A stretch of DNA of 64,000 nt, taken from Mobula hypostoma. Its lineage: Eukaryota. The position numbers were made by a program, and so were the translations under genes. Shown piece by piece: positions 1-64,000 of the stretch. The notes beneath the pieces were generated by a model. It was not told the origin of the DNA. It saw only the letters and a list, made by a program, of their open reading frames with translations, and made no database searches. The DNA is taken from positions 4,154,001 to 4,218,000 of the forward strand of contig NC_086108.1 in assembly GCF_963921235.1 (NCBI RefSeq), in the 5' to 3' direction. Position 1 is the stretch's first letter. Each line of letters opens with the position of its first letter.

Positions 1-557
1 TCTATAGGTTTTTTGAGTATGCCCACAAGAAAATGAATCTCAGGTTCGATTACAGTGACAGTAAATTTACTTTGAACCACTGTGGCCAACCTAAGAGCTC
101 TGAGGAAAATGTCTCCCCCGCTCACTGCCTGTCGGGTTAGAGGGGGGCTTTCAGAGGGGGAAAGGGTCCACAGAGATGGGACGTGTAGTGTGGCTTGTAC
201 AGACTCTGCACCTGCCCACGCGAGCGTGCTGCGGCCTTTTCCTGTGCTGTCAGAGCTGGGAGCAGGGCGGCAGCTGAGGAAACAATTGCGTGCCGATTGT
301 TTGTCATCGGATCACCTTTCCCCGCTCCTGCCCTGCGCACACAATTCCCTGTATATTTTGGGAGGGTGGGCTGGACACAGCTGGTGTTGGCACCGTCTGG
401 AGCAGCTGCTCGCTCCCCAACAGCCTGTCAACTTAGACACAGCACCCTCTGACGCCTTTATTTTCTGTGTCTGTCTGTCTGTCTTCCTGTGTCTGTTAGT
501 CTCATTGTCTGTCTCTCTGTATATCTGTGTCTCTCTCACCCTCTGAATGCCTGCCTT

Positions 558-560
<3 letters not shown>

Positions 561-604
<44 letters not shown>
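561..604. repeat. (CT)n microsatellite
   Basis: Pure CT run, preceded by degenerate CTGT/CT sequence from ~465. Confidence 0.95.
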
Positions 605-608
<4 letters not shown>

Positions 609-1579
609 CACATAGACTCACTCACTCACACCCCTGTACGTCTGTCTGTCCCCTCTACCCCCCCTCTCCCCACCCCCCCATGTTGTCATCACCTGGCTGG
701 CCGCTCCATGACCCCCCGTCCCAGTGGGTGTGTGCTGTGGTCTGTGGGTCAGCAATATATGACACTTTGGTTCTGCTGGAGCCTATTGTACGGCTGCTGA
801 CGAGAGTCTCGTGTGTGCAGGAGGGTGGGGTGTGGGCAGCAGGCTCTCCCACCACACCATTGTGGACGACACATGATCAGGGTCCCCCAAAACAAAGGGT
901 CCAAAGTCATTTATATTAATTATTTCAAAGCAACCGAACAAAAAAGTTCTTACTGACCATCTGTGGTCTTGTTAGTGTAAGTTTTCAACAGAAGCCTTTC
1001 GGGACCAGCTGTGTGACTGCTTTGTGAAGCCTGTGTCCGACCAGGGGAGAATGCCGAGTACAAATGGCGATGTTAATATTGCCCAGTTGGTCCTGTTGTC
1101 CAGCAAGTCCTGACGGCAAGATTTCAGAATCGGCTTTATTATCCCTGACATACTGTATATTTTGTGTCTATTAACACGAGGTTCTGCAGATGCTAGAAAT
1201 CCAGAGAACACACAAACATAAAATGCTGGAGGAACTCAGCAGGCCAGGCAGCATCAATGGAGGGGAATAAACAGTGGAGCTTCTTGTCTTCATCGGATCC
1301 TGACTTGGCCTGAAGAGTTGGCTCTCCACAGATGCTGCCCAACCTGCTGAGTTCCTCTAGCAATTTGTGTGTGTGTGAATGTTACCCATGAAGTTTGTGG
1401 AGCTTATTTGCGACAGCAATATAGGGAAATCCATTAAAAAGTAATATAAAAGAATAGTTCAAAAAGTGAGCAAAATAGTGGATTAGTGTTCATGAACCAT
1501 TCAGAAATCTGATAGCGGCGGGGAAGGTGTTCCTGAAATGTTGAGTGTGTGTCTTCCAGCTCCTGTACCTCCTCCCGTG

Positions 1580-1952
1580 GGTGGTGGGGTGGAGATGCGT
1601 CTCTGCCAAAAGAGGAGTTAGGTGCTTCTTCACTCCACTAGCCTGCAGGTCACCCTTGGGCAAGGCGTAGCACCTGCTTAGGCCCCCCCACCAGTCAGGG
1701 TCACGTGAAGCCACAGGAGCAGGTGGTGGATGGTCGTATGAGCAGCCGGTGCATAGCACAAGTCCTGGTTATGTGACCACTGGTGCCAGGCAGAGTATTG
1801 ATAATGGCTGGGGTCACCCATCTTGTAAAGGCACTGCCCAGAAGAAGCCAATGGCAAACCAGTTCTGTAGAAAAATCTGCCAAGAGCAATCATGGTCATA
1901 GAGAGACCATGGTCACCCATGTCATACAACATGGCACGTAACGACGATGTCA
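1580..1952 (+). mobile_element. ~370-bp SINE-like element with an RTE-like 3' end; other copies on the minus strand at ~26345-26720, ~30568-30935, ~44080-44310 (deleted) and ~56175-56445
   Basis: Five clearly homologous copies in the window (e.g. GGTCACCCTTGGGCAAGG, ATGGCAAACCAC/GTTCTGTAGAAAAAT). The 3' part resembles RTE/Bov-B tails. Family assignment is inference. Confidence 0.6.
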
Positions 1953-1982
1953 TCTGTCACAGCATGTAACGATGATAGTGTC

Positions 1983-2385
1983 AATAGACAATAGGTGCAG
2001 AAGTAGACCATTTGGCCCCTCGAGCCTGCACCGCCATTCTGAGATCATGGCTGATCATCTACTATCAATACCCGGTTCCTGCCTTGTCCCCATAACCCTT
2101 GATTACCCTATCCATAAGATACCTATCTAGCTCCTTCTTGAAAGCATCCAGAGAATTGGCCTCCACTGCCTTCTGACGCAGCGCGTTCCACACCTTCACA
2201 ACTCTCTGGGAGAAGAAGTTCCTCCTCAACTCTGTCCTAAATGACCTACCCCTTATCCTTAAACCATGCCCTCCGGTACTGGACTCTCCCAGCATTCCTG
2301 CTCTATCTTGTCCAATCCCTTAATAATCTTATATGTCTCAATCAGATCCCCCCTCAATCTCCTTAATTCCAGCGTGTACAAGCCC
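1983..2385 (-). mobile_element. CR1 LINE 3' fragment
   Basis: ORF 2065-2295 (STGGHGLRIRGRSFRTELRRNFFSQRVVKVWNAL) is the CR1 ORF2 C-terminus; 3' UTR follows. Confidence 0.9.
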
Positions 2386-3006
2386 TGGTGTGCTGTTAAC
2401 AAGAAGCTATACGCTGGGGTTATTCACCCACAGTCCAGTTTATACATGTGTTGGCATCTGAATTGTAATCTGCTGTGGCATTGAGCTGGAAAGCAATGGC
2501 TCCAGTCGGCATTTTGAAAGGCTGCTTTCATCCAAAGCTCATCCACTATCAGGTGAGTGCTCCTGGAGGGGGAGCTGTAAGTTAAACATGTCGTTAGATA
2601 ATTGCCGCCTTGGGTTGCGATGTCAGCGGCAGAACCTGAAGAGCTAATAAAATATTGAAGGAACAGCAACTGCTCTCTCCGTTTCCTCTTAACGTAATGG
2701 GCAATCAAAGTGCTCACGTCCTCTGATCACAAGCCCTTTTGAACTGAATTCAGAAGTTGTCGTTCAGATTGTGCACATGGCACCCATTTGCTTGTGGTGA
2801 GGTGAGGGATCACTTGGAAGTTATTTTTAGTGTCTGCTGTCTCAGGACTTACCTCTGTTATTAACGGCAGTCAGTTCAACCCTACAGTAGCGACTGGAAT
2901 GAGTGCAAATACAAACTGTTTCCATTATACTGCCAGAGTTTTTCCGACCTGCTTCCCCTGCCAAAGGAAAATTCCCATCAGAATCAGCTTTATTATCACT
3001 AATGTA

Positions 3007-3305
3007 CAGTACTGAGCAAAGCTCTTAGGCACATGTAAAAAAAATCTGTGAAATGAAGATGCTTTCAATATAATGAAATGAAAAGTTTCTAAATATCTGT
3101 ACATTTAATATATAGAGCAGTAAACAGTAAAAAACATTAAATCACCTCAGTATTTGGTGTGACCACCCTTTTGCCTTTAAAACCGCAACAATTCTCTTAG
3201 GTCCCCTGTTGTACCGTTTTATAAGAAGATCAGCTGGTAGGTTGTTCCAGGCATCTTGGAGAACTTGCCACAGTTCTTCTGCAGACTTGGCTGCCTTGCT
3301 TGCTT
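3007..3305 (-). mobile_element. Tc1-like transposon 3' fragment
   Basis: SAEELWQVLQDAWNNLPADLLIKRYNRGPKRIVAVLKAKG matches the Tc1 transposase C-terminus; a TACAGT-type terminus lies near 3005. Confidence 0.75.
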
Positions 3306-3685
3306 CTGTATCCCCTCCCTGATGGTAGCAATGAGAAGAGGGCATGTCCTGGGTGATGGGGGTCCCTAATGATGGATGCCCCCTTTCTGAGGCATCTCCT
3401 TTTGCAGGTGTCCCGGATGCTGGGGAGGTTAGTAAGCATGGTGGAACTGAATGAATTTACAATCTTCTGTAGCTTTTTCCGATCCTGTGCAATGGCCCCT
3501 TCATGTGGCACGCTTCGGGCTTTGGAGGTGGATTGGAAGATTTTTCAGATCTTTTGGATGCTATTTGTTCACCTGCGCTGCGCCTTCCCTGTAGTTGTTA
3601 CACCTTGTTCTGCGTTACCTCAATGCACTGTGATCTGATCTGTATGAACAGTGTGCAAACAAGCTCTTCACTCCATCTCCGTACA

Positions 3686-4575
3686 TCAGAATCAGGTATA
3701 TTATCACCGGCGTGTGACGTGAAATTTGTTAACTTAGCTGCAGCAGTTCAATGCAATACATAATCTAGGAGGAAAATAAAAATAAAATAATAATAAATAA
3801 TTAAATCAATTACAGTATATGTATATTGAATAGATTAAAAATCGTGCAAAAAAACCCAGAAATACTGTATATTTAAAAAAAGAAGTGAGGTAGTGCCCAA
3901 GGTTCAATGTCCATTTAGGAATTGGGTGACAGAGGGGAAGAAGCTGTTCCTGAATCACTGAGTGTGTGCCTTCAGGCTTCTGTACCTCCTACCTGATGGT
4001 AACAGTGAGAAAAGGGCATGTCCTGGGTGCTGGAGGTCCTCAATAATGGACGCTGCCTTTCTGAGACACCGCTCCCTAAAGATGTCCTGAGTACTTTGTA
4101 GGCTAGTGCCCAAAATGGAGCTGACTAGATTTACAACCTTCTGCAGCTTCTTTCGGTCCTGTGCAGTAGCCCCTCCATACCAGACAGTGATGCAGCCTGT
4201 CAGAATGCTCTCCATGGTACATCTGTAGAAGCTTTTGAGTGTATTTGTTGACATGCCAAGTATCTTTAAACTCCTATTGAAGTATAGCCGCTGTCTTGCT
4301 GCCTTTATAACTACATCGATATGTTGGGACCAGGTTAAATCCTCAGAGATCTTGACACCCAGGAAATTGAAGCTGCTCACTCTCTCCACTTCTGATCCCT
4401 CTATGAGGATTGGTATGTGTTTCTTCGTCTTACCCTTCCTGAAGTCCACAATCAGCTCTTTTGTCTTACTGACGTTGAGTGCCAGGTTGTTGCTGTGGCA
4501 CCACTCCACTAGTTGGCATATCTCACTCCTGTACGCCCTCCCGTCACCACCTGAGAACCTACCAACAATGGTTGT
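3686..4575 (-). mobile_element. Rex1/Babar-like LINE 3' portion (RT C-terminal region plus 3' UTR and (GATTCT)n tail)
   Basis: ORF 3955-4605: WCHSNNLALNVSKTKELIVDFRK...FLGVKISEDLTWSQH...LLPSGRRYRSL. A second piece lies at ~3305-3500. Confidence 0.85.
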
Positions 4576-4604
4576 AACAGTAATAAACCAATTCCAATAA
4601 ATCA

Positions 4605-5465
4605 CTTCACACAGAGAGGTGGAGTGGTGGGTGTATGGAATGCACTGCCAGCGAAGGTGGTAGAGGCAGATACAACAGAGTCTTTTAAGACACTCTTAAA
4701 TAGGTACATGGAGCTTAGAAAAATAGAGGGCTATGCGGTAGGGAAAATCCAGGCAGATTCTAGAGTGGGTTACATGGTCGGCACAACATTGTGGGCCAAA
4801 GAGCCTGTAATGTGCTGTAGATCTCTACGTTTCTAATTCCAATTTCAAGATCCCAAGCTAATAATAACGGACCACTTTCACGTTACACATTATAGGTCCT
4901 AAAGATGAGATTCCTCCCCATCTCCATCCTTTTAGAACGGAGATGAGGAGGAATTTCTTCAGCCAGAGAGTGGTGAATCTGTGGAATTTATTGCCACAGG
5001 TGGCTGTGGGGGCCAAGTCATTGGGTATATTTAAAGTGGAGGTTGCTATGAGGAGCGTTTGATGGCTCTGGGCCTGTACTCACTGGAATTCAGAAGAACG
5101 AGTGGGGATCTAATGAAATCTATCAAATGTTGAAAGGGCTCGATAGAGTGGATATTGGAGAGGATGTTTACCATAGTGGGGGAATCCATGGCCTCAGAAT
5201 AGAGGGGTGTCCATTTAGAACGGAACGAGGTGGAATTTCTTTAGCCAGAGAGTGGTGAATCTGTGGAATTCATTGCCACAGGCAGCTGTGGAGGCCGAGT
5301 CATTCAGTATATTTAAAACAGAGGATGATAGATTCTTGATTAGTCAGGGCCTGAAGAGATATGGGGAGAAAGCAGGAGATTGGGGCTGAGGGGGATAATG
5401 AATCAAGTATGATTGAATGGTGATGGGTTGAATGGCCTAATTCTGCTCCTATGTCGTAATGGTTG
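4605..5465 (+). mobile_element. cluster of three CR1 3' fragments
   Basis: Repeated CR1 3' motif (TTTAGAACGG..GAATTTCTT.AGCCAGAGAGTGGTGAATCTGTGGAATT) and 3' UTR ends (GGCCTAATTCTGCTCCTAT). Confidence 0.85.
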
Positions 5466-5837
5466 TGTATGTCCCTCTGTTTACAGATCAACAGAGCACC
5501 CTTAAGGTATTTGTAATTGTAGATATCTCGAGCTCACACACACACACAATTTAAAATCCTCCGTAGGCCACAGGTGTAGAAAGGTGGACACTGAGACTCT
5601 GAGAGTCCCTGCGCCTTTCTTGTGATTCCCGTGTCTCAGATTTGCCCCGATCACGGTGGCTGTGGAGACGGTTTGCTCGGTTGCGAATTACGCCCTGTAT
5701 TCCCGCGTTGCAAGTGGCTCATAAGGGAGGTGCAGATTCATTCCCTTTGGGGTTCCGTGGGCCCCAGAGGAAGGGGTTCATGGCAGAGGCGTGTCCCCCA
5801 CAGCTTCGCTCTTTGTCAACACACAACACGGGACATT

Positions 5838-6110
5838 GGCGGTACATTAACACAGCGCTTTACGGTACCCGCGACCCGGGTTCAATTCCTGCCGCTGCCT
5901 GTAAGGAATTTGTACGTTCTCCTCGTGATCGCGTGGGTTTCCTCCAGGTGCTCCGGTTTCCTCCCACAGTCCAAAGACGTACCGGTTGGTAGTTTAATTG
6001 GTCATTGTGAGTTGTCTTGTGGTTAGGCTAGGGTTAAAAAGGTGGGCTGCTGGGCATCGTGGCTCAGAGGGCCAGAGGGGCCTATTCTGTGCTGTATCTC
6101 AATAAATAAA
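5838..6110 (+). mobile_element. tRNA-derived V-SINE (HE1-like); further copies at ~7810-7945(-), ~26915-27110(+), ~38500-38715(-), ~45850-45990(-), ~59510-59750(-)
   Basis: B-box GGTTCAATTCC followed by the V-domain-like GGGTTTCCTCCAGGTGCTCCGGTTTCCTCCCACAGTCCAAAGAC, a CR1-like 3' end and an (AAAT)n tail. Confidence 0.8.
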
Positions 6111-6144
6111 TAGACAGCACTACAGGCCCTTCAGCCCACAATGT

Positions 6145-6442
6145 CTCTTTATCCTATGGTCCAATCTCCTCTCCTATCAGATTCCTTCTTCTCCAGCCCT
6201 TGACCTTTCCCAACCACCTGGCTTCACCCATCACCTTCCAGCTAGCCTCCTTCCCCTCCCAACCACCCCACCTTTTCATCCTGGCACCGTTCCCGCTTCC
6301 TTCTCAGTCCCGATGAAGTGTCTCGGTCCGAAACATAGACTCTTTACTCTTTTCCGTAGATGCTGCCTGACCTGCTGAGTTCCTCCAGCATTTTGTGTGT
6401 GTTGCTCTGGATTTCAAGCATCTGCAGAATCTCTCATGTTTA
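6145..6442 (+). mobile_element. Penelope-like pLTR/3' remnant with a degenerate hammerhead motif (6305-6341); similar remnants at ~1170-1375(-), ~7270-7365(-), ~34010-34360(+), ~52590-52985(+), ~57895-58005(-), ~61005-61170(-)
   Basis: Pyrimidine-rich tract, then AGTCC(C)GATGAAG..GAAAC, then the GATGCTGCCTGACCTGCTGAGTTCCTCCAGCA tail shared with the GIY-YIG-bearing copies. Confidence 0.75.
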
Positions 6443-7224
6443 TGGTTGACTCCTCCATTTTCCTATCTGCCAATCCAAGAGTCTTCTAATATTCCTAATG
6501 TATCTGCCTCTACTGCCACCCTGGCAGGGTGTTCTGTGTACTCATCGCATTCTGTGTGAAAATTTACCTCTGACATCCCCCCCTCAACACATACTTCTCT
6601 CCAATCACCTTAAAGTTGTTCCCCCCCCCCTTGTAATTAGCCATCTCCACCCTAAGAAAAGGTCTTTGGCTGTCCGCTCGATCTATGTTCACCTCCATCA
6701 GAGATTAGATATTATATTTCCCTGTTCTATGCTCCGCCAACCACCTAATCAATTACTTTCAAGATCCTAGAATCCAAATCACCACTTAACCTTTGCCTCC
6801 AGGGAACACAAGATTAGTCCGGGTAATCTCTTCTCATAATTAAACCTTAGGACAGGCATATCTGGCTTTATTCTGGCCTTCGAGGTCCAAAAGCTGAGGT
6901 AAAAAGTCCTATGATGTGAGACTCTCCCACCACAGGAAACATCCTCTCCACATCCACTCTATCAAGGCCTCGTTAGGTCACCCCTGAATTCTAGTGCAAG
7001 ATGTGCAATTTTGCCTCATCGTTGACTAATGTGAGTTATTCCGAAACATTGTGGCCAACAAAGTGAGTTTCTTGTTGTAACACTGCGGCTGACATGTACA
7101 GCAAGTCCCCACAAGGCTTCAAAATCATGGGAGATGGGGGGTGATGATAATGTTGGTAAATATTTATCGCAGGACACAGAGAATTCCCCTTAAAATAGAT
7201 GTGGCTGTGACAGGCTCTTGTTTT

Positions 7225-7226
<2 letters not shown>

Positions 7227-7269
<43 letters not shown>
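7227..7269. repeat. (CA)n microsatellite
   Basis: Pure CA run abutting a PLE tail remnant. Confidence 0.95.
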
Positions 7270-7275
<6 letters not shown>

Positions 7276-8327
7276 AGCTGCAGGAACTCAGCAAGTCAGG
7301 TAGCATCTGTAGATGGGAATAAACAGCCGATGTTTTGAGTTGAGGTCCTTCGTCAGGACTGGAGATGATTAGCTTTATCTGTGATGTGTACAATAAAACA
7401 TACAGTGAAGTGTGTCATTTGCGTCAACCAACTTCAATCAGAGGATTGCGCTGGGGGCAGCCCACAAGCATCGCAGCATATCTGGCACTAACTTACTAAC
7501 CCTAGTCCTAGCCCACGTGTCTGAACATTGATCAGCACTAAACTGAACAGTCCCAGGCTGTTTCAGTGACTCTGCGGTTTGATATTATACATTCTGCGTT
7601 TTTGCTGTTTGCATGATTTCATCTTATTTGCATGTTGGATGTTTGATGGTTTCTTTGCAGCACTCACAACGCGCTGGAGGAACTCAGACCTTGATGGTTT
7701 CTTTGAATGTGTTGGTTCCATGGTGTTTGTTTCGTGGTTGTCTGTGGGGAAGATGAATCTCAGGGTTGTATAGCACATACATACTTTGGTAATAAATGTA
7801 CCTTGAATCTTTTTTGGACTGTGGGAGGAAACCAGAGCACCTGGCGGAAACCCACATGGTCACAGGGAGAACGTACAAGCTTCTTACAGACATCAGTGGG
7901 GATTGAACCCAGGCTGCTGTGAACCATTGTGCTACTGTGCAGCTAAGGGGTAATATCCAGCAATTTAATCAGTTGACAAGGGACAGTTTCACTTTATAGT
8001 AGCCAGTTAAGCAACCGAAACAAAATCCACTTGGTCACAGGGAGAGCTTGCAAACTCCACACAGAGAGCACCCCTGGTCAGGATGGAGCCCTGCTCACTG
8101 GTGCAGTGAGACAGCGACTCTACCATTGTCTCTCTGCAGTTTGTGCAAGTTCTGTGAGATGGGGGTTAAAGTTCAAGTATACAATCCTTCTGAGATTAGT
8201 GTGATCTAAGGGTGTGATGTCAGTCCTCTTGCGGCTTTCAAGTTTTTGTATTTATTTAACGAGAGTGTGGAACAGGCCCTTCTGCACCAGCGAGCAGCCC
8301 ACCGATTTAACCCCAGCCTAAACACAC

Positions 8328-8725
8328 AATGCCTCCAGGAGCACCACAACCTTGTCGTAGGGTTTGAAGCTTGTGTGCTTCACTGACCTGGAGAGCTATG
8401 CTGGCTGGAGTCGGGGCTTTATGCTTTGGCTCTTGGTAAGGTCACCTAGGTCAAAGGGTAGAGGCCAGACTAAGAGTGGTCCACCAGTCCTCCAGATTTG
8501 GGGTTCAGCTCATGACTATTAACCCTGACTGGTCAAACAAAATTGTTACGGAAACAGCAATGAAGAATCCTTCTGCATCTGAGTGTGACGGTATTCCTGA
8601 GTCTCCACCCAGGTCTTGTATGACTGACAGCAGTGAATACCGAGTTACTAACATGATAAAGGAAGTCCTGAACACTGCCAGAGATGGAGAACCTTCATGG
8701 TACTGCAAGCACTGAACGATTTTCA
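8328..8725 (+). mobile_element. RTE-clade-like 5' UTR-derived element
   Basis: GCACCACAACCTTGTCGT...GGTCAAAGGGTAGAGGCCAGACTAAGAG resembles fish RTE (Rex3/Expander-type) 5' ends; recalled similarity only. Confidence 0.4.
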
Positions 8726-9175
8726 ATGACTAATTAACTAACTAACCAGTACCATAGGAAATCCACGCGGTCACGTGAAGAACGTACAAACCTTCTTACA
8801 GAGGATGCCAGAAATGAATTCCAAACTCCAGTGCCCTGGGCAGCAATAGCGTTATATTCACCACTATGCTACAGTGGTGTTGTTAGAGTTGAGATTGATT
8901 AAATAGTTGTTCTGTGGCAACTACACACACACAATGCTGGAGGAACTCGGAGGGTCAGGCAGCATCTATGGAAAGGAATAAACAGATGTTTCAGGCTGCA
9001 TCAGAACTGTTCTTTGGGTCCTTGTGGAATTATTGAACGCTCACCAGGAAGCCCACTTGGCTGGGATTATGAATCAGAACTAATGTTTCTTTTACTGGGA
9101 TCTGGGCCTTACGGAGACAGGCTGTATTAACAGTACATCGCTGGTTGAAACTCTGTGTGTGGGTGGATGTATGTA

Positions 9176-9640
9176 CACTCAGCGGGTACTCTATTCGGTA
9201 CACCTGCTCATTACTGCAAATATCTAATCAGCCAATCACGTGGCAGCAACTCCATGCATAAGAGCATGCTGACATGGTCAGGAGGCTCAGGCAAAATGTC
9301 AGAATGGGGAAGAATTGTGATCCACCTGACTTTTAGGGAATGATTGTTGGTGCCAGACAGGGTGGTTTAAGTATCTCAGAAACTGCTGATTTCCTGGGAT
9401 TTTCAGGCACAACTGTCTCTGGAGTTTACAGAGAGTGGTGTGAGAGCCAAAAGCCATCCAGTGAGTGGCAGCTGTCTGGGTGAAAATGCCTTGTTGATGA
9501 GAGCGGTCAGAGGAGAATGGCTGGGCTGGTTCAAGCTGACAGTAACTCTCATAACCACACATTAAAACCGTGGTTGCAAAGGAGCTTTTCTGAACCTCGA
9601 AGGAGACAGGCTATTTGGTGGCCACTTCATCAAGTCCAGA
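9176..9640. mobile_element. non-autonomous Tc1-like element
   Basis: Starts TA|CACTCAG..CTATT.GGTACACCT, followed by the Tc1 N-terminal-type sequence TTGTTGGTGCCAGACAGGGTGGTTTAAGTATCTCAGAAACTGCTGAT. The right end is uncertain. Confidence 0.65.
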
Positions 9641-10154
9641 ATAGAACGTGTGCACTGACTGAATCTCTCTCAGTGCAGGTAATACGTGCCAGTGAGGGTG
9701 AATCGGGCTGTGGATTTGGGAGTGGGGGGTTTGTAGAATCTTATTTTAAAAAGAATTACTGTAAGTTGATCAACACTGAAGCAAGTTGAAGGCTGACGAT
9801 TCCACCCCCCCATTGTGAAATGTGTTAGTGTATTTTCATTGGAGTAATTATAGGGTATTTACTGCTAATTATATTGATTACACTAATACTGCGTAAACTC
9901 CATTGAATAATGGCGGGCTGTACTCCACAGACTAATATAACAAAAACACTCAGCGTGAGTTTCCTTCGGAGGAAGAATCTCCAAATGTGTTTACGTCGCC
10001 TTTATTTAAACAAGCCCTGGCCTCTGCAGTTCTTCAAGGGCGACTTTTGCAGTGCCTTGGGCCTAAATCCGCTCCTCGCTGTGTGCTTTGGGTCCAGTTA
10101 TAATCCACGTTAGTTTGCCTTTATTGTCTGAGGCATTAGGGTTATAAAGGGAGC

Positions 10155-10504
10155 TTTCAGCACATTGGCTTTTATAAATCAAAATATTGAGAACAAGAGT
10201 TGGGAACGTTCTGCTGAAATTGTATAAGACTTTGTTAAGAACAAGTTCGGAGTATTGTGTGCATTTCTGGTCACCTACCTTACAGGAAAGATGTCAATCA
10301 GATTGAAAGTGGATAGAGAAAATTTAGAAGGATGTTGCTGGGACTTGAGGATCTGTGGTTGAATAGACTGGGAGATTATTCCTTAGAATGTAGAAGATTG
10401 AGGGGAGACTGGAAAGAGGTTGAGAAAATTATGAGGAGTATAGATACAAGCAACCATCTTCCACTGAGGTTGGGTGGGACTACAACCAGAGGTCATGGGT
10501 TAAG
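10155..10504 (+). mobile_element. CR1 3' fragment, continued at 15065-15340 after the inserted CR1
   Basis: ...AGAGGTCATGGGTTAAG (10504) rejoins TAAGGGTGAAAGGTGAAATG (15065), restoring the RGHGLRVKGE motif. Confidence 0.75.
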
Positions 10505-11630
10505 ACCGTAAGACATAGGAGCAGAATTAGGCCATTTGGCCCATTGAGTCTGCTTTGCCATTTCATCATGGCTGATCCATTTCCCTCTCAGCCTCAAGCC
10601 CCGTATCCCTTTATGCCCTGACTAATCAAGAATCTATCACCCTCTGCCTTAAATGTACTCAATGACTTGGCCTCCATAGCCACCTATGGCGATGAATTCT
10701 ACAGATTCACCAATCTCTGGATAAAGGAATTCCTTATCTCCGTTCTAAGAGGATGTCCCTCTATTCTGAGGCTGTGATCTCTACTCTTATCCTCTCCACA
10801 TACACCCTATCAAAGCCTTTCACCATTTGATAGGTTTCAATGAGGTCACCACCCCTCATTCTTCTGAATTCCAGTGAATACAGGCCCAGAGCCATCAAAC
10901 ACCTTCATATGACAAGCCATTCAATCCTGGAATCGTTTTTTGTGAACCTCCTCTGAACCCTCTCCAGTTTCAGCACATCCTTCTGAGATGAGGGGCCCAA
11001 ACCTGCTCACAACACTCCAACTGAGGCCTCACCAGTGCTTTATAAAGCCTCAACATTACGTCCTTGCTTTTATATTCTAGACCTCTTGAAATGAATGTTA
11101 ACATTGCATTTGCCTTCCTCACCACTGACTCAACTTGCAAATTAACCTTCAGAGAATCCTACACAAGGACTCCCAAGCCCCTTTGCACCTCATTTTTTTG
11201 TATTTTCTCTTCATTTAGAAAATAGTTAACCCTTTCATTTCTTCTATCGTGGTGAATGACCATACACTTCCCAACACTGTATTCCATCTGCCATTTCTTT
11301 GCCTGTTCTCCTACTCTAAGTCCTTCTGTAGCATCTTTACTTCCTCAAAATTACCTGCCCCTCCACCTATCTTCATATCATCTGCAAACTTTGCAACAAA
11401 GCCATCAATTCCATCATCTAAGTCATTGACAGACTCCTGTGGAACACCACTGCCACTGGTAGTCAGCCAGAAAAGGCTCCCTTTATTCCCACTCTTTGCC
11501 TCCTGCCAATCAGCCACTGCTTTATCCATGCTGGAATCTTTTCTGTAATCCAATGGGCTTGAAGCTTGTTAAATAGCCTCATGTGTGGCACCTTGTCAAA
11601 TGCCTTCTGAAAATCCAAGTACACAACATC

Positions 11631-11762
11631 CTGACGAAGGGTTTTGGCCCGAAACGTCAACTGTACCTCTTCCTAGAGATGCTGCCTGGCCTGCTGCGTT
11701 CACCAGCCACTTTGATGTGTGTTGCTTGAATTTCCAGCATCTGCAGAATTCCTCGTGTTTGC
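11631..11762 (+). mobile_element. 132-bp solo PLE terminus beginning at the hammerhead core, with a 12-bp TSD
   Basis: GTACACAACATC at 11619-11630 and 11763-11774; insert begins CTGACGAAGGGTTTTGGCCCGAAACGTC. Confidence 0.85.
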
Positions 11763-13873
11763 GTACACAACATCAACTGATTCTCCTTTGTCTATCCTGC
11801 TTGTTATTTCTTCAAAGAATTCCACAGATCTGTCCGGCAAGATTTTCCCTCGAGGAAACCATGCTGTCTACGGCCTATTTTATCATGTGCCTCCAAGTAC
11901 CCTGAGAACTCATACTTAATAATCGACTCCAACATCTTCCCAACCACTGAGGCCAGACTAGCTGGCCTATAGTTTCCTTTCTTCTGCCTCTCTCCCTTCT
12001 TGAAGAGTGGAATGACACTTGCAATTCCAGAATCTAGCTATTCTTTACTCATTTTTACTAATGTCTCCGCGATCTCTTCAGCCAGTCCTTTCAGAACCCT
12101 GGAGTGTACACCATCTGGTCCAGGTGACTTGTCTACCTTCAGACCTTTCAGTTTCCCAAGAACCTTCTCTCTAGTAATGGTAACTTCACACACTTCATGC
12201 CCCTGACACCTGGAACTTCCACCAAACTGATGCAAAATACTTATACAATTTGCCCACTATGGCCTTGTCCCCTACTACCACCTGTTCAGCATCGTTTTCC
12301 AGTGGTCTAATATTCACTCTTGCCTCTCTTTTACCACTTATGTATCTGAAAAAACTTTTGGTATCCTCTTTAATATTAATAGTTAGCTTACTTTCATATT
12401 CCACATTTACCTTCTTAATGACTTTTTTTTTTAGTTGCCTTAAATTGGTTTTCAAAAGCTTCCCAATCCTCTAACTTCCCACTAATTTTTGCTCTGTTAT
12501 ATGCCCTATTTTTGGCTTTTATGTTGGCTTTGACTACTCTGGTTAGCCACAGAATGTACATATCCTGTGCCTTCTGAATTGTTTCCAGAAATTCCAGCCG
12601 TTGCTGCTCTGCCGTCAACACCGCCAGTGTTCTTTTCCAATCAATTTTGGCCAGCTCCTCTCTCATGCCTCTGTAATTCCCTTTTACTTCACTCTAATAC
12701 TGATACATCTGACTTCAGCATTTTCTTCTCCTCAAGTTTCAGGGTGAATTGGATCATATTATGATCACTTTCCCCTCTGGGTTCTTTTACCTTAAGCCCT
12801 CTAATCAATTCTGGCTCATTGCACAACACCCAGTCCAGAACAGCTGATCCCTAGTGGGCTCAACAGACAGCTGTTCTAAAAAGCTAGTTTGTAGACACTA
12901 CAAATTTCTCCACCTGTAATCCAGCACCAACCTGATTTTCCCAATCTACCTACACATTTGAACTGCCCCATGACTACTGTAACATTGTCCTTTTGGCATG
13001 CATTTTCTATCTCCCATTGTAATTTGTAGACCACATCCTTGCTACTGTTTGGGAGTCTGTATCCAACTTTCCTCAGGGTCTTTTTATCCTTGCAGTTCCT
13101 TAGCTCTATTGACAACGATTCAATGCCTTCTAACCCTATGTCACCTCTTTCTAGTGATTTGATTTCACTTATCAGCAACGGGACAACGCCGCCCCCTCTG
13201 CCTTCCTGCCTGTCTTTTCAACACAATCTGTATCCTTGGACATTAAGCTCCCAGTGATTCGGCTATAAGCCATGATTCAGTGATGTCTACAACATCATAC
13301 CTGCCAGTCTTTAACAGTGCTACAAGTTCATCTACCTTGTTCTGTCTACTGTGCACATTCAGATACAACACTTCAGTCCTGTATTCACCCTTTCTGATTT
13401 TGTCCGTCTTCTACGTCGGAACTCGTCTTGTTGACTGCAGTTTTGCCCCATCAACAGCCTGTTTTCACTACACCTTGCCTCCGTTTGTAAACCAGCTACC
13501 TCATCTTCAGCACTTACCTATGCAACAGGCATCCGCCGTTCCTATGATGCCTGTTGCATTGAAACACTGGCAGCTCAGGACACTAGTCGCACCAAGCTCA
13601 ACCTTTTGATTTCTACATGGACCGTGACTTCCGGCTGTTCACTGTTCCACTTAAGAATGCTGAGGACTCGATCCGAGATATCCCGGACCCTACCATCCGG
13701 GAATCTCATTATCGCCCACCGAACCTCCTGTCTGTTCCCCTAACTAACGAATCCCCTGTCACCACAGCGTGCTCCTTCTCACCCCTTCCCTTCTGAGTCA
13801 CAGAGGCAGACTCGGTGCCAGAGACTCTCCCAATGCAACTTTCCTCTGTAGGTTATCCAAAGTGATACATCTG

Positions 13874-14390
13874 CAGACATCCCACCCTGCAAAAACTCAT
13901 TTCAGGGAGGTAAAACCATCAATTTGCGGGAGACTTCCGGGAGAGGTGGGATGTCTGCAATAGAGTAGCTCCTTAGCAGCCAGCCAGCTAGTTTAAATAA
14001 CGTTAGCTATGCTAATGAACGAATGACACCTGTTAAACTCACCTCAACATGTCTTTTACAGTCTTTACCCACCATGGGCAATAGAAAAGTCACTGTTGCA
14101 AACAGTGCAGCGAGCAACACTGTCATTATTTTGACCCCTATTAAGCAGGGGTACACTTTAGTGTAGTCTGGGGTGACGTACGTTTTATATTTTCTTTTTT
14201 CTGGAACACTCTGCCATGGCGCGCTCTCTCTCTCTCTCTCTCTCTCTCTTGCTCGCGCGCTCTCTCGCTTTCTCATGCTCGCTCTCAAAAAAATTGATTT
14301 CCGTGATATTGTATATAATTTGCAGGCATCAGGGAGCCACTATTCATATGCGGGAGACTCCCGGAACTTCCGGGAGAGGTGGGATGTCTG
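13874..14390. mobile_element. 517-bp MITE (copy 1) with 13-bp TIRs and a 6-bp TSD
   Basis: CAGACATCCCACC ... GGTGGGATGTCTG; CATCTG at 13868-13873 and 14391-14396; a homologous inverted copy lies at 44505-45021. Confidence 0.9.
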
Positions 14391-16644
14391 CATCTGTTGT
14401 TGAGTGGGATGATCACAGAGATGCTCTGCAATGGCTCCTTAACCCCGTTCCCCTTCCTGACTGTCACCCAGTTTCGTGTGTCCTGCATCTTGGGTGTAAC
14501 TACCTCTCGATGTGTCCTGTCTATCATCCCCTTCAGCCTCCAATGATCTGGAGTTCATCCAGTTCCAGCTCCAACTCCTTAATGTGGATTGTTAGAAGCT
14601 GCAGATTAATGCACTTCTCACCGTTGTAGTTGTCAGAGACACTGAAGGTCTCTCCACCTTCCCACATCCCCCAAGAGGAGCATTCCACTATCCTGCCTGG
14701 CATCTCCACTGTCCAAGCTGAGCAGATATAAAGAAAAGGAAAAAAAACTTGAGTTTTTCCTTCCTTTGCTTTCTCTGAGTGAAGCCTCTCTTGACTGAAG
14801 CCTCGAAGATCCAAAGCCTCAAGATGACCACTCTAACTCTGTCCACTCAGATGATGGCCACTGCACTTGCCCCTGCCTTCCTTTAACTTGCTCTTGCTAA
14901 TCAATCCCAAACACTGACTGGCCGCTGGGCAAGGCTCTGTTACGCTGCCGCGAACTGTTCCTGCCTTTTATCCTTGAGCAGTGGCCCTGATTGTAGTCCC
15001 CTCCTCTCCAAACCTCCGGATTGTCCGGATTGGGCACTGGTCAAAGCTCTATTACGCAGGTACGTAAGGGTGAAAGGTGAAATGTTTAAGGGAACCCGAG
15101 GGGGCAACTTCTTCACTCAGAGGTTGCTGCAGGTGTGGAAGGAGCTGCCAGAGGATGTGGGTTTAAGAGCCCCTTCTTCCCCTTTCCCATTCCCCGTTCT
15201 GGCTCCCCTCTTACTGGAAGGGGAGGGGTACAGAGGGCTACTGGCCGGGGCAAGTTGATGGGACTAGGCAGAATAACAGTTTGGCATGGCCCAGATGGGT
15301 CGAACTACCTGTTTCTGTCCTGGAGTATTCTACAATTCAAAGTTTGGAGTTTATATGTGGGAAGTATTGTCACATTTGTACTGCCAGAGCCCACTCTCCT
15401 CCTCCCCCCCCCCCGTATCGGACAGCGATGCAGCCAGTTAGAGTGTTCCCCACGGTATACAATACCTATAAAAACATTCATCCTCCCCTTGGAGGTTTTC
15501 ATGTTTTATCGTTTAGCCACATTGGATTACAGTGAATTTTATTTGTTTTTTTGACATTGATCAACAGAAAAGACTCTTGTGCAAACAAATTTCTATAAAT
15601 TGGTCTAAATTTATTACACATATAAAACACAAAATAACTGATTGCATAATTACTCACCCCATTCAAGTCAGTATTTAGTAGACGCACCTTTGGCAGCAAT
15701 TACAGTCTCGAGTCTGTGTGGTCAGGTCTCTATCAGCTTTGCACATCTGGACACTGCAATTTTTCCCCATTCTTCTTTACAAAACTTTTCAATCTGTCAG
15801 TTTGCATGGGGATTGTGAGTGAACAGCCCTTTTCAAGTCCAGCCACAAATTCTCAGTTGGATTGAGGTCTGGTCTCTGACTTGGCCACTCCAGGACATTA
15901 ACTTTGTTGTTTTTAAGCCATTCCTGAGTAGCTTTGGCTTTATGCTTGGGGTCATTGTCTTGCTTGAAAACAAACCTTGTCCCAAGTCACAGCTCTCTTA
16001 CAGACCACATCAGGTTTTCTTCAGGATTTCCCTGTATTTTGCTGCATTCATTTTACCCTCTACCTTCACAAGCCTTCCAGGGCCCGCTGCAGTGAAGCAT
16101 CCCCACAGAATGATGCAGCCACCACCATGCTTCATGGTAGGGATGGTGTGTTTTTGATGATGTGTGGTATTTGGCTTACACCAAATATAGTGTTTAGTCT
16201 GATGGCCAAAAAGCTCAATTTAGGTTTCATCGGACCACCAAACCTTCTTCCAGCTGACTTCGGAGTCTCCCACATGCCTTCTGGCAAACTTCAGCCGAGA
16301 TTTCATGTGAAATTTTTTTCCAACAGAGGCTTTCTCTTTGCCACTCTCCCATAAAGCTGTGACTGGTGAAGCACCCAGGCAACAGTTGTATGTGCAGTCT
16401 CTCCCATCTCAGCCACTGAAGCTTGTAACTCCTCCAGAGATGTTACAGGTCTCTTGGTGGCCTCCCTCACTAGTCCCCTTCTTGCACGGTCACTCAGTTT
16501 TTGAGGACGGCCTGCTCTAGGCAGATTTACAGCTGTGCCATATTCTTTCCATCTCTTGATGATTGACTTAACTGTACTCCAAGAATCAGAATCAGGTTTA
16601 TTATCACCAGCATGTGACGTGAAATTTGTTAACTTAGCAGCAGT

Positions 16645-17397
16645 TCACCAGTCAGGGCCCCAAACAGTCCTTCCAGGTGAGGCATCACTTCACCTGTGAG
16701 TCGACTGGGGTGATATACTGCGTCCAGTGCTCCCGATGTGGCCTTTTATATACTGGCGAGACCCGACGCAGACTGGGAGACCGCTTTGCTGAACATCTAT
16801 GCTCTGTCCGCCAGAGAAAGCAGGATCTCTCAGTGGCCACACATTTTAATTCCACATCCCATTCCCATTCTGACATGTCTATCCACGGCCTCCTCTACTG
16901 TAAAGATGAAGCCACACTCAGGTTGGAGGAACAACACCTTATATTCCGTCTGGGTAGCCTCCAACCTGATGGCATGACATCGACTTCTCTAACTTCTGCT
17001 AATGCCCCACCTCCCCCTCGTACCCCATCTGTTACTCATTTTTATGCACACATTCTTTCTCTCACTCTCCTTTTTCTCCCTCTGTCCCTCTGAATATACC
17101 TCTTGCCCATCCTCTGGGTTCCCCCGCACCCCCCTTGTCTTTCTTCCCGGACCTCCTGTCCCATGATCCTCTCGTATCCCCTTCTGCCTATCACCTGTCC
17201 AGCTCTTGGCTCCATCCCTCCCCCTCCTGTCTTCTCCTATCATTTTGCATCTCCCCCTCCCCCTCCAACTTTCAAATCCCTTACTCACTCTTCCTTCAGT
17301 TAGTCCTGACGAAGGGTCTCGGCCTGAAACGTCGACTGCACCTCTTCCTATAGACGCTGCCTGGCCTGCTGCGTTCACCAGCAACTTTGATGTGTGT
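16645..17397 (+). mobile_element. Penelope-like element 3' fragment (GIY-YIG endonuclease plus pLTR)
   Basis: ORF 16677-: FTCESTGVIYCVQCSRCGLLYTGETRRRLGDRFAEH...VATHFN...EQHLIFRLGSLQPDGM is a PLE GIY-YIG domain. Confidence 0.9.
17302..17337 (+). ncRNA. minimal type-I hammerhead ribozyme motif (PLE pLTR)
   Basis: AGTC-CTGACGA-A-GGGT/CTCG/GCCT-GAAAC-GTC-GACT: stem I AGUC/GACU, intact core boxes, palindromic ACGU stem III, predicted cut after 17333. Confidence 0.75.
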
Positions 17398-18341
17398 ATT
17401 AAATGCTGAGCTATAGTCGATGAACAGCACCCTGATGTAGGTGTTTGTGTTGTCCAGGTGGTCTAAAACCGTGTGGAGAGCTATTGAGATTGCATCTGCC
17501 ATTGACCTATTGTGGCGGTAGGCAAATTGCAGTGGGTCCAGGTCCTTGCTAAGGCAGGAGTTCAGTCTAGTCATGACCAACCTCTCAAAGTATTTCAGCA
17601 CTGTCGATGTGAGTGCTACCGGGCGATGGCCTTTCTAAAAGGTGTTGAGTTCATCTAGTATGAAGCATCACTGCCATTCATGCTATTGGGTTTCGCTTTG
17701 TGGGAAGTAATGTCTTACAGACCCTGCCAGAGTTGTCATGCATCCGATGTTGCTTCCAACCTTGTTCAAAATTGTCTCTTCGCCCTTGAGATATCCCTCC
17801 ACAAATCATATCTGGTTTTCTGATACAGGCGTAGGTCGCCAGCCTTGAATGCCACAGATCTGGCCTTCAGCAGACGATGTACCTCCTGGTTCATCCATGG
17901 CTTTTGGTCTGGGAATGTACAGCAAGTCTTTGTGGGCACACACTCATCCACACAGGTTTTAATGAAGTCGGTAACAACTGCAGCATACTCACCCAGGTTC
18001 GAAGATGAATCCCTTAATACAGTCCATTCCACTGATACAAAGCCTGTAGGCTCCTGTGCTTCCCTTGTCCAAACCTTCTTGGTCCTCACTGCTGGTGCTG
18101 CAGTCTTCAGTCTCTGCCTATACTCAGGGAGTAGAAGTACAGCCAGGTGATCAGACTTCCCGAAGTGAGGGCGTAGAATAGCACGTACGCATTCTTGATA
18201 TTCAGTAACTTGGGAAATTTTCTTTTATCTATCTCCTGACTTGTGCTTTTCAATAACCTTTTCACAGAATTGCTTAGAATGTTCTTCTGTCTTCATGGTT
18301 TAGTTTTTACCAGGGTACTGGCTCGCCAGCAGCTGGACCTT

Positions 18342-21300
18342 TTTCTTGTTCTGACTTTTAATGGCGGTTGGCAGTCTAACTTAAAGGTGCATTACCACTG
18401 CCAACTGGACTGGAGTGTTGTGTAGAGTTGGGAAATAAAACCCCTACTAGTTCTTTATCAACTGAAAACTAAATTACCCCAAAAAGCCCTATAGATTTTA
18501 AGTAACGAAGGACAATATTGTGAATTAAATTAAAGTCACTTCCATAACTTAAAAGTTTTTAAGTGAAAACTGTCGACCCCCAAAGATAGTAGTGCAGCCT
18601 GCGTTTGCTTTCTCTCAGCCTTGTATGCTTCACTTTGTTAAAGAATCTGTTCAACTGTTTGATAATGATGCCAGCTCCTGCGCACCCCAGAGTGATGTTT
18701 ACCAACGGGATACAAGGAATAATTAAGCATAGGATGCCCAATTCTGTCGAGTCAATATAGTTCCCTCCCTTCTTGTCTTACCCCCTTCTCCCGTCAATCC
18801 AGCAGTTTGATGTGTTCTGTAAAGGTGTCTCACCTTATGCCCATTATCTCACAGCTCTTGCCGTAATCCCCTAACTCGTAGCCCCACCAACCCCTTAGCT
18901 TCAGATTTGCTAAGTGGAAGGTCTATTTCCACAGATGAACTTTCAACAGCCTTTTTGGCCAAACAAGCAACCTGCTCATTCCCCTCAACATCTCTGTGTG
19001 CAGGATCCTGTAAGATCCTGTAAGAAGGAAATGCTTAGACCAATATTTTGAATATGAAATAAGGATTGAAGAGCTTCCAGCAGTAAATCTGACCTACTGC
19101 TATAATGACCTGTTTTAAGACTAGTCAAAACAGAAAAAAATCTGAACAAATTATAACTTTGCAAGGACCGATTTCCTCTACCCACTGTCAGCCCAAAATG
19201 GCAGCAACCAGCTCTACAGTATTCACTGATGAGTAGTTAGTAAGACATTTCTTTATCGTTACCTGTAATTCAGGCACAAAAACAGTCACACCAACATTTT
19301 CCGTTAAACTATCTCTTTATCCATCAGTGAAAATGGGTAACATATCACAATAATTCTCCTTAACACGATCCTTGGATTTCATTAAATCATGCAATTTAAA
19401 ATCACCTAAAGCCATTGGAAAAAAACCACAATGGGGTTACCAAAAAAGCTACAAAACGGGACAAATTACATAATCCAACAACCCCATATTCCTAGTGTGA
19501 TGAGAACCCAGCCACCCAGAACTAAAAACACTCTTCTTGTGATGTTCCCAACAGTCTGGCAACACACTTTTAACAGGGTGATCATTCCTCTGCCCCCCTC
19601 AAGTTAACCCAGTATGTTGACAACAACTTCATCCTCTGCAACTGTAAGGGTAATTGTCCCATTTCAACTAGTAAAGCTGAAACAGGAGATGACCTTACAG
19701 CACCACAACACAGTCTCAAAGTCTGAGCTTGTATCACATACAAACATTTTAAATTTGAAGATGAAGTTGATCCAGAAACCACACAGCCTTAATCAAGTAA
19801 GAATCTAATTAAACAAATATAGAAAGTTAATAGAGATTTTCGTGTAGCACCCCAAGAATTACCCACATAGACACCCAAGGATATTCAAAACCCTTTTACA
19901 TTTGTCAATTATCTTACTGATACGGTGCTCCCATTGTCAGCTTTTTATCCAGCCACGTGCCAAGAAATCTTACCACTGACACTCCTCCAAGAGTTTGACT
20001 ATTTAATTTCAAATTGAGCGCAGGCTTATAGATCCTCTTTGTAAAACATATAGCTTGTGTTTTAGCTACCGAAAGCTTAAAACCCCATTTATTTGCCAAC
20101 TGTTTGACCTTATTAATTGCTAATTGCATCCTGTATACAGTTAAATTGATATTTTTCCCTCTGATCCATAAAGCTCCATCACCTGCAGAAAGTGATTTAC
20201 CCACCCCAGTACCTATCTTGGAGAAAATACCATTCATATATTATCAAACAATAAAGGGCTGCAAACATTGTCCTGTAGAGTCCCATTCTCTGTCTCATAG
20301 AAGCCCGAATATACCTTGCCTACAGAGATTGTCCAAATAAGAAACTCACAAATTATGTAGCCTTCCTCTCACTCCTAATTTCCATAATTTAGTCAAAAGA
20401 CCCTCCCGCCATAATATATCATATGCTTTTTCTGTATCAAAAAATACTATTACAACTTCTTCATTTACCTGCACTTTCCTAATATCATCTTCCAAACATA
20501 AAACTGAATCCAATATCATTCTACCCTTCCAAAATCCACTCTGATAAAACACTGTTTCACCTCTCATTTTCCAAAATATAATTCAACCGCTCTATTACCA
20601 TACATTCCATAAGTTCACACAAATGGGACGTTAGTGATATTAATGGGCCTTTTCCAGGTTTTACAATGGGTACTACTCTGCTGCCATTTTCCATAAGGAG
20701 GAAAGATGGCCCAAATTCCAAATATGTTTCAGGAATTTTAATATTATCTTAAGAGAGCTGTCAGCCATGTGTTTAAACATGCAATAACATATATCATCCT
20801 TTCCTGGAGCCGTCTGACCTGTACTATTAATAGCTTTCATAAATTCACACAAAGAAAACTCTGCATCACTAATACTATCACTGCTACACCTGGCTCCCAA
20901 CACATCAGGGTGTTCACTTAGAACCCTTCAGCTTCTGCACTTAAATGAATTGCAGCAAATGACGAGGTCAGTAACTTAACCTTCTCTGTTTCAGTAACAA
21001 TAGTATTACCTTCTTTAATCAACACTGGAATGTTATTAGCCCTGTGAATCACACCCCACCCCATTTTTTAAAATCATTTCCCAAACATCTCCAAGTTTAA
21101 TACCCCTTCCAATACAATCACCGTATGACCTCCAGTAAACCTTTTTTTACAAACTTCGCTACTTTCCTCACTTGCCTGTACTCTTTTAACTTAATAAGTT
21201 CACTCGGAAGTCATACCTATTAACTCTCCTAAATGTCTTATTTCTCTCCCTATTGCCTCTGCACACTCCTCAGTCCAGCATGGTACAGCCTTTATCCTAC

Positions 21301-23375
21301 TAATTCTCTTTTTAATAGGAATCACTTCCACCACAGTTTGATGAATAACATGACACAACCTTTCATTGCAGAAATCCGCATCATCCTCAACATTCAGCCC
21401 AGATGTTCATCACAAAGAACCTTAACCTCTCCCAATTTGCTTTACCAAAATTCCACGTCCTGAAAGTGGCCTCCTGTCCCCGACATAAATGCAAACCCAA
21501 GCTTATAAGTATAGGAAAATAATCACTTCCCAGTGTTTCAGCTCCCATGACATCCCACTCCCTCACTCCAGCCAGAATGTTCGAAACTAAAGTTAAATCT
21601 ATATAGCAGTTTCAGAACTATTATGAACGTTAAACCTCGTAACCCCCTCCATCATAAGACACATAAGATGTGAAATATTTAAAAATTCTTCTACAATCAA
21701 ACCATTATCATCATTCTGTGAACAACCCCACAATGAACTCTGTGCATTAAAATCCCCACGCAACACTTAGTGAGCTAGAGCTAAATATACTTTCCAGCAA
21801 ATCAATCGAAAGCTTTTCACAGGGGTTATATAAAAGAAATTACCACTTTAATACCCCTATCTGTTGAATCAACTACTTCTACTGCCAGTGCCTCCTATAT
21901 TTCATTTACATCCATAACTCTATGTCCTATCCCTTTCCTTATAAAACTTACAACACCACCCCCTCTACCAACTAATCTATCACACCTAATTACAATATAA
22001 TCCTGCAAAGAAAAACTTAAGTGTGGTAAAAACCACATTTCCTGAATACGTATAATATCAGATGGATTTGATAAATCAGAAACAAACTTCTTAAAGTCTT
22101 GGCCATTGGAAATCAGGCTTCTCGCATTCCACTGCAATATTCTTATGCACATTCTGTACCTTCAGAAGAAGACTGAAATACAGATACCCCACCCTTCAGA
22201 GTTTCATTTGCAGCTTCCCACGTTACACCAGATATACCCAGATGCTTTTCAGTAACCTTCACAGTAATTTTAATTTTAATTTACATCTAGATGCCTGAGA
22301 GCAGTACAATTCACCGCATCAGTTATGGATATCACAAACATCATTTTTTCAAATAGTAACTGTATCTTTAGTAAGAGGAGTGTGATGCCAACATATACCT
22401 TCTGACACCACAGTCTGTTCTCTGACTGGTAATACTTTATCAGTGTTTGGTTTAACTTTTTGCACAGCCTCTGCATAAGACACACCCAACTGTACTTTAA
22501 CCTTTGAACTTCAGCTACTTTTTAAGCCCTCTATAAGCTGCACTATGTTCTCCTCCACAGTTACAACATTTAAACTTGATGCCTACACAATCTTCATATT
22601 TATGTTCCCAACCACACTGACTACATCTTAGTTTCCCCCGACATAGTGCCACAACGTGCCCGAACCTCTGACATTTGTAACATTTAAGTGGGGATGGAAT
22701 ATAAGCTCGAACGTTATAACTAACACACCCCAAACTAACGTGATCAGGGAGCTTCACTTCATCAGAACATAACAAGATAGATAAACTGTCCATCCCTTCC
22801 CCGTTTCTGACAACTTACAATCCCTTTACCTCCTTAACCTTGCCTCCCAGTAAATGAGATCTCCACCATAACAGCCGTTATAACACTCCTAATACCTCTA
22901 TTATCATTAGGCAAAATAGGTACTATCTTTTTGCCAAGTAAGGTCTTTGATCATAATGACTCCTCAAACTGCTTTTTAATCCTTACACACAATTAACACC
23001 TTCCCTCCTTTTAAAGTACGAGCACAATCTATATTCCCTATAGCCCCTTTAGCTCTATAGTTAATTTAATGGGATCGATGGAGGGCGGCTAGTCTGGGAC
23101 AAATTTAAACAATACCTTGAAGTCTTCTTTCCTTTTTTTTCAAAATATCCATCCCTTCCTCTCCATCACTGGAAATCATTCCAATATTATGTTTCTTTTT
23201 CCGTTTTCCAGATCTGGATTCAACTTCCTTCCAGCCTCCTCTCGACAACCGGCCCACACCCGAACCCTCCATTTCCCGTTGCTTTTCCAGATCTCCCCCC
23301 CCCCACCACCTGACCCTACACTGTTTCCCAACATCCCCACACCATTCACAGCCAGCACCGCCAACCGCCTCATCT
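18342..23375 (-). mobile_element. near-full-length decayed I-group (Nimb-like) LINE: gag-like ORF1, ORF2 APE-RT-RNase H
   Basis: Three zinc knuckles (CYKCQRFGH..CSQCGWEH..CCNCGGEH, 22515-22793), RILQWNARSL (21895-22152), TAPGKDDI, VFFDTEKAYD, AQTLRLCCGA, IFTDG near 19320-19335. TSD CAGCAGCTGGACCTT (18327-18341) / CAGTAGTTGGACCTT (23376-23390). Confidence 0.85.
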
Positions 23376-23934
23376 CAGTAGTTGGACCTTCCAGATACAG
23401 GTGTATTTTTACCACAATCAATTGAAACACCTTGACTGCACACAGTGATCTCTGTTTAACTAATTATGTGACTTCTGAAACCAATTGGCTGCACCGGTCA
23501 TGACTTGGGTCATATTACAGGGGGTGAATACTTATGTAATGAATAATTTGTGTTTTATGTTTGTAATTAATTTAGATCGCTTTGTAGAGATCTTTTTCAC
23601 CCTGACACAAGAGTCTTTTTCTGACGATCAGTGTCAATAAAAAGCCAAGTTAAATTCATCGTGATTCAATATTGTAAAACAATAAAACATGTAAACTTCC
23701 AAGTTGGGGTGAGTACTTCTTATAGGCACGGTATCTGTAGAAATCTGTGAGTGTTTTTGGTGATATACTGGATCTCCTCAAACTTCAAATGAAATATACC
23801 CGCTGTCTTGTCTTCTTTACGGCTGCATTGATACGTTCAGGTTAGGTCCCAAGAGATATCGACACTCAGGAACTTGTAGTTGCTCATTCTCTCCACTTCT
23901 GATCCCTCTATGGTGTGATCCCACTTGTGTCTGA

Positions 23935-24300
23935 AGATTTGACATGACATCTAAAACTGTGGGTGTGTAGTTGAGAGTATATTGACTGGCTGCATCACGG
24001 CCTGGTGTGGTTTTGAACAGAAAATCCTCCAGAGGGTAGTGGATATGGCCAAGTGCCTCATGGGTAAAACCCTCCCACCCCCGCCACTGTTGAACACATC
24101 TACATGAAACTCTGTTGCAGGAAAGCAGCATCCGTCATCAGAGATCCCCACCATCCAGGCCATGCTCTCTGCTTGCTGCTGCCATCAGGAAGAAGGTACA
24201 GGAGCCTCAGGTCCCACACCACCAGGTTCAGGAACAGTTATTACCCCACAACCATCAGGCTCCTGAACCAGTGTGGATAACTTCACTCACCACAATGAGC
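23935..24300 (+). mobile_element. Rex1/Babar-like LINE 3' fragment that seeds the 95-bp repeat
   Basis: ESILTGCITAW...RKAASVIRDPHHPGHALCLLLPSGRRYRSLRSHTTRFRNSYYP. Confidence 0.8.
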
Positions 24301-24500
24301 CTCAGGTCCCACACCACCAGGTTCAGGAACAGTTATTACCCCACAACCATCAGGCTCCTGAACCAGTGTGGATAACTTCACTCACCACAATGAGCCTCAG
24401 GTCCCACACCACCAGGTTCAGGAACAGTTATTACCCCACAACCATCAGGCTCCTGAACCAGTGTGGATAACTTCACTCACCACAATGAGCCTCAGGTCCC
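24208..24500 (+). repeat. 95-bp tandem repeat, 3 identical copies
   Basis: Unit starts at 24208, 24303, 24398 and (partial) 24493. Confidence 0.95.
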
Positions 24501-24904
24501 ATATTATAACTTTTAAGCTTTGTCCTTTGAGGATGAGGGAGTGGCCACTGAAAATGCATGTTCCAGGATTTTCTATCCCAGAGGATTGTGGAGGCTGATG
24601 ACTGGGAAATGGAAGTGTTCTGGGGATACTGGGTGCCATGGGGAAGTGGTACAGCAGTGACGGAGCCTTGGGTAGATCAGCCATGATACTGAACATTGAG
24701 GTAGGCTGAAGAGGGCTGAGTGGCCTGTTCCAGGTGTGTTATCATTTACAGTACACGTGTGTCTGATAAGTGGATGACGTTGCTGTGGACTTCGGTCCTA
24801 CAGGAAACCGTGCCCATGTCTTTCCTGGTACAGTGTACACATATCTGAGTCAGCAAACCAGACTGACCTTTGTCCACACGCAGGTGACATGGAAAAGACG
24901 CCTT

Positions 24905-25660
24905 TGCCCAAGACAGTAAGACATTGGAGCAGAGTTGGGAAATTCAGCCCATCGAATCTGCCCCACCATTTCATCATGGCTGATTTATTATCCCTCTCAA
25001 ACCCATTCTCTTGCTTTCTCTCTGTAATCTTTGACACCCTGACTAATCAACCTCAACTTTAAATATACCCAAATGACTCGGCCTCCTCAGCCATTTGTGG
25101 CAATGAAGTCCACAAATTCGCCACCCTCTGGCTAAAGAAATTTTTCCTCACCTCTGTTCTAAAAGGACGTCCCTCTATTGTGAGGCTGTGCACTCTGATC
25201 CTAGACTCCCTCACTTTCGGAAACGCCCTCTCCATGGCCACGCTGTCTAGGGAAAGATTCCCAACCTGGACTCCTTGCTGAGTGCTCTTGGTCCATGGCA
25301 TCAAAAATGTTAAGAGCCCCTGATCCAGGCCTTTCAATATTCAATAGATTTCAGTGAGATCCTCCCCTCATTCTTCTGACCTTCAGCGAGTACGGACCCA
25401 GTGCAGTCAAACACCCCTCATGTCAACCCTTTTATACCCAGGATTATTTTTGTGAACCTCCTCTGGACCCACTCCAATGCCAGCACATCCTCTCATAGAT
25501 AACGGGCCCAAAACTGCTCACAATACTAGTGTGGTCTGACCAGTGCCTTATCAAGCCTCAGCATTACATCCTTGCCTTTATATCCTAGTCCTCTCGAAAT
25601 GAATGCTCACATTGCACTTGTCTTCCTCACCACAGACTCAATCTGCAAATTAACCTTTAA
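24905..25660 (-). mobile_element. CR1 3' fragment; plus-strand CR1 pieces follow at ~25925-26330 and ~26725-26860
   Basis: ESRIRVHSLTIEGRPFRTEVRKNFFSQRVANLW in ORF 25059-25337. Confidence 0.85.
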
Positions 25661-27114
25661 TGGACTTGTATGGTGCAGTGCTGGAGAGCACAAGACTGCG
25701 ACGGGGCTTGTTTAAAGAAAGCCTTTAAGGTTACAGGTTGCATGTTGGCTAGACCACAGACCACACTGGATTTGTCTTGACGGGTTAGCAAACTATCTCC
25801 ACCCACCCAGGTGTAATTTTAATCAATTCAGTATTCTGACACATCACCACCACTCTTAATAGTGGTCCCCTCCCCTAGTTAATGACTGGAAGGAGAAGTG
25901 CAAAATCCCATCTCTTGTTCTTTTCTATAATTGAAATCTATCAAATATTGAACAGCCTAGATAGAGTGGATGTGGAGAGCATGTTTCCAATACTGGGAGA
26001 GTCTCGGACCGGAGGGCACAGCCTCAGAATAGGCCATCCATCTAAGAGAGTGTATTGTGAGCAGTTTTAGGTCTCTCGTCTTGGGGAAAAAGCGTGTTGG
26101 TGTTGGCATTGGACATGGTCCAGAGGAGGATCATGATAATGATTCTGGGAAAGAAAGGGGTAACGTATAAGGGGTGTTTGACACCTCTGGGCCTGTACTC
26201 ACTGGAGTTTGAAGAATGAGAGAGGATCTCATTGAAACCTGCTGAATACTGAAAGGCCTAGCTAGAGACTATGTGGAGAGGGAGAGTCTAGCCCAGAGGG
26301 CACAGCCTCAGAAATAGAGGGATGTGCATCAAGAATACTGTAATCATTATGTGCTGTGTCATATGACCAGCATAATCATGATATTTTGACCATGATTGTT
26401 CTTGGCAAATTTTTCTACAGAAGTGGTTTGCCATTGCCACCTTCAGGGCGGTGTCTTTACAAGACGGGTGACCCCAGCCATTATCAATACTCTTCAGAGA
26501 TTGTCTGCCTGGGGTCAGTGGTCACATATCCAGGACTTGTGATCTGCACCGGCTGCTCGTACGACCATCCACCACCTGCTCCCATGGTTTCACTGACCCT
26601 GACCATAGGGAGGAACACTGAGCAGATGCTGCACCTTGCCCAAGGGTGACCTGCAGGCTAGCGGAGGGAAGGAGAGCTTTTCACTTCCATTGGTAAAGGG
26701 GTATCTCCACCACACCATCCCCATAGCAGATAAGTTCTTGATTGGTCAGGGCGTCAAAGGTTACAGGAAGAAGGCAGGAGAATGAGGTTGAGAGTGATGA
26801 TAAATCAGCCATGATGGAACAGCCTAAGTGGGCTGAATGGCCTCATTCTGGTCCTATGTATATAATTTAATTCAATGTTGTGCCGACCATGTAACCTACT
26901 CAAGAAGCTGCCTGTTAGCACGGCGCTGTTACAGCTTGGGATGTTGGAGTTCAGAGTTCACTCCCAGCTCCCTCTGTAAGAAAGTTTGTATTTTCCTTCC
27001 CGTGTGCGTGTGGGTTTCTGCCTTCCTCCCGCAGTCCAAAGAAGTAGCAATTGGTGGATGAATTGGTCATTGAAGACTGTTCTGTGATTAGGCTAGGGTT
27101 AAACCGGGGGAGTG

Positions 27115-27370
27115 CCAGCTGGTGGTGTAGTAGTGTCAGCGCTGGACTTCGGGGCGAGAGGTCCGGAGTCGAATCCGGACGGCTCCCCTGCAAGCTCTCC
27201 ATCCGTGCCTGCGTTGAGTGTCGAGCTAACAACTCGACCTTGTAAAAAAAAAACCTGGAGAGGGATGGGCTCCGCCAGGTTTCAGATGCCTAAGACACGC
27301 TGTACGATGAGCATACCAAAAAGATCGGTGCAAAAAGCTTGTCATGACGGGGCGTGCACGCACACATACA
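27115..27370 (+). mobile_element. tRNA-headed SINE nested in a V-SINE
   Basis: A-box-like TGGTGTAGTAGTG and B-box-like GAGTCGAATCC, CpG-rich, with an internal A-tract and a CA-rich tail. Confidence 0.55.
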
Positions 27371-27904
27371 GACACACAGACACACACACTCCCTCCCCCT
27401 CCTGCGTGCTGCAGCTTGAGGGGCTGGAGGTGCCCATTCCAGGTTGTATCTCAATAAATAAACAAACAAGGTGGAGAAGTTGTCTTGTGTAATATTCGTA
27501 CAGATCAAATCATCACACAGTGCATTGACCTAGAATAAAGTGCAAAATTACTGAAAGAAATGAAAATACAAGGTCGTATTGAGGTCAAGTTCATCTCATC
27601 CTACGAGGGGACCTCTGATAACAGCAGAGTAGAAACTGTCCTTGGCCCTGGTGGGACATGCTTTCGGGTTTTTGTATTTTGAGAGGGAGGGAGAAGAGAG
27701 AGCGTCTGGGTGGGTGGGGTCTTTGATTATGCTGGCTGCTTCACTGAGGTGGTGGGAAGTGCATGATGTCCTGAGCTGTGTCCACAACTCTCTCTAGCTT
27801 CTTGTTATTTTATCTCATTCTTCCCCAGTGCAATATATAATGATCTGATTGGTTTGACAGTGTGCGAGACAAGTTCTTCACTGCATCTCGATACATGAGA
27901 GCAC

Positions 27905-28750
27905 CAGATATCAGAGCAGAATTAGGCCATTTGGCCCGTCGAGTCTCCTCAGCCATTTCATCATGGCTGATCCATTTTCCCTCTCAGCCCCAATTTCCTG
28001 CCTTCTCTCTATATCCCTTCATGCCCTGACTAATCAAGAACCTGTTATCCTCTGTTTTAAATATACTGAATGACTTGGCCTCCACAGCTGCCTGTAACAA
28101 TGAATTCCACAGATTCACCACTCTCTGGCTAAAGAAATTCCACCTCGTTCCGTTCTAAATGGACACCCCTCTATTCTGAGGCCGTGGAATCCCCCACCAT
28201 GGGAAACATCCTCTCCACATCCGCTCTATCAAGCCCTTTCAACATTCGTTAGATTTCAATAGATCTCCACTCATTCTTCTGAATCCCACTGAGTGCAGGC
28301 CCAGAGCCATCAAACGCTCCTCATATGAAAAGCCTTCCAATCCTGGAATCATTTTCGTGAACCTCCTTTGAACCCTCTCCAATGTCAGCACATCTTTTCT
28401 GAAAAAGGCCCAAAACTGCTCACAACACTTAAACTGAGGCCTCACCACTGCTTTATAAATTCGCAACATTACATCTTTGCTTTTATATACCAGTTCTCTG
28501 GAAATGAATGCTAACATTACTTACTCAACCTATAAATTAACCTTTAGGGAATTCCATGAATGTCCCTTTGTAACTCAGATTTTTGAATTTTCTCCCTGTT
28601 TAGAAAATAGTCAACTCTTTTATTTATTCTATCAAAGTGCATGACCATACACTTCCCGACACGGTATTGCATTTGCCATTTTTTTGCCTATTCTGTCTGA
28701 ATCCTTCTGTAGCCTCTCTGCTTCCTCAACACTACCTCTCCCTTCACCTG
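27905..28750 (-). mobile_element. CR1 3' fragment
   Basis: ORF 28239-28517 MLAFISRELVYKSKDVMLRIYKAVVRP...LERVQRRFTKMIPGL. Confidence 0.9.
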
Positions 28751-29000
28751 TCTTGGTATCATACATCTGACAGTGATGCACCAATTCCAGTTCCAAAAGC
28801 TCCTGAATGTACACTGCTCATCAATTTGCTGTTTCCAAGCCGAACCAGCCCAGGCAGCAGAGGTTGCTGTGAACTGATCTTTCCATTGTCTGCCTCTGTC
28901 CACACCTTCCCATGAGAGGTTGCAGCGTATAAAATCTTATCCTTGCTGGTTGGTTCTAAACCCTGGAAGGATGGTTTTACAGGTAGGAGCTGCAGGAGTT

Positions 29001-30413
29001 CAGGTCCCACACCACCAGGTTCAGGAACAGTTATTACCCCTCATCCATCAGGCTCCTGAACCAGTGTGGATAACTTCACTCACCACAATGAGCCTCAGGT
29101 CCCACACCACCAGGTTCAGGAACAGTTATTACCCCACAACCATCAGGCTCCTGAACCAGTGTGGATAACTTCACTCACCACAATGAGCCTCAGGTCCCAC
29201 ACCACCAGGTTCAGGAACAGTTATTACCCCACAACCATCAGGCTCCTGAACCAGTGTGGATAACTTCACTCACCACAATGAGCCTCAGGTCCCACACCAC
29301 CAGGTTCAGGAACAGTTATTACCCCACAACCATCAGGCTCCTGAACCAGTGTGGATAACTTCACTCACCACAATGAGCCTCAGGTCCCACACCACCAGGT
29401 TCAGGAACAGTTATTACCCCACAGCCATCAGGCTCCTGAACCAGTGTGGATAACTTCACTCATCACAATGAGCCTTCAGTCCCACACCACCAGGTTCAGG
29501 AACAGTTATTACCCCACAACCATCAGCCTCCTGAACCAGTGTGGATAACTTCACTCACCACAATGAGCCTCAGGTCCCACACCACCAGGTTCAGGAACAG
29601 TTATCACCCCACAACCATCAGGCTCCTGAACCAGTGTGGATAACTTCACTCACCACAATGAGCCTCAGGTCCCACACCACCAGCTTCAGGAACAGTTATT
29701 ACCCCTCAACCATCAGGCTCCTGAACCAGTGTGGATAACTTCACTCACCACAATGAGCCTCAGGTCCCACACCACCAGGTTCAGGAACAGTTATTACCCC
29801 ACAACCATCAGGCTCCTGAACCAGTGTGGATAACTTCACTCACCACAATGAGCCTCAGGTCCCACACCACCAGGTTCAGGAACAGTTATTACCCCACAAC
29901 CATCAGGCTCCTGAACCAGTGTGGATAACTTCACTCACCACAATGAGCCTCGGGTCCCACACCACCAGGTTCAGGAACAGTTATTACCCCACAGCCATCA
30001 GGCTCCTGAACCAGTGTGGATAACTTCACTCACCACAATGAGCCTCAGGTCCCACACCACCAGCTTCAGGAACAGTTATTACCCCTCAACCATCAGGCTC
30101 CTGAACCAGTGTGGATAACTTCACTCACCACAATGAGCCTCAGGTCCCACACCACCAGGTTCAGGAACAGTTATTACCCCACAACCATCAGGCTCCTGAA
30201 CCAGTGTGGATAACTTCACTCACCACAATGAGCCTCAGACCCCACACCACCAGGTTCAGGAACAGTTATTACCCCTCAACCATCAGGCTCCTGAACCAGT
30301 GTGGATAACTTCACTCACCACAATGAGCCTCAGGTCCCACACCACCAGGTTCAGGAACAGTTATTACCCTACAACCATCAGGCTCCTGAACCAGTGTGGA
30401 TAACTTCACTCAC
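29001..30413 (+). repeat. 95-bp tandem array (~15 copies) derived from a Rex1/Babar-like LINE ORF2 end; the LINE 3' UTR continues to ~31080
   Basis: Exact 95-bp period (29001, 29096 ... 30331); unit CAGGTCCCACACCACCAGGTTCAGGAACAGTTATTACCCCACAACCATCAGGCTCCTGAACCAGTGTGGATAACTTCACTCACCACAATGAGCCT. Confidence 0.97.
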
Positions 30414-31454
30414 CTCAACTCTGAACTGATTCTACAACCTACAGACTCGCTTCCAAGGACTCTACAACTCATTGTCTCTGAATTGTTTATTATTTTGTAC
30501 TTGCATAGTTGATCTTCTTTTGAACATGGGTTGTTTCTCAATCTTTGTTTATATATCGTTTGTTTATTATGTGCCGTGTCGTATGATGTGGGCGATCATG
30601 GTCTTTCCATGACCGTGATTGTTCTTGGCAAATTTTTCTACAGAAGTGGTTTGCCATTGTCTTCTTCTGGGCAGTGTCTTTATAAGATGGGTGACCCCAG
30701 CCATTATCAATACTCTTCAGAGATTGTCTGCCTGATGTCAGTGGTCACATAACCAGGACTTGTCATATGTACCAGCTGGTCATACGACCATCCATCACCT
30801 GCTCCCATGGCTTCATGTGACCATGATCCAGGGGGTGGGCTAAGTAGATGCTACACCTTGCCCAAGGGTGACCTGCAGTCTAGCAGAGGGAAGGAGCACC
30901 TTACACCTCCTTTGGTAGAGCCTTATCTCCACGCCAACATGCATTGTTTACGTATAGTTTTCCATAAATTCTATTGTATTTCTTTATGTTCCTGTAAATG
31001 GCCGCAGGAAAATGAATCTCAGGGTAGTATGTGGTGACATGTACATAATTTGATAATAAATTTATTTTTGACGTTGACCTTGCATGCAGGGAATTGAGCT
31101 CCTAACGGTTAGAAGTTAGGCTGTAGTAATCATGCCCACAGATGGCACAGTGGGTGATGGAGCTGCTTGACCCAGGTTCAGTCCTGACATCTGCTGCTGG
31201 CGGTGTAGAGCGAGCGTCCTTCTGGGCAGCGTGGCAGTGTACCGGTTAGTGTAATGCTTTACAGAGCCAGAACTCACCAGTTACCTCACTATTTCTAACT
31301 CTCGTTTTGCACTACATATTTCAGAATCACTGGCATATATCATGAAACTTGATGACTTTGTGGCAGCAGAACAATGCAATCAATACGTGATAATTAAATA
31401 GTTAAATGAGTAGTGCAGAAATAGAAACTGTAAAAAGCAGTGAGGTGGTGGTGT

Positions 31455-31950
31455 TCATGCACCATCGAGAGCATCGTAACAAACTTCATCTCCATCTGGT
31501 GTGGGGCAGCCGACCATTGGACCGAAAGTCCCTCACAACGGACTGTGAGAACGGCCGTGAGGATCATAGGGGTCTCCCTACCATTCATCAGGGACATTTA
31601 TCAGGAGCGCTGCATACGCAGGGCCCTCAGCGTTATCAAGGATCCCACCCACCCATCCAGCAACCTCTGACTTTCTCCCATCAGGCAGGAGACTCCGATG
31701 CATAAAGACAAGGAGAGTCGGGGTGGGAAACAGCTTCTTCCCCAAGACCATTAGGCTTCTGAACTCCCTGCTGCATCATATTCGAAGTGTCACTGGATAA
31801 TTTGTACTGCACCCTACAATATTTAATTTATGCACTTTGGTTACTTATGCATAATTCATTTGCAGATTTTATCCTTACTTTCCTAAGTTATTGTGCGTTA
31901 TCTTTGTGTTATGAGTACTACAGTGGTTTGGAGAAACATTGTCTCATTTG
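31455..31950 (+). mobile_element. Rex1/Babar-like LINE 3' fragment (different subfamily)
   Basis: CTIESIVTNFISIWCG...QRTVRTAVRIIGVSLP..DIYQERCIRRALSVIKDPTHP. Confidence 0.8.
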
Positions 31951-32439
31951 AGTTCAGGTTTAAGTTCAAGTTTATTGTCATCTGGCTGTAAGTATATGCA
32001 GCCAAACAAAACAGTGTTCCTCTGGATCACAGTGACCACAAAACCTTTATCACACACAGCACAAAAGAGACTATCATAAATAAGATAAAATATAATTCAA
32101 AAATGCGTGTAGCACAGAGCACAGGTAAACAGGATAAGAAATTTCACTGTTGCTTGGAGCCGGTGTGGCCATTGTGACCGTGCGTGCCACCATCTTGTGA
32201 CATAATATCTTGGTGGATATTCTAAATATCCAGCAGAATCCGAATCAGGTTTATTATCACAAGCATATGTTGTGAATTTGATGTTAGGTGGCAGCAATAC
32301 CTTGCAGTACATAATAAAATCTAAATTACAGTAATTAGTATTTTTTTTTCAAGAAGTAGTACAAAAAAGATTAGTGAGGTAGTGTTCATTTAGAAATCGG
32401 ATGGCAGAGGTGAAGAAGCTGTTCCTGAGTCATTCTGAG

Positions 32440-33026
32440 TGAGATCGGTTCGCTGAACACCTACGCTCTGTCCGCCAGAGAAAGCAGGATCTCCCAGTGG
32501 CCACACATTTTAATTCCACGTCCCATTCCCATTCTGACATGTCTATCCACGGCCTCCTCTACTGTAAAGATGAAGCCACACTCAGGTTGGAGGAACAACA
32601 CCTTATATTCCGTCTGGGTAGCCTCCAACCTGATGGCATGAACATTGACTTCTCAAACTTCTGGTAATACCCCACCTCCCCCCACCCATCTCCTTCACCC
32701 ACCTGATCTCCTTTCCTGCCCATCGCCTCCCTCTGGTGGTCCTCCCCTCTTTCCTTTCTTCCATGGTTTTCTGTCCTCTCCTGTCAGACTCCCCCTTCTC
32801 CAGCCCTGCATCTCTTTCACCAATCTACTTCCCAGCACTCTATTTCAGCCCTCTCCTTCTGGTTTTACCTATCGCCTGGTAGTTCTCTCTCCCTCCCCCA
32901 CCTTTTCACTCTACTCCTCATCTTTTTTCCTCCAGTCCTGACGAAGGGTCTCTGCCAAAACATCGACTGTACCCCTCTCCATCGATGCTGCCTGGCCTGC
33001 TGAGTTCCTCCAGCAGTTTGTGTGTT
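32440..33026 (+). mobile_element. Penelope-like 3' fragment with a mutated hammerhead (32934-32968)
   Basis: 32445-32660 is near-identical to 16780-16995 (GIY-YIG C-half); the GAAAC box is mutated to AAAAC. Confidence 0.88.
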
Positions 33027-34684
33027 ATTATATATATACGTACATATTAATATTGTCATTTAGTTTTTCTATATTTACCACGTATTGCCTTGTACTGCTG
33101 CCACAAAGTTAACAAGTCACGACTTACTAAACCTGATTCTGACATACTGTCACTTTGATGGTAGCCTGATGGATGTCGGTGACAGTAAACCTGGGTCTGA
33201 TGCTGTTATTGTTACCCGTTGTTCTGTGATCTGCCGTCAGCTGACTTGTGTACAGAGAGTCCGTGCCAAAAGCAGCGATGTATTGATAAATTGGGGTGCT
33301 GGGGTGGGAACTGCGTGTAAAGTTGGGGGGTCAGTCATCACAAGGGATCGTGTCAGCGGGTGGAGATGTGGGGGAGATTTTCATGTTTGTGTGTGTGGGA
33401 AGGGAATAGCAGGGTTAAATTAGTGATTCATAGGACAAGCTCCTCTTAAAAACCAAATGCACAAAGATGTGTAAAAGGGCCTGGGTGTTTAGTCTATTAA
33501 TATCTCTGAATAGTAACTCGCAAGATAATGAATGGAGCTCTTTGGTTGGGAAACTCTGGGCACACATCTTTCAGCTGCAGACATAGGTTGTGAGTCAGAT
33601 AGATAATGAGGCTCCTTCCTCAGCAGTTGCTCAGCAGAGCGCTAATCCTGACAAGCCCTCAGATTCTCTGAAGTGTTTTGAACCTCTTGAGGAGCCCTGA
33701 TCCCTTCTCTGAAAGGGAGAGGGCCACTTCACGCCTGCGAAATGGATAACATAATGCTAACACAGAGTCAGCTGCCCGAGTTCAGTTCTCAGTAGCATTC
33801 TCCCTGTGACCGCGTAGCTTTGCACCCATATTCCAAAGACAGTTTGTTTTTTTGTGCGGCGGGGGCGGGGGGCAGAGTCGGTGGGTTTTTTGAACAACAC
33901 CGTGGCTTTCTTTGTGTCGTGGCTATCTGGTAAAGATGAATCTCAGAGTTGTATACTGCATAAGTACTTTAATAAATGAACCTTTGAGTGTTTGAAGACA
34001 TCCGGGATAGTCTCCAACCTGATGGCTTGAATATTGATTTCTTCTTCTGGTAAAAAAAAATTCGCTCCCCTCTCCTCTTCTTTTCCCCACTCTGGCCTCT
34101 TACCTCTTCTGACCTCTCTATCACCTGCCAATTGGTTCCCCCTCTCCTATGTCCACTCACCTCTTCTATCAGATTCCTTCCTCTCTAGCCCTTGACCTTT
34201 CCCACCTGCCTGGCTTCACCCATCACCTTCCAGCTGTCCTCTCTCTCCTCCCCCCACCCCTTTCCGGTCCTGATTAAAGGTCTTGGCCCAAAATGTCAAC
34301 TGTTTATTCATTTCCATAGGTGCTGCCTGGCCTGCCGAGTTCCTCTGACACTTTGTGTGTGTGTGTGTTGATTATGGGTTAATCAGTTAACTAGTCAGAA
34401 GGGTGTAATTGGGTGACGCAGGCTCGTCAGGCCAGGAGGGCTGATTACCATAACGTACCTCTAAATAACTGGGGTGTAACCAGTTCCCGGCTGGTCTTCT
34501 GGACGGAGCTTGTTCACTGGGAAGGATTGAAAAAGATCTGCATGTCCATAAGAGCCAAGGTTGAGGCTTTGTTTCTGCTGAGTTTGCTCGCTGGAGAGAG
34601 GTGACACACACAAAACTCATCAGAGAGGCAGCATCTATGGAGAGGAATAACCAATCAACGTTTCGGCCTGAGATCCTTCAAAGG

Positions 34685-35330
34685 TCAAAGTAAATTTATA
34701 TACATACGTGTCAGCATATACAACCTTGAGATTCATTTTCTTGTGGGCAATCACAGTAAATACAAAGAAATCTGACAATCAATGAACCTCGGGGTTGTAC
34801 ATGGTGAAGATATGTACTTTGATAATAAAACTTATAAAAACCAGACACAAGACGACAAACGATCAATCTACAAAAGACAACTCTGTAAATACAAAAAGAA
34901 AAAGCCCAAAGTAATAATAAATAAGCAAGCAATAAATATCAAGGACAAAGAATAATAACCACAACAGAATCAATGAAAGACCGCCCAACTAGGACGTTCA
35001 ACCAGTGTGCAGATGACAACAAACTGTGTGAATGCAAAAAGAAAGTCATAATAATAGTTACAAATAAGAAGCAAAAATATTGAGAACATGAGATGAAGAG
35101 TCCTTGAAAGTGGGTCCATTGGTTGTGGGAATAGTTCAGTGTTAGATTGAGTGAAGTTATCCCTGCTCATTCAGGATCCTGATGGTTGAGAGGCAATGAC
35201 TGTTCCTGAACCTGGTGATGCAAGTCCTGAGGCTCCTGTACCTTCCTCCTGATGGAGCAGCAAGAAGAGAGCATGTCCGGGGTGGTGGGGGCCCCTGATG
35301 ATGGACTTTGCTTTCCTGCGACAACACTTC
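34685..35330 (-). mobile_element. Rex1/Babar-like 3' end and 3' UTR fragments
   Basis: PSGGRYRSLRTCITRFRNS and the shared tail GAAAATGAATCTCA.GGTTGTATATG..TACTTTGA. Confidence 0.75.
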
Positions 35331-35444
35331 TTCTCTTTCTTCACTCAGAAACACCCAGGAGGACAAGAGGGTTAAGGCCAAGCCTTTGAAGTGACCCTCC
35401 GTTCCCACAAAACAACGCAGCTAAGGCTGTCACCAGTGATGGGG

Positions 35445-38020
35445 TCACCTGGACTGTAGCCCCATGACAGACACCTCTGTTCTTTACCTGGACTGTAGCC
35501 CCATGACAGACACCTCTGTTCTTCACCGGGACTGTAATCCCCATGACAGACACCTCTGTTCTTCACCTGGACTGTAGCCCCATGACAGACACCTCTGTTC
35601 TTCACCTGGACTGTAGCCCCATGACAGACACCTCTGTTCTTCACCTGGACTGTAGCCCCATGACAGACACCTCTGTTATTCACCTGGACTGTAATCCCCA
35701 TGACAGACACCTCTGTTCTTTACCTGGACCGTAATCCCCATGACAGACACCTCTGTTCTTCACCGGGACTGTAATCCCCATGACAGGTGCCTCTGTTCTT
35801 CACCTGGACTGTAGCCCCATGACAGACACCTCTGTTCTTCACCTGGACTGTAGTCCCATGACAGACACCTCTGTTCTTTACCTGGACTGTAATCCCCATG
35901 ACAGACACCTCTGTTCTTCACCGGGACTGTAATCCCCATGACAGACACCTCTGTTCTTCACCTGGACTGTAGCCCCATGACAGACACCTCTGTTCTTTAC
36001 CTGGACTGTAGCCCCATGACAGACACCTCTGTTCTTCACCTGGACTGTAGCCCCATGACAGACACCTCTGTTCTTTACCTGGACTGTAATCCCCATGACA
36101 GACACCTCTGTTCTTCACCTGGACTGTAGTCCCATGACAGACACCTCTGTTCTTCACCTGGACTGTAATCCCCATGACAGACACCTCTGTTCTTCACCTG
36201 GACTGTAGCCCCATGACAGACACCTCTGTTCTTCACCTGGACTGTAGCCCCATGACAGACACCTCTGTTCTTCACCTGGACTGTAATCCCCATGACAGAC
36301 ACCTCTGTTCTTCACCTGGACTGTAGTCCCCATGACAGACACCTCTGTTCTTCACCTGGACTGTAGTCCCATGACAGACACCTCTGTTCTTTACCTGGAC
36401 TGTAATCCCCATGACAGACACCTCTGTTCTTCACCTGGACTGTAATCCCCATGACAGACACCTCTGTTCTTCACCTGGACTGTAGCCCCATGACAGACAC
36501 CTCTGTTCTTTACCTGGACTGTAATCCCCATGACAGACACCTCTGTTCTTCACCTGGACTGTAGCCCCATGACAGACACCTCTGTTCTTCACCTGGACTG
36601 TAATCCCCATGACAGACACCTCTGTTCTTCACCTGGACTGTAATCCCCATGACAGACACCTCTGTTCTTCACCTGGACTGTAATCCCCATGACAGGTGCC
36701 TCTGTTCTTCACCTGGACTGTAATCCCCATGACAGGTGCCTCTGTTCTTCACCTGGACTGTAATCCCCATGACAGACACCTCTGTTCTTCACCTGGACTG
36801 TAGTCCCCATGACAGACACCTCTGTTCTTCACCTGGACTGTAGTCCCCATGACAGACACCTCTGTTCTTCACCTGGACTGTAGTCCCCATGACAGACACC
36901 TCTGTTCTTCACCTGGACTGTAGTCCCCATGACAGACACCTCTGTTCTTCACCTGGACTGTAGTCCCCATGACAGACACCTCTGTTCTTCACCTGGACTG
37001 TAATCCCCATGACAGGTGCCTCTGTTCTTCACCTGGACTGTAATCCCCATGACAGACACCTCTGTTCTTCACCTGGACTGTAGCCCCATGACAGACACCT
37101 CTGTTCTTTACCTGGACTGTAATCCCCATGACAGACACCTCTGTTCTTCACCTGGACTGTAGCCCCATGACAGACACCTCTGTTCTTCACCTGGACTGTA
37201 ATCCCCATGACAGACACCTCTGTTCTTCACCTGGACTGTAATCCCCATGACAGACACCTCTGTTCTTCACCTGGACTGTAGTCCCATGACAGACACCTCT
37301 GTTCTTCACCTGGACTGTAATCCCCATGACAGACACCTCTGTTCTTCACCTGGACTGTAGTCCCATGACAGACACCTCTGTTCTTCACCTGGACTGTAAT
37401 CCCCATGACAGACACCTCTGTTCTTCACCTGGACTGTAGTCCCATGACAGACACCTCTGTTCTTCACCTGGACTGTAATCCCCATGACAGACACCTCTGT
37501 TCTTCACCTGGACTGTAGTCCCATGACAGACACCTCTGTTCTTCACCTGGACTGTAATCCCCATGACAGGTGCCTCTGTTCTTCACCTGGACTGTAATCC
37601 CCATGACAGATGCCTCTGTTCTTCACCTGGACTGTAATCCCCATGACAGATGCCTCTGTTCTTCACCTGGACTGTAATCCCCATGACAGGTGCCTCTGTT
37701 CTTCACCTGGACTGTAATCCCCATGACAGATGCCTCTGTTCTTCACCTGGACTGTAATCCCCATGACAGACACCTCTGTTCTTCACCTGGACTGTAGTCC
37801 CATGACAGACACCTCTGTTCTTCACCTGGACTGTAGTCCCATGACAGACACCTCTGTTCTTCACCTGGACTGTAATCCCCATGACAGACACCTCTGTTCT
37901 TCACCTGGACTGTAATCCCCATGACAGACACCTCTGTTCTTCACCTGGACTGTAGCCCCATGACAGACACCTCTGTTCTTCACCTGGACTGTAATCCCCA
38001 TGACAGGTGCCTCTGTTCTT
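35445..38020. repeat. 39/40-bp minisatellite, ~65 copies
   Basis: Unit CCTGGACTGTA(ATCCCC/GCCCC/GTCCC/GTCCCC)ATGACAGACACCTCTGTTCTT(C/T)A. Confidence 0.97.
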
Positions 38021-38949
38021 GTGGTGTCTGGGCTCAGTTGATGTGCTTTCTTACAGGGATACACATCTTCCAGACGTTGCTAATCAGCTTCCAGCTTTGG
38101 CTGGGAATGGGGTAGGAAGGGAGTCTCTGTCCCTGGGGCCCCAATTCCCTTTTCAAACAAGGACATGAAGGGTAATTGGACGGTTTTCATTCCGTGGGCA
38201 GCAGCTGGTTAAATGTGTGACGAGCGTGTCTGAATATAGAGTGGGTGTGGACAGACTGAGCTCAGAATTGTGTCTCGGGTGAGGGATTCCAGGAAATGCT
38301 GTTGTTGTCGCCGTCGGCCCTGGCTGTTCTCCTATTGCGTCATGTGCAGTGCTCCAGGGAGCTGCCACGGCACTAAAGGTTTCCCAAAGGATGTGCTGGT
38401 GCATTGCGCTGTCCCAGCCCCGGATCCCAGCCTGTGGCGCTCCCTGCCATCTCGACGTTCCCCTCCCCATTAGATTTCTTTTCAATTTTGTTAAGATTCT
38501 CGCCTAGCAGCCCCCCCAATTTAACCCGAGCCTGATCACATGACCAACCGTATGGTAGGCCTTTGGAGTGTGGGAGGAAACTGGAGCACCCGGAGGAAAC
38601 CCGCGCGGTCATGGGGAGAACGTACAAACTCCTTACAGGCAGCAGTGGGAACTGAACCTGGGTCACGGGGACTGTAAAGTGTTGTGCTAACCACCACGCT
38701 ACTGTGCTGCCCCGTTTCCTAGGGAGTTGATGGTAGGTGCTTGAGTCATCACTGCTGAGCAGTTTCTACCCCACTGCCAGCGGATTTGTGAATGGTCCAT
38801 GAATACCACCTCACTACTCTTTTATTTTTTTAATAGTTAGTACAAAGGGGCATAATTTTAACGTGATTGGAGGGAGGGTGTCGAAGGTAATTTTTGTTCA
38901 CACCGAGAGTGGTGGGTGCGTGGAAGGCACTGCCGGGGTGATGGCAGAG

Positions 38950-40390
38950 GATCCAGTTGCACAAGGAGGCATTGAGGCTTATTGATCGGTTTTGAGGAGA
39001 TGATGGTATTTAATGCTGAGCTGTGGTTGATAAAGGCCATTCAGGTGTATGCACTCTCACTGTCCAGATGTTCCAGGGTTGAGTGAAGCGCCAATGCAGT
39101 CATCATCATAGCTTGTCACACCAGACAGCCAGCCACTCTAGTGTTGTTTGGTGATGTTGAGCAGGTCAGTCTCAGCTAAATCAGGTGAGAGTGGGCAGTT
39201 GCGCAGAACGTGTTCGATGTTTTGCACCCTTTCGCCACACTCACAGGATTCGCTGGTCTTTAAACCCCACTTCACCATATTATCTCCTGTCCTACAAACT
39301 CCCGCTCTCGCTCTGTTGAGAGTACACCACTTCCGTCTGTCAAGCAGTGCCTCATCTGGCAACATTTCTGTGGGGTCTTGCACTGTATTGTCTGGTGGGG
39401 TTCCGGCTTCTGTTTGTTGCCAGAGGTCAATCTTGTATGTTTGGGGGGGATGTTCCGTGCGGTAGTTCCTCCACTGTAGCAAAGCTTTTCCTCGATTTTA
39501 GGCGGTTGGAAACTGACACATAATGATGTAGTGGGTGCCGTGGATCCCAGTTCTGTTTACCTTTTTCAATTTTTGTTGTAGTGTGTTTTCGGATCTCTGA
39601 GGGACCAATGCCTGCAAGTCTGTAACTGATGTTAGTGGGTGTGGGGCGCAGTGTGCCCGTGATTATTCGGCAGGCTTCGTTAAGAAACGGGTCTATTTTC
39701 TTCGCATGGGCTGATCTGCCCCACACGGGTGTACAGTATTCTGCAGGTGCATAGCAGAGTGCTAGAGTGCCAATGAAGTCGCATCTGCTGTTGCCCTGTT
39801 GCAAGTTGGAGTGGATCTACTGTAAGTCACTTCTCAGGCAGAAGCTGATATGTTTCAGCATCAACTCCACAAAACACTTCATCACTGTGGATGTAAGCCA
39901 GGGGTTCCCAACCCTTTTTCTTGCCATGGATGTCTACCATTAACCGAGGGGTTGGTGGATCCCAGGTGGAGAACCCTGATAGACGCTACTGGACAATAGT
40001 CATTGAGGTGGGTTACCGAGCTCTTCCTAAGCAGTGGTTTCACTGAAGGTTAAAGGCCTCAGTGAACACTCCAGTCAGTCAGTCAGCGCAGGTCTTTAGT
40101 TCTCAGGCAGGTATTCCATCTGGGCCAGATGCTTTCCGTGCATTCACCCTCCTGAAGGCTGCTCACACATTGGCCTCAGAGACTGAAATCACAGGATCAC
40201 TGACGGCTGTGGGAGTTTGTGATGGTTCCTCCATGTTCTGGTGGTCAAAGCAAGAGTAGGAGGCATTGAGCTCATCTGGAAGTGAAGTCCTGCTGTCGCC
40301 TCTGTCACTTGATGAATCTTTACAAGAGCTGATGGTATTCAAGCTCTTCCCTGCTTCATTGATTCAAGTTTAGTCCCGAATTGCCACTTC
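38950..40390 (-). mobile_element. decayed Rex1/Babar-like RT fragment (host of the Vingi-like insertion and a micro-MITE)
   Basis: AFINHSSALNTIISSK (38858-39040); reverse-strand KASGPDGIP at ~40105-40135. Confidence 0.7.
39102..39766 (-). mobile_element. 5'-truncated Vingi/Ingi-like LINE
   Basis: LALCYAPAEYCTPVWGRSAHAKKID..CRIITGTLRPTP..LAGIGPSEIR and the C-terminal CECG..IEHVLRNCP knuckle; (ATG)n tail; TSD GCCAATGCAGTC (39090-39101) / GCCAATGAAGTC (39769-39780). Confidence 0.75.
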
Positions 40391-40664
40391 ACCTGTGAGA
40401 TACGTTAGGGAGATATATGATAGAAAAATGGAGGTCTATGTGGGAAGGAAGGGTTGGATTGGATTTAGAGTAGATTGTAAAGTCAGCACAACATTCTGGA
40501 CTGAAGGGCCTGTAAGGTACTGTAATGTTCGATGTTCCAATTGAAAGGAATTTGCTGTGCGTGCACTGTACTCCTGCCACACAAAAACATGAAATTTCAC
40601 GACGTGTCAGAGCTGATAAACCTGATTGTCATTGGAAATAATTTGGAAGGTGTGTAGTTTGGAC

Positions 40665-41066
40665 GGTCGATGGTTGCATTAAGTGTTCTCTAAATTTGGC
40701 AATTTACTTGCAAACGTTTCATCACTATACAAGGAGACATTGTCAGTGTGCTGTTGATTGTGGAGTGTCCCCCAAATGCTTGGCACTTATATATTTTTCA
40801 ATCAGCTGATTCGACATCATTTTGGAAACTCAGTTGTGCTGTGGGGAGGAAATGTCGTCTCTGATTGGTTGTGTGGCAAACTTCGTGCGTTGTGCTCTGG
40901 AAGTTTGCCTGCATTGGCTCATAAATAGAATTGATGTCTACATGTTTGTTTACAGAATTGTTCGTGGAAAACCACGCTTCTAAGAATTCTCTTGCATGCT
41001 GTATGTTCGCTTGCACCATGACTTCCTCTGATGCCCAGTTGAATTGGTGCCCCTCTCGATCTTCAT
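40665..41066 (-). mobile_element. second PLE lineage: GIY-YIG C-terminus with a degenerate hammerhead at ~40708-40750
   Basis: HEDREGHQFNW..QANIQHAREFLEAWFS..SVNKHVDINSIY; reverse strand reads CACTGACAATGTC...GATGAAACGTTTG. Confidence 0.7.
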
Positions 41067-41553
41067 GGGTAGAGACGAGGGGAGTTGGTCACGGGTAGAG
41101 ACGAGGGGAGCTGGTCACGGGTAGAGATGAGGGGGAGTTGGTCACGGGTAGAGACGAGGGGAGTTGGTCACGGGTAGAGACGAGGGGAGCTGGTCACAGG
41201 GAGAGACGAGGGGAGTTGGTCACGGGTAGAGACGAGGGGAGTTGGTCACGGGTAGAGACGAGGGGAGTTGGTCACGGGTAGAGACGAGGGGAGTTGGTCA
41301 CGGGTAGAGACGAGGGGAGCTGGTCACAGGTAGAGACGAGGGGAGTTGGTCACGGGTAGAGACGAGGGGGAGTTGGTCACGGGTAGAGACAAGGGGAGTT
41401 GGTCACGGGTAGAGACGAGGGGAGTTGGTCACGGGTAGAGACGAGGGGAGCTGGTCACGGGTAGAGACGAGGGGAGTTGGTCACGGGTAGAGACGAGGGG
41501 GAGTTGGTCACGGGTAGAGACGAGGGGAGTTGGTCACGGGTAGAGACAAGGGG
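41067..41553. repeat. 26-bp minisatellite, ~18-19 copies
   Basis: Unit GGGTAGAGACGAGGGGAGTTGGTCAC. Confidence 0.95.
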
Positions 41554-42264
41554 GCTTTACAGCCGGGCGATGTTCATGGACCCTCGTGGATAGATTTCTG
41601 ACACTTTGGCCCACATGATACGTCCTGCAGTGCCCATATCTACAAAATCCAATGCGGGGACTGCACCAAATATTGAACATTTTAATTTGTTCACCGGCTG
41701 AGGCAAGTCCCTGAGCAATGCTCGGCCGATGATAGAGGTCACTGTTGTCATGTTGGGGGTCCTCTAGTTCTAGACTCCCCCAATCTCAGTGGGAAAAGCC
41801 TGCTTGCATTTACCCTACCTGTACCCTTCATCATGTTATTTACCTCTATCAAACCTCCCTTCATTCAAAGTTCAAAGTACATTTATTATCAAGGTATGTA
41901 TACTATCTACAACCTTGAAATTCTTCTGCTTAGAGACTCCTACGCTCCAGGGAATGAAGTCTTAACCTATTCATTCATTCCCGATAACTCAGGTCCTCCA
42001 GACCCGGCAACATCCTTGTAAATTTTCTCTGCGCTCTTTCAACTTTCTCTATATCTTTTCTGTAGGAAGGTGACCAAAACTGCACACAATACTCCAAATT
42101 GGGCCTCAACATCCTATCTCCTGTACTCAATACTTTGATTTATGAAGGCCAATGTGCCGAAAGCTTTCGTTATGACCCCTATCTGCCTGGAATTATGGAT
42201 CTGTATTCCCAGATCCCTCTGTTCTGTGAGGCAGACAGGGTTTCACATTATCTCATCCAAATCA

Positions 42265-42580
42265 AAATCAGGTTTAATATCACCAGCATATATCATGAAA
42301 CTCGCTGCCTTTCTAGCAGCAGTACATAATAATAAAAAACTATATTACAATTTTATATTTATTTAAATAAATAGTGTAAAAAAAACCCAAAAAATCCCAG
42401 AAGAAAGGTAGTGAGGAGGTGTTCACGGGTTCCATGTCCGTTCAGAAATTGGACGGCAGAGGGGAAGAAGCTGTTCCTGAATCGTTGAGTGTGTGCCTTC
42501 AGGCTCCTGTACCTCCTCCCTGATGGTAGCATGTCCTGGGTGATGGGGGTCATTAATGTTGGGTGCCACCTTCTCACAGC
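42265..42580 (-). mobile_element. Rex1/Babar-like 3' end
   Basis: LPSGRRYRSLKAHTQRFRNSFFPSAVQFLN. Confidence 0.8.
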
Positions 42581-42884
42581 TCGTCTCACAAGGCATATGT
42601 TTCTTTGATGTCCCTTTCAGAGTGCAGGTGCATTTGGGAAGGGAGTGCACCGATAACCGTGGTGTATCTCTAAATAAATAAATGGGACCAGGTGGCTGGC
42701 AAGGTTGAGATGGGCCGAAAGGTCGTGCTTGCATGCTGTGTGTCTCTAATGGATGAATTACTTTTTCAAATAAAATCCATCTGGCGTTTGAGATCCGAAT
42801 AGTAGGGCCTGTTACCATGCTGTATCACTAAATTAATTAATAAGTAGGAATTTCTGACTCATACCATCTCCAAGCTGTTAAGTA

Positions 42885-43605
42885 GGTGGAGGGGCAGGTA
42901 GTGCTGAGTAAGCGTAGAGGCTATGGAAGGATTCAGACACATTCAGAAAGAAGTGGCAGATGGAATACAATGTTGGGAAGTTTACAGTCTTGCACTATGG
43001 TAGAAGAAATGAAAGGGTAGGCTATTTTCTAAGTGGAGAGACAATACAAAATTCTGAGGTGCAAAGGGGCTTGGGAGTCCTTGTGCGGGATTCCCGAAAG
43101 GTTAATTTGCAGGTTGAGTCGGTGGTGAGGAAGGCAAATGCAATGTTAGCACTCATTTCGAGAGGACGAGAATATAAAAGCAAGAATGTAACGTTGAGGC
43201 TTTATAAGTCACTGGTGAGGCCTCGCTTGGAGTATTGTAAACAGTTTTGGGCCCCTTATCTGAAAAAAAGGATGTGCTGGCATTGGAGAGGGTCCAGAGG
43301 AGGTTCACAAGAATGGTTCCAGGAATGAAAGGCTAAACGTATGAAGAGCATTTGATGGCTGTACTCGCTGGAGTTTTGAAGAATGAGGGGGGAATCTCAT
43401 TGAAACCTTTCAAATATTGAAAGGCTTTGATATAGTGGGTAGTGGGAGAATCTAGAACCAGAGGGCACAGCGCCATAATAGGGAGATGTCCATTTAGAAG
43501 AGACGAGGGAGATTCCTTTAGCCAGAGGGTGGTGAATCTGTGGAATTCATTGCCACAGATGGCTGTGGAGGCCAAACCGTTGGGTATATTTAAATTGGAA
43601 GTTGA
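42885..43605 (+). mobile_element. CR1 3' fragment
   Basis: ORF 42960-43328 MEYNVGKFTVLHYGRRN...LYKSLVRPRLEYC. Confidence 0.9.
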
Positions 43606-43668
43606 CGGGACAAACAACCAATGTGCAAAAGACAACAAACTGCGCAAACACAAAAGAAAAAAGAAACA

Positions 43669-44062
43669 AATTCCATAGATTCACCACCTTCTGACTAAAA
43701 AAATTTCTTCGCATTTCTGTTCTGAATGGGCGCCCTTCAATCCTTAAGTCATGCCCTCTCGTACTAGACTTCCCCATCATGGGAAACAACTTTGCCACAT
43801 CCACTCTGTCCATGCCTTTCAACATTCGAAACGTTTCTATGAGGTCTCCTCTCATTCTTCTAAACTCCAAGGAATACAGTCCAAGAGCAGACAAAAGTGC
43901 CTCATATGTTAACCCTCTCATTCCCGGAATCATTCTAGTGAACCTTCTCTGTATCCTCTCCAACATCAGCACATCCTTTCTTAAATAAGGAGACCAAAAC
44001 TGCCCACAGTACTCCAAGTGAGGTCTCACCAGCGCCTTATAGAGCCTCAACATCACATCCCT
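43669..44062 (-). mobile_element. young CR1 3' fragment with an uninterrupted frame
   Basis: MLRLYKALVRPHLEYCGQFWSPYLRKD...RGHDLRIEGRPFRTEMRRNFFSQKVVNLWN. Confidence 0.92.
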
Positions 44063-44504
44063 TTACATCACATTACGGACCGTGTCGTATGGCATGGGTG
44101 ATCATGGCCTTTCCACATCATAGCCAGGAATTGTGATATGCACCAGCTGCTCATACGACCATCCACCACCTTCGCGTGACCCTGATAGGGGGTGGGGGGG
44201 AGGCTAGGCAGGTGCTACACGGTGCCCAAGGGTGACCTGCAGACCAGCGGAGGGAAGGAGCACCTCACACCTCCTTTGGTAGAGACGTGCCTCCACCCCA
44301 CCACCCATTCTTCAGTACACGAGTTTAATGGAGAATGAAATCATTGTTCCTCCAGATCCAACACAGAGCACGGCTGAAAATGCACATGAATAGTTTGAGA
44401 ACTGCTTGTTTGTCATGCCAGATTCAGAATAATGTATCTGACGTACCACAAGAGGTGACACAGGGCGTAATGATAATGGTAATGGCATTGAAACATGTGC
44501 ATTA

Positions 44505-45021
44505 CAGACATCCCACCTCTCCTGGAAGTTCCGGGAGTCTCCCGCATATGAATAGTGGCTCCCTGATGCCTGCAAATTATGTACAATATCACAGAAATCA
44601 ATTTTTTTCAGAGTGAGCGAGCGAGAGAAAGCAAGAGAGAGAGCGCGAGAGTGACCACGAGAGAGAGAGAGAGAGAGCGCGCCATGGCAGAGTGTTCCAA
44701 AAAAATATAAAATGTACATCACCCCAGACTACACTAAAGTGTACCCCTGCCTAATAGGGGTCAAAATAATGACAGTGTTGCTCGCTGCACTGTTTGCAAC
44801 AGTGACTTTTCTATTGCCCATGGTGGGTTAAGACTGTAAAAGACATGTTGAGGTGAGTTTAACAGGTGTCATTCGTTCATTAGCATAGCTAACGTTATTT
44901 AAACTAGCTGCCTAGCTGCTCAGGAGCTACTCTATTGCAGACATCCCACCTCTCCCGGAAGTCTCCCGCAAATTGATGGTGCTACCTCCCTGAAATGAGT
45001 TTTTGCAGGGTGGGATGTCTG
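44505..45021. mobile_element. 517-bp MITE (copy 2, inverted relative to copy 1)
   Basis: Same TIRs; flanks GCATTA (44499-44504) and GCATAA (45022-45027). Confidence 0.9.
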
Positions 45022-46244
45022 GCATAACAAACATCACACCCAATGGGATTGAGGATAATAAATCAGACATGATCGATGTTGGTCAGGGCTCGACATGCAA
45101 CAAGAAACCAACGACATTCAACAATTATCACAATTATGCAAGGCAGGATCCACTGTTTGGACAATTTAAACACGGGCTCAGATAGACTGGAGAGGCAGGG
45201 TGGCGGGACCGGAGGTGAGAGTCGGGCCGATTTTGCTCGCTCTCCCGCGATGTTCACTCCTCTCTCCGTGGCACTGAGACCGTGAGACTGCTCCAGCTGC
45301 CGTGCTTGTTCTCTGCCAGCTTTGCAGCGATTTGCCCCACTAATATGATGAACTGAGACCGAGGCTTCGGCCTACTACGGGCTACTCTGGGAATTCTGAT
45401 CTGAGGATTCAATTTGGTTCAGAATGCTGTTAGTTGCTTCTATTGTTTGCATGATTTGTGGTTTTTTTTCTCTTTCTCTGCGTGTTGGGTGCTGGTCTTC
45501 ATTTTTTAAAATTGGGTTCTTTCAAGTTGCTTGCTTTGTGGCTGACTGTAAGCAGATAAATCTCAAGGTTGTATAATTTATACATACCTTGGTAATAAAT
45601 CTACTTTGAATAAAAAATTATATGTAGTGAAATACGTCATTTAAGACCGTAAGACGTAGGAGCAGAATTAGTCCATTTGGCCCATCAAATCTGCTCTGCT
45701 ATTTCATCATGGCTGTTCCATTTTCCCTCTCAACCCCATTGTCCTGCCTTCTTCCCGTTACATTTCACTGTGACTAATCACGAACCTGTCAGCCTCCACT
45801 TTAGATGTGCACAATGACCTGGCCTCCACAGCCGCCAACGTAGCACGCTCGCGACTCACTAACCCTAACCCGTACAGCTTTGGACTGTGGGAAGAAACCC
45901 AAACCCATACAGTCCCGGGGAGGGAGAATGTATAAACTCCTCACAGACAGTGGTGGGAATTGAACTCCAGCCAGTGATTGCTGGCACTTGCTAACCCAGA
46001 TCTTTCAGGTGAGACCACCCAGAACACTATTAACTGTTCTGGGTGACATATCTCTGATAGTAAGATATCCTCTCTGTTGCTCTCTCTCCCCAAAACTGCA
46101 TTTACCAGAATATTACCCAGACTCTTGAGGGTTAATTCGTGAGGAGAGAGCACACAAGCCAGGCATGTATTCCCTGGAAGTGTAGAAATGTATTTCCTGG
46201 AATTTAGAACAGATGGTTAGAGTAAAATCTTTTGGAGGGACTGT

Positions 46245-47985
46245 TTGTCTCTCTCTCTCCCTCTCTCCGTTTGTCTCTGTGTCTCTAGCTCTCTCTCTGT
46301 CTGCTCTGTCTGTCTGTCTCTGTCTCCCCCCCATCTCTCCCTTCTCTCTCTCTCCCCGTCTCTCCCCTCTCTCTCTGTCCCCCCCCTCTCTCTGTCCCCC
46401 CTCTCTCTCTGTCCCCCCCTCTCTCTGTCCCCCCTCTCTGTCTCCCCCCTCTCTCTGTCCCCCTCTCTCTCTGTCACCCCCTCTCTGTCCCCCCTCTCTC
46501 TGTCCCCTCTGTGTCCCCCTCTCTCTCTGTCCACCCTCTCTCTGTCTCCCCCCTCTCTCTGTCACCCCCTCTCTGTCCCCCCTCTCTCTGTCCCCTCTGT
46601 GACCCCCCTCTCTCTCTGTCCCCCCTCTCTCTCTGTCCCCCCTCTCTGTCCCCTCTCTCTGTCCCCTTCTCTCTGTTCGCCTCTCTGTTCCCCCTCTCTC
46701 TGTTCCCCCTCTCTCTGTCCCCCCTCTCTCAGTCCACCCTCTCTCTCTGTCCCCTCTCTCTCTGTCTCCCCTCTCTCTCTGTCTCCCCTCTCTCTCTGTC
46801 TCCCCTCTCTCTCTGTCCCCTCTCTCTCTGTCTCCCCTCTCTCTCTGTCCCCCCTCTCTCTGTCCCCCCACTCTCTCTGTCCCCCCTCTCTCTCTGTCCC
46901 CCCTCTCTCTCTGTCCCCCTCTGTCTCCTCTCTCTCTGTCCCCCTCTCTCTGTCCCCCCCTCTTTCTGTCCCCCTCTCTCTCTGTCCCCCCTCTCTCTCT
47001 GTCCCCCCTCTCTCTGTCCCCCCTCTCTCTGTCCCCCTCTCTCTGTCCTCTCTCTCTCTCTCTGTCCTCTCTCTCTCTGTCCTCTCTCTCTCTGTCCCCT
47101 TCTCTCTCTGTCCCCCCTCTCTCTGTCCCCTCTCTCTCTGTCCCCCCCTCTCTCTGTCCCCTCTGTGTCCCCCCCTCTCTCTGCCTCCCCCTCTCTCTGC
47201 CTCCCCCCTCTCTCTGTCTCCCCTCTCTCTGTCCCCCTCTCTCTCTGTCCCCTCTGTGTCCCCCCCCTCTGTCCACCCTCTCTCTGTCCCCCCTCTCTGT
47301 GCCCCTCTCTCTGTTCCCCCTCTCTCTGTTCCCCCTCTCTCAGTCCACCCTCTCTCAGTCCACCCTCTCTCTCTGTCCCCTCTCTCTCTGTCTCCCCTCT
47401 CTCTCTGTCTCCCCTCTCTCTATGTCCCCCCTCTCTCTGTCCTCTCTCTCTCTGTCCCCTTCTCTCTCTGTCCCCCCCTCTCTGTCCCCCTCTCTCTCTG
47501 TTCTCTCTCTCTGTCCCCCTCTCTCTCTGTCCCCCCTCTTTGTCCCCCTCTCTCTCCCCCCTCTCTCTCTGTCCCCCCTCTCTCTCTCCGCTCTCTCTCT
47601 CTCTGTCCCCCCTCTCTCTCTGTCCTCCTCTCTCTCTGTCCCCTCTCTCTCTGTCCCCCCTCTCTCTCTGTCCCCCCCTCTCTCTGTCCTCCCTCTCTCT
47701 CTGTCCCCCCTCTCTCTCCGCCCCCTCCTCTCTGTCCCCTCTCTCTCTCTGTCCCTTCTCTCTCTGTCCCCTCCTCTCTCTGTCTCCCTCTCTCTCTGTC
47801 CCCCCTCCCCTTCTCTCTCTCCCTCTGTCCCCCCTCTCTCTGTTCCCCCTCCCCCTCTCTCCCCTCCCCCTCTCTCTCTCCCCCTCTGTCCCCACTCTCT
47901 CCCTCCCCTCCCCCCCCTCTCTCCCTCCCCTCTCTCCCCCTCCCCCCCTCTCCCTTCCCCCTCCCTTTATCTATCTCTCTGTCTT
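46245..47985. repeat. 1.7-kb polypyrimidine low-complexity tract, (CT)nGTCCCC-type units
   Basis: Almost no A on the plus strand; variable CTCTCTCTGTCCCC units. Confidence 0.97.
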
Positions 47986-49097
47986 TTTCATGCTAGAGAT
48001 TAGGATGCATATCTTTTTTAAAAGTGGACCTTATTCCTGGAAGTTATGAATCAGAGTTGGTGATTTGGCGGATCTGTGTCATTTGCTGATGATACAGTCA
48101 TTGAGACTGATGACTGTTGTTTGTTTACCAGTGGTATGGGTGACATGATGGGGATGTCAGCTCTGATCTACAGAATATGTTCCAGGCGAAGAATGCCTCC
48201 TGCATTTAGTTTGTCTCTGTGCCCACCCTTTCATTCAAGCCCCTCGTGGCGGACAAGGCCACATTTCAAAGTCTGTGTGGGCAAAGGGGCTCTCCTGGTT
48301 TGCAGTGAGGCTTTGTGTGAGCTCGGCGGAGTGGGTGAGAGGAGGGGATGGTCGAGGATGTTCCACCCATCCACTGTTTAACTTTGTCAGGGGAGGGAAG
48401 ATGCGGAATGCCGCAAGTCTCCCAGACAGGAAGCGGGCTGTCAGCTGCGTCTGTGTGTGTGTGCGCGCCTGGGTCGGTGTGATATATGATCGTCCACAAA
48501 CATTCATTGTCAGAGGGAACTGTTTGCAGATGCAGAGTTCCTGGAATTCCCAGATCATTTTTATTGGTGCCGCTGAATTTGTGAAGTCTTTCACGTTGGG
48601 AGCTCGGTACGAGCAGGCCGTTCGTTCTACCACAGAAGCTATCGCAAACCTTATCCGTAAGATGTAGGAATCTCACGTCATTGTATATATTTAAAACTGA
48701 GGTTGGTAGGTTCCAAAGTTCAAAGTACATTTATTATCAAAGTGTATAACCTTGAGATTCATCTCTTTACAGGCAGCCAGGAAACAAGAAATCTAAAAGA
48801 CCCCATAAAAAAGGACCAACAAACACGCAATGTGTAGAGAAATTATAAGAGACATATTATGCAAACAGTAACCTTAAGCTCACAGTGTTTCTGAACTAAG
48901 TCCACAAAAGAGCATCCAAGACCCATAGTTCAGTGCAGAGCCCAGTAAACGTTGTGGAGCAGTCTGCTGAACCGGCTCGGCCCTCCCCTCAGGCCCCAGC
49001 GCTCTCACCTTTTTAACTTGACTGGGTGCCTGAATTATCGTCCAAACTCCAGGTTCAGTCACCTCGGAGCGATCTGGTGCCTGGACCCCACTGCCTC

Positions 49098-49306
49098 GAT
49101 TTGGCCCGTAACCTACCTTCCCGATTTGGCCCGTACCCTACCTTCCCGATTTGGTCCGTACCCTACCTTCCCGATTTGGTCCGTACCCTACCTTCCCGAT
49201 TTGGTCCGTACCCTACCTTCCCGATTTGGCCCGTAACCTACCTTCCCGATTTGGCCCGTACCCTACCTTCCCGATTTGGCCCGTAACCTACCTTCCCGAT
49301 TTGGCC
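49098..49306. repeat. 25-bp minisatellite, ~8 copies
   Basis: Unit GATTTGG(C/T)CCGTA(A/C)CCTACCTTCCC at 49098, 49123 ... 49298. Confidence 0.95.
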
Positions 49307-49634
49307 TGGTGCTTAAATCGATCGAGCTTCAGCTCTCAGTGAAGGGCACACCGCCTCGCCTCGCCTCGCCTCGCCTCACCTCGGTTCCACCCCAACAAAC
49401 TGCCTCCATTTTAATTAGTAAGGATGTCCAAGGTTACAAGGAAGCAGCAGGAGAGTGGGGTTGAGAGGGATAATAAATCAGCCATAATGGAATAGTAGAA
49501 CAGACTCAATGGGCTGAATGGCCTAATTCTGCTCCTATTTCTCAGTCTCCTTACAGGCAGTGACAGCATTCACTAACCACTATCATACTGTGCCAAAATC
49601 AGAATTTAAAATCTATATATTTAATTTATTGAGA

Positions 49635-50607
49635 TATATATTAATGACTTAGATGAGGGAATTAAATGCAGCATCTCCAAGTTTGCGGATGACACGAAGC
49701 TGGGTGGCAGTGTTAGCTGTGAGGAGGATGCTAAGAGGATGCAGGGTGACTTGGATAGGTTGGGTGAGTGGGCAAATTCATGGCAGATGCAATTTAATGT
49801 GGATAAATGTGAGGTTATCCACTTTGGTGGCAAAAACAGGAAAGCAGATTATTATCTGAATGGTGACCGATTAGGAAAGGGGGAGGTGCAATGAGACCTG
49901 GGTGTCATTATACACCAGTCATTGAAAGTGGGCATGCAGGTACAGCAGGCGGTGAAAAAGGCGAATGGTATGCTGGCATTTATAGCAAGAGGATTGGAGT
50001 ACAGGAGCAGGGAGGTACTACTGCAGTTGTACAAGGCCTTGGTGAGACCACACCTGGAGTATTGTGTGCAGTTTTGGTCCCGTAATCTGAGGAAAGACTT
50101 TCTTGCCATAGAGGGAGTACAAAGAAGGTTCACCAGATTGATTCCTGGGATGGCAGGACTTTCATATGATGAAAGACTGGATTGACTAGGCTTATATTCA
50201 TTGGAATTTAGAAGATTGAGGGGAGATCTTATTGAAACGTATAAAATCCTAAAGGGATTGGACAGGCTAGATGCAGGAAGATTGTTCCCGATGTTGGGGA
50301 AGTCCAGAACAAGGGGTCACAGTTTGAGGATAAAGGGGAAGCCTTTTAGAACCGAGATTAGGAAAAACTTCTTCATACAGAGAATGGTGAATCTGTGGAA
50401 TTCTCTGCCACAGGAAACAGTTGAGGCCAGTTCACTGGCTATATTTAAGAGGGAGTTAGATGTGGCCCTTGTGGCTAAAGGGATCAGGGGTATGGAGGGA
50501 AGGCTGGTGCAGGGTTCTGAGTTGGATGATCAGCCATGATCATACTGAATGGCGGTGCAGGCTCGAAGGGCCGAATGGCCTGCTGCACCTATTTTCTATG
50601 TTTCTAT
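49635..50607 (+). mobile_element. young 5'-truncated CR1 (RT C-terminal third plus 3' UTR)
   Basis: YINDLDEGIKCSISKFADDTKLGG...LVRPHLEYCVQFW...RGHSLRIKGKPFRTE with few stops; CTATGTTT-type tail. Confidence 0.93.
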
Positions 50608-50694
50608 AGTGTGAAGTAGGCCCTTTCATCCCTTCGAGCCACACAGCCCTTCCATCCCCTGATTTAATCCCAGCTGATTCATGGGACATTTTCC

Positions 50695-51430
50695 AAATCG
50701 TTGAGTGTGTGTCTTCAGGCTCCTGTACCTCCTCCCTGATGGTAGCAATGAGAAGAGGACATGTCCTGGGTGATGGGGGTTCCTTAATGATGGATGCCAC
50801 CTTTTTGAGGCATTGCTCCTTGAAGGTGTCCTGGACAGGTATATGGAGGAAGTTAAGGTGCGGGGTTATATGGGTGGCAGGGTTTGAGGGTCAGCACAAC
50901 AATGTGGGCCGTAGGGCCTGTACTGTGCTGCACTATTCTATGTTCTATAGTACAGAGGCTCGTGCCCGTGATGGAGCTGACTGAGTTTACAAATCTCTGA
51001 AGCTTATTTCAATCCTGTGCAGTTGCCCCTCCTCCCCGCCCCCCCACCACCAGACAGTGATGCAGCCAGTCAGAATGCTCTCCATAGTTCATCTGTAGAA
51101 ATTTGCTTTGGTGACGTACCAAATCGCCCCAAACTCCTAATGAAACATAGCTGCTGTTGTGCCTTCTTTGTAGCTGCATCAGTATGTTGGGTCCAGGATA
51201 GATCCTCAGAGATGTTGGGCCCAGGAACTTGAAATTGCTCACTCTTTCCACTTCTGATCCCTCTTTGAGGACTGGTGTGTGCTCCCTCATCTTACCCTTT
51301 CGGAAGTCAACAGTCAGTTCTTCAGTCTTGCTGAAGTTGAGTGCAGGGTTGTTGCTGTGACACCACTAAGCCAGCTGACCTATCTCGCTCCTGTACACCC
51401 TCTCGTCACCATCTGAGATTCTGCCAACAA
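50695..51430 (-). mobile_element. Rex1/Babar-like fragment with an internal CR1 3'-end insert (~50835-50948)
   Basis: EGSEVERVSNFKFLG (51009-51290); LPSGRRYRSLKTHTQR near 50700-50750. Confidence 0.8.
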
Positions 51431-53221
51431 CAGTTTGCACAAAAAATTAAACTGATCTTTTTCACATGTAGGAATTCTGATAGCCAACTCCCTTGGTTAC
51501 ATATACCAGATGTCAAACATCTGGTCCTGACCAACATTCTTGTTTTTCATAGATTTTGGCCTGGTTTATCAGCCTGTCTTGTAATGCATTGGTGGACTGA
51601 GCATTTCCTGATGTTCCTAGGCTGAAATTCCTGGATGCATGGATACGGTCTTTTGTCAGCTCCTCCCAGACCACCAACCGTCCGGAGATCAGCCCAGCTG
51701 CTCGCCCGAATCAGAATTTCTCAACATGGATGCCGTGTCTGTCCTGGGGCACACCGGCTCGTTGTGACTTGGATGAGGGTGTGGTGGAAGGGTGGGTTAA
51801 TCTGTTAGCAGAAGACGTTAGGGTTGGTGGAGTTGAGGATACTGTAGACGGCTGTCACAAGATGGCACCAGTAGGGGCGAATGTTTTTGTACAGTTCCAA
51901 TGGGAATTATCAAATATTCCTCTTCAGTGCTACTGCAGCTGACTTCTGGTGCAGCTACAGAACCGTAACCCGCAGTTACGGACTTCTGGTGCAGCTACAG
52001 ACATAGCAGCCTCCCGGGAGCCACCCAAAGGTGTTCTTTATAATCACAGGACGACGCTGGACGCTAAGAACTTCACATACTACTCTATCAGCAAGCTGTT
52101 CGTTGGCAGAGAGGCTGGTGCAGACAGTGTTACTGCCTGCTAGGGAAGGCATCGGACTTCGTGCGCGAGGGCGGTGGGCGGTCTAACAGCGAGTGATTGT
52201 CTTGGGTGTTTCTCTTTCGATCACAAGACCCTGTTGGACATTGATAATAAGTCCATTTCCGTGTTTACTGGGGGAGCTGTGTGACCTCAATCATAACAAG
52301 GACCAGGCTTCGAGCCGCGGGCTTGCCTGTCGCAGCAGTCCAGGAGTAAAGGCACTGGAGGCGGTATAGCACAGTTGGGACTTGCTCCTCCCAACAGTGC
52401 TGCCCTCCAGTGTTCAATTGGAGGAATGACCAACTGGATTGCACACATACCTATATTCATCTGCAGACTGGTGAGAACCGCTTGTTCTTGCCAACAACAC
52501 CCATGCACCATCAATTTACAGGACATGTCACTCACAGACATATATAGTTTTCAGTGTGACAGTGTTTTACTGGTATCTTATATGTGGTATGTGTCCCTTG
52601 TTCCACTGTCACCCCTCCTCTTCTCCCTCTGGTGTCCCTTTCCTTCCCTTTCTCCCATGATCCACTCTCCTCTCCTGTCCTATCAGATTTCCTCTTCCTT
52701 AGCCCTTTACTGCTTCCACCTATCACCTCCCAGCTTCTTACTTCATCCCCACTCCCCTACCCTCCCCCTCACCTGGTCTGACCTATCACCCGACAGCTTG
52801 TGCTCCTCCCCCTCCCTCCACTTCCGTATTCTGGTGTCTGCCCCCCTCCTCTCCAGTCCCGAAATATCCACTGTTTATTCATTTCCACAGAGGCTGCCTG
52901 ACCTGCTGAGTTCTTCCAGTATTTTGTGTGTGTCTGTCTGTGTGTGTGTTACTCAAGATTTTCAGCATCTGCAGAATCTCTTGAGACTGTTTACTAGTCG
53001 ATGTCCCATCAAGTTCAAGTTTAATACCCGTGTCTACAGCTAAACGAAACTGTGTTCTGCCGGGGGTCAAGGTGCAAACACAGTACAGACAGTCACACAC
53101 ACCATATATACTAACGATAGCACATCCAGTCACAGATAATAATATTAGCGCAAGCCCGTAATATTATAGTGTCAGCCTCCCCCACCACCCGACCCAGGAG
53201 GTGAAAGGCTGAACCGCCGAC

Positions 53222-53706
53222 AGAATCGGAATCAGGTTTAATATCACCGGCATATGTCGGGAAATCTGTTAACTTTGCAGCAGCTGTCCAATGTAATACA
53301 TGATAATAGAGAGAAAACTGTGAATTACAGCAATTGTATATATTAAATAGTTAAATATGTAGTGAAGAAATAGGAAATAAAAAAGTAGTGAGGTAATGTT
53401 CATGGGTTTGGTGTTCATTCAGAAATCTGATAACTTTGGGGACGAAGCTGTTCCTGAATCGTTGAGTGTGGGTCTTCAGGCTCCTGTACCTCCTCCCTGA
53501 TGGTAGCAATGAGAAGAGGGCATGACCTGGGTGATGGGGGTCCTTAATTACGTACATCAATTTTCTGAGTCACCGCTCCTTGAAGATGACCAGGATACTA
53601 CAGAGGCCAGTACCCATGATGGAGCTGACTAATTTTACAACTCTCTGCAGTTTACTACAATCCCGTGCAGTAGCCCCTGCCCCCCATACCAGACGGTGAT
53701 GCAGAA
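53222..53706 (-). mobile_element. Rex1/Babar-like 3' end with (GATTCT)n tail
   Basis: KDPHHPGHALFSLLPSGRRYRSLKTHTQRFRNSF. Confidence 0.85.
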
Positions 53707-55099
53707 TACTACATTTTGTTGTTTTCCCTGCAGGTGAGATTGCTGGCGGACAGTGTAGATGAGATCGCTGTAAGAATGTTTGTTTAACAGTAAGCACTCG
53801 AGCGGAATTATTATGACTTAAATCAAATCATACTGCTTTGCCTAATTTCATCTGGCCTGCCTTCAGTGTATGCCTGAGTGCAGATGCATCGAGGGGTGGG
53901 GGAGCGTAGGGAGGAGAGATCTCTATCTCACTGGCAGCCTGTGCTCGACGTGCACTCCAGTAACTGCCAATCAAACGTCTGGATGAAGCAGCAAGTTGCA
54001 GACGTTAATGTGGAGAGTACTCAGCATGGTGAGAGTGAGAGGTGTGTGCATGTGTCAGATTGGAGACTGGGAACTACAGTCCAAATACTTAAGGTTCCCA
54101 GAGTTACTCTTCTTGTTCAGTGGTTCAATTTGATATCAGAGAATGTTTACAATATACAATCTGAAATCCTTACAGACAGCCACAAAACAGAATAAGAAGG
54201 CCAAAATAATGAACGGCAGAAAATGTTAGAACTCCAAAGCCCTCCCTCCCCACCACAAGCAATAACAAATCCCCCAAAGACACCGTGATCTAGAGTCCAT
54301 GAAAAGCTGCAGCCCATCCCAACACCTCGGCATCTCAGACTGGCTCTCTCTCTCACACTAGCAAGGGAAAGAGAGATATCGCCCCTGCAACAATGAGAGG
54401 GGAGAGCAACAGCTCACTGCTTCGATGCCTGCCTTGTCGCTTGCCCAAGTTCCCCAACTCGAAGATCAGCAGACTCTCAATCGCCATCAAGAGAGAGAGA
54501 ATGCAGGGGTCATCTTCCGACAGCAGTCCACACCACCTACCTGCCTGCTGTCTCGATCTTTCAATCCCCCACCAGGCTTCAGTCAGCAACTCCGGCGAGG
54601 AACCAGGGCATCCACAGGGCCCGCGCCCCAAAGGCGCGCATTTTCCGGGGCAAACTGGAGATACCGAAACGCTGTGACTGAGAACCCACCGCCCATGGAG
54701 AGCCGTAGACTGCGATGCAGCTGTAGGTCACACACTCCGACGGGCCCCAGCCACCTCGAAACGAAAGGAAAGACAGGAGAAAAGAAGAAGAAGATGCTGT
54801 TTTGCAGATGAACTAGAAGAAGTAGCCTGGATCTGCAAAAAGCACTGACAAAGTCAAAAATCAAGGTCAAGTTCATAAGCAAATACATGTCTGCGTAGGT
54901 GTAACACCAGCACCAGCACAGGCGCGTAGCATCAGGATAAGCTGCATTCACAAGAAAAAGATATTAAATTATTATCACGCGAAAGAACACGATGAAAACA
55001 CAAAATCCATTTCAGTGCAAAGTGGCCCTAAGACAGGGGAACAGAATTAGGCCGTTTGGCCCATCAAGTCTGCTCCTCCATTTGATCATGACTGCAGGG

Positions 55100-55830
55100 C
55101 CAATCACACGAGCAACCATGTTGTCAAGTTCATCGATGGTGCGACTGTGCGACTCATCACCAGCATGGAGGCGGCCGACAGAGAGGAGGTGGAAGAGCTC
55201 GAGGCCTGATGCCAGGAAAGTTACATCTTCCTCAATGTCAACAAGACCAAGGAGGTTGTTACCGACTCGGGAGAACTCACACCACTCGCATCCCTCTTTA
55301 CTTCAGCAGCATGTCAGTGGAAACTGCGAGAAGTTTCAAACTCCTGGGAGTGCTCATCTCACACAACCTCTCATGGCCCCAGAACATATCCTCCACAGTC
55401 AGGAAAGCTCACCAGTGCCTCTGCTTTCTGAGGAGGCTGAAGGGAGCTGGACTTTGCACATCTATGCTCATGTCATTCTACAGATATGCAGTAGAGAGCA
55501 TCCTAACATGCTGCAACGCTGCACGGTATGGAAACTGCACTGCGGCACAGAAAGCCTCTGCAACCAGTTGTCCTCATCGGCAAGAGTGTGTTCTATGTAC
55601 ACAGAAAGGTGCTGGAAAAGAGCCAGTAACAACATGAAGGATCCCACCCACCCTGCTCATGGACTGTTTGTCCCACTCCCATCAGGGAGGAGGCTACGTA
55701 GCATCCACGCCAGGACCACCAGACTCAAAAACAGTTACTACTTTCCCCAAGCAGTCAGGCTGATCAACACCTCCACCCACTAACCCACCCCTCCACACCC
55801 CCAACCACCATGACATACACACCATCTAGT
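55100..55830 (+). mobile_element. Rex1/Babar-like RT 3' fragment
   Basis: SFKLLGVLISHNLSW..CFLRRLK..FYRYAVESILT; KDPTHPAHGLFVPLPSGRRLRSIHARTTRLKNSY. Confidence 0.85.
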
Positions 55831-56894
55831 CACTTTATGTACAATTTCTCAAAGTTCAAAGTAAATTTATTATCAAAGTTCATATATGTCACCATATACA
55901 ACCCTGAGATTCATTTTCTTGTGGGCATACTCAATAAATCTATAGAATACTAACCATAACCGAATCAATGTATAAAACAGTTTCCTGTATATTATGTTTG
56001 ATAGGGTTGCTGTTTTATTTACTTTTATTGTTTTTGTTTGTGTTTTTTTGTGCAGTGTCAGATCCGGAGTTACAATGATTTTGTTCTCCTTTACATTTGA
56101 GTACAGAAGAATGATAATAAGCAGTCTTGGATTTTGTACCTGTGTTTGTCTGAATACAGGTCGTTCCTCATCAGCTGTGCCGTGTCGTGTGACGTGAATG
56201 ATCACAATCTTACCCGTGACCATGATTGTTCTTGGCAAGTTTTTCTGCAGAACTGGTTTAGCGTTGCCTCTGGGCAGTGTCTTTACAAGACGGGTGACCC
56301 CAGCCATTATCAATACTCTTCAGAGATTGTCTGCCTGGTGTCAGTGGTCACATAACCAGGACTTGTGATCTGCACCGGCTGCTCATACGACCATCCACCG
56401 CCTGCTCCCGTGGCTTCACGTGACCCTGATCGGGGGTGGGGGGTCTAAGGAGCAACTTGACGTACCGTCACCACACCACTGATATTGATTCAGACTCTGC
56501 CTGATGTTATTTGAGGACTTACTTCCAAGCTGTCTAGAGTCCTGCGAGAGTCAGCAGTGGGTGGGCTGGGTTAGTGGTTTCTAGAGTCCCTGTGGAGCTC
56601 TGTTAGCTGGGTTGTTTGTGGGTTAATAGCTGGAGGCCTAGATGGTTGCCCTAGTTTTCAAGGTGTTATCAATCACTTTCTAACTGGAGCTGCTGCAGAT
56701 TTTTTTTCCCCTGGTGCTTTTCCACTTTCTCCTGCAAGCCATCACCCTCCATTCCACTGTTGGCTCTGTCTTGTTGCCTCGTTGCCAGCTGTAACGTTCT
56801 GCGTCAGTTCTGGCCCTATGTTGGACATTGTTACCGGGGAACTGCCATACCTTTGGGCTTTCCGGGCAAAAGGGCCCCAATTCGTGATCCTGTC

Positions 56895-57762
56895 CAGTGG
56901 CTTCCGCCCAGTCCATCACGGGGTAAAGCCCTCCCCATCTCTGAGCACATCTACACGAAATGCTGTCGCTGGAAAGTGGCATCCATCATCAGGGACCCCC
57001 TCCACCCAGGACATGCTCTCTCCTCGCTGCTGCCATCAGGAAGAAGGTACGGGAGCCTCAGGACTCACACCACCTGGTTCAGAAACAGTTACTACCCCTC
57101 AATCATCAGGCTCTTGAACCAGAGGGGATAACGTCACACAACTCCACTTGTCCCATCATTAAAATGTTCCCACAACCAATCGACTCACTTTCAAAGGACT
57201 CTTCATCTCGTGTGCTCGATATTTACTGAACCCCGTAGAATGATAGAAACATCCTGTGGCTGATGATGAATCTCAAGCTTGTATATGACATACATACTTC
57301 GGTAATAAATTAACTTTGAACTTCAACTCTATGCCAGCCTGCAATGGTTAAAGATGTAGCAGAAAGTTCATAATGCTTGGCCCTCCCCGGGACATGCTCT
57401 CTTCTCGCTGCTGCCATCAGGAAGAAAGTACTGGAGCCTCAGGACTCGCACCCCCAGGTTCAGGACCAGTTACTACCCCTCAACCATCAGGCTGTAGAAT
57501 AAAAGGGGATAACTACAATTACTAGCCCTTCCATTGAGAAGCTCCTACAACCAATTATCTCACGTTAAGGACTGTATCTTGTTATTTCATGCTCTCGTTA
57601 CTTATTGTTATTTATTTGGACAGTCTGTTGTCTTCTGCATCACAGCCTTTGATCCTGTTATAGTTACTATTCTATAGATTTTCTGAGTATGCCCTCAGGA
57701 AAATGAATCTCAGGGTAACATATAAGTGACATGTATGTACTTTGATAATAAATTTGACTTTG
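56895..57762 (+). mobile_element. two consecutive Rex1/Babar-like 3' ends (56895-57325, 57385-57762)
   Basis: RDPLHPGHALSSLLPSGRRYGSLRTHTTWFRNSYYPSIIRLLN; both end in the GAATCTCA..TACTT.G.TAATAAATT tail. Confidence 0.8.
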
Positions 57763-58284
57763 GCCAGCACCTTGAACTTGTATCCTCTCACCTCAGTGAA
57801 CTGTAGAAGGCACCGTTAGACTTTGCTATCCCTGGACTATCACAATGCTTCCAAGCCTAGGGACATTCTAAGTGGGGATCTGCTCTAAGTGGTAGAGAAA
57901 ACCTGCAGATGCTGAAAATCCAAGCAACACACACAAAGAGTGCTGGAGGAACTCAGCAGGCCAGGTAACATCTAGGAAAAGAGTTAACAGTCAACATTTC
58001 AGGCCAAGTGTGTTGTCCGCTCTATCTCGTGGTTTTCTGTGCTGCAGGAAGGTCACGTTCCAAGTGAGTTTCACCTGCCTCCATTCGGAGGATTGTGCAT
58101 GTCACCAGGACCTAACCGTACAATTTTGGTCTGCATGGAGGCTGTAGAGGAGGTTCACGAGAATGAAAGGATTAATATATGAGAAGTGTTCGATGATTCT
58201 AGGCCTGTATTAACTAGAATTTAGGAGAATGGTGGGGGGGCTAGAATCTCATTAAAACCTATCAAATATTGAAAGGCCTAGATT

Positions 58285-59295
58285 TAGGATACAACTGGAT
58301 GAGTCAACTGTGCAAGACAACAAGGCATTGCTAATGGCATATGTACAGTTGATCAAAAATTGAAAAGTTTATGAAGAGATTCCTTTTTGTAAAAAGTTGA
58401 AAACAAATATCAAAGGAGAATCAATCTACAATGAGCTCAAAATGTATGTTGAGGATAAAAGTATTCTGATTAGGAACATGGTTTCTTGTGTAATAGATGG
58501 AGCACCGTATATGACGGATCGCCATGCTGGTTTACCAGCAATCCCCATTGTGCAATTCATCGTCAACATCTCACAGCCAAAAACCTTAGCTAGTGACTTC
58601 TTCAAGCATAGCTTTTGCAGTATCTGCTATGAACAAAATTAAAGCTCACCCATTAAATAGCAGATTATTTCACCAGTAATGCCAAGATAACAACGAAGAG
58701 TTTGAATGCTTGCTTCTTCACACTGAAGTGTGTTGGCTGTCAAAAGGCTGCTGCTTAAAACATTCCTTAGATCTTTTGACACTGAGCTTGAATTTTTCCT
58801 CAAAGTTGACAAGAGGCTGGGAAACAAGATTGAACTTACACCGGGAGATATGGCTTACCTCGCCGATCTGTATGACAGAATGAACATTCTAAATAGGAAA
58901 CTGCAGGGTGAGAACTTCAATTTAATCCTGACAAAAAGTGCAGTGTCCACTTTTGTCAGCAAACTGGAAATATATAAGCAAACAATGAGAGAAGAATGTT
59001 CTCACAGCAAGAAGAAATTATCAAAATTAAGAGTGATGAAGCAAAAATGCTTTTAAAAAATGTCAGCTTTTGTGATATGTGGCTAGACTGTCATATGAAG
59101 TTTCCTGCTCTTTGGAGAAGAGCCAGACTGCTTTTCCATCCTCCTACCTTGTTGAAAAAGGCTTCAGTGCAGTGAACCACATCCTCACCAAAAACAGACG
59201 GCGTTACACGTGGGGACTCGGGCTTTTGCTGTCATAACTTGAACCAGATATTCCAACTCTTCCTAAGAACCATCGAGCTCAAGGATCACATTGAT
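58285..59295 (+). pseudogene. decayed hAT (Buster/Charlie, SCAND3/ZBED-like) transposase
   Basis: IQLDEST..ALLMAYV, EEILFCKKL..KGESIY, DGAPYM, HTEVCWLSKG, MAYLADLYDRMNILNRKLQG, PSSYLVEKGFSAV, LEPDI..QGSH*; many frameshifts. Confidence 0.85.
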
Positions 59296-62200
59296 ATGGA
59301 AGCTGCTGTACAGCGCACAGGTACTGTGCAAGCTAGGTTTACAGACAAATAAAATTTTAAAGCAGAATCACTTTTCTCATGTTAGGCTATGTTAGACATG
59401 ATTTTTACACTATGGCGGGGGGCGGTTCTGGAAAGTATATTGTGCCTAAGAGGGGCATTGGCAAGTATGAAGGTGCTTTGGGGAGTGGATGTGGAGAGGA
59501 TGTTTACTGTAGTTTTGGAGATACAGCGTGGAATTGGGCATTCCAGCTCCTGGGGCTACGTCACCCAGCAACCCCCAAATTAACCCTAAACAATTTACAA
59601 TTACCGGTGAATCGACTAACTGTGGGAGGAAACTGGAGCACCTGGAGGAAACCCACACAGTCCGCGGAGAGAACGTATAGACTGCTTACGGACGATGTCA
59701 GATCTGAACTCCGACCTGTTCTAGCAGCATGCTAGCTGCTCCCCTACCATGGTGCCCACATGGCGGAGGAGTCTAGCAACGGAGGATGCAGCCTCAGACC
59801 ACAAAGATGCAGATGCTTCTTCCAACAGAGATGTTTTGTAACTTTGAAACATTAAACTAATTCAGAGGAAGACATGGGAGTCTGACATGTGTGACTTCAC
59901 TCATGTCACATGGCAGCATCATGACATAGGCAATTCACGTATTTTTGCATGCAACTTGTAGTGAGTTATTTAAACAAACAACAATGCTTAATCAACAACA
60001 TATTTGCAAGATAACACAAATACTACTGATGTATGGTACTAAGCTTGTTATAGCCGGGGGTGGTAACGAGAATAAGCTCCCACTACCTATTAAATGCTCC
60101 CAATGGCGTGAGATCCAAACAGCCTCTGTCAGCCAAGTCCAGCTCCTGGCCTACACATGAAGCTTAGCTAGTGGAACCACTTCTACTGACAGGAGGAGGG
60201 GTAAAGGTGGGTTACTGGTGCCTTAAAACCAGTCGCTTCGGGCAGATGGGGCTCATCAGCTGTTATTGGCAGCTCATCTAGGAGAAGGAAAACTCTGATC
60301 TCAGACCTCCGCTACCTTGCGACTATACCCACTCATGAGGGAAGGATTTGGGAGTAAACCCCCGGGGGGAAAATCCAGAGCTGGGGTCCCTACCCTGTGT
60401 TAAGTTCAACACTGCTGGTACCATACTGTATCGGTCTCTGTCGTTCCTTTGGGTTCACCAGATGTGTTGAGAGGGGGAGCCTGTCACACGGGCAACAGCT
60501 CGCTCTCCGTATCGTACTGCTCTGGCTTGTGTATCTGGACAACTGGGATGCAATATCCATGGTCGACCCTGACCTACGGAGGCCTCAGTTAAATACGCAG
60601 CAAGGAGGAATTTCTTTAGCCAGAGGCTGGTGAACCTGTGAATTGTTTGTTGTGGAGGTCGAGTCATTGAGTATGTTTAAAACCAAGGTTGATAGGAAAT
60701 TGTGTTTGAGAGGTAAAATAAATCAGCCATGATGGAACGGCAGAGCAGACTCGATGGGCCAAATGGCCTAAATCGGGGTTCCCAGGTTGGGGTCCACAGA
60801 CCCCTCAGTTAATGGTAGGGGTCCATGGCATAGACCCTGCAGTAATTCTATTCCTATGTTTTATGGTCAGTCCGCCCCAGAGTGTGGGCGTCTACCAACT
60901 CTGATCAGGGCTTGGCTGTATAGAGGCCCAGACATCTCTGCAGGAGCACCCAGCAGTGGTTCTGGACCCCTTCTCTCCCTTGCGCAAAGAACATGGTTGT
61001 TGCGGAACACAGGAGATTCTGCAGATGCTGGAAGCCCAGAGTGACACACGCAGCACGCTGGAGGAACTCAGCAGGTCAGGCAGCACCTACGGAGGGGAAT
61101 AAACAGTCAACGTTTCGGGCCGAGACCCTTCACCAGGACCGGAGAGGAAAGGGGGTAGGCGCCAGAATAAGAATAACCTGCGAAATCAAGACTGACTGGG
61201 GTGAGTTAACGCGCCCCAGGGAACCGTGTTCTACGTCCCCTTTGGACACTGCCCTCCGTTCTCGTTTCATCCTTCCAACAGCTTAGCGGCTCGCCTCTGG
61301 ATCCAGTGCGACCTCGCTGATGGCATCCGGCTCATGAACATAAGGGGGTAGTTTCACTCACCATCATTGAAATGTTCCCCCAAGCTATGGACTCACTTTT
61401 CAGGACTCTTCGTCTCATGTTCCTGATATTTATTGCTTTTTTTTGTATTTGCATAGTTTATTGTCTCTTGCACACTGATTGTCTTGTTGGGTGCAATCTT
61501 TCAGTGATTCTGTATGGTGTTTCCTGGAGTTACTGAGTCTGCCTGCAAGAAAAAGAATCTCATGGTTGTATATAACGACCTATACAGTACGTACTTTGAT
61601 GATCAGTTTACTTCAAATATGAACGTTGAACTTGATGTTATGCAGCAACCAATTAACTGTAAAGCTTTAGAGAGGGTGTGGAGGAGGTTTATCGGGAAAC
61701 TGCCTGGATGACAGAGCATACTTTATGAGTATAGGTTGAGTGAGCTCAGTCTTTTCTCTTTGGAGCGGAGGAGAATGAGCTGATTCTCTCCCTTCCCCCC
61801 CCCATTCTCCCCCCCTCCCCTCTCTTCCTCCTCCCTTCAACCTCTTTGTTTTCTGAAGAAACTCATCTGGGAGTCATATGCAATGAAAATCACAATTATT
61901 TCCCTTGAATCAGTACTCCTCCTGTGTTTGACACATCCATCCTCCTCAAGTTTATTTTCAGGACTAGATTAACTGTCTGAAGTGAAGCTGGTTTGAATGG
62001 AGTTTCAGCCCCCCCAGCGGTGGGAATGGATTAATGCTGAGATCTTCCTTCGTGGTAGGCACATTCCAGGTCAGGGAATTTCTGGACTGCTCCAGGGTAG
62101 AGACATTCTGGAGTGAACTTCCTTTGGTGAATCCATGTAGTGCCATTATTGAAGCAAAGTGGCCCTGTTTCCCTGGACTACTGCCATCCAACCACAGGCA

Positions 62201-62386
62201 GATGTAATGCTGGAGAGGGTTCGGGGGGGGGGGCGGGTGCAGTACTGAGCTGCAGAGCAGTGACTCATTTACTGGCCTGACTGTTAGCAATCCCGAGCCA
62301 TGAGTTCAAATCCCACCAAGGCCCCTAAATTTTTAAACTTAATGCTCTAAGTAACTTTACTACCAAAGTATATTTATGTTACCCAA

Positions 62387-63156
62387 ACACGAGGAATTCT
62401 GCAGATGCTGGAAATTCAAGCAACACACATCAAAGTTGCTGGTGGAACACAGCAGGCCAGGCAGCATCTCTAGGAAGAGGTACAGTCGACGTTTCCGGTG
62501 CTCCTGATGTGGCCTTCTATATATTGGCGAGACCCGACGCAGACTGGGAGATCGTTTTGCTGAACAGCTATGCTCTGTCTGCCAGAGAAAGCAGGATCTC
62601 CCAGTGGCCACACATTTTAATTCCACATCCCATTCCCATTCTGACATGTCTATCCATGGCCTCCTCTACTGTAAAGATGAAGCCACACTCAGGTTGGAGG
62701 AACAACACCTTATATTCCAACTGGGTAGCCTCCAACCTGATGGCATGAACATTGACTTCTCAAACTTCCGCTAATGTCCCACCTCCCCCTTGTACCCCAT
62801 CCGTTATTTATTTATTTACTCATTCTTATTTCTCTCTCTCCTTTTTCTCCCTCTGTCCCTCTCACTATACCCCTTGCCCATCCTCTGAGTTCCCCCCCAC
62901 TTTTCCTTCTTCCCGGTCCTCCTGTTCCATGATCCTCTCATATCCCTTTTGCCAATCAACTGTCCAGCTCTTGGCTCCATCCCCCCCCCCCCTGTCTTCT
63001 CCCATCATTTTGGATCTCCCCCTCCCCCCTCCCACTTTCAAATCTCTTACTCACTCTTGCTTCAGTTAGTCCTGACGAAGGGTCTTGGCCCGAAACGTCG
63101 ACTGTACCTCTTCCTAGAGACGCTGCCTGGCCTGCTGCGTTCACCAGCAACTTTGG
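62387..63156 (+). mobile_element. Penelope-like insertion with an inverted 5' pLTR piece and a 14-bp TSD
   Basis: 62387-62495 is the reverse complement of the PLE tail; the GIY-YIG segment is 62496-62775; TTTATGTTACCCAA at 62373-62386 and 63157-63170. Confidence 0.9.
63068..63103 (+). ncRNA. minimal type-I hammerhead ribozyme motif (best copy)
   Basis: AGTC-CTGACGA-A-GGGT/CTTG/GCCC-GAAAC-GTC-GACT; predicted cut after 63099. Confidence 0.8.
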
Positions 63157-63374
63157 TTTATGTTACCCAATACCATTTTGAGATGTGTTTTCTAGCAGGC
63201 ATTCACAGTAGAACAAAGAATTCCAATACAATCAGTGAAAAACTACACACACTGACAAAAGCAATGTGCAAAAGAAGACAATCTGTGCAAATACAAAAAT
63301 AAGTTAAAAAAAATACTGAAAACATAAGTCTTTTCATCAAAGGTGGATTAAATTAAGGTTAGTTTGCCAAATCG

Positions 63375-63722
63375 AAGGTGGTGACGAATCAATCTACAGG
63401 AGGGAGATTGAAAATGTGGCTGAGTGGTGCCATAACAGCACCCTCTCACTCAATGTCAGTATGACCAAGGAGCTGATTATTGACTTCAGGAAGAGGAAAC
63501 CAGAGGTCCATGAGCCAGTCCTCATCAGAGGGTCAGCAACTTTAAATTCCTCAGTGTTACTATTTCAGGGGACCTGTCCTGGGCCCAGCATGTAAACACC
63601 ATTACAAAGAAAGCACGGCAGCACCTCGACTTCCTCAGCAGTTTGCAAAGATTCAGCACGACATCTAAAGCTTCGACAAACTCCAAACGGTGTGTGCTGG
63701 AGAGTGTATTGACTGGCTGCGT
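63375..63722 (+). mobile_element. Rex1/Babar-like RT fragment
   Basis: YRREIENVAEWCHNSTLSLNVSMTKELIIDFRK...CVLESVLTGC. Confidence 0.8.
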
Positions 63723-64000
63723 CAGAGTTCAAAGTAAAATTTACTATTGGAGTACAGATATGTCACCACATACAACCCCGAGATCCTTTTTCTGTCTGCA
63801 AACTCTGCAAATCTGCAGAACAGGAACTGTAAACAAGCTGTGCAAATGCAGATAATAAATAAATAGCAATAAATAATGAGTCTGAAATAAGATAAGAGAG
63901 TCCTTAAATGAGTATAGTTACCCCCTTTTGTTCAAGAACCTGAGCAAAAGGCGATAACTTCACTGAGTCGTATGGAAACAACAACACCCTTGAATGGAAG

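Follow-up and report, generated by a model that had tools for sequence, protein, structure and literature searches.

A minimal hammerhead motif of a Penelope-like element in a ray genome, probably a passenger of truncated insertions and predicted to be inert where it lies

Introduction

A short stretch on the plus strand of the 64-kb DNA analysed here (hereafter the window) has the letters of a minimal type-I hammerhead, and it raises the question of whether such a motif cuts the RNA in which it is transcribed or simply travels with the retrotransposon that carries it. An earlier note on this DNA had recognized a dispersed family of these motifs in the termini of Penelope-like elements (PLEs) and had proposed that intact copies could cut a host pre-mRNA, possibly by the pairing of two copies in one transcript. 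In this study, we compared the motif and its relatives with published hammerheads, mapped the ends of the insertions that contain them, and predicted how their transcripts fold. We consider it probable (roughly 0.8) that the motif is the hammerhead of a Neptune/Nematis-type PLE of rays, carried as a passenger by truncated copies primed on uncleaved RNA, and that the dispersed copies are, by prediction, inert.

Results

Hammerhead motifs in the window

A relaxed descriptor of the minimal type-I hammerhead (stems I and II of at least 3 pairs each, both strands), which the earlier note had proposed as a check, was applied to the 64-kb window and matched at two places, 63068-63103 and 17302-17337. 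In 300 dinucleotide shuffles, the mean number of matches was 0.05 and no shuffle reached 2; a match having both stems of at least 4 pairs and a palindromic helix III was found in 0/300. A chance origin of the motif was rejected from these shuffles and from a reversed-window control (see below). Helices I and II can form with 5 and 4 pairs, respectively, at both 63068 and 17302, and both copies have the ACGU palindrome (15.2-16.2), which would permit a helix III in a dimer; helix III cannot close inside a single copy. The core letters are unchanged in the 63068, 17302, and 11631 copies. The pair G10.1-C11.1, called highly conserved in PMC4209133, corresponds to 63080-63091 in the 63068 copy and is G-C in six of the eight aligned copies. 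Since the 17302 copy has G-U at this pair, only the 63068 copy has every feature.

These results refine the earlier reading. Its eight named stretches were all found in place to within 1-2 bases, and the 17302 copy has the cut site after 17333 and the G-U pair at the base of stem II that had been reported for it. The description "two apparently intact" holds for the 63068 copy but not for the 17302 copy, in which G-U replaces G10.1-C11.1 and a misfold is predicted. Likewise, the 11631 copy deserves its label of core-intact, with all 12 letters kept, but it lacks stem I, because its insertion begins only at C3 and carries an A in place of G1.1.

The Rfam search returned no hammerhead family among 7 matches at E up to 10, as expected for a hammerhead form without helix III. 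A canonical Rfam hammerhead was rejected because no model matched and helix III is unable to close in one copy. The motif fits the PLE consensus published in 2014 (U-rich flank, CUGANGAH, G..C stem II, and GAAAN-palindrome-NUH; PMC4209133). It shares with the minimal hammerheads described there by Cervera and De la Pena the type-I order, the full core, the extra base between A9 and G10.1, the G10.1-C11.1 pair (at 63068), the palindromic 15.2-16.2, the absence of a loop III, a helix I of 4-5 bp, a pyrimidine-rich 5' flank, and the location in a pseudo-LTR; mostly solitary copies of truncated elements with opposite-strand partners close by are common to both as well. Helix III often reads 'C G U C' in the alignment of that paper. 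By contrast, helix II has 4 bp here and 7-8 bp in the Schistosoma motifs of the same paper, and the density in the window, 15 ends in 64 kb, is high compared with the copies described there. The descriptor, the published consensus, and a GIY-YIG remnant upstream on the same strand agree on the identity given in the earlier note, a minimal dimer-type hammerhead in PLE termini. Judged by its sequence, the 63068 motif is a real copy of the PLE self-cleaving RNA motif, ordinary in kind.

Table 1. Features of the 62387-63156 insertion and of the other family copies in the window ("new" marks copies absent from the earlier note; + and - are strands; numbers with + in the last column are distances from the cut).
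Feature	Position	Strand	Details
Left target-site duplication	62373..62386	.	11-14 bp; final 3 bases could be the element's
Inverted arm of the 63068 insertion	62387..62495	-	hammerhead 3' half from G12, cut site, ~101 bases beyond
5'-truncated PLE frame end (GIY-YIG endonuclease)	62494..62774	+	tblastn; stop codon 62772-62774
Pyrimidine-rich non-coding pseudo-LTR part	62775..63067	+	AG dinucleotides just before and within stem I strand
Minimal type-I hammerhead motif, all features present	63068..63103	+	predicted cut after 63099
Stem I of 63068 motif	63068-63071/63100-63103	+	extra U-G pair 63067/63104
Catalytic CUGACGA box of 63068 motif	63072-63078	+	
Single extra A after A9, 63068 motif	63079	+	counterpart in 17302 copy, 17313
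Stem II of 63068 motif	63080-63083/63088-63091	+	4 pairs
GAAA of 63068 motif	63092-63095	+	
Palindromic ACGU replacing stem III, 63068 motif	63095-63098	+	
C17 of 63068 motif	63099	+	
Post-cut sequence to short 3' end	63104..63156	+	+57
Right target-site duplication	63157..63170	.	
Second young insertion	16647..17397	+	GIY-YIG remnant 16647-16979, pseudo-LTR, short 3' end (+64)
Second descriptor-complete motif	17302..17337	+	G10.1-U11.1 instead of G-C; predicted cut after 17333
132-base insertion from C3	11631..11762	+	long end (+104); core intact, no stem I
Older copy	6305..6440	+	long end; U4 changed
Older copy	7260..7361	-	short end; G12 to A, stem II damaged
Copy with GIY-YIG fragment 32443-32661	32441..33028	+	short end; motif 32934-32968; G12 to A
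Older copy	34265..34366	+	short end; G8 and G12 changed
Older copy	61006..61141	-	long end; A6 changed
Decayed inverted pair, new	1176..1377	.	1176-1284 minus, long end; 1303-1377 plus, short end
Decayed copy, new	8920..9008	-	short end
Decayed copy, new	34591..34680	-	
Decayed copy, new	52857..52985	+	core deleted; long end
Decayed copy, new	57897..58008	-	5' half missing; long end

The parent element

GIY-YIG remnants were detected by tblastn in the sense orientation upstream of the motif at 16647-16979, 62496-62771, and 32443-32661, and Pfam placed a GIY-YIG domain at 16638-17093 (E 1.1e-4, above the Pfam cut-off). The 63068 hammerhead lies in sense about 290 bases past the stop codon of the GIY-YIG frame. 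The closest named protein relative is from Mobula hypostoma (P0001, 93%), and five Hypanus sabinus proteins match at 70-83% over the query. P0001-P0006 have RT motifs and a CX3-4CxxC zinc-finger linker upstream of the endonuclease. Twenty-one longer relatives (31-55% identity) were also compared; all of them carry DKG, 20 have DKG and YxDD together with the linker, 20 have the linker and the endonuclease, and 19 have YxDD at the RT position plus the linker. The PLE-type RT lies outside the window copies, which are 5'-truncated, and is present in P0001 and the longer relatives; as the window copies begin downstream of the linker, the linker is assigned to them by homology to these relatives. 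The search for a close full-length protein relative found none, the best being partial at 55% and the others at 47% or less, and the 64-kb window contains only 3' fragments and no full-length PLE copy.

According to Craig et al. (10.1101/2021.04.23.441226), the zinc-finger linker is found in Neptune and Nematis and is lacking in Penelope/Poseidon. The parent is thus, as placed by its linker, probably a Neptune/Nematis-type PLE of a myliobatiform ray. It has in common with the Neptune/Nematis elements of that work a C-terminal GIY-YIG domain with an internal CxxC, the zinc-finger linker, an inverted truncated copy at the 5' end, and a tail at one end, with only 3' fragments available here. The stretch 16640-17400 is covered in all of its 30 bins by contigs of four runs, each from a different organism (contig depth is not copy number), which indicates that the PLE family is common to more than this genome. 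No site at which many molecules start or stop was listed for these contigs, a kind of data that would not reveal such sites in any case. The exact 33-base motif pattern gave 0 matches in viral contigs and 0 in metagenome contigs.

The isoforms P0004, P0015, and P0005 of Hypanus sabinus (DIPK1C X2, ABHD14A X1, and mucin-2 X2, respectively) consist partly or mostly of the frame of this PLE, and two of the three exit the frame at possible donor sites near the endonuclease end. Such isoforms could reflect genuine chimeric transcripts, or they could be artefacts of annotation.

Family copies and the ends of their insertions

From copies that span the motif, we built a profile that covers it and the sequence downstream to +103, and with this profile we detected 15 family ends in the 64-kb window at E below 1e-12; 8 weaker matches (E 0.011-1.8) were set aside, and the reversed window gave 0 matches. 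The density of roughly one motif per 8 kb given in the earlier note is therefore too low for family ends, which occur about once per 4 kb, and too high for the descriptor-complete motif, which occurs only once per 32 kb. Most copies are just 75-140 bases long and comprise the motif plus a tail. The 16647-17397 insertion is 90.7% identical over 678 columns to the 63068 insertion, and no target-site duplication was found around it. The 11631 insertion has a 12-bp duplication (11619-11630 and 11763-11774) and interrupts a LINE fragment. The copies near 52855, 9000, and 1300 seem to lack the middle of the motif, an internal deletion of the kind that might occur across a rod-like hairpin.

All 15 family ends run across the cut site, and none starts or stops at the cut, although copies beginning at the cut could be under-detected by this profile. 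The 5' ends range from -32 to -7 in profile positions. At the 3' side, 7 ends lie at +64 to +69, 7 at +95 to +102, and 1 at +80, so that 14 of the 15 stop at either of two places, near +60 or +100; the model bounds the long class at +103 except where a duplication marks the end. Judged by such duplications, which do not depend on the profile, the long end lies at +104 in the 11631 copy and at about +101 in the 63068 arm.

Two classes of ends have a counterpart in the Poseidon element of Anolis carolinensis (PAc; Frangieh et al. 2024, PMC11167929), in which the tail is defined by two internal start sites of reverse transcription, extension takes place on both target strands, and the hammerhead cleaves only once protein is added. 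The ray family resembles PAc in that its 3' ends fall into two classes, separated by about 40 bases and both downstream of the motif, that its insertions keep the uncut site, and that there are signs of extension on both target strands. The two differ in that PAc is a Poseidon whose ORF begins inside stem II, whereas the ray family has the CX2-5CxxC linker of Neptune/Nematis; an ORF start inside the motif was sought by tblastn with six relatives, and no N-terminal match to the tail was found. By analogy with PAc, an element of another clade, the ends near +60 and +100 would correspond to two internal priming sites on uncleaved RNA. On this view, a position 60-100 bases upstream of the start points of reverse transcription would make the motif a passenger of nearly every 5'-truncated insertion and would account for its presence in many places.

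Anatomy of the 62387-63156 insertion

Duplications of 14 bp, at 62373 and 63157, flank the 62387-63156 insertion. On its left side there is an inverted arm corresponding to the long end with its tail, and the arm meets the body through a 2-base overlap at 62494-62495. As the arm duplicates sequence of the right end, two rounds of copying from one region would have been needed. By analogy with PAc, the insertion may record priming on both target strands, with the arm derived from the long start and the body from the short one. Inverted truncated copies at the 5' end and a one-sided tail of 30-40 bp are known features of PLEs (Craig et al., 10.1101/2021.04.23.441226). The decayed pair at 1176-1377 has the same layout, with a long-ended inverted arm and a short-ended right side; no target-site duplication was seen there. 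A strand-changing joint inside stem II was present in one contig of run X1.

Folding and predicted cleavage

In folding calculations that ignore the tertiary core, Mg2+, and proteins, and whose numbers therefore show only that the active fold is unfavoured, each of the two monomers folded to a rod in which the catalytic box is paired with the cut site (-12.9 and -11.0 kcal/mol), and the open hammerhead shape had P below 0.001. A strand-swapped double hammerhead of the two copies reached -14.1 kcal/mol, versus -23.9 kcal/mol for two monomers and -33.1 kcal/mol for an inactive duplex; helix III contributed only -1.7 kcal/mol. In the plus-strand RNA of the full 63068 insertion, 63092-63103 paired with the arm (P 0.82-1.00) and stem I had P 0.00, with a predicted arm duplex of -133 kcal/mol. 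When the arm was omitted, stem I returned (P 0.44-0.69), always alongside the rod, which implies that a transcript starting within the insertion would escape the arm block. The 63068 copy is thus probably blocked by a reversed piece of its own insertion, and hence inert, according to these models. For the 17302 copy in its context, neither stem formed (P about 0.00), because the upstream stretch 17287-17299 and the downstream stretch 17353-17366 capture the motif. These predictions are consistent with the account in PMC4209133, in which a minimal PLE hammerhead was uncleaved as a monomer and dimers cleaved weakly.

Decay of older copies

Changes from the majority letter were counted in five older full-motif copies, with two subfamilies pooled and low power, and were more frequent at CpG (17/50) than elsewhere (25/279, p 1.4e-5). 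No sparing of the core was detectable in this sample, either outside CpG (2/45 in the core versus 23/234 in the neighbours, p 0.39) or within CpG (6/15 versus 11/35, p 0.75). G12, which is the general base of the hammerhead (PMC2553840), is changed to A in three of the five older copies. Compensatory changes were seen in 0/9 pairs over 8 decayed copies, a set of few and closely similar sequences. A family consensus without conserved core nucleotides had been named in the earlier note as evidence against its reading; the family majority keeps 12/12 core letters. This result indicates that the active lineage has kept the motif and that decay sets in once a copy has inserted. Among the 40 of 255 variants that were listed, none lies in 17302-17337, and the list does not include this copy's own change at 17325; it is no gauge of core conservation.

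Surroundings of the copies

We searched for host exons by running Pfam on 450 of the 515 non-repeat stop-to-stop frames of at least 41 aa and found none; 7 frames had transposon-type domains, and there was one sub-threshold AP2 match. Since Pfam misses many single exons, this result does not make the window intergenic. The stretch 48167-48730 is non-repeat and CpG-rich and has three long overlapping frames, two of which are in register on opposite strands; its coding-like part at about 48470-48730 had no match in Pfam above the cut-off, PDB sequences, the protein collection, or the Atlas. An extremely pyrimidine-rich simple repeat of about 1.9 kb occupies 46100-48000 on the plus strand (GC skew -0.71 and AT skew -0.77 in 46001-48000). 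Transposon remnants, from a Tc1-type transposase and several LINE RT/endonuclease frames, lie at 15792-16644, 11466-11672, 20349-20582, 21602-21766, and 39141-39497, all on the minus strand.

Discussion

Cleavage of host RNA and other roles for the motif

The most far-reaching role for these copies would be that the two intact ones, sitting in a single host pre-mRNA, pair with each other or with further copies, cut the transcript, and regulate the gene. Both motifs are on the plus strand, with a helix III of 4 bases that can pair with itself; PMC4209133 and PMC6765202 report that small PLE hammerheads can cleave as dimers, and a preprint on retrozymes (10.64898/2026.07.22.740005) describes strong cleavage for one of the nine Xenopus dimers tested and a depletion of retrozymes in introns. 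However, no host exon emerged from the 450 frames searched, the cut site of the 63068 copy is predicted to be locked by the arm, and the 17302 copy is predicted to misfold, so that the proposed cutting of a host pre-mRNA finds no support here. Pairing within one transcript fares no better, as the copies are 45,766 bases apart, their helix III is feeble in the folding predictions, and the published minimal PLE hammerheads are inactive as monomers and weak as dimers, or protein-dependent. The older copies without core sparing also speak against such a role, as does the anole element, for which PMC11167929 describes no RNA-seq reads that start or end at the cut. We regard host-RNA cleavage by these copies as extremely unlikely.

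The other two explanations concern how the copies arose. In one, proposed in PMC4209133, the hammerheads of the parent process a tandem transcript into unit-length RNA, and the re-joined circle, with its site restored, serves as the template. Such a circle would also yield the site-spanning insertions seen in 15/15 cases, and it accords with the 12 core letters of the family majority, that is, with a motif maintained in the active lineage. Against it, no window copy begins or ends at the cut, and in the anole Poseidon the ribozyme mutants insert normally in vitro, with unprocessed RNA as the main template (PMC11167929); a circular template is therefore unlikely in our view. In the other, the short copies form a non-autonomous element of their own, a retrozyme or SINE-like unit propagated by way of a small RNA that it encodes itself. 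This would suit the 75-140 bases of most copies, the clean 132-base insertion at 11631, and the derivation of animal retrozymes from PLE pseudo-LTRs described in 10.64898/2026.07.22.740005, but the 5' ends are variable and three copies run into the GIY-YIG frame, as truncation predicts, and there are no head-to-tail tandem units, the nearest same-strand neighbours being about 1.3 kb apart. We consider a unit of this kind very improbable. The ray copies share with non-LTR retrozymes (10.64898/2026.07.22.740005 and PMC7229834) a type-I hammerhead of PLE origin, a short helix III, and the need for two copies; retrozymes form tandem arrays, whereas the ray copies are dispersed truncation products. 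A retrozyme array was rejected because the window has no consecutive tandem units and its two complete motifs are 45.8 kb apart.

We therefore favour truncated copies primed on uncleaved RNA that carry the motif as a passenger. The motif of the parent element would then cut only as a strand-swapped dimer or when a protein of the element refolds it. As judged by folding, the dispersed copies would not cut, the monomer being a rod and the 63068 copy being blocked by its own arm. They would subsequently decay, most quickly at CpG; three CpG sites fall on the core positions G8, G12, and C17.

A possible intron in the pseudo-LTR

A pyrimidine tract, a branch-point-like word, and an AG at the stem I strand are present at 62775-63069 and 17280-17303 on the plus strand. 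We also considered that the pseudo-LTR of the ray PLE holds a spliceosomal intron, running from a GT at the stop codon to the AG in stem I, that switches the ribozyme; this idea is distinctly unlikely. The pyrimidine-rich 3' end of the intron would pair with the catalytic box and block it, and splicing would free the box and keep three stem I pairs. Pairing of 17287-17299 with 17306-17317 is predicted with P 0.64-0.91. Upstream of stem I, seven of eight copies have a pyrimidine fraction of 0.74-0.93, and AG stands directly before the last two stem I bases in six of the eight. The commonest letter at 17286 completes, in runs X1 and X5, what we take to be a perfect branch-point word; the base after it, the would-be branch A, is replaced in more than 80% of the contig depth in X9 and X22. 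At the stop codon, an overlapping GT is found in 2/4 copies (32655-32670 and 34035-34055) and is absent from both intact copies, and no GT..AG joint appears among the 15 listed of 437 joints. The Hypanus isoform P0004 leaves the PLE frame at the position of the stop codon, and an intron of the Drosophila virilis Penelope ends at helix I (PMC4209133). If the intron were real, host transcripts spliced into the many dispersed acceptors could thereby gain sites for protein-assisted cutting.

Meaning of the family

Our literature search found no report on PLE hammerheads in rays. The text of the supplement to PMC4209133 gave 0 matches for 'shark' or 'Callorhinchus', and neither a shark nor a ray was found in it; the 2026 preprint (10.64898/2026.07.22.740005) sampled one chondrichthyan genome, in which retrozymes were found, and its supplements may contain PLE families relevant to the novelty of this one. 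Hammerheads of this class have been on record since 2014, so that the ray family extends the range of host lineages and brings no new mechanism. Cleavage of host RNA by the dispersed copies would, if true, be a large new regulatory layer, and the evidence points away from it. What this young and abundant family supplies is a set of natural insertion ends that bear on the role of PLE hammerheads, namely on whether cut RNA serves as the template and on whether priming on both target strands gives rise to the inverted arms.
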